A program made the position numbers and the translations under genes. The notes under the pieces were generated by a model. The model was not told the origin of the DNA. It ran no database searches and worked only from the letters and a program-made list of their open reading frames with translations. From NCBI RefSeq assembly GCF_006345805.1, contig NC_043014.1, positions 16,306,001 through 16,370,000 on the forward strand: a stretch of 64,000 nt of DNA. Reading direction: 5' to 3'. Each line of letters opens with the position of its first letter. Positions within the stretch are counted from its first letter, which is position 1. This DNA is from Octopus sinensis. Taxonomy: Eukaryota. This document shows, piece after piece, positions 1 through 64,000 of this stretch.

Positions 1-52
1 CATTCAACATTTCCCAACTGGTCGATGAGCCGACTGAGTAAACCTGCCAATA

Positions 53-266
53 TGTTTCTTTATTACCCACAAGGGGCTAAACAAGAACAGACAAAGGGAT
101 TAAGTCGATTACATCGACCCCAGTGCGTAATTAGTACTTAATTTATCGACCCCGAAAGGATAAAAGGCAAAGTCGACCTCAGCGGAATTTGAACCCAGAA
201 CGTAACGGCAGACGAAATACGGCTACGCATTTCGCCCGGCGTGCTAACGTTTCTGCCAGCTCGCCT
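53..266 (-). mobile_element. tRNA-derived SINE (family A here), full length, with 15-bp target-site duplication
   Basis: The reverse complement matches the copies at 32261 and 32687 (GGCGAGCTGGCAGAAACGTTAGCACGCC...GGTTCAAATTCC B-box). GTAAACCTGCCAATA occurs at both 38-52 and 267-281. Confidence 0.9.
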
Positions 267-710
267 GTAAACCTGCCAATAACGAACCTATAATTGCTAC
301 TGGAAACAGCTGCAAGTCAGGTTAACTACAGTATAGAGAAATAGGTAATGGCCGTTATTTATACCTTGTCTTGAATATATATATGTGTGTGTGCTTGGTG
401 TGATTAAAATTTGGCACAGAAGTACGACAAAGGATCCCAGGAAAATTCTTACACACCATGTGGATATGCTCATCCCTCATCGGTTCTCATTGAAAAATCA
501 TAATTTTGCACCTTTACTGATAAGATTATTTTGGGGGTGTCAACAGCAGCAAAAGGACTGCAGGGGTTTGAGTGAGCAAATGCAAAGGGCAGTGAAGGAG
601 ACAAACAATAAAATGAGACCAGATCACAAACAACCTGGGTAAATGGTGCGAATATACGACAAGCTGGCTTGTGGAATTAACGTGCTGGTAAGTACCTGAG
701 TGCTCCACTC

Positions 711-925
711 CATGGCTTAGTGGTTAGGATGTTGCACTCACAATTATGAGGTTGTGGTTTCAATTCCTAGACTGGGTGGTGTGTTGTTTTCTGGGGCAAA
801 ACTTTTTGCTCTGCAATCACTTCTTCCATTGCTCCATTTCGAGTTCAAATTCCGTTGAGGTCAACTTTGCCCTTCATCCTTTCAGGGATCAATAAATTAA
901 GTACCAGTGAAACACTGAAGTCTAT
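711..925 (+). mobile_element. degenerate SINE fragments (V-SINE-like head, then family A internal piece)
   Basis: 711-803 resembles the head of the element at 53775-54033 (TGGCTTAGTGGTTAGG...TTCAATTCC). 836-925 matches the family A core (GAGTTCAAATTCC...GAGGTCAACTTTGCC). Confidence 0.6.
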
Positions 926-1176
926 ATGATCAACTTACATATCTGTAATTAATATACAAACACATATAGAAAATATATAACTTTTCTGCAGTTTTTTTAA
1001 AACACAGCAATGAAAAGGTGATAGATTCTTTATGTGTGTGTGTGTGTTATAAATTAATTAATATCCTCAATTAAGTGTGTAGTAAAAGTAATTGATATAC
1101 ATACGTGAGTGTAAAAGGCAAAATTATCCAAAAAGATAATTTTTTTCTTTCAGAGAAATGAGTTTTTTCCAATCCA

Positions 1177-1179
<3 letters not shown>

Positions 1180-1247
<68 letters not shown>

Positions 1248-2110
1248 AGTATATTATTATATATACAATATGCAATAATATATATACTACTAATATATAT
1301 ATATATACAAGAGAAGTAAGTTCTTTTTTTTTTCGTAAGGATTTAAATTCCAAAAGGGGTTAAGTTTCGATGTAGATTGTCTTAATCCTGCGCGGACCGT
1401 CCTAAGTGTGAAAGCAGGTCCCTTCTCTCTCACCCTTCTCGGTAAAAAGTAACTTCTCCCTCTCTCTCCCCTCCACCCCGTTTCATCCTCCTCCTCTCCT
1501 CCTCCTCCCAGAGTCACACACACAGGCAGACACGCGTGTGCACACACACACACACAGACACACACACACAGAGTTTAAGCAGTGTTGGAGGATGGAGAAC
1601 GGCCTTATGTCATGTGTTTATGTGCATATATGTATGTCACTTTGTGTACATATATGTGTGTGTGTGTGTGTGTATGTTGGGATATGAGAGAGAAAGAAAG
1701 AGAAAAGGTGTGTGAGAGAGAGAGAGAGGGGTGGAAGAGGAAAAAGAGAGAGAGGGAGAAAGAGATATATGGTGATGTTGGTGGAGGAAGAGGAAAGGAG
1801 AGAGTCAAAGAAACAGTCACACAGAGAGAGAGAGACACACACACACACACACACACACAGGTACAATCAGGGAGGGAGAGAGTGTGTGTGTGCTTGAAAA
1901 TGAGAAACAGATATGGCGGTGGCGGCGTCGGTGGTGAAATGGGAAGGGGAAGGTAAAGAAACAAGGAGACAGAGAGTGAGAGAGATAAGAGTGGATGGAA
2001 GAAGTATGGGTGTGAATAGGAATCAGTGAGATGGTGGTGGTGGTGGCAGCGGTGGTGGTGGTGGCAGCGGCGGCGGCAATGGCGGGGTGGTGGTGCGTGG
2101 GATTGAATAA
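1180..2110. repeat. compound microsatellite / low-complexity region: (TA)n, (CA)n, (GT)n, (GA)n, (GGT/GGC)n
   Basis: Directly visible. It explains the [12 protein letters not shown] and HHH ORFs. Confidence 0.95.
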
Positions 2111-2149
2111 CGGAGAGAGAGAGGCTCAACACCAGCTATCTTAGGGGAA

Positions 2150-2600
2150 GGCAGAAAGTCGATTACATGGCCCTCAGTGCTCAACTGGTACCTGTTTTTA
2201 TTGACCCTGAAAGGATGAAAGGCAAAGTCTTTGAACTCGGAAAAGTAGAAAGCCGGAATAAATGCTGCTAAGCATTTTGTGCGACAGAGTAACGATTCTG
2301 GAAACTCGCCGCATTCTGTATTGTTATAACACTTTATTGAATAGAATAGAATTTATTGAATAGAATTTACGAATATTCTTTTTTTTCCCAGTCATTGGGA
2401 CTGTAGCCATGCTGGTGCACCGCTTTGAAGGGTTTACGTGAATAAAGTGACTCCAGTACACATTTTTAAAGCTTGCTACTTTTTCAATCGGGTTGTCTTT
2501 ACTGAACAGTTAGGTTATGGGGACGGAAACAAAACAACACCAGCCGGTCGAGCGGTGAAATGGAGTGGGGACAAACACAAACGAAAAGATACGTGCACAC
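2150..2600 (-). mobile_element. degenerate SINE remnants (family A ~2150-2312; family B 3' part ~2389-2600)
   Basis: GAAAGGATGAAAGGCAAAGTC, CAGTCATT..ACTG..GCCATGCTGG.GCACCGC and related motifs are shared with intact copies in the window. Confidence 0.65.
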
Positions 2601-3025
2601 ACATATACACATACATTGGGAACCTCTTTTGGTTTTGATTCCTTGAATCCCTTTTCTTGAACACCACACACACATACACACACACACACACACACAAACG
2701 TTAAACCCTCCTTCTTTCCTTCTTTCCTGAGCGTCCAATAATACTACATTTTTTCCACGTCCTCGCGTTGTTGTGTTTTTCTTTTGTGCTTTCATGTTTG
2801 GATTAACTATATATATATATATGCCCATACACACACAAGGCATATACTTGCATTTACATGTTCATATACACAGCACTACACTTACAAACGCATATACATA
2901 CATACATACATATATACACATACATGTATAAATATGCCCACACACATACGTATATATGTACGCAACTTCATCTTCATATACATATAGATGTATGCTTACA
3001 AATATATTAAACATTTATTCATATA

Positions 3026-3445
3026 TTGGGTTGGCAACTAAGTTCCCGCCGTTTTTTAAATTTTGGTAATTATTGCGAATCTATTGTTTTTGAGAATTCT
3101 ATTTTGGAATCCTTTTGGAATTTATTTTGTTTTGTTTTTTTTTCTAGTTAATTTTAGTTAATTTTTGTTTATTTTCAGATCATTAAAATGGAATGTCAAG
3201 TTAAGAAAAACGAGCATTTTCGACACCTCCTTCTTTTTGCTTTAAATCAAGGCTCTAAGGCCGCAAAAGCTGCTCGCGACATTTGTGCTGTGTATGGAGA
3301 GGGTGCTATAGTTGAAAGAACCGCTCCTGATTGGTATGCCAAGTTCAAAAATGCTTGCTCGTCACCGCTCAATTCATGTACACAAGCAACGATTTCTTTA
3401 CCGAATCTTTACTGGCGACGAAAAATGTTGCCTGTAAATCAGTAT
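3026..3445 (+). mobile_element. mariner transposon remnant: left TIR, HTH region and internally deleted catalytic start
   Basis: TA followed by TTGGGTTGGCAACTAAGT (mariner-like TIR). ORF 3188 reads MECQVKKNEHFRHLLLF...AARDICAVYGEGA (mariner HTH). In another frame, LARHRS..KQRFLYRIFTGDEK carries the first catalytic Asp motif. Confidence 0.85.
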
Positions 3446-3544
3446 GAAGCATTCTCTCCTGATCCTTTCCTTCATCACTGAATACCTTATTCCGTCCCCT
3501 TCAATTACCCCTAGGTACTTGCAGCTCTCCGCTGGGTCTAACTC

Positions 3545-3545
<1 letters not shown>
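3446..3545 (-). mobile_element. 100-bp RT fragment of a second Dong/R4-like LINE
   Basis: Translates as ELDPAESCKYLGVIEGDGIRYSVMKERIRRE, homologous to ELDPQESYKYLGINEGDGIHHATMKEKIRKE in the long array units. Confidence 0.75.
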
Positions 3546-3598
<53 letters not shown>

Positions 3599-3623
3599 TT
3601 ATTATTATTATTATTTATTATTA

Positions 3624-3692
<69 letters not shown>

Positions 3693-4377
3693 TAGTTTTA
3701 TGTTTTTGTTATGTATTTGTCTGAATATTTTTTTATCATGCCTAATGCATCTACTATGATAGGAATTGTTTCTGTTTTCAGATTCCACATTATAGTTACC
3801 TCTATTTCCAGGTCTTTGTATTTTGAGAGTTTCTCCATTTCTTTTAGAGACACTTTGTCATCAGCCGGTATTGATACATCAATTAGAAAGCATTTTTTTT
3901 CTTCATGGTCTCTGACAACTATATCTGGTCTGTTGGCCTTAATTTCTCTGTGTGTATCGGCATATCCCAGAGTATGGTTGCTTTCTCGTTTTCTGTGACC
4001 TTTTCTGGTGTGTGCCTATACCATCTTTTTTCTGTTGTTATTCCATAATGTTGACATAGCTTCCAATGTATGTAGGTTCCAACTTTGTCATGTCTGTGAA
4101 TATATTCCTTGTTAGCCAGGACTGGGCAGCTAGAGATAATATGATTTATTGTTTCTTGTCCATCTCCACATATTCTGCAGTTACTTGTAATATTTCTTTT
4201 CATTACATGTTTTTGGTAATTTCTGGTGGGGAGGCTTTGGTCTTGTGCTGCAATTAAAAATCCCTCTGTCTCTGCTTTGAGTCCTGAGCTTCTTCTTCTT
4301 CTTCTTCTTCTTCTTCTTCTTCTCTTCTTCTTCTTCTTCTTCTTCTTCTTCTTCTTCTTCTCTTCTTCTTATTATTA

Positions 4378-4421
<44 letters not shown>

Positions 4422-4430
4422 TTAATATTA

Positions 4431-4480
<50 letters not shown>

Positions 4481-5278
4481 TAGTTTTATGTTTTTGTTAT
4501 GTATTTTTCTGAATATTTTTTTATCATGCCTAATGCACCTACTATGATAGGAATTGTTTCTGTTTTCAGATTCCACATTCTAGTTACCTCTATTTCAAGG
4601 TCTTTGTATTTTGAGAGTTTCTCCATTTCTTTTAGAGACACGTTGTCATCAGACGGTATTGATACATCAATTAGAAAGCATTTTTTTCTTCATGGTCTCT
4701 AACAACTATATCTGGTCTGTTGGCCTTAATTTCTCTATCAGTGTGTATCGGCATATCCCAGAGTATGGTTGCTTTCTCGTTTTCTGTGACCTTTTCTGGT
4801 GTGTGCCTATACCATCTTTTTTCTGTTGTTATTCCATAATGTTGACATAGCTTCCAATGTATGTAGGTTCCAACTTTGTCATGTCTGTGAATATATTCCT
4901 TGTTAGCCAGGACTGGGCAGCTAGAGATAATATGATTTATTTTTTCTTGTCCATCTCCACATATTCTGCAGTTACTTGTAATATTTCTTTTCATTGCATG
5001 TTTTTGGTAATTTCTGGTGGGGAGGCTTTGGTCTTGTGCTGCAATTAAAAATCCCTCTGTCTCTGCTTTGAGTCCTGAGCTTTCTCTTCTTCTTCTTCTT
5101 CTTTCTTCTTCTTCTTCTTCTCTTCTTATTATTATTTTATTATTATTATATTATTATTATATTATTATTATTTTTATTATTATTATTATTATTATATTAT
5201 TAATATTATTTTTATTATTATTATTATTATATATTATTATTATTATAATTATTATTATTTTTATTATATTATTCTTAA

Positions 5279-5337
<59 letters not shown>

Positions 5338-5955
5338 TAGTTTTTGTTTTTGTTATGTATTTGTCTGAATATTTTTTTATCATGCCTAATGCACCTACTA
5401 TGATAGGAATTGTTTCTGTTTTCAGATTCCACATTCTAGTTACCTCTATTTCCAGGTCTTTGTATTTTGAGAGTTTCTCCATTTCTTTTAGAGACACGTT
5501 GTCATCAGCCGGTATAGATACATCAATTAGAAAGCATTTTTTTTCTTCATGGTCTCTGACAACTATATCTGGTCTGTTGGACTTAATTTCTCTATCTGTG
5601 TGTATCGGCATATCCCAGAGTATGGTTGCTTTCTCGTTTTCTGTGACCTTTTCTGGTGTGTGCCTATACCATCTTTTTTCTGTTGTTATTCCATAATGTT
5701 GACATAGCTTCCAATGTATGTAGGTTCCAACTTTGTCATGTCTGTGAATATATTCCTTGTTAGCCAGGACTGGGCAGCTAGAGATAATATGATTTATTGT
5801 TTCTTGTCCATCTCCACATATTCTGCAGTTACTTGTAATATTTCTTTTCATTACATGTTTTTGGTAATTTCTGGTGGGGAGGCTTTGGTCTTGTGCTGCA
5901 ATTAAAAATCCCTCTGTCTCTGCTTTGAGTCCTGAACTTCTTCTTCTTCTTCTTC

Positions 5956-5986
<31 letters not shown>

Positions 5987-5997
5987 CATCATTATTA

Positions 5998-6036
<39 letters not shown>

Positions 6037-6748
6037 TATTATTATTATTATTATATATTATTATTTATTATTATTATATTATTATTATTATTATATTATT
6101 ATTATTATTATTATTCAGTAGTTTTATGTTTTTGTTACGTATTTGTCTGAATTTTTTTTATCATGCCTAATGCACCTACTATGATAGGAATTGTTTCTGT
6201 TTTCAGATTCCACATTCTAGTTACCTCTATTTCAAGGTCTTTGTATTTTGAGATTTTCTCCATTTCTTTTAGAGACACGTTGTCATCAGCCGGTATGATA
6301 CATCAATTAGAAAGCATTTTTTTCTTCATGGTCTCTGACAACTATATCTGGTCTGTTGGCCTTAATTTCTCTATCTGTGTGTATCGGCATATCCCAGAGT
6401 ATGGTTGCTTTCTCGTTTTCTGTGACCTTTTCTGGTGTGTGCCTATACCATCTTTTTCCTGTTGTTATTCCATAATGTTGACATAGCTTCCAATGTATGT
6501 AGGTTCCAACTTTGTCATGTCTGTGAATATATTCCTTGTTAGCCAGGACTGGGCAGCTAGAGATAATATGATTTATTGTTTCTTGTCCATCTACACATAT
6601 TCTGCAGTTACTTGTAATATTTCTTTTCATTACATGTTTTTGGTAATTTCTGGTGGGGAGGCTTTGCTCTTGTGCTACAATTAAAAATCCGTCTGTCTCT
6701 GCTTTGAGTCCTGAGCTTCTTCTTCTTCTTCTTCTTCTTCTTATTATT

Positions 6749-6779
<31 letters not shown>

Positions 6780-6833
6780 TTAATAATATTATTATTATTA
6801 TTATTATTGTTATTATTTTTATTATTATTATTA

Positions 6834-6871
<38 letters not shown>

Positions 6872-6875
6872 ATAA

Positions 6876-6919
<44 letters not shown>

Positions 6920-6962
6920 TTTATTAATATTATTATTATTATTATTATTATTATTTTTATTA

Positions 6963-7005
<43 letters not shown>

Positions 7006-7622
7006 TAGTTTTATGTTTTTGTTATGTATTTGTCTGAATATTTCTTTATCATGCCTAATGCACCTACTATGATAGGAAATGTTTCTGTTTTCAGATTCCA
7101 CACTCTAGTTACCTCTATTTCCAGGTCTTTGTATTTTGAGAGTTTCTCCATTTCTTTTAGAGACACGTTGTCATCAGCCGGTATTGATACATCAATTAGA
7201 AAGCGTTTTTTTTCTTCATAATCTCTGACAACTATATCTGGTCTGTTGGCCTTAATTTCTCTATCTGTGTGTATCGGCATATCCCAGAGTATGGTTGCTT
7301 TCTCGTTTTCTGTGACCTTTTCTGGTGTGTGCCTATACCATCTTTCTTCTGTTGTTATTCCATAATATTGACATAGCTTCCAATGTATGTAGGTTCCAAC
7401 TTTGTCATGTCTGTGAATATATTCCTTCTTAGCCAGGACTGGGCAGCTAGAGATAATATGATTTATTGTTTCTTGTCCATCTCCACATATTCTGCAGTTA
7501 CTTGTAATATTTCTTTTCATTGCATGTTTTTGGTAATTTCTGGTGGGGAGGCTTTGGTCTTCTGCTGCAATTAAAAATCCCTCTGTCTCTGCTTTGAGTC
7601 CTGAGCTTTTCTTCTTCTTCTT

Positions 7623-7694
<72 letters not shown>

Positions 7695-8564
7695 TTATTA
7701 TTATATTATATTATTATTTTTATTATTATTCTTATTATTATTATTAATATTATTTTTATTATTATTATTATTATTATATTATTATTATAATATTATTATT
7801 TTTATTATTATATTATTAATATTATATTATTATATTATTATTATTATTTTATTATTATTATTATTCAGTAGTTTTATGTTTTTGTTATGTATTTGTCTGA
7901 ATATTTTTTCATCATGCCTAATGCACCTACTATGATAGGAATTGTTTCTGTTTTCAGATTCCACATTCTAGTTACCTCTATTTCCAGGTCTTTGTATTTT
8001 GAGAGTTTCTCCATTTCTTTTAGAGACACGTTGTCATCAGCCGGTATTGATACATCAATTAGAAAGCATTTTATTCTTCATGGTCTCTGACAACTATATC
8101 TGGTCTGTTGGCCTTAATTTCTCTATCTGTGTGTATCGGCATATCCCAGAGTATGGTTGCTTTCTCGTTTTCTGTGACCTTTTCTGGTGTGTGCCTATAC
8201 CATCTTTTTTCTGTTGTTATTCCATAATGTGACATAGCTTCCAATGTATGTAGGTTCCAACTTTGTCATGTCTGTGAATATTCCTTGTTAGCCAGGACTG
8301 GGCAGCTAGAGATAATATGATTTATTGTTTCTTGTCCATCTCCACATATTCTGCAGTTACTTGTAATATTTCTTTTCATTACATGTTTTTGATAATTTCT
8401 GGTGGGGAGGCTTTGGTCTTGTGCTGCAATTAAAAATCCCTCTGTCTCTGCTTTGAGTCCTGAACTTCTTCTTCTTCCTCTTCTACTTCTTCTTCTTTCT
8501 TCTTCTTCTTCTTCTTCTTCTTATTATTATTATTATTATTATTATATTATTATTATTATTATAA

Positions 8565-8605
<41 letters not shown>

Positions 8606-9209
8606 TAGTTTTATGTTTTTGTTACGTACTTGTCTGAATATTTTTTTATCATGCCTAATGCACCTACTATGATAGGAATTGTTTCTGTTTTCAGATTCCA
8701 CATTCTAGTTACCTCTATTTCAAGGTCTTTGTATTTTGAGAGTTTCTCCATTTCTTTTAGAGACACGTTGTCATCAGCCGGTATTGATACATCAATTAGA
8801 AAGCATTTTTTTCTTCATGGTCTCTGACAACTATATGGTCTGTTGGCCTTAATTTCTCTATCTGTGTGTATCGGCATATCCCAGAGTATGGTTGCTTTCT
8901 CGTTTTCTGTGACTTTTCTGGTGTGTGCCTATACCATCTTTTTCTGTTGTTATTCCATAATGTTGACATAGCTTCCAATGTATGTAGGTTCCAACTTTGT
9001 CATGTCTGTGAATATATTCCTTGTTAGCCAGGACTGGGCAGCTAGAGATAATATGATTTATTGTTTCTTGTCCATCTCCACATATTCTGCAGTTACTTGT
9101 AATATTTCTTTTCATTACATGTTTTTGGTAATTTCTGGTGGGGAGGCTTTGGTCTTGTGCTGCAATTAAAAATCCCTCTGTCTCTGCTTTGAGTCCTGAG
9201 CTTCTTCTT

Positions 9210-9280
<71 letters not shown>

Positions 9281-9291
9281 TATTTTTATTA

Positions 9292-9338
<47 letters not shown>

Positions 9339-9339
9339 A

Positions 9340-9381
<42 letters not shown>

Positions 9382-9986
9382 TAGTATTAGTATTATCATG
9401 TTTAGTTTTGTTACGTATTTGTCTGAATATTTTTTTATCATGCCTAATGCACCTACTATGATGGAATTGTTTCTGTTTTCAGATTCCACATTCTAGTTAC
9501 CTCTATTCCAGGTCTTTGTATTTTGAGAGTTTCTCCATTTCTTTTAGAGACACGTTGTCATCAGCGGTATGATACATCAATTAGAAAGCATTTTTTCCTT
9601 CATGGTCTCTGACAACTATATCTGGTCTGTTGGCCTTAATTTCTCTATCTGTGTGATCGGCATATCCAGAGTATGGTTGCTTTCTCGTTTTCTGTGACCT
9701 TTCTGGTGTGTGCCTATACCGTCTTTTTTCTGTTGTTATTCCATAATGTTGACATAGCTTCCAATGTATGTAGGTTCCAACTTTGTCATGTCTGTGAATA
9801 TATTCCTTGTTAGCCAGGACTGGACAGCTAGAAATAATATGATTTATTGTTTCTTGTCCATCTCCACATATTCTGCATTTACTTGTAATATTTCTTTTCA
9901 TTACATGTTTTTGGTAATTTCTGGTGGGGAGGCTTTGGTCTTGTGCTGCAATTAAAAATCCCTCTGTCTCTGCTTTGAGTCCTGAG

Positions 9987-10017
<31 letters not shown>

Positions 10018-10040
10018 TTATTATTATTATTATGATTATG

Positions 10041-10136
<96 letters not shown>

Positions 10137-10745
10137 TAGTTTTATGTTTTTGTTATGTATTTGTCTGAATATTTTTTTATCATGCCTAATGCACCTACTA
10201 TGATTGGAATTGTTTCTGTTTTCAGATTCCACATTCTAGTTACCTCTATTTCCAGGTCTTTGTATTTTGAGAGTTTCTCCATTTCTTTTAGAGACACGTT
10301 GTCATCAGCCGGTAATGATACATCAATTAGAAAACATTTTTTTTCTTCATGGTCTCTGACAACTATATCTGGTCTGTTGGACTTAATTTCTCTATCTGTG
10401 TGTATCGGCATATCCCAGAGTATGGTTGCTTTCTCGTTTTCTGTGACCTTTTCTGGTGTGTGCCTATACCATCTTTTTTCTGTTGTTATTCCATAATGTT
10501 GACATAGCTTCCAATGTATGTAGGTTCCAACTTTGTCATGTCTGTGAATATATTCCTTGTTAGCCAGGACTGGGCAGCTAGAGATAATATGATTTATTGT
10601 TTCTTGTCCATCTCCACATATTCTGCAGTTACTTGTAATATTTCTTTTCATTACATGTTTTTGGTAATTTCTGGTGGGGAGGCTTTGGTCTTGTGCTGCA
10701 ATTAAAAATCCCTCTGTCTCTGCTTTGAGTCCTGAGCTTCTTCTT

Positions 10746-10869
<124 letters not shown>

Positions 10870-10946
10870 ATTATTATTATTATATTATTATTATTATTAT
10901 GTTATTATTATTATTATTATTATTGTATTATTATTATTATATTATT

Positions 10947-10977
<31 letters not shown>

Positions 10978-10994
10978 TATTATTATTATTATTA

Positions 10995-11044
<50 letters not shown>

Positions 11045-11047
<3 letters not shown>

Positions 11048-12948
11048 TAGTTTTATGTTTTTGTTATGTATTTGTCTGAATATTTTTTTATCATGCCTAA
11101 TGCACCTACTATGATAGGAATTGTTTCTGTTTTCAGATTCCACATTCTAGTTACCTCTATTTCCAGGTCTTTTATTTTGAGAGTTTCTCCATTTCTTTTA
11201 GAGACACGTTGTCATCAGCCGGTATTGATACATCAATTACAAAGCATTTTTTTTCTTCATGGTCTCTGACAACTATATCTGGTCTGTTGGCCTTAATTTC
11301 TCTATCTGTGTGTATCGGCATATCCCAGAGTATGGTTGCTTTCTCGTTTTCTGTGACCTTTTCTGGTGTGTGGTCTCTGCTTTCAATCCAGAGCTCTTCA
11401 GCCACTGATGGGTTGTTGCTTGGTCTACATCAGCATTTTGGCTTCGGAGAATATATTGTCCATGCAGGGGCTTCTGGCTCCACCGCCTCTCAATTTGATT
11501 CTGCCCGTTCTTTTTTGCAGTCTGCTTGATTCGCTTTGCTTGCTTGGTAGCAGTGGTTTCCGGCTCTTCATCTGATTCAAGGTTAATGTCTAGTTCCCTT
11601 TCGAACTTATAAGCTTCCTTGACAATAGAATGCAGCTTTTGTTGCTTTCGTGTTCACGCACAAGTCGCAGCATCCAGTCTTTGTACTAGATAGGTACCTG
11701 TTCATTCCTACAGTAGAGGTCTTATAGCACAGCTCTAATTGCATCATTCCTCTCCCCCCGCTGCTTCTAGGTAGGTACAAGCGGTCTACATCTGCCTTAG
11801 GGTGGTGCATGCTCCTGGATGTCAGTAACTTTCTTGTCTTCCTGTCTAAGCGTTGGAGTTCCGTAAGGTTCCAGTTAATGATATTAAAACTGTACTGGAC
11901 TACTGGAAGTGCCAGGGTGTTAATGGCCTCAATGCAATTTTTGGAGTTGAGCTCAGTCTTCAGTACAAGCCTTATTCTCCTATAGTATTCCTTTCTTATT
12001 TTTTCCTTCATAGTAGCATGATGTATACCATCTCCTTCGTTGATTCCTAGGTACTTGTAACTTTCCTGTGGGTCAAGTTCCTTGATGGTAGTGTCAATAT
12101 CTAATTTAACAGAAGCTGTTTGCTTTAGCACACTTATCAAGGCCAAAATCCATTCCGATATCATTGCTAAACTCTTTAACAGTTGTTAGCAGCCCTTCTA
12201 GCTCTTGGTCATTCCTGGCAAACAGCTTTAGGTCGTCCATATAGAAAAGATGGTTATTAATTTACTAAAAACTTTGTACCCATATCTAGTACTATCCAAT
12301 TCGTTTGAGAGTGGGATCAGTGCCATGCAAAAAAGTAATGGAGAGAGGGAGTCACCTTGAAAGATGCCTCGTTTGATGTTGATGCTGTTGGACTGGCTCA
12401 TCCCATTACTATGGCTTAAAAAGAGACGTGTGTTCCACATGGTCATGCTATTCTCTAAGAATTTTGAGACGACAGGAGAGATCTTGTATATCTCAAGGGC
12501 CTTGAGTATCCATTTATGTGGGACACTGTCATACGCTTTCCTGTAGTCTATCCATGCCATACTCAGGTTTTTGTTTTTGCTCCGGCAATTCTCTACAATC
12601 ATTCTGTTTATGAGCAATTGGTCTTTGCACCCATAAGAGTTTCTTTTACAACCTTTTTGAGCTTGTGGAAGGATAGAATTTTGTTCAAGGAAAGCGTACA
12701 TTCTCTCCATTATTATGGATGTGAGGATTTTGTAGGTGGTGTTGAGACATGTTATTGGCCGGTAATTCTTTGGGTTTTTTGTGTCTTCGGTTTTAGGTAA
12801 TAGGTAGGTGGTTCCTTCAGTCAGCCAAGCAGGTATTTGCTCTGGGTTCTGAATGACATCAGACAGAGATGCAGCGAGATGTTCGTGTACCTCTGTCAAA
12901 CAATTCAGCCAGAAGTTAGGGATCCGATCCAGTCCTGGGGTTTTCCAT
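11045..12948 (-). mobile_element. long array unit 1: defective R4/Dong RT region fused to the endonuclease tail
   Basis: WKTPGLDRIPNFW, NYRPITCLNTTYKILT, QKGC, WIDYRKAYDSVPH, RGIFQGDSLSPLLF, YMDD-region and YKYLG motifs. It carries frameshifts, and the CCHC segment is deleted at the ~11370 junction. Confidence 0.9.
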
Positions 12949-12949
12949 A

Positions 12950-12998
<49 letters not shown>

Positions 12999-13001
<3 letters not shown>

Positions 13002-14903
13002 TAGTTTTATGTTTTTGTTATGTATTGTCTGAATATTTCTTTATCATGCCTAATGCACCTACTATGATAGGAATTGTATCTTTTTTCAGATTCCACATTC
13101 TAGTTACCTCTATTTCCAGGTCTTTGTATTTTGAGAGTTTCTCCATTTCTTTTAGAGACACGTTGTCATAAGCCGGTAATGATACATCAATTAGAAAGCA
13201 TTTTTTTTCTTCATGGTCTCTGACAACTATATCTGGTCTGTTGGCCTTAATTTCTCTATCTGTGTGTATCGGCATATCCCAGAGTATGGTTGCTTTCTCG
13301 TTTTCTGTGACCTTTTCTGGTGTGTGGTCTCTGCTTTCAATCCAGAGCTCTTCAGCCACTGATGGGTTGTTGCTTGGTCTACATCAGCATTTTGGCTTCG
13401 GAGAATATATTGTCCATGCAGGGGCTTCTGGCTCCACCGCCTCTCAATTTGATTCTGCCCGTTCTTTTTTGCAGTCTGCTTGATTCGCTTTGCTTGCTTG
13501 GTAGCAGTGGTTTCCGGCTCTTCATCTGATTCAAGGTTAATGTCTAGTTCCCTTTCGAACTTATAAGCTTCCTTGACAATAGAATGCAGCTTTTTGTTGC
13601 TTTCGTGTTCACGCACAAGTCGCAGCATCCAGTCCTTTGTACTAGATAGGTACCTGTTCATTCCTACAGTAGAGGTCTTATAGCACAGCTCTAATTGCAT
13701 CATTCCTCTCCCCCCGCTGCTTCTAGGTAGGTACAAGCGGTCTACATCTGCCTTAGGGTGGTGCATGCTCCTGGATGTCAGTAACTTTCTTGTCTTCCTG
13801 TCTAAGCGTTGGAGTTCCGTAAGGTTCCAGTTAATGATATTAAAACTGTACTGGACTACTGGAAGTGCCAGGGTGTTAATGGCCTCAATGCAATTTTTGG
13901 AGTTGAGCTCAGTCTTCAGTACAAGCCTTATTCTCCTATAGTATTCCTTTCTTATTTTTTCCTTCATAGTAGCATGATGTATACCATCTCCTTCGTTGAT
14001 TCCTAGGTACTTGTAACTTTCCTGTGGGTCAAGTTCCTTGATGGTAGTGTCAATATCTAATTTAACAGAAGCTGTTTGCTTTAGCACACTTATCAAGGCC
14101 AAAATCCATTCCGATATCATTGCTAAACTTTAACAGTTGTTAGCAGCCCTTCTAGCTCTTGGTCATTCCTGGCAAACAGCTTTAGGTCGTCCATATAGAA
14201 AAGATGGTTTATTAATTTACTAAAAACTTTGTACCCATATCTAGTACTATCCAATTCGTTTGAGAGTGGGATCAGTGCCATGCAAAAAAGTAATGGAGAG
14301 AGGGAGTCACCTTGAAAGATGCCTCGTTTGATGTTGATGCTGTTGGACTGGCTCATCCCATTACTATGGCTTAAAAAGAGACGTGTGTTCCACATGGTCA
14401 TGCTATTCTCTAAGAATTTTGAGACGACAGGAGAGATCTTGTATATCTCAAGGGCCTTGAGTATCCATTTATGTGGGACACTGTCATACGCTTTCCTGTA
14501 GTCTATCCATGCCATACTCAGGTTTTTGTTTTTGCTCCGGCAATTCTCTACAATCATTCTGTTTATGAGCAATTGGTCTTTGCACCCATAAGAGTTTCTT
14601 TTACAACCTTTTTGAGCTTGTGGAAGGATAGAATTTTGTTCAAGGAAAGCGTACATTCTCTCCATTATTATGGATGTGAGGATTTTGTAGGTGGTGTTGA
14701 GACATGTTATTGGCCGGTAATTCTTTGGGTTTTTTGTGTCTTCGGTTTTAGGTAATAGGTAGGTGGTTCCTTCAGTCAGCCAAGCAGGTATTTGCTCTGG
14801 GTTCTGAATGACATCAGACAGAGATGCAGCGAGATGTTCGTGTACCTCTGTCAAACAATTCAGCCAGAAGTTAGGGATCCGATCCAGTCCTGGGGTTTTC
14901 CAT
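12999..14903 (-). mobile_element. long array unit 2 (duplicate of the RT segment of unit 1)
   Basis: Same 5' breakpoint, same internal deletions and same junction (~13324) as 11045-12948. HLFYMDDLKLFA is visible in ORF 14123..14854. Confidence 0.9.
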
Positions 14904-14921
14904 AATTTATTATTATTATTA

Positions 14922-14958
<37 letters not shown>

Positions 14959-15576
14959 TAGTTTTATGTTTTTGTTATGTATTTGTCTGAATATTTCTTT
15001 ATCATGCCTAATGCACCTACTATGATAGGAATTGTATCTTTTTTCAGATTCCACATTCTAGTTACCTCTATTTCCAGGTCTTTGTATTTTGAGAGTTTCT
15101 CCATTTCTTTTAGAGACACGTTGTCATAAGCCGGTAATGATACATCAATTAGAAAGCATTTTTTTTCTTCATGGTCTCTGACAACTATATCTGGTCTGTT
15201 GGCCTTAATTTCTCTATCTGTGTGTATCGGCATATCCCAGAGTATGGTTGCTTTCTCGTTTTCTGTGACCTTTTCTGGTGTGTACCTATACCATCTTTTT
15301 TCTGTTGTTATTCCATAATGTTGACATAGCTTCCAATGTATGTAGGTTCCAACCTTGTCATGTCTCTGAATATATTCCTTCTTAGCCAGGACTGGGCAGC
15401 TAGAGATAATATGATTTATTGTTTCTTGTCCATCTCCACATATTCTGCAGTTACTTGTAATATTTCTTTTCATTACATGTTTTTGGTAATTTCTGGTTGG
15501 GAGGCTTTGGTCTTGTGCTGCAATTAAAAATCCCTCTGTCTCTGCTTTGAGTCCTGAGCTTCTTCTTCTTCTTCTT

Positions 15577-15607
<31 letters not shown>

Positions 15608-15643
15608 TTATTATTTACCGCACACATACACACGCACATACGC

Positions 15644-15676
<33 letters not shown>

Positions 15677-15941
15677 TACTCTTTTACTCGTTTCAGTCAT
15701 TTGACCGCCCCTTTAATTGAGCAACTCGACCCCGGGACCTATTCTTTTGTAAGCCCAGTACTTTTTCTATCGGTCTCTTTTGCCGAACCGCTAAGTAACG
15801 CTAGGGGGACTAACACAGACACACAAGCATACACGCACACACACATATATATATACATATATACGACGGGCTTCTTTCAGTTTCCGTCTACCAAATCCAC
15901 TCACAAGGCATAGGTCGGCCCGGGGCTATAGCAGAAGACAC
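15677..15941 (-). mobile_element. SINE family B, internally deleted and 5'-truncated
   Basis: Matches the full copies at 35656-36044 and 60273-60697, including the internal CA/TA microsatellite. Confidence 0.85.
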
Positions 15942-15944
15942 AGA

Positions 15945-16467
15945 GAAAAAAATCGCATGGATTTAAATCAGAGACTTTTCTCAGACCAAAATTGAATATG
16001 CTCCACGATATGGACAATGTTTGGTTTCAACAGGATGGGGCAACAGCCCACACTTCTCGACGTGCGGAATATGTTCCCTGGTCATTTGATGTCATTGTTT
16101 GTTGACATCGGTTGGCCCGCCCGTTCAACTGATTTAAATCCGTGCGATTTTTTTCTCTGGGGATACCTCAAGTCAAAGGTATACATTAATCACCCTCGAT
16201 CTATTGAACAACTTAAAGATGCAATTCGTCAAGAAATTACTGCCATTCCACATGAAATTACTCGCCGAGTTATTGACAACTTTCGTGAATGCCTTCGACA
16301 GTGTGTGGACAATAATGGATCCCATTTGACTGATTTAATTTTTTAAACATAATGAAACAAAATGGCATTATATGTACTTTTCAAAATTAAAAACACTTTT
16401 TTGTTTCTTTACTTCATTTGCCTTTTATTTAACCTACAGATGTGTCAGATCATTTTGCCTGACCCTG
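15945..16467 (+). mobile_element. Tc1/mariner-superfamily transposase 3' half with right TIR (probably rosa/DD41D-type)
   Basis: WFQQDGATAHT and WPARSTDLNPCDFFLWGYLKSKVY motifs. It ends ...GCCTGACCCTG followed by TA (TIR starts CAGGGT). The D-D spacing fits 41 only if a short deletion is assumed. Confidence 0.8.
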
Positions 16468-16819
16468 TATATGCGTATATCAATCCTAGTATATGACTGG
16501 TATTCATTTTACTAATACAGGAATAATACAGTCAATGTCAGCGCCGTCAGTATTAAACTCGGAATGTAAAGTGAAAGTAAATAGCTATCAGTACGATTCC
16601 ATTAGTGCTCGACTAATTCTAAAGTTGGAACAGATCCAGAAGTTTGTCATTTGAACTGAATATAGCATATAACCGATATTTATAAATTTCTAAATCCTTG
16701 ACGGGGTTAATGGCAAAATGCATGTGAATGTTCCGTATGCTAGAAATGGCAGTTAGTGTCTTTCAAATTACAGCTTACTAATTTTTAATTTTGTGTTTCT
16801 AATTTTGGCTCAAAGCCTG

Positions 16820-17190
16820 CAATTTTTAGGTGGGGTGAAGTCGATGACATCGACTCCAGTGCTCAGCTAGAACTAATTTATCGGCCCCAAAACTATGAAA
16901 GCGGCATTTGAAATCGAAACGCAAATAACAAAAAAAATATTATCAATCATTTTGTCAGATGTGCTAAAATGTAATAATATCTTCAAATTTTGGCACAAGG
17001 TCAGTACTTTTGCTGGAAAGAGGTTGGTTGACTACATCAACCCGAGTGCTCAACTGATAATTATTTTATCGAGCACGAAAAGATGAAAGGTAAAATTAAC
17101 TTGGCGGAATTTGAACACAGAAGGTAAAGAACCGGAAGAAATATTGCTAATCTTTTTGTTCATCTTCATTAACGATTCTGCTACCCCACC
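16820..17190 (-). mobile_element. old SINE family A fragments
   Basis: GTCGATGACATCGACTCCAGTGCTCA and GAAAAGATGAAAGGTAAA..GGCGGAATTTGAAC motifs. Confidence 0.55.
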
Positions 17191-17248
17191 ACCTGATTGC
17201 AGCCTATCATCCTGAAAACGAAAGAAAACGGCAGATAAGTGTTTGTTT

Positions 17249-17294
<46 letters not shown>

Positions 17295-17309
17295 GATGCA
17301 GCACGAAGT

Positions 17310-17360
17310 TTTGTCAGTGTACAAGTCGCGGTCTCAAAGCGACGAAAATATTTTGACAAA
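17310..17360 (+). ncRNA. degenerate hammerhead-like fold
   Basis: Stem I TTTGTCA/TGACAAA, stem II GTCGC/GCGAC, GAAA and palindromic AATATT are present. The core reads GTGTACAA instead of YTGANRA. Confidence 0.4.
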
Positions 17361-17399
17361 TTAAATTAAATGTTGAAGTGAATCTAACGGTTTTTGTGT

Positions 17400-17574
17400 G
17401 TTATATATACATACATACATATATACATACATATACATAAATATATACATATATATATATACATATATACATAAATACATATATATCTATATATATACAT
17501 ATATATACATACATATACACATATATATACAAACATATATACACATACATACATACACATACATACATATATAC

Positions 17575-17631
<57 letters not shown>

Positions 17632-17652
17632 CATATATATATACATACATAC

Positions 17653-17683
<31 letters not shown>

Positions 17684-17704
17684 CATACATATATACATAT
17701 ATAT

Positions 17705-17769
<65 letters not shown>

Positions 17770-17770
17770 T
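17400..17770. repeat. (TA)n/(ATAC)n compound microsatellite
   Basis: Directly visible. Confidence 0.95.
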
Positions 17771-17791
17771 ACTGATTAGAAGATTGAAAAT

Positions 17792-17835
17792 CCACCTGAA
17801 GATTGTCGGTAGCAGACATGAAACATTTGTAGTGG
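17792..17835 (+). ncRNA. minimal type I hammerhead ribozyme (Penelope-like-element/retrozyme type)
   Basis: CCAC-CUGAAGA-U-UGUC(GGUAGCA)GACA-U-GAAA-CA(UU)UG-UA/GUGG. Stem I CCAC/GUGG and a GUA cleavage triplet are present. The 10.1-11.1 position is a U-U mismatch. Confidence 0.7.
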
Positions 17836-17919
17836 CGGTTTATTTAATTTATATTAAAATTTTATGTATTGATTAAGTCTTTCCTTGTTTGGTTTTAAAA
17901 TAGTGGTTTTGTCTCGAAT

Positions 17920-17968
<49 letters not shown>

Positions 17969-17992
17969 TACATACATACATACCTATACATA

Positions 17993-20900
17993 TGGCGCAA
18001 AGAATTGTCTGGCAGCTAACCTGGCTACAGCAAGCACAGAGAAGGAACCCTGCCCACCACTATGCAAGACCACCGCAGTCAATAGACACGGGATTGCCTC
18101 CCCTAACGCCTGCACAGCCGTCACCCCAATACTTTTACTAAATATTGGGGGCCTGTTACATCAAAATAGAAACAAAATTTCTTTCCTGAGAGATCTTACT
18201 GCATGCAATCAAGCCCTATGCATAGCACTTGTGGAAACTCACCTCAACCCTGATATAGAGGACGCAGAAGTACACATACCAAACTATGCTATACTGCGAA
18301 CAGACAGAAGGGAAAGGAGCCATGGTGGAGTTGCTGTATACACCCGAGATGACCTCACACCCCAGGTCTTAATGACATACTCAAATTCGGTATGTGACAC
18401 TTTAACTGTATACGTAAGACAACATAATATAGTCATATGCAATACATATTGCCCACCGGATGCCCCAAATCACACAGGCAAGTTTGAAGATTGCCTCACA
18501 AGAATTAAAGAAATCCTCATGAATCTGGAACACCACGTGACCATATTTCTTATGGGTGATTTCAACTTCTCCAACGTCAAATGGCCCGAAGGTCACATAC
18601 TCTCAGGAATGAATCATTGCAAGCAAGTAAAGCTGGAGTCCCTGCTCAACCTCACCAATGCCTTATTCATGGAGCAAGTTGTACTCAAGCCAACTAGGGC
18701 GAATAACATTCTGGATCTCTGCTTCACGAACAATATGGACATCATTCATGTGAAAGTGAAACCAGCATCAGTTTTGGATCACAACATAATAGAGCTGTCT
18801 ATGTTTGGGCCAAAAGTAACCAGAGACACACAGCCTAAAGGAAGCACCCGAAATCTCTCCAATCTGAACTTCCATAAAGCAGATTGGAAATCGATCCAAA
18901 AAGAGATCCTCAGAGAGGACTGGCCGGAATGTCTCTCCACACCAGATATTGACTTGAAACTAGAATGTTTCATGTCTTCTGTGCAAGCCGTATGCCAGAA
19001 ATATGTCCCAGAGCACAAGGCCAAAACAAATAGGAGCAAAATTCCAAGAGACAGGAAGATCCTCATGAGACGACGGACGAAGGCTGCAAATCGTCTCAAC
19101 CTACATCCCAAAAGTAGCGAAACGTCCCGCCTAAAAACAACACTGATGGAGATCGAAAAAAGGCTGCAACAATCCTATGTGAAGGAGAAAGCAGACAAAG
19201 AAGCCTGGGTTATAAAAAATATTAAATCAAACCCAAAGGCCTTCTTTCATTACGCGAAAGAAACAGTCTCAGTGCACTACAAGATAGGACCCCTCCTCCA
19301 AAAGGATGGCTCCCTCACAGGCAGTCCAACTAAGATCAGTGAGATGCTGAATGACCAGTTCAAAAGTGTCTTTATCACCCTGTTGGAACACAGACAAGTG
19401 AACGAACCAGTGGACTTCTTTGCCGCCTCATCTATAACCAGCGAGGTGGTTACAATAGAATGTATTGACATAAGCGAAAAAGATGTCCTACTAGCCATAG
19501 ATGAAGTGGATGCAAACTCAGCTGCCTGTCCAGATGGTTTCCCAGCCATCCTCCTCAAAGCGTGTAAGCATGCCCTGGCAAAACCCCTCAAGATTCTCTT
19601 CCAGAGCTTTCTTGCGAATGGCAAACTGCCAAGCAAGCTGAAGGAGGGAATAATATGCCCAATACATAAAGGGGGAAGTAGAGCAGATGCCAAAAAACTA
19701 TAAGCCTATCTCTCTGACTTCATACATCAGCAAAGTCATGGAACGGATAGTCAGAAAGAAACTAATCGCATTCCTTGAGGAAAATAACTTGCTCAGTGAT
19801 ACCCAGCATTGTTTTCGACTGGGTAGGAGCTGCCTGACCCAGCTCTTACAACATTATAACTGGGTGTTGAGGCAGTTACTCAACAAATCAAATGTGGACG
19901 TAATCTACCTTGATTTTGCAAAAGTTTTGACAAGGTGGATCATGGTATGATATGCCACAAACTGCATGACCTCGGCATAGCTGGAAAACTTGGAGTGTGG
20001 TTACATGACTTCCTGAAAGATAGGAGTCAGGCAGTAGTGGTTAATGGAGCCACCTCTATGAACACACAAATAGTGAGCGACGTTCCACAGGGCACTGTCT
20101 TGGGACCACTGCTTTTTATAGTGGCCCTCTCAGATATGCTCTCAAATTCCCGGATAGCCACTCAGGCCAGCTATGCAGACGATACGAAAGTCTCGCAGAA
20201 AATACAGAACCCCAGCGATGTTGCACACCTGCAGCAGGAGTTGGACTCAATCTACAGATGGGCTGAGGATAATAATATGCAGTTTAATGCTGAAAAATTC
20301 CAGGCCCTGCACTACCAGCATCCAAAACTGAATATTAAACTTACAGGATACACCAGTCCACAGGGAATTTCAATCCCAGAGCCTAAGTCTGTGAGGGACC
20401 TGAGTATCGACATGAGTGATGATACCTCTTTCCAAGTGCACATTACCAGGATGGCAACAAAGCGCAGACGACTGACTGGGTGGATCCTGAGAACATTCAG
20501 AACCAGAGATAAGGAAACTATGATGGTCCTCTGGTGGACATTCGTCCTCAGCCGCCTGGATTACTGCTCATAGCTGTGGTCACCCACCTGTGTAAAATTA
20601 ACAGCGGACCTTGAAGCAATCCAGAGAAAATTCACAAAGAAGATCGTCTCTTTGCAACAGCTCAGCTACTGGGAAAGGTTGAAACAGCTAAGACTCTACT
20701 CCCTGGAGAGAAGACAGGAGAGGTATGCAGTAATATATGTCTGGATGATCCTGGAAAGAATTGTGCCAAATTTTGGCATTGTAAGCTACACCAATGCTAG
20801 AACGGGACGACACTGCATAGTGCCAAATATCCCAACAATGCCATCACACTTCAGGACTAGCTTCTGCAACAGCCTGGGGTTCAAGGGCCCACAGCTTTTA

Positions 20901-21150
20901 AATATTCTCCCAAAGAGTATGAGGAACTTGCACAAAGTAGATGTAGCAGTTTTTAAATAAAAGCTGGACATCTTCCTGTCGAGAGTCCCAGATGAACCTA
21001 CCTCACGGCAAGAGGTGCAAATGAGAGTAGCTATATCAAACTCCATTCTTCACCAAGCGCCACATATAAGACGAGGTTCTTCGCAATAACAGTGTAGCAC
21101 AAAACGACGGTGCATTATCATGGCCGCAACTCTGAGCTGAAACTAGAGAA
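17993..21150 (+). mobile_element. CR1-clade LINE, 5'-truncated (ORF1 tail + APE-RT ORF2), frameshifted
   Basis: LNIGGL, ETHL, MGDFN, NILDLCF, YLDFAK, VPQGTVLGPLLF, YADDTKV, LSRLDYCS and SYWERLK..LYSLERR motifs. There are several frameshifts and stops, and (TA)n flanks both ends. Confidence 0.92.
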
Positions 21151-21151
21151 A

Positions 21152-21247
<96 letters not shown>

Positions 21248-21346
21248 TATACATACATATATAAACATACATATATACATATATATATATACATACATAT
21301 ATACATACATATATATACATAGATACATACATATATATATTCATAC

Positions 21347-21377
<31 letters not shown>

Positions 21378-21784
21378 CATATATATATACATATATATAT
21401 ATACATATATATACATATATATATACATACAAATATATATATATACATACATATATATAGATACATACATACATATATATATATACATACATACATATAT
21501 ACATACATTCATACATATACATACATACACACATATACATGCATATATACATACATATATATATATACATATACATACATATATACACATATATACATAC
21601 ATATATATATATATACATACAAATAGATATATATACATACATATATATATATACATACATATATATATATACATACATATATATATATATATATACATAC
21701 ATATATATACATATATATATTATACATACATATATATACATATATACATACATATATATATACATACATTTATTTATACATATA
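21151..21784. repeat. (TA)n/(ATAC)n compound microsatellite
   Basis: Directly visible. Confidence 0.95.
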
Positions 21785-22028
21785 CATCATCATCATCATC
21801 ATCGTTTAACGTCCGTTTTCCGCGCTAGCACGGGTTGGACGGTTTCGACCGGGGTCTGGGGAGCTCGGGACTGCCCCAGGCTCCAGTCTAGTCTGGCAGT
21901 GTTTCTACAGCTGGATGCCCTTCCTAACGCCAACCACTCCGCGAGTTTAGTGGGTGTTTTTTACGTGCCACCTGCACAGGTGCCAGAGGGGTCTGGCATC
22001 GGCCACGTTCGGATGGTGCTTTTTTTAT
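21785..22028 (-). mobile_element. SINE/LINE-tail family D with (ATG)n tail, truncated by the satellite
   Basis: Shares CCGTGCTAGC..GGAAA.CGGACG.TAAA(TGA)n and GGTTGGCGTTAGGAAGGGCATCC with 44100-44353 and 50920-51170. Confidence 0.8.
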
Positions 22029-25000
22029 GGGGGGGTGCAGAAATATAGGGGAGAACCAGTGGGAGGGGTGGTTCAGAGGACAGGTACTAGGCAAGTAGAA
22101 CGTAGGATATCGAGAGAGGGGTAATGCATGGTGAAATAGCGTATTGAAGAGGGTGGGTTCAAAGAGTAGACACCTATAATGGTGGTGGGGGGGAGCAGAA
22201 ATATAGGGGAGCACCAGTGGGAGGGGTGGTTCAGAGGACAGGTTCTAGGCAAGTAGAACGTAGGATATCGAGAGAGGGGTAATGCATGGTGAAATAGCGT
22301 ATTGAAGAGGGTGGGTTCAAAGAGTAGACACCTATAATGGTGGTGGGGGGGTGCAGAAGTATAGGGGAGCACCAGTGGGGGGGTGGGTCAGAGGACAGGT
22401 TCTAGGCAATTAGAACGTAGGATCTCGAGAGAGGGGTAATGCATGGTGAAATAGCGTATTGAAGAGGGGGGGTTCAAAGAGTAGACACCTATAATGGTGG
22501 TGGGGCGGTGCAGAAGTATAGGGGAGCACCAGTGGGAGGGGTGGTTCAGAGGACATGTTCTAGGCAAGTAGAACGTAGCATATCGAGAGAGGGGTAATGC
22601 ATGGTGAAATAGCGTATTGAAGAGGGTGGGTTCAAAGAGTAGACACCTATAATGGTGGTGGGGGGGTGCAGAAATATAGGGGAGCACCAGTGGGGGGGTG
22701 GGTCAGAGGACAGGTTCTAGGCAATTAGAACGTAGGATATCGAGAGAGGGGTAATGCATGGTGAAATAGCGTATTGAAGAGGGGGGTTCAAAGAGTAGAC
22801 ACCTATAATGGTGGTGGGGAGGGGTGCAGAAATATAGGGGAGCACCAGTGGGAGGGGTGGTTCAGAGGACAGGTTCTAGGCAAGTAGAACGTAGGATATC
22901 GAGAGAGGGGTAATGCATGGTGAAATAGCGTATTGAAGAGGGTGGTTCAAAGAGTAGACACCTATAATGGTGGTGGTGGGGTTCAGAAATATAGGGGAGC
23001 ACCAGTGGGAGGGGTGGTTCAGAGGACAGGTTCTAGGCAAGTAGAACGTAGGATATCGAGAGAGGGGTAATGCATGGTGAAATAGCGTATTGAAGAGGGA
23101 GGTTCAAAGAGTAGACACCTATAATGGTGGTGGGGAGGTGCAGAAATATAGGGGAGCACCAGTGGGAGGGGTGGTTCAGAGGACAGGTTCTAGGCAAGTA
23201 GAACGTAGGATATCGAGAGAGGGGTAATGCATGGTGAAATAGCGTATTGAAGAGGGGGGTTCAAAGAGTAGACACCTATAATGGTGGTGGGGAGGGTGCA
23301 GAAATATAGGGGAGCACCAGTGGGAGGGGTGGTTCAGAGGACAGGTTCTAGGCAAGTAGAACGTAGGATATCGAGAGAGGGGTAATGCATGGTGAAATAG
23401 CGTATTGAAGAGGGGGGTTCAAAGAGTAGACACCTATAATGGTGGTGGGGGGGTGCAGAAATATAGGGGAGCACCAGTGGGAGGGGTGGTTCAGAGGACA
23501 TGTTCTAGGCAAGTAGAACGTAGGATATCGAGAGAGGGGTAATGCATGGTGAAATAGCGTATTGAAGAGGGGGGTTCAAAGAGTAGACACCTATAATGGT
23601 GGTGGGGGGGGTGCAGAAATATAGGGGAGCACCAGTGGGGGGGTGGTTCAGAGGACAGGTTCTAGGCAATTAGAACGTAGGATATCGAGAGAGGGGTAAT
23701 GCATGGTGAAATAGCGTATTGAAGAGGGGGGTTCAAAGAGTAGACACCTATAATGGTTGTGGGGAGGGGTGCAGAAATATAGGGGAGCACCAGTGGGAGG
23801 GGTGGTTCAGAGGACAGGTTCTAGGCAAGTAGAACGTAGGATATCGAGAGAGGGGTAATGCATGGTGAAATAGCGTATTGAAGAGGGGGGTTCAAAGTGT
23901 AGACACCTATAATGGTGGTGGGGGGGTGCAGAAATATAGGGGAGCACCAGTGGGAGGGGTGGTTCAGAGGACAGGTTCTAGGCAAGTAGAACGTAGGATA
24001 TCGAGAGAGGGGTAATGCATGGTGAAATAGCGTATTGAAGAGGGGGGTTCAAAGAGTAGACACCTATAATGGTGGTGGGGAGGTGCAGAAATATAGGGGA
24101 GCACCAGTGGGAGGGGTGGTTCAGAGGACAGGTTCTAGGCAAGTAGAACGTAGGATATCGAGAGAGGGGTAATGCATGGTGAAATAGCGTATTGAAGAGG
24201 GGGGTTCAAAGAGTAGACACCTATAATGGTGGTGGGGGGGGTGCAGAAATATAGGGGAGCACCAGTGGGAGGGGTGTGTTCAGAGGACAGGTTCTAGCAA
24301 GTAGAACGTAGGATATCGAGAGAGGGGGTAATGCATGGTGAAATAGCGTATTGAAGAGGGCGGTTCAAAGAGTAGACACATATAATGGTGGTGGTGGGGG
24401 GGGTGCAGAAATATAGGGGAGCACCAGTGGGAGGGGTGGTTCAGAGGACAGGTTCTACGCAAGTAGAACGTAGGATATCGAGAGAGGGGTAATGCATGGT
24501 GAAATAGCGTATTGAAGAGGGGGGTTCAAAGAGTAGACACCTATAATGGTGGTGGGGAGGGGCAGAAATATAGGGGAGCACCAGTGGGAGGGGTGTTCAG
24601 AGGACAGGTTCTAGGCAAGTAGAACGTAGTAGGATATCGAGAGAGGGGTAATGCATGGTGAAATAGCGATTGAAGAGGGGTGTTCAAATAGTAGACACCT
24701 ATAATGGTGGTGGGGGGGTGCAGAAATATAGGGGAGCACCAGTGGGAGGGGTGTTTCAGAGGACAGGTTCTAGGCATGTAGAACGTAGGATATCGAGAGA
24801 GGGGTAATGTATGGTGAAATAGCGTATTGAAGAGGGGGGTTCAAAGTGTAGACACCTATAATGGTGGTGGGGGGGGGTGCAGAAATATAGGGGAGCACCA
24901 GTGGGAGGGGTGGTTCAGAGGACAGGTTCTAGGCAAGTAGAACGTAGGATATCGAGAGAGGGGTAATGCATGGTGAAATAGCGTATTGAAGAGGGAGGTT

Positions 25001-28000
25001 CAAAAAGTAGACACCTATAATGGTGGTGGGGAGGTGCAGAAATATAGGGGAGCACCAGTGGGAGGGGTGGTTCAGAGGACAGGTTCTAGGCAAGTAGAAC
25101 GTAGGATATCGAGAGGGGTAATGCATGGTGAAATAGCGTATTGAAGAGGGGGGTTCAAAGTGTAGACACCTATAATGGTGGTGGGGGGGGTACAGAAATA
25201 TAGGGGAGCACCAGTGGGAGGGGTGGTTCAGAGGACAGGTTCTAGGCAAGTAGAACGTAGGATATCGAGAGAGGGGTAATGCATGGTGAAATAGCGTATT
25301 GAAGAGGGGGGTTCAAAGAGTAGACACCTATAATGGTGGTGGGGGGAGTGCAGAAATATAGTGTAGCACCAGTGGGAGGGGTGGTTCAGAGGACAGGTTC
25401 GAGGCAAGTAGAATGTAGGATATCGAGAGAGGGGTAATGCATGGTGAAATAGCGTATTGAAGAGGGGGGTTCAAAGAGGAGACACCTATAATGGTGGTGG
25501 GGGGGTGCAGAAATATAGGGGAGCACCAGTGGGAGGGGTGGTTCAGAGGACAGTTTCTAGGCAAGTAGAATGTAGGATATCGAGAGAGGGGTAATGCATG
25601 GAGAAATAGCATATTGAAGAGGGGGGTTCAAAGAGTAGACACCTATAATGGTGGTGGGGGGGTGCAGAAATATAGGGGAGCACCAGTGGGAGGGGTGGTT
25701 CAGAGGACAGGTTCTAGGCAAGTAGAACGTAGGATATCGAGAGAGGGGTAAAGCATGGTGAAATAGCGTATTGAAGAGAGGGGTTCAAAGAGTAGACACC
25801 TATAATGGTGGTGGGGGCGTGCAGAAATATAGGGGAGCACCAGTGGGAGGGGTGGTTCAGAGGACAGGTTCTAGGCCAGTAGAACGTAGGATATCGAGAG
25901 AGGGGTAATGTATGGTGAAATAGCGTATTGAAGAGGGGTGTTCAAAGAGTAGACACCTATAATGGTGGTGGGGGGGTGCAGAAATATAGGGGAGCACCAG
26001 TGGGAGGGGTGGTTCAGAGGACAGGTTCTAGGCAAGTAGAACGTAGGATATCGAGAGAAGGGTAATGCATGGTGAAATAGCGTATTGAAGAGGGGGTTCA
26101 AAGAGTAGACACCTATAATGGTGATGGGGGGGTGCAGAAACATAGGGGAGCACCAGTGTGAGGGGTGGTTCAGAGGACAGGTTCTAGGCAAGTAGAACGT
26201 AGGATATCGAGAGAGGGGTAATGCATGGTGAAATAGCGTTTTCAAGAGGGGTGTTCAAAGAGTAGACACCTATAATGGTGGTGGGGGGGGTGCAGAAATA
26301 TAGGGGAGCACCAGTGGGAGGGGTGGTTCAGAGGACAGGTTCTAGGCAAGTAGAACGTAGGATATCGAGAGAGGGGTAATGCATGGTGAAATAGCGTATT
26401 GAAGAGGGGGGTTCAAAGAGTAGACACCTATAATGGTGGTGGGGAGGGGTGCAGAAATATAGGGGAGACCCAGTGGGAGGGGTGGTTCAAAGGACAGGTT
26501 CTAGGCAAGTAGAACGTAGGATATCGAGAGAGGGGTAATGCATGGTGAAATAGCGTATTGAAGAGGGGGGTTCAAAGAGTAGACACCTATAATGGTGGTG
26601 GGGGGTGCAGAAATATAGGGGAGCACCAGTGGGAGGGGGTGGTTCAGAGGACAGGTTCTAGGCAAGTAGAACGTAGGATATCGAGAGAGGGGTAATGCAT
26701 GGTGAAATAGCGTATTGAAGAGGGGGGTTCAAAGAGAGACACCTATAATGGTGGTGGGGGGTGCAGCAGAAATATAGGGGAGCACCAGTGGGAGGGGTGG
26801 TTCAGAGGACAGGTTCTAGGCAAGTAGAACGTAGGATATCGAGAGAGGGGTAATGCACGGTGAAATAGCGTATTGAAGAGGGGGGTTCAAAGAGTAGACA
26901 CCTATAATGGTGGTGGGGAGGGGTGCAGAAATATAGGGGAGCACCAGTGGGAGGGGTGGTTCAGAGGACAGGTTCTAGGCAAGTAGAACGTAGGATATCG
27001 AGAGAGAGGGGTAATGCATGGTGAAATAGCGTATTGAAAAGGGGGGTTCAAAGAGTAGACACCTATAATGGTGGGGGGGGTGCAGAAATATAGGGGAGCA
27101 CCAGTGGGAGGGGTGGTTCAGAGGACAGGTTCTAGGCAAGTAGAAAGTAGAACGTAGGATATCGAGAGAGGGGTAATGCATGGTGAAATAGCATATTGAA
27201 GAGGGGGGTTCAAAGAGTAGACACCTATAATGGTGGTGGGGGGTGCAGAAATATAGGGGAGCACCAGTGGGAGGGGTGGTTCAGAGGACAGGTTCTAGGC
27301 AAGTAGAACGTAGGATATCGAGAGAGGGATAATGTATGGTGAAATAGCATATTGAAGAGGGGGGTTCAAACAGTAGACACCTATAATGGTGGTGGTGGGG
27401 GGTGCAGAAATATAGGGGAGCACCAGTGGGAGGGGTGGTTCAGAGGACAGGTTCTAGGCCAGTAGAACGTAGGATATCGAGAGAGGGGTAATGTATGGTG
27501 AAATAGCGTATTGAAGAGGGGTGTTCAAAGAGTAGACACCTATAATGGTGGTGGGGGGGTGCAGAAATATAGGGGAGCACCAGTGGGAGGGGTGGTTCAG
27601 AGGACAGGTTCTAGGCAAGTAGAACGTAGGTAGGATATCGAGAGAAGGGTAATGCATGGTGAAATAGCGTATTGAAGAGGGGGTTCAAAGAGTAGACACC
27701 TATAATGGTGGTGGGGGGGGTGCAGAAACATAGGGGAGCACCAGTGTGAGGGGTGGTTCAGAGGACAGGTTCTAGGCAAGTAGAACGTAGGATATCGAGA
27801 GAGGGGTAATGCATGGTGAAATAGCGTATTCAAGAGGGGTGTTCAAAGAGTAGACACCTATAATGGTGGTGGGGGGTGCAGAAATATAGGGGAGCACCAG
27901 TGGGAGGGGTGGTTCAGAGGACAGGTTCTAGGCAAGTAGAACGTAGGATATCGAGAGAGGGGTAATGCATGGTGAAATAGCGTATTGAAGAGGGGGGTTC

Positions 28001-30996
28001 AAAGAGTAGACACCTATAATGGTGGTGGGGAGGGGTGCAGAAATATAGGGGAGACCCAGTGGGAGGGGTGGTTCAGAGGACAGGTTCTAGGCAAGTAGAA
28101 CGTAGGATATCGAGAGAGGGGTAATGCATGGTGAAATAGCGTATTGAAGAGGGGGGTTCAAAGAGTAGACACCTATAATGGTGGTGGGGGGGGTGCAGAA
28201 ATATAGGGGAGCACCAGTGGGAGGGGTGGTTCAGAGGACAGGTTCTAGGCAAGTAGAACGTAGGATATCGAGAGAGGGGTAATGCATGGTGTGAAATAGC
28301 GTATTGAAGAGGGGGTTCAAAGAGTAGACACCTATAATGGTGGTGGGGAGGTGCAGAAATATAGGGGAGCACCAGTGGGAGGGGTGGTTCAGAGGACAGG
28401 TTCTAGGCAAGTAGAACGTAGGATATCGAGAGAGGGGTAATGCACGGTGAAATAGCGTATTGAAGAGGGGGGTTCAAAGAGTAGACACCTATAATGGTGG
28501 TGGGGAGGGGTGCAGAAATATAGGGGAGCACCAGTGGGAGGGGTGGTTCAGAGGACAGGTTCTAGGCAAGTAGAACGTAGGATATCGAGAGAGGGGTAAT
28601 GCATGGTGAAATAGCGTATTGAAAAGGGGGGTTCAAAGAGTAGACACCTATAATGGTGGTGGGGGGTGGCAGAAATATAGGGGAGCACCAGTGGGAGGGG
28701 TGGTTCAGAGGACAGGTTCTAGGCAAGTAGAACGTAGGATATCGAGAGAGGGGTAATGCATGGTGAAATAGCATATTGAAGAGGGGGTTCAAAGAGTAGA
28801 CACCTATAATGGTGGTGGGGGGGGTGCAGAAATATAGGGGAGCACCAGTGGGAGGGGTGGTTCAGAGGACAGGTTCTAGGCAAGTAGAACGTAGGATATC
28901 GAGAGAGGGATAATGTATGGTGAAATAGCATATTGAAGAGGGGGGTTCAAACAGTAGACACCTATAATGGTGGTGGTGGGGGGTGCAGAAATATAGGGGA
29001 GCACCAGTGGGAGGGGTGGTTCAGAGGACAGGTTCTAGGCAAGTAGAACGTAGGATATCGAGAGAGGGGTAATGCATGGTGAAATAGCATATTGAAGAGG
29101 GGGGTTCAAAGAGTAGACACCTATAATGGTGGTGGGGGGGTGCAGAAATAAAGGGGAGCACCAGTGGGAGGGGTGGTTCAGAGGACAGGTTCTAGGCAAG
29201 TAGAACGTAGGATCGAGAGAGGGGTAATGCATGGTGAAATAGCGTATTGAAGAGGGGGGTTCAAAGAGTAGACACCTATAATGGTGGGGGGGGTGCAGAA
29301 ATATAGGGGAGCACCAGTGGGAGGGGTGGTTCAGAGGACAGGTTCTAGGCAAGTAGAACGTAGTAGGATATCGAGAGAGGTGTAATGTACGCTGAAATAG
29401 CGTATTGAAGAGGGGGGTTCAAAGAGTAGACACCTATAATGGTGGTGGGGGGGTCCAGAAATATAGGGGAGCACCAGTGGGGTGGGTGGTTCAGAGGACA
29501 GGTTCTAGGCAAGTAGAACGTAGGATATCGAGAGAGGGGTAATGCATGGTGAAATAGCGTATTGAAGAGGGGGGTTCAAAGAGTAGACACCTATAATGGT
29601 GGTGGGGGGGTGCAGAAATATAGGGGTGCACCAGTGGGAGGGTTGGTTCAGAGGACAGGTTCTAGGCAAGTAGAACATAGGATATCGAGAGAGGGGTAAT
29701 GCATGGTGAAATAGGGTATTGAAGAGGGGGGTTCAAAGAGTAGACACCTATAATGGTGGTGGGGGGGTGCAGAAATATAGGGGAGCACCAGTGGGGGGGT
29801 GGTTCAGAGGACAGGTTCTAGGCAAGTAGAACGTAGGATATCGAGAGAGGGGTAATGCATGGTGAAATAGCGTATTGAAGAGGGGGGTCAAAGAGTAGAC
29901 ACCTATAATGGTGGTGGGGGGGTGCAGAAATATAGGGGAGCACCAGTGGGAGGGGTGGTTCAGAGGACAGTTTCTAGGCAAGTAGAACGTAGGATATCGA
30001 GAGAGGGGTAGGGTATGCATGGTGAAATAGCGTATTGAAGAGGGGGTTTCAAAGAGTAGACACCTATAATGGTGGTGGGGGGGGGTGCAGAAATATAGGG
30101 GAGCACCATTGGGAGGGGTGGTTCAGAGGACAGGTTCTAGGCAAGTAGAACGTAGGATATCGAGAGAGAGGGGTAATGCATGGTGAAATAGCGTATTGAA
30201 GAGGGGGGGTTCAAAGAGTAGACACCTATAATGGTGGTGGTGGGGGGGTGCAGAAATATAGGTGAGCACCAGTGGGGGGGTGGTTCAGAGGACAGGTTCT
30301 AGGCAAGTAGAACGTAGGATATCGAGAGAGGGGTAATGCATGGTGAAATAGCGTATTGAAGAGGGGCGTTCAAAGAGTAGACACCTATAATGGTGGTGGG
30401 GGGGTGCAGAAATATAGGGGAGCACCAGTGGGAGGGGTGGTTCAGAGGACAGGTTCTAGGCAAGTAGAACATAGGATATCGAGAGAGGGGTAATGCATGG
30501 TGAAATAGCGTATTGAAGAGGGGGTTTCAAAGAGTAGACACCTATAATGGTGGGGGGGGGAGCAGAAATATAGGGGAGCACCATTGGGAGGGGTGGTTCA
30601 GAGGACAGGTTCTAGGCAAGTAGAACGTAGGATATCGAGAGAGGGGTAATGCATGGTGAAATAGCGTATTGAAGAGGGGGGTTCAAAGAGTAGACACCTA
30701 TAATGGTGGTGGGGGGGTGCAGAAATATAGGTGAGCACCAGTGGGGGGGTGGTTCAGAGGAGAGGTTCTAGGCAAGTAGAACGTAGGATATCGAGAGAGG
30801 GGTAATGCATGGTGAAATAGGGTATGGAAGAGGGGGGTTCAAAGAGTAGACACCTATAATGGTGGTGGGGGGTGCAGAAATATAGGGGAGCACCAGTGGG
30901 AGGGGTGGTTCAGAGGACAGGTTCTAGGCAAGTAGAACATAGGATATCGAGAGAGGGGTAATGCATGGTGAAATAGCATATTGAAGAGGGGGTTTC
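22029..30996. repeat. ~157-158 bp G-rich tandem satellite, ~57 monomers, open-ended at the gap
   Basis: Monomer is G(n)TGCAGAAATATAGGGGAGCACCAGTGGGAGGGGTGGTTCAGAGGACAGGTTCTAGGCAAGTAGAACGTAGGATATCGAGAGAGGGGTAATGCATGGTGAAATAGCGTATTGAAGAG(n)TTCAAAGAGTAGACACCTATAATGGTGGTG. The anchor CAG recurs at 22038, 22196, 22354, 22511 and 22669. Confidence 0.97.
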
Positions 30997-31096
30997 NNNN
31001 NNNNNNNNNNNNNNNNNNNNNNNNNNNNNNNNNNNNNNNNNNNNNNNNNNNNNNNNNNNNNNNNNNNNNNNNNNNNNNNNNNNNNNNNNNNNNNNN
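30997..31096. other. scaffold gap (100 N)
   Basis: A run of exactly 100 N, typical of a gap of unknown size. Confidence 0.98.
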
Positions 31097-31795
31097 CACC
31101 CGTTTCTGCGGTTGGGGTAACTTTGAATGCCAAAGTTTGGGACAAGACCCTGCAGGATTTTCCAGATGTATATCACCGCCATTCTCTCCCGCCTCTGCTC
31201 TAGGGAGAAGAGGTTTAATACCTTCAGTCTTTCCCAGTAGCTGATATTTTGCATTGAGAAGATCTTCTTTGTGTAGCTTCCTGAATTGCTTCGAGTTCTG
31301 CTGTTAGTTTTAATATTGTGTGGTGACCACAGTTGGGAGCAGTAGTCAAGCGCTGAGGACGAATGTTTTCCATAGGACCATTAGTGTCTCCTTCTCTCTT
31401 GTTCTGAAAGTTCGGAGAATCCATCCAGCTAGCCGTCTGCATTTTATCACCAGATTAGCAATATGCACTTGGAAAGCTGCATCATTGCTCATGTCAATGT
31501 CCAGGTCACGCACTGATTTTGACTCAGGGATTGCAATTCTTCCTGGGCCAGTGTATCCAGTCTGCACGTCGTTTACCTTTGTGTGCCAGTAGGGCAGGGC
31601 CTGGAACTTACCTGCATTAAACTGCATGTTTTTTGTCCTCAGCCCCCCTGTAAGTATTGTGTCCAACTCCTGTTGCAGATACGCAATATTTTCAAGGTTT
31701 TGTATTGCGTGGGAGACTTTTGTGTCATCTGCATAGCTAGCAAGGGTGGTCATCGTAGCAACTGAAGCATGTCTGAAAGGGCCTCTATGAACATC
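31097..31795 (-). mobile_element. CR1 LINE 3' RT fragment (second subfamily)
   Basis: SYADDTKV, QFNAGKF, GWILRTFRTREKET and QNISYWERLKVLNLFSLE motifs. It is the same subfamily as 50141-50660. Confidence 0.85.
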
Positions 31796-31825
31796 TATAT
31801 GTGTGTATATAAGATATATATATAG

Positions 31826-31857
<32 letters not shown>

Positions 31858-32138
31858 AATATATAATATAGTGTGGTGTGTGTGTATTATATGTGTGTGT
31901 GTGCATATATTATATATATATATGTATGTGTGTGTATATATATATATATGTGTGTGTGTGCAATATTATATATATATATATGTGTGTGTATATATATTAT
32001 ATGTGTGTGTGCATATTATGTAATATATATGTGTGTGTATATATATATGTATATATATATATATATATATATGTCTGTTGTTATATATATATATATATAT
32101 GTATGTATATATATATGTATTAATCTATATATATAATG

Positions 32139-32219
<81 letters not shown>

Positions 32220-32260
32220 ATATATATATATGTATGTATATATATATATGTATATATAAA
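31796..32260. repeat. (TA)n/(TG)n compound microsatellite
   Basis: Directly visible. Confidence 0.95.
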
Positions 32261-32492
32261 GGCGGTGACCTGGCAGAAACGTTAGCACGCCGTGCGAAAT
32301 GCGTAGCCGTATTTCATCCGCCGTTACGTTCTGAGTTCAAATTCTGCCGAGGTCGATTTTGCCTTTCATCCTTTCGGAGTCGATAAATAAAGTACCAGTT
32401 ACACACTGGGGTCGATGTAATCGACTTAATCCATTTGTCTGTCCTTGTTTGTTCTCTCTGTGTTTAGCCCCTTGTGGGTAGTAAAGAAATAG
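32261..32492 (+). mobile_element. SINE family A, full length
   Basis: tRNA-like head GGCGGTGACCTGGCAGAAACGTTAGC with a GAGTTCAAATTC B-box, and the tail GTAAAGAAATAG. Confidence 0.9.
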
Positions 32493-32631
32493 GTACTTAA
32501 TTTATTGACTCCAAAAGAATGAAAGGCGAAGTCGATCTTGGCGGAATTTGAACTCAGAACATAAAGACAGACAATAACACCACTAAGCAGCATTTCACCC
32601 GGCGTGCTAACGTTTCTGCCAGCTTCCTGCC
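32492..32631 (-). mobile_element. SINE family A 5' half, tail-to-tail with the previous copy
   Basis: Reverse complement of the family A head. Confidence 0.85.
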
Positions 32632-32686
32632 TTGTGTGTGTGTGTGTGTGTTGTCTACCTTGTGTGTCTACATGTATGCGTTTTAA

Positions 32687-32919
32687 GGCGGCGAGCTGGC
32701 AGAAACGTTAGCACGCAGGGTGAAATGCTTAGCGGTATTTCGTCTGTCGTTACGTTCTGAGTTCAAATTCCGCTGAGGTCGACTTTGCCTTTCATCCTTT
32801 TGGGGTCGATAAATTACATACCAATTATGCACTGGGGTTGATGTAATCGACTTAATCCCTTTGTCTGTCCTTGTTTGTCCCCTCTGTGTGTTTAGCCCCT
32901 TGTGGGCAGTAAAGAAATA
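32687..32919 (+). mobile_element. SINE family A, full length
   Basis: Same sequence as 53-266 and 32261-32492. Confidence 0.9.
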
Positions 32920-33188
32920 TATATGTATGCGTTTGTATGTATGTGCGTGTACGTTGCTTATCTGTGTGTGAATATATATATATATATGTATATATATATG
33001 TATGCTGTGTTTGTGTATATGTATTAGTATGTATATGTGTGTGTGTATGTATGTTGTTTATCTCCTCTGTGTGTGTATGTATGTCTTATGGTTTGTGAGG
33101 TTGGTATAGTGTGTGTGTGTGTGTAAAATATGTGATCGTGGGGTGTGTGTTTATATGTGATTTTTGATATGTGTGTGATCGTTATATG

Positions 33189-33239
<51 letters not shown>

Positions 33240-33289
33240 GCTTTCAACATATAATTAAAATGATACCTGTGGTTAAGTGTTGTCATATA

Positions 33290-33575
33290 TAGGCCTGGGT
33301 CAGCTCTAAACAAGGAGGCTTTTTATGATCAAAAGCAATCCAGCTATGACCATCCCATATTTTTCCCACGGCTGGGAAGAGCCAAGACTATATTTGTCTA
33401 ATGAGAGATACAGTGGTGTGTGATTTGAGGGGAATTTGGTTGCTTTTTCGAGCATGTGATGTGACCACATAAAAGCTCCTTTTGGTATTGTGTGAGTGGA
33501 GATGTTGTTTAGCCCCAGGTCAGTCCTGATGTTCCAGCTGTGACCATCCCAACTTTTATTCAAGCCCATCCCTGC
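33290..33575 (-). mobile_element. old interspersed repeat (family F)
   Basis: Shares AAATCTCCCTCAAATCACA and ATGGTCATAGCTGGATTGCTTTTGATCAT-like motifs with 62930-63330 and 39880-39930. Confidence 0.5.
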
Positions 33576-33834
33576 CAATTAGTCCATTACAAGAATGCTC
33601 ACCATTGAGCACCCTGGGAGCAAACTTGGCGCAAATGTTTGCAACTTCATGAATAATTCTGTGCGCAGGGGCCAATCCCAATCTGTTTGCTTATTGCCTT
33701 TATAGACACACAGACGCATGATTGCCAATTTACCCCAGCCATCTCTGGTGTTCTCATGTCTCTTTCTCCCACTCATACCTCTCATTGTCTCTCCCCTCCT
33801 CTCTGCCAGTCTGGAGCATTTCATAAGGTTTCCA

Positions 33835-35170
33835 TAGCAAGCTTCCAAATTGTCTTCATGTCCTGAACTTCATTCTGCAAACTTGTCAACTGTGACCAGC
33901 CATGTTTAACAGGGTGTGTCCAAATTGCTGTTACAACCTTCTTCTTCAATCTGGAATAACAAAAGTTGGCAGGTCAGCTTATTTAATGTATAATAATAAT
34001 AATAATAATAAAGATATACTGAAATTACAATAACATAAGACAGAACAGAAAATTTCATTGCATAGCAAGCCTCTAAATTGTCTTCATTCTGCAAACTGGG
34101 CAACCACGACATGTCCAAAACTCCTTCAAAGTAGGATCCCCTGACTTTAATACATTTGTTGTAAGTGCTTCAGCTACTTCGTGAAGGCCCCACGGAAGTC
34201 CTCCGAAGGGAAAGGGTCCAGAACCTTGCTCTCTGATGTTTCCAAAGTTCTGCTGTGGCCATCTCCTTCAATCTGGAATAACAAAAGTTGGCTTGTTAGG
34301 TGTACGATAATAAGACAGAACACAAAATTTATTCAGCTGTGACATGCAAAAAAAAAAAAAGAGATGTTTAATGGTTTTGCTGTGATTAGCACAAAATTGT
34401 ATTCCATAAAAAGCTTCCAAACCTCACAGCTACATTCTGGAAACTCAGCAACCATGGCAAGCAGTGTTTATAGCAGGATGTTACCAAATTGCTGTTACAG
34501 CCGCCTTCTTCAATCTGGAACAACAAAAGTTGGCAGGTCAGCTTTATTAAATGTACGATAATGAAATTCCAATAATTTAGGACGGTTAGAATGCAAAACT
34601 CCATTGTGTGGTGAGCTTCCAAATTCCCTTCACATCCTGATTTCATTCTACAAACCAGTCAACTGTAACAAACAGTGTTTTGTAGGATGGGTTCAAAGTG
34701 CTCTAATAGCTGTCTCCTTTAACCCTTTCGTTACCAACCCAGCTGAAACCGGCTCTGGCTCTGAGTACAAATTTCTTGTTTCCATAAGTTTTGAATTAAA
34801 ATCTTCTATCAAACCTCAGTCACAATTTATGTTCCTAACAGTAGCTGAATGATAACTAAGTTATTTTGCTAAATTCTTTGTTATATTTAGAATAATTGAA
34901 AGAAACACAGAGCATCTCAAAATAAATACAGTAATGAAAGGGTTAATATGGAACAACAAAAGTTGGCAGGTCAGCTTATTAGATGTATGATAATGAAATA
35001 CTGAAATTACAATAATTTAGGACAGTTACAAGCAAGCTTCCTACTTGTCTTCACATCACAATTACATTCTACAGATTGGTCAACTGTAACAAAGTGTTTG
35101 AGTTGGGTCTGTTCAGAATGTTGTTTCAGCCATCTGGAACAACAAAAGTTGGCAGGTCAGCTTATTAGCT
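33835..35170. repeat. degenerate tandem repeat, 5 copies of a ~200-300 bp unit with a conserved core
   Basis: The core ATCTGGAAYAACAAAAGTTGGCAGGTCAGCTT (partly truncated in one copy) occurs at about 33949, 34270, 34514, 34947 and 35132. Flanking motifs are also shared. Confidence 0.8.
34723..34942. mobile_element. piggyBac-type MITE (220 bp)
   Basis: TTAA at 34719-34722 and 34943-34946. TIRs are CCCTTTCGTTAC / GTAATGAAAGGG (11/12 complementary). Confidence 0.85.
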
Positions 35171-35475
35171 GTGTAGTAAAATGACTAAGGTCAGTTATAA
35201 AAGCCCCAAACTTCTGCAAACTACCATGGGCAGGCATTCTACTATACTTTAGACCTCAAGTGGCCTGAACTATTTACATGAACACCACCCTGTACATAAC
35301 TCCATGTCCCCCTACATGGCATTGCTTTTTGCTTTTCGAGCCAAAAAATTAACTAACTAACTAACTAGATCTAATGTATGGTATAGCTGTGATTAATATT
35401 ACTGGTTATAGTTGTTGTTGTTGTTGTTGTTGTTGCTGATATCTAGATATTTGAGAACAATAAGCAGTCTTAGGT

Positions 35476-35655
35476 AAAATGCTTAGAAGTATTTTGCCTG
35501 TCTCTACGTTCTAAGTTCAAACTCTGCCGAGGTCATCTTTGCCTTTCATCCTTTCAGGTTTGATAAATTTAAGTACCAGTGAAACACTGGGGCCGATGTG
35601 ATCAATTAGTCCCCTCTCCCAAAATTTCAGGCCTTGTGCCTACAGTAGAAAGGAT
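35476..35655 (+). mobile_element. SINE family A variant, 5'-degenerate
   Basis: Family A core, with the CCCAAAATTTCAGGCCTTGTGCCTA.AGTAGAAAGGATT tail also seen at 58564-58778. Confidence 0.7.
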
Positions 35656-36044
35656 TACTCTTTTACTTGTTTCAGTCATTTGACTGTGGCCATGCTGGAG
35701 CACCGCCTTTAGTCGAGCAAATCGACCCCGGGACTTATTCTTTGTAAGCCTAGTACTTATTCTATCGGTCTCTTTTGCTGAACCGCTAAGTGACGGGGAC
35801 GTAAACACACCAGCATTGGTTGTCAAGCAATGCTAGGGGGACAAACACATACACGCATATATATATATACATATATACGACTGGCTTCTTTCAGTTTCCG
35901 TCTACCAAATCCACTCACAAGGCATTGGTCGGTCCGAGGCTATAGCAGAAGACACTTGCCCAAGATGCCACGCAGTGGGACTGAACCCAGAACCATGTGG
36001 TTGGTAGGCAAGCTACTTACCACACAGCCACTCCTGTGCCTATA
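35656..36044 (-). mobile_element. SINE family B, full length
   Basis: The minus strand starts ATAGGCACAGGAGTGGCTGTGTGGTAAG with a GGGTTCAGTCCC B-box. It has an internal TA/CA microsatellite and an (AAGAGT)-type tail. Confidence 0.9.
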
Positions 36045-36194
36045 ATTATTATTATTATTTTTATTTTTAAGCTGTATCTGTATCTATAGTTTGTTATTGG
36101 TGTTTTTTGTTTTAATTTTTGCTTTTAAATGATTTCTTTTTGTCCTTCATCAGCTAAAATATCTAATCATTCCTCCTTTTTCTATTCTTTCCAG

Positions 36195-38167
36195 GTAATG
36201 GAGGCTGGCAAGACGACCCTACCCAAGTGGTTGTATTTCGACGTTGAGACTCGTACCTTCTCTGGAGTCCCGAAACCAGCAGACATCGCCCAGTATTACA
36301 TCGAGGTTGTGGCGCAGGCTGAGGACCAAGGAGCTGTTAGTCAGTTCGCCAAAGACGTCTTCTCGATTCATGTGACCAAAGAAAGCTTGAAACCCACCAC
36401 TGTGGCGGCAGCAGCAGCAGCAGCAATCAGTGGTTCATCATCAAAGAAGAACGGCAAGGGTTCAAATTCTCCACCAGTCATCCGATGCATGCCCCAGGAG
36501 CCAGAGACAGCATTTACGCTAATTGTTGATGCAGACCTTGATCAACTTCCTCCCCACGGCATTGTGGGACTGTTAAAGAAACTGGAGCACAATCTGGAGC
36601 TTGTGTCTGAGATGTTTAAGGTCGGTCCTGCCACCACTGGCAACAGGCCCATCCCTCCTGTCCATGCAGTCGCCCCAGACACATCGTCCTCATCCACCCT
36701 TGAATCAGGGCCCGGTGACACAAAAATCGCAAAACACCCCGGGGTGCTTGTCACATGGCTGGTTGGTTGTGGCCGAGTGGAGCTGCAGCACATGAACGTT
36801 CTACAGAGGGTGGAATCAATTTCAGCAAATGGCACCTTGTCCGAGCTCCTCGGTCATGGAGTTGTAGGGTGGCATGTGACAAACAGACAAGTAACCCTGC
36901 CTGAGAAGAGAGTAAGGCGTGCAGCCATCATGGCCACCCCGGCTGTCACTGACATTGCACCGACGCGCACCCACCTGCATTCGCACAAGACCCACCACCG
37001 ACATACAGATGGAATGGCCATCAGCATGCCCGAATATTGCAGTCGCGCAAGAAAGCTAAAACCACGAATAGCACACAGGATTCCTGTACAGGAATTCGAG
37101 GCCGGGAAGCGAGCCTACTTCTCTGTGCCATCTGACACGTTCATTGACTGCAAGGAGCCCAGCGACCGCTTGACGCTGGCATTTTTCCTTAAGCAACTCC
37201 CTCCCAACATTTGGCTGCAGCGAGACCCGGCCAATAACAAAAGCATAATTGGGCTTCCAATGGAAAGCAATGTGGGCATCCTCAACGTGACAGTGGTGGC
37301 GATAAACAGTGATGGAAAGTTCAACAACATGGACTTCCTCGTGAAGGTTCTGAAGAACAAGAACCTCAAGAGCAACAAGGTAACCCACAAGATCAAGATG
37401 AAGTTCAGTATGGAGTACAAGAAGTTCATGTCAAACCTCGACTCGAGGCTCAATCTCATTGACAAGATAGGCAAATTGTACGGAGACGCAGATGCGAGCA
37501 GCGTCACAGTGCTCGAAATAACAGAGGGGTCCGTGGAGGTGTCGTGGACAAACAACACTCTCGTCGGCACAAAATGCCCCGATGATGCTACCAAAGCCCT
37601 TTTTGAATGCCTAGTTGATGACAAAAAGCGGGTGAAACGTTCAGCAAGGAAAGCAATGAAACCTTTCAAGCTGCAATCGGCCCAAATAATCCCGATGGGA
37701 GCTTGTGCTGGGGTCTATATCAACCCAATGCCGAGCACCACAATGGTAGCATCAACAACACCAGAACTCAATATCAACCCAATGCTGGACACCACAATGG
37801 CAGCAGCAACAACACCAGAACTCAAACCACAGTCTGATGATGAGAACGTTATTCTTATTTCAACCATTGTCCTTGATGTCACCATCGTGTCCATATTGCT
37901 TCTGGCCCTGCTCATTACTTGCATCCGTTACCGAAAGAGTCGGAGAGAAAAGATGTCGCTCTCGTCTGCCGGCGAGGGCACCCAGTTGATCCCGAACCAG
38001 ACCGAAGAAGAGGTGGGCATCGCAGAAACGGTGGAGTAAACGAACCCTTACTCGGCTCGCAACCGTATGAGCCACCACCTCCTGTCACTGCGTCGCAGGG
38101 CAAGAAACAGCCGCGCCCCCACGTGCAACCCCCCTACACATCACCTCCTCCATATGTGCCTCCATAA
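36195..38167 (+). CDS. DAG1: dystroglycan-like gene, large second coding exon (frameshift before the PPxY tail; possible pseudogene or paralog)
   Basis: Acceptor TTTCCAG|GTA, phase 0. The order is cadherin-like domain (LPKWLYFD..TFSGVP), N2 domain (TLIVDADL, SGPG, WLVGC), furin site RVRR, ATPAVT, second cadherin-like domain (VPSDTF, IGLP), SEA domain (ITEG/SVEVSWTNNTL), TM and basic stop-transfer. The TSPPPYVPP* end is in the -1 frame (ORF 37919..38167). The upstream exon was not found. Confidence 0.9.
37719..37826 (+). repeat. 54-bp in-frame tandem duplication in the juxtamembrane stalk
   Basis: INPMPSTTMVASTTPELN / INPMLDTTMAAATTPELK, with units starting at 37719 and 37773. Confidence 0.9.
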
Positions 38168-38479
38168 GTTCATTGCTGAAGTGTAATTACATATATAACT
38201 GTATGTATATATGTATGTATGTATGTATACTTATACATATATAACGTATGTGTGTGTGCGTATATATGATATACACTTGTGTTCTATTCACTATATATTT
38301 ATTTATATACATGAATATATATGTATATATATATTTATATATATATCACAAATATATATTATATGTATATATATATATACACACACACATATACATATGT
38401 ATATATGTATATACATACATATATCACACATTTGTAATATGCATGTGTATACACGTATATTTACACACTAAACGCATAC

Positions 38480-38532
<53 letters not shown>

Positions 38533-38786
38533 GTGTGTGTGTGTGTGTGAGTGTGTGTTTTATGTAAAGTTCTACCACTGTTCAATCAACCAAAAATACT
38601 AACTAATAACCCAAAGGCCCTTTGCCCTGTCCTCCTGCTCCAGAGGCCCGTACCCAATGCTCTCCCCCCTTCTTTATAAAAACAAAAAAAAAATCATTGA
38701 CAAAAACAAACAAAGAACATTCACAAAAATTCAAAGCAAAAAACTGAACAATAACATCAACATTTTAGAAATGTAACAGTTTATAA

Positions 38787-38867
38787 AATTATACAAGATA
38801 CACATGTATATATATACAAACAAACACACATCTACATGTATATATATCTATATATATATATCTTATG

Positions 38868-38927
<60 letters not shown>

Positions 38928-39074
38928 CTGTGTACATGACTATAAATGTGTGTTGTGTGTGTGTATAGAAGGATATTTGTATATACATGAGAACTTTTAT
39001 GCGTAATATATACATGTGAATATATAGACATATGCAAATATATGTGTGAGTGTTTGTACATATATATATATATG

Positions 39075-39127
<53 letters not shown>

Positions 39128-40554
39128 GATGTGCCTAATCATTTGATTAGAAAACTTACAGTTCAAAAACGGTAAAGAACTCAATACTATTTTAAAGTGT
39201 CTACTGTCTGTATATATATATATGTGTGTGTTTGTGTGTCTGTGTTTGTCCCCCTAGCATTGCTTGACAACCGATGCTGGTGTGTTTACGTCCCCGTCAC
39301 TTAGTGGTTCGGCAAAAGAGACCGATAGGATAAGTACTGGGCTTACAAAGAATAAGTCCCGGGGTCAATTTGCTCGACTAAAGGCAGTGCTCCAGCATGG
39401 CCGCAATCAAATGACTGAAACAAGTAAAAGAGTAAAGAGTAAATTGAGCTCAAAATTAGCATGGAATCAGCATATTTGGAATTTTGTTTATTCCCTCTCT
39501 CTGTTTTAATGTATAGAGAGGGAGGTCCAATTTTTACCTAGTGGATATTCTTGTACATGTAAATTTCATTTTTCTTTGAAGAATATTGGCCAAATTTCAC
39601 CAATAAAAATCATATTATGCAATGAATATTATTTTGTAGACTATTAAAGTCCGATGTGATGTTTTTTTTCTCCCCAATTTTAAATACAGTCAGATAATCT
39701 GTAGTAGTGTTTATATTTTCACAAGTAGGTCTGATTTGTTTTGGGGTTTTTCTCTCACACCTACTAACAAGTTTGCTGCAAGTTACAGATGTTTTTAATG
39801 CTAAAAACAAGAAATTAGTTTTCACATTTTGTTTTTTTTTAATCTAAGTCTACATGCAATTTTGAGAAAAGTAGTAGGTGGTTGTGGGATGTGCTAGGAA
39901 CAACAGCTAAATCTCCCTTTAATCACATCTTTTCGTTTGAAAATATTGTCAATCCTCCCCCCACCCCACAAGTCTTCTCCCATTGTTTTTAAAGGCTTAA
40001 TTTTAAAAAAAGCCAAAATTGGTCCAGGAAGGTGAAGGGGGAGATCATAAATTTTCAAAAGTTCTTTTCATAAAAAGCTTCCCACCATTATTTCCAAGGT
40101 TGTGATGAAAAAAAAAATGGAAAAATCCTCATCAAAATGGAGAAAATCCAACTTATGTGGGCATCCTGATCCAAAACTCTACTGTTTATAGCCATTTTTA
40201 ATTGTCCATTAAAATTTAATTGAAGTAGTATCATGTTCCAAAATCTCGGGATTCATTTAGTTCTATACCTACCACAAATGTGCCCCTTCTGGATTGAACT
40301 TTGGGATTTAATAAGGTCTGAAAACCTCATGAAATCAGCTGGTTGTTACATGCAAAAAAATAGGCTTTACGTAAATATTTTTAAAAACTGCTGAAACAAA
40401 AATTTCATTATCAAGAACTAGCAAATAAAAAGAAAAAAGGCAACTGCTATGCCATGGACACTATTAATTTGTATATGATTATCACCTCAGTTTCAAAGAT
40501 ATGACATTACAAATATGGCTAATTATTCATTTAGACTTAATTGGGCAAGATTTC
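38787..40554. repeat. left arm of long inverted repeat
   Basis: Reverse complement of 41536-43624 along its whole length, apart from scattered SNPs and one ~330-bp deletion. It contains the 3' half of a SINE B. Confidence 0.95.
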
Positions 40555-40757
40555 AACCAATTTGCTGACCATTCCAATTGTCATATTTCCTCAAATATTC
40601 ATCTAAATTTCACAAATGTTTCTTTGGATGTTCTCCAAAGAAAGGTACGGTTTACATATTTTCAAAAATTCATAGTGATGCCTACTACAAAAGTTAGGAA
40701 ACAATTTTGTTAAAGCAAGTCAAAGCACAATAATACAAATATAAAAGCAGGACTCAC

Positions 40758-41484
40758 ATTTTTATAGCAGTATCCATTCTACCTAAATTTTCTTTGGGAT
40801 AAACTGTCAATTTACTTCCATCAGCATCTCCAAGTCCAACATTATGTCCCTGTCTCGCCATCATGTTTTCTGTTGATGGTGAAGAGACCATCATGGAAGG
40901 TGATGACACCAACATTTTATTTGATAAAGCCACATCTTCTGGTGACATACGTGAGTCTTTTGGATAGAACAATTCATTGGAGATAGAATCCACTATGCCA
41001 TTTTGATTCAGTACCTGACTTTCTAAAGAGCATGACAACATCTTATCATAGGATCCAACAAAAGTATCTTCATATATTAAATTGTCATTCTGGTTTGACC
41101 CCTTTCCTGACAAATCTTGATATTCATATTTAATCATCTGAGGATCAATAAGGCTAGATGTGAGTGAATATTGCTTAGCATTCAGTAAAAGAGCTTTATT
41201 TGACTCTTCATTAAGGTCCATCATTTTCTGATTATGGTTATCTGATGGCAGAGAGTGTCTTCTGTCTATAAGTGTTTCATAATTAGGCCGGTTAGTCAAT
41301 ACTTGATGGTTGTCACTGTTAACTGAATGCACCTGATCAGAACCTGATTCATATGTAGCACGAACAGAACCTAGGTACTGGTGGTGTTGAGCATTATCTG
41401 TAAGAGAGTGATGGCTACGGTCCTGCACCCCATCATTGTAACTAGAATGGTTATCTAACAACTGATGTCCCGAGGGTTGGTGAT
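40758..41484 (-). CDS. exon-like ORF segment of an unidentified gene (727 nt, ~242 codons, S/N/D/H-rich)
   Basis: Stop-free, complex-composition frame inside ORF 40754..41575. There is a strong donor AAT|GTGAGT at 40757. The acceptor TAG|ATC at 41485 is weak and A-rich. No family was recognised. Confidence 0.6.
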
Positions 41485-41535
41485 CTATCAATATTATTAT
41501 TATGAACATTATTATTATTATGCTTTTTTTTTTAA

Positions 41536-43309
41536 GAAATCTTGCCCAATTAAGTCTAAATGAATAATTAGCCATATTTGTAATGTCATATCTTTGAAAC
41601 TGAGGTGATAATCATATACAAATTAATAGTGTCCATGGCATAGCAGTTGCCTTTTTTCTTTTTATTTGCTAGTTCTTGATAATGAAATTTTTGTTTCAGC
41701 AGTTTTTAAAAATATTTACGTAAAACCTATTTTTTTGCATGTAACAACCAGCTGATTTCATGAGGTTTTCAGACCTTATTAAATCCCAAAGTTCAATCCA
41801 GAAGGGGCACATTTGTGGTAGGTATAGAACTAAATGAATCCCGAGATTTTGGAACATGATACTACTTCAATTAAATTTTAATGGACAATTAAAAATGGCT
41901 ATAAACAGTAGAGTTTTGGATCAGGATGCCCACATAAGTTGGATTTTCTCCATTTTGATGAGGATTTTTCCTTTTTTTTTTCATCACAACCTTGGAAATA
42001 ATGGTGGGAAGCTTTTTATAAAAAAAACTTTTGAAAATTTATGATCTCCCCCTTCACCTTCCTGGACCAACTTTGGCTTTTTTTAAAATTAAGCCTTTAA
42101 AAACAATGGGAGAAGACTTGTGGGGTGGGGGGAGGATTGAAAATATTTTCAAACGAAAAGATGTGATTAAAGGGAGATTTAGCTGTTGTTCCTAGCACAT
42201 CCCACAACCACCTACTACTTTTCTCAAAATTGCATGTAGACTTAGATTAAAAAAAAACAAAATGTGAAAGCTAATTTCTTGTTTTTAGCATTAAAAACAT
42301 CTGTAACTTGCAGCAAACTTGTTAGTAGGTGTGAGAGAAAACCCCCAAAACAAATCAGACCTACTTGTGAAAATATAAACACTACTACAGATTATCTGAT
42401 TATATTTAAAATTGGGGAGAAAAAAAACATCACATCGGACTTTAATAGTCTACAAAATAATATTCATTGCATAATATGATTTTTATTGGTGAAATTTGGC
42501 CAATATTCTTCAAAGGAAAATGAAATTTACATGTACAAGAATATCCACTAGGTAAAAATTGGACCTCCCTCTCTATACATTAAAACAGAGAGAGGGAATA
42601 AACAAAATTCCAAATATGCTGATTCCATGCTAATTTTGAGCTCAATTTACTCTTTACTCTTTTACTTGTTTCAGTCATTTGACTGCGGCCATGCTGGAGC
42701 ACCGCCTTTAGTCGAGCAAATCGACCCCGGGACTTATTCTTTGTAAGCCCAGTACTTATCCTATTGGTCTCTTTTGCCGAACCACTAAGTGACGGGGACG
42801 TAAACACACCAGCATCGGTTGTCAAGCAATGCTAGGGGGACAAACACACACACACAGACATATATATATATATACATATATACGACGGGTTTCTTTCAGT
42901 TTCCGTCTACCAAATCTACTCACAAGGCATTGGTCGGCCCGGGGCTATAGCAGAAGACACTTGCCCAAGATGCCACGCAGTGGGACTGAATCCGGAACCA
43001 TGTGGTTGGTTAGCAAGTTACTTACCACACAGCCAGTCCCCAATTATGTTAATACACACATGCATGCATCTATGTATGAGTGTGTGTATATATATATATA
43101 TGCATGCATACACATACATATATGGAGATGCCTGTATGTATGTATGTATGTATGTATATATATATATATATATTAACACGTATGCATGTGTATATGTACA
43201 TATGTATATGTGTGTGTATATATATATATACAGACAGTAGACACTTTAAAATTGTATTGAGTTCTTTACCGTTTTTGAACTGTAAGTTTTCTAATCAAAT
43301 GATTAGGCA

Positions 43310-43368
<59 letters not shown>

Positions 43369-43495
43369 AACACTCACACATATATTTGCATATGTCTATA
43401 TATTCACATGTATTTATTACGCATAAAAGTTCTCATGTATATACCAATATCCTTCTATACACACACACAACACACATTTATAGTCATGTACACAG

Positions 43496-43533
<38 letters not shown>

Positions 43534-43624
43534 ATATATATACATCACATAAGATATATATATATATATATACATGTAGATGTGTGTTTGTGTGTATATA
43601 TATACATGTATATCTTGTATAATT
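41536..43624. repeat. right arm of long inverted repeat (contains a full SINE B, minus strand, ~42650-43040)
   Basis: Reverse complement of 38787-40554. The ORF track shows mirrored ORFs (39264/42580, 39610/42264, 38789/43080). Confidence 0.95.
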
Positions 43625-44099
43625 GTATGGACTTATCCCCATTGACTTTTTTATCCAAATAAAGCAAAAAAAAAAAGAAGTTCTCTTAATGGCTTTCATT
43701 CTCAACACAAATCGAGTTATTGGGCTCTAGTGCAGTCAAAAACAAAAAATGGGACAAACTGTGAATGGGTGGAAATATGAGTGTGATTGAGGGAATCTGA
43801 CATGATAAGTAAGTGTTGGATTTTAATCAAAGGTATAAGAGAAGAAAGTTCACATCTATAACTTTCAAGTAATATATAATTGTCTGTGGAAAGAATGCAT
43901 TTTGACGTGAAAATAGTCAAGCAAAAAGTGGGCTTTTGCTTGGTCAAATTATGCTTGTCTCCCTTTTATGGAGCCCTTTAGTGATACCTATTTATTGACA
44001 GAAATATTGAATGTGAGCTTAGTTATGCAATATCAGAAACAGAAAAGACCGATAAAAGGAGCTCACTTTTTTGTGTACTTTTGTAAATAGTAGGGTACT

Positions 44100-44347
44100 G
44101 CCAGTCTCGCCTGGCCCCTGTGCTGGTGGCACGTAAAGAGCACCATCCGACCGTGGTCGTTTGCCAGCCCCGTCTGGCACGTAAAAAGCACCCACTACAC
44201 TCATGGAGTGGTTGGCGTTAGGAAGGGCATCCAGCCATAGAAACATTGCCAGATCGGACTGGGCCTGGTGCAGCCTTCTGGCTTCCCAGACCCCAGTTGA
44301 ACCGTCCAACCCATGCTAGCATGGAAAGCGGACGCTAAATGATGATG

Positions 44348-44353
<6 letters not shown>
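44100..44353 (+). mobile_element. family D element with (ATG)n tail
   Basis: GGTTGGCGTTAGGAAGGGCATCC...GGAAAGCGGACGCTAAA(TGA)n. Confidence 0.8.
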
Positions 44354-44410
<57 letters not shown>

Positions 44411-44457
44411 ATTATGTATATATGTATGTATACATATATATGTATATATATATATGA

Positions 44458-44517
<60 letters not shown>

Positions 44518-44660
44518 GTGTGTATACATATATATATATGTATGTATATATATGTGTATGTATATATATATATATATATGTATAAATAAATGTATGTATA
44601 TATATATGTATAAATAAATGTATGTATATATATATGTGTAAATAAATGTATGTATATATG

Positions 44661-44702
<42 letters not shown>

Positions 44703-44791
44703 AATGTATGTATATATATATGTATGTATATATATATGTCTATATATATGTATGTATATATGTATATATATATATGTATGTATATATGTAT

Positions 44792-44832
<41 letters not shown>

Positions 44833-45120
44833 TGTATGTATATATATATGTATGTATATATGTATGTATATGTATATATATGTATGTATATATGTATGTA
44901 TGTATATGTATGTACGTATGTATATATATGTATGTATATATATATGTATGTATATATGTATGTATATATATATGTATGTATATATATATGTATATATATA
45001 TGTATGTATATATATATATATGTATATATATATGTATATATATATATGTATGTATATATATATACGTATATATATATATGTATGTATATATATATATATA
45101 CGTATATATATATATGTATG

Positions 45121-45160
<40 letters not shown>

Positions 45161-45200
45161 TGCATATATGTTTGTTTATATATGTATGTATATATATTTA
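44354..45200. repeat. (TA)n/(TATG)n compound microsatellite
   Basis: Directly visible. Confidence 0.95.
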
Positions 45201-45338
45201 TAGATCAATAAATGGTGGGGTTGTGTTGACCGCACGTGGAGAAATGATAAGCAAGGAAAAATTGTAAAAATGTAGAATGCTCAAATGAAAGAAAAATTTA
45301 ATGAAATGAGAAATTGATAAAATATATAAATATATATT

Positions 45339-45380
45339 TATTCAAACCGGTTTTCGTCATTGTATGACTTGTCAAGAATA
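45339..45380 (-). ncRNA. minimal type I hammerhead ribozyme with U3:A8 compensatory core
   Basis: The minus strand reads UAUUC-UUGACAA-GUCAU(ACA)AUGAC-GAAA-ACCGGUU-U/GAAUA. Stems I and II are perfect, and stem III is the palindrome AACCGGUU. Confidence 0.75.
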
Positions 45381-45454
45381 TTTAGGTTAAAAAATTTTTT
45401 TAAAAATTAGAAAGGGGAAAAAAGAAAATTGCATTGTTTTTTGCAAAAGAATAA

Positions 45455-48400
45455 CAATAGAACCCCGTCTAATATGTGGCACTTGGTGAAGAATGGAGTT
45501 TGATATAGCTACTCTCATTTGCACCTCTTGCCGTGAGGTAGGTTCATCTGGGACTCTCGACAGGAAGATGTCCAGCTTTTATTTAAAAACTGCTACATCT
45601 ACTTTGTGCAAGTTCCTCATACTCTTTGGGAGAATATTAAAAAGCTGTGGGCCCTTGAAACCCAGGCTGTTGCAGAAGCTGGTCCTGAAGTGTGATGGCA
45701 TTGCTGGGATATTTGGCACTATGTAGTGTCGTCCCGTTCTAGCATTGGTGTAGCTTACAATGCCAAAATTTGGCACAATTCTTTCCAGGATCATCCAGAC
45801 ATGTATTACTGCATACCTCTCCTGTCTTCTCTCCAGGGAGTAGAGTCTTAGCTGTTTCAACCTTTCCCAGTAGCTGAGCTATTGCAAAGAGACGATCTTC
45901 TTTGTGAATCTTCTCTGGATTGCTTCAAGGTCCGCTGTTAATTTTACACTGGTGGGTGACCATAGCTATGAGCAGTAATCCAGGCGGCTGAGGACGAATG
46001 TCCACCAGAGGACCATCATAGTTTCCTTATCTCTGGTTCTGAATGTTCTCAGGATCCACCCAGTCAGTCGTCTGCACTTTGTCGCCATCCTGGTAATGTG
46101 CACTTGGAAAGAGGTATCATCACTCATGTCGATACCCAGGTCCCTCACAGACTTAGGCTCTGGGATTGAAATTCCCTGTGGACCGGTGTATCCTGTAAGT
46201 TTAATATTCAGTTTTGGATGCTGGTAGAGCAGGGCCTGGAATTTTTCAGCATTAAACTGCATATTATTATCCTCAGCCCATCTGTAGATTGAGTCCAACT
46301 CCTGCTGCAGGTGTGCAACATCACTGGGGTTCTGTATTTTCTGCGAGACTTTCGTATCGTCTGCATAGCTGGCCTGAGTGGCTATCCGGGAATTTGAGGG
46401 CATATCTGAGAGGGCCACTATAAAAAGCAGCGGTCCCAAGACAGTGCCCTGTGGAACACCGCTCACTATTTGTGTGTTCATAGAGGTGGCTCCATTAACC
46501 ACTACTGCCTGACTCCTATCTTTCAGGAAGTCATGTAACCACACTCCAAGATTTCCAGCTATGCCGAGGTCATGCAGTTTGTGGCATATCATACCATGAT
46601 CCACCTTGTCGAAAGCTTTTGCAAAATCAAGGTAGATTACGTCCACATTTGATTTGTTGAGTAACTGCCTCAACACCCAGTCATAATGTTGTAAGAGCTT
46701 GGTCAGGCAGCTCCTACCTGGTCGAAAACAATGCTGGGTATCACTCAGCAAGTTATCTTCCTCAAGGAATGCGATTAGTTTCTTTCTGACTATCCGTTCC
46801 ATGACTTTGCTGATGTGTGAAGTCAGAGAGATAGGCCTATAGTTTTTGGCATCTGTTCTACTTCCCCCTTTATGTATTGGGCATATTATTCCCTCCTTCA
46901 GCTTGCTTGGCAGTTTGCTATTCGCAAGAAAGCTCTGGAAGAGAATCTTGAGGGGTTTTGCCAGGGCATGCTTACATGCTTTGAGGAGGATGGCTGGGAA
47001 ACCATCTGGACCAGCAGCTGAGTTTGCGTCCACTTCATCTATGGCTAGTAGGACATCTTTTTCGCTTATGTCAATACATTCTATTGTAACCGCCTCGCTG
47101 GTTATGGATGAGGCGGCAAAGAAGTCCACTGGTTCGTTCACTTGTCTGTGTTCCAACGGTGTGGTAAAGACACTTTTCAACTGGTCATTCAGCATCTCAC
47201 TGATCTTAGTTGGACTGTCTGTGAGGGAGCCATCCTTTTGGAGGAGGGGTCCTATCTTGTAGTGCACTGAGACTGTTTCTTTCACGTAATGAAAGAAGGC
47301 CTTTGGGTTTGATTTAATATTTTTTATAACCCAGGCTTCTTTGTCTGCTTTCTCCTTCACATAGGATTGTTGCTGCCTTTTTTCGATCTCCATCAGTGTT
47401 GTTTTTAGGCGGGACGTTTCGTTACTTTTGGGATGTAGGTTGAGACGATTTGCAACCTTCGTCCGTTGTTTCATGAGGATCTTCCTGTCTCTTGGAATCT
47501 TGCTCCTATTTGTTTTGGCCTTGTGCTCTGGGACATATTTCTGGCATACGGCTTGCACAGAAGACATGAAACATTCTAGTTTCATGTCAATATCTAGTGT
47601 GAAGAGACATTCCAGCCAGTCCCCTCTGAGGATCTCTTTTTGGATCGATTTCCAATCTGCTTTATGGAAGTTCAGATTGGAGAGATTTCGGGTGCTTCCT
47701 TTAGGCTGTGTGTCTCTGGTTACTTTTGGCCCAAACATAGACAGCTGTATTATGTTGTGATCCGAAACTGATGTTGGTTTCACTTTCACATCATGAATGA
47801 TGTCCGTATTGTTCATGAAGCAGAGATCCAGAATGTTATTCGCCCTAGTTGGCTTGAGTACAACTTGCTCCATGAATAAGGCATTGGTGAGGTTGAGCAG
47901 GGACTCAAGCTTTACTTGCTTGCAATGATTCATTCCTGAGAGTATGTGACCTTCGGGCCATTTGACGTTGGAGAAGTTGAAATCACCCATAAGAAATATG
48001 GTCACGTGGTGTTCCAGATTCATGAGGATTTCTTTAATTCTTGTGAGGCAATCTTCAAACTTGCCTGTGTGATTTGGGGCATCCGGTGGGCAATATGTAT
48101 TGCATATGACTATATTATGTTGTCTTACGTATACAGTTAAAGTGTCACATACCGAATTTGCGTATGTCATTAAGACCTGGGGTGTGAGGTCATCTCGGGT
48201 GTATACAGCAACTCCACCATGGCTCCTTTCCCTTCTGTCTGTTCGCAGTATGGCATAGTTTGGTATGTGTACTTCTGCGTCCTCTATATCAGGGTTGAGG
48301 TGAGTTTCTACAAGTGCTATGCATAGGGCTTGATTGCATGCAGTAAGATCTCTCAGGAAAGAAATTTTGTTTCTCTTTTGATGTAACAGGCCCCCAATAT

Positions 48401-48550
48401 TTAGTAAAAGGATTGGGGTGACGGCTGTGCAGGCGTTAGGGGAGGCAATCCCGTGTCTGTTGACTGCGGTGGTCTTGCATAGTGGTGGGCAGGGTTCCTT
48501 CTCTGTGCTTGCTGTAGCCAGGTTAGCTGCCGGACAATTCTTTGCACCAT
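45455..48550 (-). mobile_element. CR1-clade LINE, inverted near-twin of 17993-21150, with a long open APE-RT frame
   Basis: ORF 45966..48170 (734 aa), open further upstream to ILLLNIGGL. All RT motifs are present (KAFDKVDH, GVPQGTVLGP, YADD). There is a premature TAG after RLDYCS. Confidence 0.95.
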
Positions 48551-49536
<986 letters not shown>

Positions 49537-50140
49537 AGAAAAGGGAGGAGCCATGGTGGAGTTGCAATGTACATTCGAGATGACCTCACACCCCAGGTCC
49601 TGTTGTCATATTCAAACTCAGTGTGTGACACTCAAATTGTACACATAAGACAACTGAATATCGTCATATGCACTACATATCGCCCACCAGATGCCCCAAA
49701 TCACCCAGGCATGTTTGAAGACTGCCTAACACAAATAGGAGAAGTCCTCACCAACCTTGAACAACACAACAGTGTATTCTTCATAGGTGACTTTAACTTC
49801 CCCAATGTGGAATGGCCTGGGGGGCAGATGCTCTCAGGGATGACACACCATCAGCAGGCACAGGCAGTGTCCCTGCTCCATCTCACAAATGCCTCTTTCA
49901 TGGAGCAAATAGTTCTGCAAACAACAAGGGCAGATAATATACTGGATCTCTGCTTCACAAACAATATGGATATTATCCATAATGTGAAAGTGATGCCGAC
50001 AATGATCTCAGATCACAACATAATAGAGCTGTCTATGTATGGACCAAAAGCCTATACGAAGCATCCACCATCTCTCCAACTTAAACTTTCATAAAGCAAA
50101 CTTGAAAGTTGATTGAGAAAGAGATCCTCAAACGGGATTG
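49537..50140 (+). mobile_element. CR1 (second subfamily) APE fragment
   Basis: [31 protein letters not shown] and SDHN motifs. Confidence 0.88.
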
Positions 50141-50660
50141 GTTCATCTGGGACTCCCGACAAGAAGAGATCCAGTTTAGTTTTAAAGAAACCCACATCCA
50201 CACCACGTAAGTCTCTCAGGCATTTAGGGAGGATGTTAAAGAGCTGTGGTCCTCTGAAACCCAAGCTGTTCCAGTATCTGGTCCTGTATTTTGATGGTGA
50301 TGTTGGAATCTTTGGCAACATGCAGTGGCGCCCCGTTCTGCAGTTGGGGCAACTTTGAATGCCAAAGTTTGGGACCAGGCCCTCGATGATTTTCCAGATG
50401 TATATCACTGCATATCTCTCCTGCCTTCGCTCTAGGGAGAAGAGGTTTAATACTTTCAGTCTTTCCCAGTAGCTGATATTTTGCAATGAGATGATCTTCT
50501 TTGTGTAGCTTCTTTGAATTGCTTTGAGTTCTGCTGTTAGTTTCATATTGTGTGGTGACCACAGTTGGGAGCAGTAGTCCAAGCGGCTGAGGACGAATGT
50601 TTTCCAGAGGACCATTAGTGTCTCCTTCTCTCTTGTTCTGATAGTTTGGAGAATCCAAAA
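50141..50660 (-). mobile_element. CR1 (second subfamily) 3' RT fragment fused convergently to the APE fragment
   Basis: LSRLDYCSQLWSP, SYWERLKVLNLFSLERR and FKTKLDLFLSGVPDEP motifs. Confidence 0.88.
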
Positions 50661-50919
50661 CCCCAAGTTTACAAGTAATAAATATAAAATGATTAAACAG
50701 CCATTTTGTGTGTGTGTGTGTGTCTACACTGGTTCTGATATGTCTACACAGCAACGGAGTAAAAGGATGGCATAGAAATTTTATTGCTACTATGGGAAAT
50801 TACTGCTCTGCTTTGCAAGTTCTCTTTTTACGAGCGGTCTCCGGGAACATATCAACTTGCATATGAAGGCATTACTGTGCCTGTGTGCATATATAGGTGC
50901 AGGATGTCACAGTAAACAA

Positions 50920-51170
50920 CATCATCATCATCATCATTTAGCGTCCGCTTTCCGTGCTAGCACGGGTTGGATGGTTCAACTGGGGTCTGGGTAGCCAGAA
51001 GGCTGCACCAGGCCCAGTCTGTTCTGGCAATGTTTCTATGGCTGGATGTCCTTCCTAATGCCAACTACTCCGTGAGTTTTTTACGTGCCACTGGCACAGG
51101 TGCCAGACAGGGCTGGCAAATGGCCACAGTCGGATGGTGCTTTTTACATGCTACCGGCACGGGGGCCAGG
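50920..51170 (-). mobile_element. family D element
   Basis: (CAT)n followed by TTTAGCGTCCGCTTTCC. It is closest to 44100-44353. Confidence 0.8.
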
Positions 51171-51883
51171 CGATGAAAACAAATGAGTTAAGTACACAAA
51201 TAATAAGAGGAAAAAATAGAAAACTGGATAAGTAATACACAGAAAGAACCCTTCGTATGTTGTCGGCTGTCTATCTACTCCTCATTTCTAGCATTCAACG
51301 ACAACTATTCCCATAAATTACCAAAATAAAATTTGGGATTTCTGGACAGTTAAAGTTGGGAACTAAAACAGGAAAGTGGAGACAGAGAAGGAAACCAAAC
51401 GAAAACAAGCGTGGAGGGTCGTTGGACCAGAATGAGGGGGGGGGGGAATAATAAAAGGGAAAAGAGAGGAGTAGAAGACATCCAGTTGTTAGAAAAAGAA
51501 AGAGGGCCACATATAAATAGTTATGGTACATTCTGTTAAGAATGTAGAACAGTATAAAGATCGCCTACCTTCAGATTTCATCCTGTGCTGTCCAGTGGTA
51601 ATAGATTTACTTCCAGGTTTGTGTTTGGGTTTCTCTGTCGTGTGTGAACAGGGAACAGGAAAAAAATTGGAGTCAATAAGAAGGGGCAGAGTTGGACATT
51701 TTAATTTTTTTAATCACTGCAATGGTTTCCACGCAACCTGCTTCTCCAGGTGATCAGGGAGTTGATTATGCAACCGGTTTCCTCTGTTACGAGATCTGGT
51801 TGTGTTTCCTCAGGTGATATATAAATATTGCTGCCCAAAGTTTTAAATTCTTGGCTTCAAGACCATCCCATCCGTCTGTTGTG

Positions 51884-52160
51884 GCCTAAATTTAGTAGTA
51901 GCCAAGACTGTGGGGCTAGAAAGAAACGAATCGAGGACAGAATACATCACCATTAATATAAACAGTGACAAAACAACAGGCGTCCTGGCAAATGGAAAAC
52001 AGCTATCCAGGGTTGATAAATTCACTTACCTAGGATCGACTGTAACTGCTCTCACAACTCAAACTGTGACATCATAGACAGTAGGAGAGCGGCATGTCAC
52101 AGCTTCAACACCTCTGGTCGTCTGACATCAACACAGCAATGAAGATAAAGATGGACAAAA
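51884..52160 (+). mobile_element. RTE-like RT fragment (degenerate)
   Basis: GLNL...KT...NGKQLSRVDKFTYLGS, followed in a shifted frame by LQHLWSSDINTAMKIK. Confidence 0.5.
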
Positions 52161-52290
52161 CTTCCGACTTTTACATATGGATGAGAAACATGGGTAACAG
52201 GCAAAAAACCGGCAAAGGGCCATGGTGAATACTTTTACACAAGAAACCTAAGGAAAATATATCAGATATCTTATACACACACACACACAA

Positions 52291-52351
<61 letters not shown>

Positions 52352-52856
52352 TCTGTTCTATGTATAACCAAAGAAAGAGCACATCTCAGATGAGGTGACA
52401 AGTATGTCTGGACCACTTCTCTAAGAAGATTTTCAAATTCTAATTCATTTTACTAAAGTTAATATTTGGATCGTCTGTAATTTCCAATTTTAAAGGCTTT
52501 CATGTGTGTGTGTGTGTGCGTGCATTATAACATCAGCCTCACAAGATATAGTATATTATTATCAAATTTTTTTAATAAAGCATCGCTTCGAATTATTTGA
52601 CAGAAACACAGAAAAGAGAGATTATAATTTGAAAGAGTACCACCATCATAATCCCCGTCATCACCACTCCTAATGTCGCCCGAATCAAGAATAACAACGA
52701 GAATGGAAATGAAAACAACAACCAGCAAAGTAAAAAGCAAGAAGACAAGAAATTAAATTGCCACTTCAACACAGCTGCAAATTCCAACATCACAATTATT
52801 ACCATCTCCGACATCACAACCACCATTAACACCAACACAACAAAAATTGAAAATAC

Positions 52857-53353
52857 TACTCTCTCTTTTTCTCTTTTACTTGTTTCAATCATTTGACTGC
52901 GGCCATGCTGGAGCACCGCCTTTAGTCGAGCAACTCGACCCCGGGGTTATTCTTTGTAAGCCCAGTATTTATTCTATCGGTCTCTTTTGCCGAACCGCTA
53001 AGTGACGGGGACGCATCTTGGGCAAGTGTCTTCTGCTATAGCCTCGGGCCGACCAATGCCTTGTGAGTGGATTTGGTAGACGGAAACTGAAAGAAGCCCG
53101 TCGTATATATGTATATATATGTATGTATGTATGTGTATGTATATGTTTGTGTGTCTGTGTTTGTCCCTCTAGCATTGCTTGACAACCGATGCTGGTGTGG
53201 TGTGTTTACGTCCCCGTCACCTAGCGATTCGGCAAAAGAGACCGATAGAATAAGTACTGGGCTTACAAAGAATAAGTCCCGGGGTCGATTTGCTCGACTA
53301 AAGGCGGTGCTCCAGCATGGCCGCAGTCAAATGACTGAAACAAGTAAAAGAGT
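52857..53353. mobile_element. two truncated SINE B copies in opposite orientation (minus 52857-53013; plus 53014-53353)
   Basis: Both contain the 3' half of the family, joined at GGGGACG|CATCTTGGGC. Confidence 0.85.
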
Positions 53354-53774
53354 AACCCAGAATCCATCCAAACAATAATAAAACGATCGTTTACGAAAAG
53401 TATAAGACTAGAAAGTCAGAAAATATAGCATTCAAATAGAAAAGTACCTCAGATTAATCTGGGGTATCAAAATGTTGGTTACTAAGGGGTAAAAATTGGT
53501 ACCATAAAGCTGAGAATGAGGCCAGGAAGTATTCCACAAAACTCTAAAGAGGGACGAACTTGGCCGCCATGCTAATCTACTTTGGTTGGAGAGCAGTAAG
53601 AATGAAGATGGTCGATATGTCCTCAAAAGTAAACATTGCAAATGGCAAAAAGTATCATACGTATATTAGCTAGGATGCAGAAGAGCCACGTCAGTGTACG
53701 TAGAGGGTATCCCTATCATACTGTCGGATATACAACGCATCTAGGTGATTGGCGCTGCTCTGAGAATTAAATTA

Positions 53775-54033
53775 AAAAATAAATAAATGCACCCTTTTAA
53801 AGCCTAGCCAGGCTCATGGGCCTGGTTTCCCGGTTTCAATGGCGTATGTGTTCCCCAGCTGGACGGGACGCCGGTCCATCGCAGCGTTACTCATTTTTGT
53901 CAGCTGAGTGGACCGGAGCAACGTGAAATGAAGTGTTTTGCTCAAGAACACAACGCGTCGCCCGGTCCAGGAATCGAATCCACAATCTTACGATCATGAT
54001 GCTGACACCCTAACCATTAAGCCACGCGCCTCC
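53775..54033 (-). mobile_element. tRNA-head SINE with V-domain-like core
   Basis: Minus strand GGAGGCGCGTGGCTTAATGGTTAGGG...GATTCGATTCC (A/B boxes), GTTGTGTTCTTGAGCAAAACAC, and CTGCGATGGACCGGCGTCCCGTCCAG, which resembles the V-SINE domain. Confidence 0.75.
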
Positions 54034-54138
54034 ACCTGAGGATTTAAATGATACAAAAACCATATTTATAAAAAAATGGAAGATGAGTAACTTTCAACAT
54101 CCCCGAAGCCACTGTACAAGGCACACTGAGAAAAACAA

Positions 54139-54532
54139 TCTTTATATATAAAAGTGAAGTTGTGTGTCTGTCTCCTACGATTTAGATTCCTAACTACTCC
54201 CACATTTTGCGGTGCAGTTTAACCAAAACCGGGTATCGTATAGTCGTGATTCATATCGAGCCCTTCTGGGTATTAGCGCGCGTCTACGATGAGTCTACGA
54301 TTTTAAAAATAATTTACCATCATTTTTTTCCATTTCAATGCATTATTCGCTATTATATAAGGGAAGTAACTCTCTAAAAATGTCTACGATGAGTCAATGA
54401 TTTAAAAAAAAATTACCATCATTTTTTCCCTTTTGTTATGCATTTTTTGCTATTTTTTTGCTATAACTCTCTAAAAATGCTTATATAGTTATTTCCCTTA
54501 CAAACCCGAGCAACGCCGGGCGATACTGCTAG
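54139..54532 (+). mobile_element. non-autonomous Helitron
   Basis: A|TC start, subterminal hairpin CCCGAGCAACGCCGGG and CTAG|T end. It has an internal tandem duplication. Confidence 0.85.
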
Positions 54533-54559
54533 TAACATATAAAATAATAGGAGTTAAAA

Positions 54560-57500
54560 GTCGTAGATTGAAACGACCGACACAATAACAAATTGAAAAG
54601 TGTCTACGTCCAGTATAGGACAAAAAAAACCTACGTTGTAAGAAAAAGTGATATGGCACTGTGGAGGTGAGATTTACCACGGAGGAGTAGGGGCAAGGAA
54701 GCACTTTGATTCTAAAAAATGAAGTTCTGCTTCTTGTAACCATAGAACCGGATCGTTGGGTAGTGAAAATATAAATCCTAATATGCCACCAGAAATAAAC
54801 AGCTGCTGGTTGGTGGAAGCTGTTCTGGATATAGAGGCCAAAACAAACATCCTACAGGTGTGGAAACTCCAAAAACAAAATTGGTTGGGGTAAGGTTTGG
54901 AGTTGTGGCTGTAAATGGATTACGAAAGTTTAGAAGCAATTCCAGACGTCATAAATCGACAAGAAAACACCAACCTCCACGTGACCGTTGAGAGTAAAAG
55001 GCAGAGGTATTATCTGTGTGGGGACACGAATCATCTGAAGGCCTTTTGCTCACAACAAAAGAGAGAAGGGAGACACCACTTTTGCCGACACCACTTTTGC
55101 CGACACCATCGTCACCACAGCAACGGCAACAGCACCAAAAACAACAGTATCAGTAACAGCAATTACAGCAGCACTGACAGCGGTAGCATCAACAACAACA
55201 AGAACAACAATAGTGGAAGCACCAGCAACATACAGAACAAAGAACTCAAGAGCATATATGGTTTCCATATCATTAACTACACAGTAATACATACCATGTC
55301 AACCGGGAATGGGTGTGGGGCGTGTTTGGAACTGCGGTGTTGTTCCGGAGATGTCTGGATCTCAAGATAAGGACTACCTTCCTGGACTCAGAAGGTAAGT
55401 TCGAGATCCTAGATGTGAACAGTAGTGACGAGGATGCCCTCAAACTGGTGACTGTTTATGTCCCGACAAGAACAGGACATCTGGATTTCTTCAGACGTCA
55501 AGAGATTTTCCTATGGTCGTCTCGACCTTTAGTGTTAGTGGGCGATTGGAACGCCGTCTTAGAGCCACGTTTGGACTGTGTGAAGCAAGGAGATAGAAGA
55601 GGGGTGGTGAGAGCCTCATAAACCTGCTTATATATTTCTAAGTGTCTAACAGGTACGGACTGAATGTGCCAATGTGGACATGGACGAACTTCATCGGGTC
55701 ATCCAGGTCATTTCTAGATGGGGTATTGTGTAGGCCAGTAGATAAGGATAGTATAAGTTGCCTACTTTTCAAACTCATCGGCTACACAGACCAGAAATTT
55801 ATGATCTGTATGGTCGATCCAGATAGGCTTAGATGGCAGGGATCCAGTTACTGGAAACTGAACGCGCCAAGCCCAATGCCAAACCCAACGTGCCAAGCTT
55901 ACAGAGACCGGATTAGAGAATTAGTTAAGCGGGCGTTGAAGAAGCAATCGTCAACAACAAATTGTGGTTTGCTCTGAAAAAGGTAATTAGAGTAGAATCA
56001 GCCAGGTTTAGTAAGGCATTAGTGATAGAAATAAATAAAATAGAAGGTCACCTAGAACCTTTGAAAAGGCATTTAAGAAAGGCATTGCAACCGACGTGCA
56101 GGTCGTGAGATTGGCCGTGAACCAATTCTTGAACGCTAAACACAAAGGTTGCATTGTTAGAGCTAAGATGCATGCTCTAAGACAAGAAGAAACGAAAGCC
56201 GCTCGATGGATCCGAGTGGCAGAGCGCAACGTGACAACAAAGTCACAATTCGGTCTTTGGTGAACCAAAATGGGCGCATCGGACTCGAGCCCGAGCGGCA
56301 TTTCAGTGGCACTTCCCCTGACTGTTTGGTACGAATGGTGGTCCGGAACGCTGGATAGATTTCAAAGTCTATCTCGACTGCATGTCATGACTCTCAGCAA
56401 GGTGGGTAGAGCGTTGTAAAATGCTGATAACAGTCGTGGAAAAACAGGATGCGATGATGGGCCGCACGGGGAGTAAATCACCTGGTCTGGATGGTCTGAC
56501 TTATGAGCTTTACTTTTACATGCCAGACTTACTTGGCGGTCTCTTAGTAGATATCTACTGCAACTGGCAACAGAACAGGAGAATTTCTAGTTCTGTAAGT
56601 CGAGGAGCGGTGCCACTGGAAAGAAAGGACCCAAACAAGCTAGGCTCAAATCGAAAATTTCAGGCCCATAACGCTGCTAAACGCGGACTTCAAAATTTTG
56701 ACTTAGGTGTGAGCAAAGAGGTTGACGTTTGTCGTCGAAGAACTGATTGTTGAAACGCAAACATCCAAGACAACCTCTACCTCATGCGAGGGTGGGTAAA
56801 GAAGCTGCTATGGGTGGGGCCTTGATCAATTTGGATCACTCTAAAGCCTTCGATAGGGTCGACCACCGATACTTGGCGGCCGTTCTCACGGCGGTTGGTT
56901 TTGGTCCCGTTTTCCATGGCTGGATTTGCAATGTACTGTGACATATACTCGGTAGTTCGGGTAAATGGTTAACTATCGGAACCATTCAACATCGTACGAT
57001 GTGTCCGTCAGGGGTGTCCACTCTCATCTCTGTGTATGTTCTGGCTCTAGAGCCATTACTGCAGAAAGGGAGGCGTTGATAGGAATCCCGCGCAAACTAG
57101 GATGTGGGAGAATAGTCTCGGCATACGCAGACGACGTCATGTCATAGTGTCGAACACCAGACACACAGACCCAGTCTGCACTACTCTAAAAGAATACGAG
57201 TCGGTGTCAGGAGCAAAAATTAAGCAAGAAAAGTCAGTGGGCCTGCACCTCAGCACCTGCAGAGGCCGTCCAAGAATGTAGTGGGACGCTGGACGGAGGG
57301 ACCAGTTAAATTGCTCGTGGTCTGGTTTGATCCGTGGAGAACTGGAACGACGTGTCGAGCAAGGTGGCCAATCTCATCCAGAAATGAGTCAAGAGAAAGC
57401 TATTCCTGAAAGGTCGGGCAGAGGTGGCGGATGCTTCATCGCCTCTTATATATATATTATCGCCTGACAGTCGTGCCTTGCTGGGCATGCCGTGGCTGTT

Positions 57501-58545
57501 GATTCGCAGACATGCTCTGAGGCTACGACATCTCCAGCGATTCCTTGACGGTGAGCAGGTGTGGTCGTTATTTGTCAGACAGGATTTTCCACAGCTCGTC
57601 TTTTTAACTGAGCTGAGTTCATGGATCAAGCATAGACCAGGGTATGAGGCCTGGCACCTAGAGTATCGTCAGGCGCTCACAATCCTCTGTCGGCCGGGCA
57701 ATGCGGCCAGTGGAAGTTTTACTCTGGCGTTCTGTAGAGGGTCAGTGGCGGTCAAGTACGATGATGCTCTTGGCGAGATTCTGGGCGTCGACGAGAATAA
57801 ACTCTACAAGCATGGAAGTACTGTCAGCCGGGTTTGCCCGAGATGCGTGTAGAGCGGGAAACTGCTCTGCACGACCGAGCATTGCTTACTTGTGGGTTTC
57901 AGTCAAACACCTGCTGTCACGTGAAGGACGGATCGGATTATCAGAGTCTATCGTGAAGATCGCTCCGCTGCCTTCCTTTGGCCGAGAAGGGAAGACAACG
58001 TTTCTCTGTCCGGTGGCCTTAGCGAAAGAGGTTGTGTGGTGAACCAGGTTGAAAGGGCTGGAGACTGCAACTGGCGACAGAACAGAAGAATTCCTAGTTC
58101 TGTAAGATGAGGGACGATGCCCCTGGAAAGAAAGGGCCCAAACAAGCTGGGGTCAAATCGAAAAATTGGGGCCCATAATGCAGCTAAAGTTTTTCGGCTT
58201 CCACTTGAAAAGGAAGGAGAAGGCTACCTCCCAACAATCCTGTTAAAAGGTAGGTGAATGTAACGCGAATGGCCCGATTGAATGGGCTTACTCTAAGCAT
58301 GCACCTCTAGATCGAGGGTAGATGAAGTGGAGAGGGCACTTGCCCTAGAGGTTAGGGCGGTTGAAGTTTTTGTGAGTTTTTTCACGAGCAGCCTTTGGAA
58401 GCTTCCCTCTTTTGTGGGGTCTTTTTTGTTAGAAGTTCCTTTGGTATTCTTTATTTACAAGTTTCAGTCGCACTTTATTTGTATTGTACTGTCCTGTACA
58501 GTTCCCAGTCGTTTTACATGAACTTTCAGTGATTAATAAAGAAAA
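54560..58545 (+). mobile_element. decayed L1/Tx1-clade LINE (ORF1 with Zn knuckle, APE, RT)
   Basis: YLCGDTNHLKAFC knuckle. APE motifs VTVYVP, LVGDWNAVL, WTW..SRSFLD and YWKLN. RT motifs KSPGLDGL, LDHSKAFDRVDH, VRQGCPLS and AYADDV. Many stops and frameshifts. Confidence 0.8.
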
Positions 58546-58563
58546 GATTATTATCATTATAAA

Positions 58564-58990
58564 GGCGGCGATCTAGTAAAATCGTTACCACGCCGGGCAA
58601 ATGCTTAGCGGCATTTCGTCCGTAATTACATTCTGAGTTAAAATTTCGTCGAGGTCGACTTTACTTTTGATCCTTCGGGATCGATAAAATAAGTACCAGT
58701 TGTGTACTGTGGTCAATGTAATCGACTAGCCTCTCCCTCAAATTTCAGGCCTTGTGCCTATAGTAGAAAGGATTATTATAAAGGCAGTGAGCTGGTAGAA
58801 TGGTTAACACGCCGAGCAGAATGCTTAACGGCATTCCGTCCGTCTTTACGTTCTGAGTTCAAATTCCGCTGTCGAATTTGCTTTTCATCCTTCCGAGTCG
58901 ATAAAATGAGTGTTGAGATCGATTTAATCGACTTAGCTCCTCTCCTCCAAGCTGTGGGCATTGTGCCAAAATTGAAACCATCATTATTAT
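58564..58990 (+). mobile_element. two tandem SINE family A variants (58564-58778, 58783-58990)
   Basis: Family A heads and cores with a divergent (ATT)n tail. Confidence 0.75.
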
Positions 58991-59002
58991 TAAAATATTG
59001 AT

Positions 59003-59562
59003 ATAGGTGCAGGAGTGGCTGTGTGGTAAGAAGCTTGATTACCAAGCACACGGTTCTGGGTTCAGCCCCACTGCGTAGCACCTTGGGCAAGTGTCTTCTA
59101 CTATAGCCTCGGGCCGACCAAAGCCTTGTGAGTGGATTTGGTAGACGGAAACTGAAAGAAGCCCGTAGTATATATGTATATATGAGGCGCAATGGCCCAG
59201 TGGTTAGGGCAGCGGACTCGCGGTCATAGGATCGCGGTTTCGATTCCCAGACCGGGCGTTGTGAGTGTTTATTGAGCGAAAACACCTAAAGCTCCACGAG
59301 GCTCTGGCAGGGGATGGTGGTGATCCCTGCTGTACTCTTTCACCACAACTTTCTCTCACTCTTACTTCCTGTTTCTGTTGTACCTGTATTTCAAAGGGCT
59401 GGCCTTGTCACTCTCTGTGTCACGCTGAATATCCCCGAGAACTACGTTACGGGTACACGTGTCTGTGGAGTGCTCAGCCACTTACACGTTAATTTCACGA
59501 GCAGGCTGTTCCGTTGATTCGGATCAACCGGAACCCTCATCGTCGTAACCGACGGAGTGCTT

Positions 59563-59630
<68 letters not shown>

Positions 59631-59990
59631 ATCATTGTTATATGTTTTATCTTATATTTAATATTTCTATAATATGTAATTTTTCTAAATGGTATAAATT
59701 TATTTTTCATTATTGAATTGATAAAAGGTGTTTTTTTTCTTTTTATTCATATATATATGTATATGTATATGTATATGTTTGTGTGTCTGTGTTTGACCGC
59801 CACCATCGCTTGACAGAAGATGTTGGTGTGTTTGCGTCCCTGTAACTTAGCAGTTCGGCAAAAGACACCAATAGAATAAATACTACGCATACAAAGAATA
59901 AGTCCCGGGGTCGATTTCTTCGACTAAATGCGGCGCTCCAGCATGGCCGCAGTCAAATGACTGAAACAAATAACAGAATAAATGAATATA
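59003..59990 (+). mobile_element. SINE B split into a 5' half (59003-59183) and a 3' half (~59755-59990)
   Basis: Halves match the full family B copies, and the interruption is at the internal TA tract. Confidence 0.7.
59184..59565 (+). mobile_element. tRNA-derived SINE family C
   Basis: GAGGCGCAATGGCCCAGTGGTTAGGG...GGTTTCGATTCCC head, with TA repeats on both sides. Confidence 0.75.
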
Positions 59991-60272
59991 GATTAAAAGA
60001 TAGTGACAAAGCAAGCAAATATGGACACTTATATCACATAGAAAAAAGACAAAACAAAACAAAATCAAATGACAATTGCAAAAATAGAATTCAAACAAAA
60101 TACGTAGTTTAGAATAAATGCGTCACTTGAGTCTCACAGGTGATTCTCTACATTTTTTTCTCTGTCCAAAGGGCTTTTAACTTCGTGTATTACGCGCCTT
60201 TATTAATAGCTAGTCTGACATTCGAGATGTATCATTTATAGAGACACATATACATATTTGTACGTATATATG

Positions 60273-60478
60273 TACTCTTTTACTTGTATCAGTCATTTGA
60301 CTGTGGCCATGCTGGAGCACCGCCTTTTAGTCGAGCAAATCGACTCCAGGACTTATCCTTTGTAAGCCTAGCACTAATTCTATCGGTATCTTTGGCCGAA
60401 CCGCTAAGTTATGGGGACGTAAATACACCACCATCGGTTGTCAAGCGATGTGGGGGGGGGGCAAACACACACAAACAT

Positions 60479-60529
<51 letters not shown>

Positions 60530-60897
60530 CACGACGGGCTTCTTTCAGTTTCCGTCTACGAAATCCACTCACAAGGCTATGGTCGGCCCGAGGCTATAGT
60601 AGAAGACACTTGCCCAAGGTGCCATGCAGTGGCAATGAACCCGGAACCATGTGGTTGGTAATCAAGCTACTTACCACACAGCCACTCCTGCGCCTGTATG
60701 TATGTATGTAATTATGTATGCATGAATGCACGTGTCTCTATGCGTATATGCACGTATATATAACCACATGGTTCTGGGTTCAGTACCACTGCGCGGCACC
60801 TTCGGTGAGTGTCTTCTACTATAGCCTCGGGCTGACCAAAGTCTTGTGAGTGAATTTGGTAGCCGGAAACTGAAGGAAGCCCGTCGTATATATATAT
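60273..60897. mobile_element. SINE B full copy (minus, 60273-60697) head-to-head with a partial plus copy (60762-60897)
   Basis: Matches family B. Confidence 0.85.
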
Positions 60898-61433
60898 ATA
60901 TATAATAAAAGAATCAACCATATATATATATATGTGTGTGTGTGTGTGTATATTCCATGTATTTGAAACTTTTAATGTCCTTATATATTGTACGGCGTTT
61001 TTAAGTTATTCCACATTTTCATATAAATATATTTGAACATTGTCGTACATTCTGTTTCTAGTAAAAACGTTGTTAAAGGCATGGATTTTGTGACCAGTAA
61101 ATGAAAGAATCATTATTACTATTAGTGTTATTTTAAGTTACTAAGATGAAATACTACTATAATGAAGTAATGTAATGTAGATTAGCTCTAATCGCAGTAC
61201 TATGGTAATTAATAATCCTAACTACTATTCAAATATTATCAATGAATAATCAAAAGTCATTATGTCCTATTCTGAAGCCTGACTCATTTCTGTCTTTCTC
61301 ACTTTTTATTTCCCTTCTTGATCCCTTCGCCACAGCAATAATTCACATTTGCTAGTCTTCTTTATATATCTAAAGCATTGATTGCTCTTTGTATCATTAG
61401 TTATTAGCATTCTTTCGGTTCATTCACCATTCA

Positions 61434-61819
61434 TCTCTCTCTATATAAACGGCAGTTTGTCTGTGCGTGTTTCTGTGTGTCTGTTTGCTTGTACCCTCAC
61501 CCTGACCACGGCTTTCAACCGATTCTGATGAAACTTGACACACACATAGCCCAATGTCATAATTCAAAACTAACGCAGCGAAAATTTTGAAAAGTTCCCC
61601 CAGTTCTGAAAAAAAATCGATAAATTCGACATGGGGTCGAGAATCAGGAATACGAACCACAAACTGTCTAGGGGACGCAACTCTACCTTTTTTAAATCTT
61701 AAAAAAAAATTTACCATCATTTTTTTCCATTTTTTTGCTATTTTTTGGCTATAACTCTCTAAAAATGCTTTATAGTTATTTCCCTTATAAACCTGAGCAA
61801 CGCCGGGCGATACTGCTAG
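61434..61819 (+). mobile_element. non-autonomous Helitron (second type, same 3' end)
   Basis: A|TC start, CCTGAGCAACGCCGGG hairpin and CTAG|T end. The last ~130 bp match 54139-54532. Confidence 0.82.
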
Positions 61820-62394
61820 TTTAGTATGAAAGATTAAGAAAATGAGAGAGACTGAAACAACGTGTTAACGATACGAGATACTTTATTCGACTGCCGTGTT
61901 GTACAAGTTAATTGTTGTGGCGGGAAACATAGTGAAAGTCCTTTTATCAAGGGAGACAATGGGCGACGTTGATTGTTCATGTTTGTTGTGATGATTATAT
62001 AACACTTATGACGTTATATCATATAACGTTTTTTTAAACAATATTAATAGCGTTCTGTCAATCGCTATACAAATCCATCATTTTTTGCTAAAATGTCTTA
62101 TTGACGAGTTTCGTTTTTTTCACTTTCCCGAAGAGAAGATTGCATTATTTATACCATTTATTATTTTGAATAGTATCAGTGGAATTTTCGAAACGTATCG
62201 AAAGTAAAAATATTTGATTACACCTGCGTTAAACTCCATTTATTTATTCATATATTATTCAAAATATTCAACGTAAACACGAAGTTTCTACCTTTATAAA
62301 CAAGGAGTTACAACACCTTTACTTGTGAGACTTTTGCTGCCCTAGTAACTATTTTTTTTTCCGTGTTAATTGTTAACAAGGTAAAAATACACTC

Positions 62395-62609
<215 letters not shown>

Positions 62610-62699
62610 ATTGGCAGAGCTTGGAGAAATGAGTTTTCAGTCAAGTACATCAGTCTTGGACTCTGATCTATAAACAGAGGCCTTTACATACCCTTTAAA

Positions 62700-63330
62700 T
62701 CCACTTTCCATGCTGGCATGGGTTGGATGGGTCATTAGTATCTAAGTCATTTCTTACTGGGAGCTACAACACCCAAAGACCGGTGACTGTATGTGTTATT
62801 GGGTTTGGATGCCATTCCTATCACCAACTACTTTACAGAGTGTGCTGGGTACATTTTCTCATGGCAACCTTAATGAAATCTTATCTCACCTTGTAAGATC
62901 ACTTTTAGAGGACCTCGTTATAACAAGTAACAGTGTGTGGGCTTTTATATGGTTGCTCAACCTGCTAGCAATAGTGAAATCTCCCATAAATCACACATAA
63001 ATGAGAAGGACATGTTTGCCAGTCTTAAATATACAAAATAATAGGATAGTCATGGTTAGATTGCTTTTGATTATGGGTCTTCTCAACACAGGGCTGAAAT
63101 AGAGCAAAATTACAGTGAAGGAACTTCTATGTGGTTACATTACCTGCTAAAAATAATGACCAAATCTCCCTCAAATCACATCTTTTCATCTTAAAAGAAG
63201 GATACAGTGGATAATGTAATCCTAGATATACATGTGCAAAACAACAACAACAACAAAAAAGACAGATGGTCATGGATGGAATGCCTTTGATCCTAGGCTT
63301 TGTGGATCCAGACTGAAATTTGCACTAAAC
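62700..63330. mobile_element. old family D remnant (62700-62860, minus) and family F remnants (62930-63330)
   Basis: CCACTTTCCATGCTGGCATGGGTTGG and TTGGATGCC.TTCCTA.CACCAAC (family D). AAATCTCCC.TAAATCACAC occurs twice (family F). Confidence 0.5.
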
Positions 63331-63914
63331 AAGGACTACGGCAACAAAACAAAAATGAAGTGGGGATGGCGACTGTTATCAGACCAACAGACTGAGCTGA
63401 AATAAATAAAGCCTCTTGCTTAGCACTCTAATACAGTGCATATAGCAACATGTTGAAATCCATTTTTTAAAAACATTTTAGCATTTAATCCAACCATATG
63501 CATCCAATCCAAATATTGTTTTATGTTTAAAACAGCCAGAATCGGCCTCTCACACCTACCCTACAATGTTGTTCTAAAAATAAGTAATTGCATCATTGAA
63601 ATCTTGAAGCTAAGAGATAATTCAGGATTAATTCAAAACAATAGGAATAAATAAGCATTACTTTTGACAAAATGACCAAGAACTACACACATATGTATTG
63701 ATAATGTTGTTGTTTAACCCCGGGTCATGTGATCAACAATATTTCCTGTCATGAACATCATCCCTTTTTGTATATCATGAACAACATTATTCAGTTTTAT
63801 CCTTTCATTAAGGTAATAGACATGACTTTAGAGACAGTGAAGATTTGACTGCTATTTCTAGCAGATCGGACGTCTACACAGAGTCTCTGTATTTATCTCA
63901 TTGTATTGTTTACA

Positions 63915-64000
63915 TCTTTATATATAAAAGTGAAGTTGTGTGTCTGTCTCCTACGATTTAGATTCCTAACTCCTCCCACATTTTGCGGTGCAGTTTAACC
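63915..64000 (+). mobile_element. 5' end of a Helitron copy (cut by the window edge)
   Basis: A|TCTTTATATATAAAAGTGAAGTTGTGTGTCTG, nearly identical to the start of 54139-54532. Confidence 0.85.

What the first reader, a model, noticed from the sequence alone, without database searches (positions are those of the whole stretch)
38787..43624. A coding exon sits in the ~1-kb loop of a 4.8-kb near-perfect fold-back
Seen: arms 38787-40554 and 41536-43624 are reverse complements made of ordinary intronic DNA (microsatellite, SINE, unique), with no TSD. The right arm stops ~50 nt from the exon start. Known: long inverted intronic repeats around an exon promote back-splicing or exon skipping and create ADAR substrates. 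Two readings follow. (a) It is a functional circRNA/hyper-editing cassette. (b) It is a fold-back inverted duplication that broke the exon, since the acceptor is A-rich and the upstream bases read KHNNNNVHNNN one frame away.
Basis: partly seen in the sequence, partly recalled or inferred. Interest (0 to 1): 0.75.

Follow-up and report, generated by a model that had tools for sequence, protein, structure and literature searches.

The report
Broken duplicate exon inside inverted duplication
The 4.8-kb fold-back in this octopus chromosome is real, but the "exon" in its loop is a cut-off spare copy of part of a nuclear-receptor gene that sits intact on another chromosome, so this is most likely a scar of DNA rearrangement and not a working RNA device.

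Summary
The arms are 38783-40554 and 41536-43628, the loop is 981 nt, and the unique 1,325 nt of the arms is 98.8% complementary. The window is Octopus sinensis CM016876.1. An independent Octopus vulgaris assembly has the same structure, with arm-specific differences shared between the two species, so it is not an assembly artefact.

The loop "exon" (41484->40758, minus strand) is a 5'-truncated DNA-level duplicate of the first coding exon (A/B domain) of an NR1-type nuclear receptor, annotated "nhr-48". The intact 182-kb gene lies on another chromosome. Homology to that parent starts exactly at 41484, inside a parent exon that has no intron there, so the "acceptor" is a breakpoint next to a 51-nt AT-rich filler.

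The left arm plus the loop are colinear with their sources: the exon and its downstream intron at the inner end, and the 3' flank of a dystroglycan-like duplicate at the outer end. The right arm has novel junctions at both ends, so it is the secondary inverted copy. This fits a fold-back-type inverted duplication with a 930-nt spacer.

The copy appears to evolve near-neutrally. Two local paralogous loci have deleted the centre, exon included. Reading (b) is largely right. Reading (a) is unsupported, but no RNA data could be tested. Interest is low to moderate.

The parts
36129..38039 (+). Context: dystroglycan-like (DAG1-like) paralogue ORF of 636 codons. Its cytoplasmic tail is frameshifted; the canonical ...PPPYVPP end reads in the +1 frame to about 38164.
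   Evidence: Pfam DAG1, a_DG1_N2 and He_PIG; homologues P0003-P0008; +1 frame translation.
38040..38782 (+). 3' flank of the DAG1-like duplicate. It runs seamlessly into the left arm.
   Evidence: One BLAST HSP, window 37969-38918 = L006 32748-33644 (true DAG1 locus of O. vulgaris), crosses the arm boundary at 38783.
38783..39210 (+). Left arm, segment A: microsatellite-rich DNA derived from the DAG1 3' flank.
   Evidence: Window 38804-39228 = L006 33666-34052 at 87.6%. It pairs with 43219-43628 at about 92%.
39211..39440 (+). Left arm: 3' part of an octopus SINE (5' half missing).
   Evidence: Matches many dispersed SINE copies at 88-96%. The right arm holds the full-length element.
39441..40554 (-). 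Left arm, segment I2: copy of the nuclear-receptor intron downstream of the exon. It is contiguous with the loop, as in the parent gene.
   Evidence: Window 41484->39440 = L005 10314->12372 at 95.9% in one HSP. It is seamless across 40554/40555.
40555..40757 (-). Loop: first 203 nt of the parent intron (I1), including the inherited 5' splice site GTGAGT (40757-40752).
40758..41484 (-). Loop: 5'-truncated copy of the first coding exon (A/B domain) of the nhr-48-like nuclear receptor, equivalent to residues 106-337. The first 105 codons, including the ATG, are missing. RefSeq annotates it as orphan LOC118766938.
   Evidence: phmmer E=1.3e-132 to P0019; tblastn over residues 106-337 only; 15 differences in 723 nt from the O. 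vulgaris parent exon; annotation P0001/P0002.
41485..41535 (-). 51-nt AT-rich filler at the junction between the spacer and the inverted copy. Its last two bases supply the fortuitous AG 'acceptor'.
   Evidence: No homology to the parent sequence upstream of L005 10314; 43% pyrimidines in the 30 nt before the AG.
41536..42649 (+). Right arm: secondary inverted copy of intron segment I2.
   Evidence: Window 41536-42649 = L005 11255-12372 at 94.7%, in the opposite orientation to the exon. 98.8% complementary to the left arm.
42650..43039 (-). Right arm: full-length SINE, absent from the parent intron at this site.
   Evidence: About 386-nt matches to other SINE copies. The parent reads unique sequence after L005 12372.
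43040..43628 (-). Right arm: microsatellite plus A', the inverted copy of the DAG1 3' flank. It keeps about 80 nt more of that flank than the left arm does.
   Evidence: Window 43135-43607 = L006 34130-33666, reversed, 88.2%. It pairs with 38783-39222.
43630..44098 (+). Right flank I4: a further piece of the same parent intron, in the same orientation as the right-arm I2. The junction with A' is novel.
   Evidence: Window 43630-44098 = L005 12701-13168 at 94.2%; junction sequence.

Best explanation
The structure is a fixed rearrangement scar in a duplication-rich stretch of an Octopus sinensis chromosome. A DNA-level duplicate of part of an NR1-type nuclear-receptor gene (annotated nhr-48) came to lie next to the 3' flank of a dystroglycan-like duplicate, with a SINE at the join. 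The duplicated piece was the first coding exon plus at least 2.9 kb of the downstream intron. A break inside the exon copy, at codon 105, was then repaired by a fold-back-type inverted duplication. About 930 nt (the rest of the exon plus 203 nt of intron) stayed single-copy as the spacer. A 51-nt filler was added. The adjoining about 2 kb (intron segment, SINE, DAG1 flank) was copied in inverted orientation to make the right arm. The exon's donor site is inherited; its apparent acceptor is the breakpoint. The piece has no start codon, no promoter of its parent and no partner exons nearby, and it drifts almost neutrally. If transcribed, the arms would form a very stable long double-stranded RNA, but nothing indicates a selected function. 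Shown here: the sources of every segment, the exact breakpoints, that the left arm is the original, the age relative to speciation, and the central deletion in paralogues. Inferred: the fold-back mechanism and the lack of function.
For: Identity and reality: the window is 100% identical to O. sinensis CM016876.1. The O. vulgaris orthologous locus from an independent ONT/10x/Omni-C assembly has the same arms and 981-nt loop. Orthologous arms differ by 0.38-0.45%, but the two arms of one species differ by 1.21-1.74%, with 11 arm-specific sites shared by both species.

Source of the exon: the loop ORF matches residues 106-336 of P0019 (O. sinensis nhr-48 isoform X2) at E=1.3e-132. The intact gene spans 182 kb on the 174-Mb chromosome of the same assembly. 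Only this exon is found in the 64-kb window.

Breakpoint: homology to the parent locus L005 starts exactly at 41484 (parent ...GGATACTC|ATCACC, window ...ATTGATAG|ATCACC). The parent exon is one uninterrupted 347-codon ORF.

Left arm is the original: exon, I1 and I2 form one 2,067-nt HSP with the parent, and the outer end is continuous with the DAG1 3' flank as in the true DAG1 locus. The right arm has a filler at its inner end and a novel A'|I4 junction at its outer end.

Drift: there are 15 differences in 723 nt from the parent (5 synonymous, 10 non-synonymous, omega 0.52). Polarised with O. bimaculoides and Argonauta, 7 amino-acid changes fall on the copy lineage and 2 on the parent.

Dispensability: two local paralogous loci carry the same 2,080-bp central deletion, which removes the exon, with AATAG microhomology at the junction.

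Precedent: human fold-back inverted duplications have single-copy spacers of 766-70,466 bp, and 5 of 21 junctions carry inserted sequence (PMC3907307).
Against: A single fold-back does not explain why the new arm ends next to parent-intron segment I4 in the same orientation as the right-arm I2. An earlier inversion or a multi-switch replicative event is needed. No outgroup genome with the pre-duplication arrangement could be examined. RefSeq and the O. vulgaris annotation both call a small protein-coding gene on the fragment, and I could not check whether RNA evidence supports it. The ORF is still open over 242 inherited codons, and omega for the copy lineage rests on very few substitutions. 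The O. sinensis/O. vulgaris pair is too close (0.3-0.45%) to detect constraint.
Confidence: 0.82

Rival explanations
1. Same structural scar, different mechanism. The inverted copy arose in one multi-template-switch replicative event (MMBIR/FoSTeS, chromoanasynthesis-like), or by an inversion with staggered breaks. It did not arise by intrastrand fold-back at a double-strand break.
For: The right side reads I2 - SINE - A' - I4. That is colinear with the parent intron, except that 328 nt are replaced by DAG1-flank DNA, which is easier to obtain with several template switches. A 51-nt non-templated-looking filler sits at one junction. The region holds three DAG1-like copies in both orientations within 260 kb.
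Against: The SINE and DAG1 flank are shared by both arms, and the left arm is seamless at both ends. The arm unit therefore existed before it was copied, as in a two-step history. The staggered-break model would have to recreate the DAG1 flank continuity at 38783 by coincidence.
Confidence: 0.3
2. Functional RNA cassette. The locus is transcribed, and the arms pair across the exon to drive back-splicing (a circRNA) or exon skipping, or to serve as an ADAR hyper-editing substrate or hairpin-RNA (endo-siRNA) precursor.
For: The arms would pair very stably as RNA: duplex energy about -2,310 kcal/mol over 1,325 nt, longest perfect run 246 bp. The inherited 5' splice site is intact. The structure has been retained in two species. 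A gene model exists on the fragment.
Against: The acceptor is a breakpoint with a poor pyrimidine tract, and it is not inherited. No other exon of the gene lies within 64 kb. The arms derive from intron, SINE and intergenic DNA, so small RNAs would have no exonic target. The arms diverge freely with no concerted evolution. Paralogues deleted the centre. The only transcript-derived relatives found are of the parent type. There are no Rfam hits.
Confidence: 0.05
3. A young protein-coding gene. The truncated A/B-domain ORF (146-182 aa from the internal Met MMDL) is expressed and maintained, for instance as a modulator of the parent receptor.
For: RefSeq LOC118766938 and an O. vulgaris model both exist. 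The ORF is intact in both species, with 1 difference in 822 nt.
Against: One difference in 822 nt is what the neutral 0.3-0.45% divergence predicts. Seven of nine polarised amino-acid changes fall on the copy lineage. With only about 10 substitutions on that lineage, an open frame is expected by descent. Pfam finds no domain. The two annotations disagree on structure.
Confidence: 0.06
4. Assembly or haplotype artefact, such as a chimeric palindromic long read or inverted haplotig.
For: Long-read assemblies sometimes create palindromes. A 100-N gap lies 7.7 kb to the left.
Against: The same structure is in a second species assembled with different technology. There are 11 arm-specific fixed differences shared across species. 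The loop is 981 nt and not zero. Derived versions exist at two paralogous loci.
Confidence: 0.01
5. A foldback or long-TIR DNA transposon that captured an exon.
For: Long terminal inverted repeats flank a central ORF.
Against: There is no target-site duplication. The left arm continues seamlessly into the DAG1 flank. The other copies share the same flanks, so they are segmental duplicates. The central ORF is a receptor A/B exon and not a transposase.
Confidence: 0.02

Closest known systems
Fold-back (snap-back) inverted duplications with a single-copy spacer, as in human inv-dup rearrangements (Hermetz et al. 2014, PMC3907307)
   Same: There are two inverted copies separated by a short single-copy spacer that is contiguous with the original copy. 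The 930-nt spacer falls within the reported 766-70,466 bp range. Sequence is inserted at the spacer/inverted-copy junction, as in 5 of their 21 junctions. One arm is colinear with its flank and the other has novel junctions.
   Different: The duplicated arm here is only about 2 kb, interstitial and fixed in two species, not megabase-sized and terminal. No terminal deletion or dicentric product is visible. The outer junction lands next to a related intron piece (I4), which a single fold-back does not predict.
Exon-flanking inverted intronic repeats that promote back-splicing, such as Alu pairs around circRNA exons (own knowledge: Zhang et al. 2014 Cell; Liang and Wilusz 2014 Genes Dev)
   Same: Long complementary sequences lie on both sides of an exon-like segment that has an intact 5' splice site.
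   Different: The 3' splice site is a rearrangement junction, the exon is an orphan fragment with no host gene in the window, and the arms are one duplication and not two independent repeat insertions.
Hairpin-RNA (hpRNA) endo-siRNA loci of Drosophila formed by inverted duplication of gene fragments (own knowledge: Okamura et al. 2008; Wen et al. 2015)
   Same: A young inverted duplication derived from a protein-coding gene, with near-perfect arms of more than 1 kb.
   Different: The paired arms are intronic, SINE and intergenic DNA, and the exon sits in the unpaired loop. Any siRNAs would therefore not match the parent mRNA. No small-RNA evidence was available.
Duplicated gene fragments or unprocessed pseudogene pieces in segmental-duplication clusters
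   Same: A DNA-level copy that keeps intron sequence, is truncated, lies on another chromosome among other duplicated pieces (DAG1-like copies), evolves near-neutrally, and is mis-annotated as an orphan gene.
   Different: It is embedded in the centre of a 4.8-kb near-palindrome.
Central asymmetric deletions that stabilise long palindromes (own knowledge: Akgun et al. 1997 Mol Cell Biol)
   Same: The two paralogous loci lost 2,080 bp spanning the symmetry centre, with 5-nt microhomology. This left shorter arms (about 860 nt) and a 718-nt spacer.
   Different: This was seen here as an evolutionary outcome in paralogues and not in a transgene assay.

Membership tests
Fold-back inverted duplication with spacer | Two copies of one segment in inverted orientation. 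| tested here: met
   Arms 38783-40554 and 41536-43628; 98.8% identity in the unique part.
Fold-back inverted duplication with spacer | A single-copy spacer that is contiguous with one (original) copy, as in the source sequence. | tested here: met
   Exon, I1 and the left-arm I2 form one 2,067-nt HSP with the parent locus and are seamless at 40554/40555.
Fold-back inverted duplication with spacer | Microhomology or inserted bases at the spacer/inverted-copy junction. | tested here: met
   A 51-nt filler at 41485-41535 with no parent homology. Compare with the insertion junctions in PMC3907307.
Fold-back inverted duplication with spacer | The original arm continues into its ancestral flank; the new arm ends in a novel junction that the model explains. 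| tested here: inconclusive
   The left arm is continuous with the DAG1 flank. The right arm ends in a novel junction, but next to parent-intron segment I4 in a matching orientation, which a one-step fold-back does not predict.
circRNA / back-splicing cassette | Complementary repeats in both flanks of the exon. | tested here: met
circRNA / back-splicing cassette | The exon has genuine 3' and 5' splice sites within a transcribed multi-exon gene. | tested here: not met
   The 5' splice site is inherited. The 3' 'site' is the duplication breakpoint inside a parent exon that has no intron there. No other exon of the gene lies in the window.
circRNA / back-splicing cassette | Back-splice junction reads, RNase R resistance. 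| not testable with these tools
   No RNA read data were accessible.
hpRNA / endo-siRNA locus | A long, near-perfect hairpin. | tested here: met
   Duplex energy about -2,310 kcal/mol; perfect runs up to 246 bp.
hpRNA / endo-siRNA locus | Arms homologous to the mRNA of a target gene. | tested here: not met
   The arms are nuclear-receptor intron, SINE and DAG1 3' flank. The exon lies in the loop.
hpRNA / endo-siRNA locus | 21-23-nt small RNAs from the arms. | not testable with these tools
   No small-RNA data were accessible.
Foldback / TIR DNA transposon | Target-site duplication, and copies with unrelated flanks. | tested here: not met
   No target-site duplication. The other copies, L003 and L004, share both flanks. 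The genome-wide copy number could not be searched.
Processed pseudogene (retrocopy) | Intronless, with a poly(A) tail at the 3' end. | tested here: not met
   The copy keeps 1.3 kb or more of the parent intron directly after the donor.
Functional exon of the nhr-48-like nuclear-receptor gene | Lies in the gene, in order with the DNA-binding and ligand-binding exons, and is complete. | tested here: not met
   The gene is on a different chromosome (174 Mb against 55 Mb). The copy lacks codons 1-105.

The most novel reading that the evidence does not exclude
The fragment is not inert. Read-through or local transcription would give a roughly 1.3-2 kb near-perfect hairpin RNA, and/or a truncated A/B-domain peptide from LOC118766938. 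The octopus would use one of these as an ADAR or Dicer substrate or as a modulator of the parent nuclear receptor. That would make this a very young regulatory locus caught soon after its birth by inverted duplication. A related unexcluded possibility is that recombination between the arms flips the loop, giving an orientation polymorphism in populations.
Probability: 0.06. Interest if true: 0.55.

Novelty: new member of a known kind. Interest (0 to 1): 0.25.

Why it matters
The main value is as a correction and a clean case study. It shows that an "exon in a hairpin loop", annotated as an orphan protein-coding gene in two octopus genomes, is a truncated duplicate whose apparent splice acceptor is a rearrangement junction. 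Every segment of the 4.8-kb near-palindrome can be traced to a source locus: nuclear-receptor intron, SINE, and dystroglycan 3' flank. The history can also be ordered: dispersal, then inverted duplication, then local segmental duplication with central deletion, then speciation. That makes it a rare naturally fixed example of a fold-back-type duplication and of palindrome-centre deletion in an invertebrate genome. It also warns that such fragments can draw mis-mapped RNA reads from the parent gene in studies of cephalopod RNA editing or circRNAs.

Tried and rejected
1. The loop exon as an inverted cytoplasmic-tail exon of the neighbouring dystroglycan-like gene. I raised this because Pfam DAG1 covers only profile positions 3-181 of 290. 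I rejected it because the canonical tail (...PPPYVPP) lies directly after the ORF on the + strand in the +1 frame (compared with P0005-P0008), and the loop ORF is a nuclear-receptor A/B exon.

2. Strong sequence conservation of the loop between O. sinensis and O. vulgaris (1 difference in 822 nt, 3 in 981) as evidence of constraint. I rejected this because orthologous arms differ by only 0.38-0.45%, so the loop is not significantly slower.

3. Concerted evolution or gene conversion between the arms. I rejected this because the tree is ((sinL,vulL),(sinR,vulR)), with 11 shared arm-specific sites.

4. "Insertion in the right arm". Reinterpreted as a deletion in the left arm, because the right arm has the complete SINE and about 80 nt more of the DAG1 flank.

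5. The paralogue structure (ABC-B'A') as ancestral. I rejected this as unparsimonious, because segment C is parent-intron DNA contiguous with the exon, so the exon-less form is a deletion.

6. Searches that found nothing: Pfam on the loop ORF; Rfam and tRNA scans of the region; a literature search for the locus names; tblastn for other receptor exons in the window.

7. Technical problems. The first protein search missed the parent, and only the exhaustive HMMER search found it. P0019 was not on record for locus look-up, so P0140 and P0145 were used instead. The L004 file never reached the scripting machine, so it was read by probes and by eye.


Full report
**Observation.** The inverted repeat is real and lies at the stated place. 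The repeat finder reports arms 39206-40124/41965-42883 (919 nt, 97%) and 40109-40554/41536-41981 (446 nt, 100%), separated by 981 nt. A gapped alignment extends the arms to 38783-40554 and 41536-43628. The unique part (39229-40554 against 42860-41536) has 16 mismatches and one 1-nt indel in 1,325 nt. The microsatellite-rich outer part is about 92% identical. The right arm is about 340 nt longer. The loop (40555-41535) carries a 273-codon ORF on the minus strand. It has a GTGAGT donor at 40757-40752 and an AG 51 nt from the right arm.

**Where the window comes from, and whether the structure is an artefact.** A 20-kb locus fetched through the annotated protein is 100% identical to the window. 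The window is therefore Octopus sinensis GCA_006345805.1, chromosome CM016876.1, and window position x equals record position x + 16,306,000.
- The orthologous O. vulgaris locus (L002, OX597833.1) is colinear with the window and has the same arms and a 981-nt loop.
- That assembly was built from ONT, 10x and Omni-C data from a different species (PMC10700109). The O. sinensis assembly is PacBio plus Hi-C, according to a title cited in the same paper.
- In a four-way alignment, orthologous arms differ by 0.45% and 0.38%, whereas the two arms within a species differ by 1.21% (O. sinensis) and 1.74% (O. vulgaris). Eleven sites show an arm-specific state shared by both species.
- The duplication is therefore real and roughly three to four times older than the species split. 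The arms have not been homogenised since.

**What the "exon" is.** The word-indexed protein search found only two orphan annotations: O. sinensis LOC118766938 (146 aa) and an O. vulgaris hypothetical protein (182 aa). Both start at an internal Met.
- The exhaustive HMMER search found the source. Query residues 2-242 match residues 106-336 of P0019 at E=1.3e-132.
- P0019 is [quoted passage not shown]. It is an NR1-type receptor: its ligand-binding domain is closest to Rev-erb and its DNA-binding domain to PPAR/RAR among solved structures. The matched region is the A/B domain just upstream of the zinc-finger domain.
- The intact gene spans 182 kb on the 174-Mb chromosome of the same assembly, not on the 55-Mb chromosome of the window.
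- tblastn of the full receptor against the window finds only residues 106-337.
- In O. vulgaris the parent exon is an uninterrupted 347-codon ORF beginning with the ATG (L005 10001-11044).
- Homology between copy and parent begins exactly at window 41484. The parent reads ...GGATACTC|ATCACCAACCC and the window reads ...ATTGATAG|ATCACCAACCC.
- The apparent acceptor is therefore the breakpoint of a duplication that cut the exon at codon 105. The 51 nt between it and the right arm (41485-41535) are AT-rich filler with no counterpart in the parent. The donor, by contrast, is inherited.

**Anatomy of the arms.** On the minus strand, one 2,067-nt HSP (95.9%) joins the exon, the rest of the loop (I1, 203 nt of intron) and the inner 1.1 kb of the left arm (I2, to 39440) to the parent locus, L005 10314-12372. 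It shows no discontinuity at the inner edge of the left arm.
- The right arm 41536-42649 matches the same parent segment (L005 11255-12372) in the opposite orientation.
- Next in both arms comes an octopus SINE that is absent from the parent at that site. It is full length in the right arm (42650-43039) and truncated in the left (39211-39440).
- The outer segments A and A' (38783-39228 and 43135-43628) derive from the 3' flank of dystroglycan. In the true DAG1 locus of O. vulgaris (L006), this sequence follows the gene, and the alignment runs through the left arm's outer boundary without a break.
- The ORF at 36129-38039 immediately to the left is a dystroglycan-like paralogue.
- Beyond the right arm, 43630-44098 is again parent-intron DNA (L005 12701-13168), in the orientation of the right-arm I2.
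- So the left arm plus loop are colinear with their sources at both ends, while the right arm has novel junctions at both ends. The right arm is the secondary copy.

**Is the fragment under selection?** Copy and parent exon differ at 15 of 723 nt: 5 synonymous and 10 non-synonymous, omega 0.52. The non-coding parts differ at 40 of 1,340 aligned positions.
- Polarised with O. bimaculoides and Argonauta hians proteins, seven amino-acid changes fall on the copy lineage and two on the parent lineage. This points to relaxed constraint on the copy, though the counts are small.
- The O. sinensis and O. vulgaris copies differ at 1 of 822 nt, and the loops at 3 of 981. That matches the neutral 0.4% seen in the arms, so it carries no signal.
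- A long open frame in DNA of about 32-33% G+C is expected here by recent descent from a real exon. It is not evidence of function (inference).
- The only transcript-derived (Logan) relatives retrieved are parent-type sequences.

**Paralogous loci.** Two further dystroglycan-like copies lie within 260 kb on the same chromosome.
- Both carry the left arm up to window 40363 joined directly to the right arm from 42444, at an identical junction (CAAAAAAATAG|TCTACAAAAT) with AATAG microhomology. This is a 2,080-bp deletion of the palindrome centre, exon included.
- Segment C is parent-intron DNA contiguous with the exon, so the exon-less form is the derived one.
- At the arm-specific sites, the paralogue copy carries a mixture of left-type and right-type states and is equidistant (1.41%) from both arms. 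That fits a split soon after the inverted duplication formed.

**Mechanism.** The features are those of a fold-back-type inverted duplication: an original copy, a single-copy spacer contiguous with it (930 nt of inherited sequence), inserted bases at the spacer/inverted-copy junction, and an inverted copy. In human cases the spacers measure 766-70,466 bp and 5 of 21 junctions carry insertions (PMC3907307).
- I infer that a break inside the duplicated exon was repaired by intrastrand priming about 0.93 kb back, which copied the intron segment, the SINE and the DAG1 flank.
- One thing is not explained: why the new arm ends against parent-intron piece I4 in a matching orientation. This calls for an earlier inversion with a breakpoint in the parent's 328-nt segment (L005 12373-12700), or for a multi-switch replicative event (notebook).
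- The order of events from divergence levels is: dispersal of the receptor fragment (about 3% from the parent), then inverted duplication and local segmental duplication (1.2-1.7%), then speciation (about 0.4%).

**Functional readings.** If transcribed, the unique arm parts would pair with about -2,310 kcal/mol and with perfect runs up to 246 bp. That would be an obvious ADAR or Dicer substrate. Against a selected role:
- the acceptor is accidental and pyrimidine-poor (43%);
- no partner exons are nearby;
- the arms are intron, SINE and intergenic DNA, so siRNAs would have no mRNA target;
- the arms drift apart freely;
- paralogues lost the centre;
- no Rfam family or tRNA gene is present;
- no paper mentions the locus.

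Transcription, editing and back-splicing remain untested, because no read data were accessible.

**Verdict.** Reading (a) is unsupported. This is a new instance of known kinds of event (fold-back inverted duplication, orphan gene fragment, palindrome-centre deletion). It is of modest interest as a well-resolved natural example and as an annotation correction.

Noticed in passing
window 22028-30996 (gap about 30997-31096): A 157-bp satellite of about 57 copies with 95% matches, G+C 0.50 and a strong GC skew (+0.59). It ends at a 100-N assembly gap.
   Followed up: partly
window 36129-38164; loci L003, L004, L006: The dystroglycan-like ORF has lost the mucin-like region and most of the cytoplasmic region relative to full-length cephalopod DAG1. 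A 1-nt deletion also puts the canonical ...PPPYVPP end out of frame. Three such paralogues lie within 260 kb on one chromosome, one of them flagged 'LOW QUALITY PROTEIN'. The full-length O. vulgaris DAG1 is on another chromosome.
   Followed up: partly
window about 3900-15500: An array of repeated LINE reverse-transcriptase 3' fragments alternating with long AAT/ATT-type microsatellites (poly-N/poly-I ORFs). Mariner-like transposase pieces lie at 3188-3481 and 16017-16346. Long LINE ORFs lie at 18231-20573 (+) and 45966-48170 (-).
   Followed up: no
L004 about 33790-34610: A near-perfect palindrome of about 830 bp, with its centre near 34195, is inserted in the TA microsatellite of the paralogue's A' segment. 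It is absent from the window.
   Followed up: no
L003 about 30385-33470: In this paralogue, the centre-deleted inverted-repeat unit is itself tandemly duplicated with a period of about 1,159 bp.
   Followed up: partly
window 40840-40869 (minus strand); parent P0145 vs P0019: A 30-nt in-exon segment (VSSPSTENMM) is spliced out in receptor isoform X2 but kept in X1, so it behaves as an exitron. The RefSeq model of the orphan copy (146 aa over a 471-nt range) appears to omit the same 10 residues, which suggests the model was guided by parent-derived evidence.
   Followed up: partly
window 44413-45213: An 800-nt TA/CA-rich microsatellite that scores as many overlapping 75%-complementary palindromes. 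This is low-complexity sequence and not a second fold-back.
   Followed up: no
protein search tools: The word-indexed protein search with the 242-aa exon missed the 96%-identical parent receptor P0019, although P0019 is in that collection. Only the exhaustive HMMER search found it.
   Followed up: no
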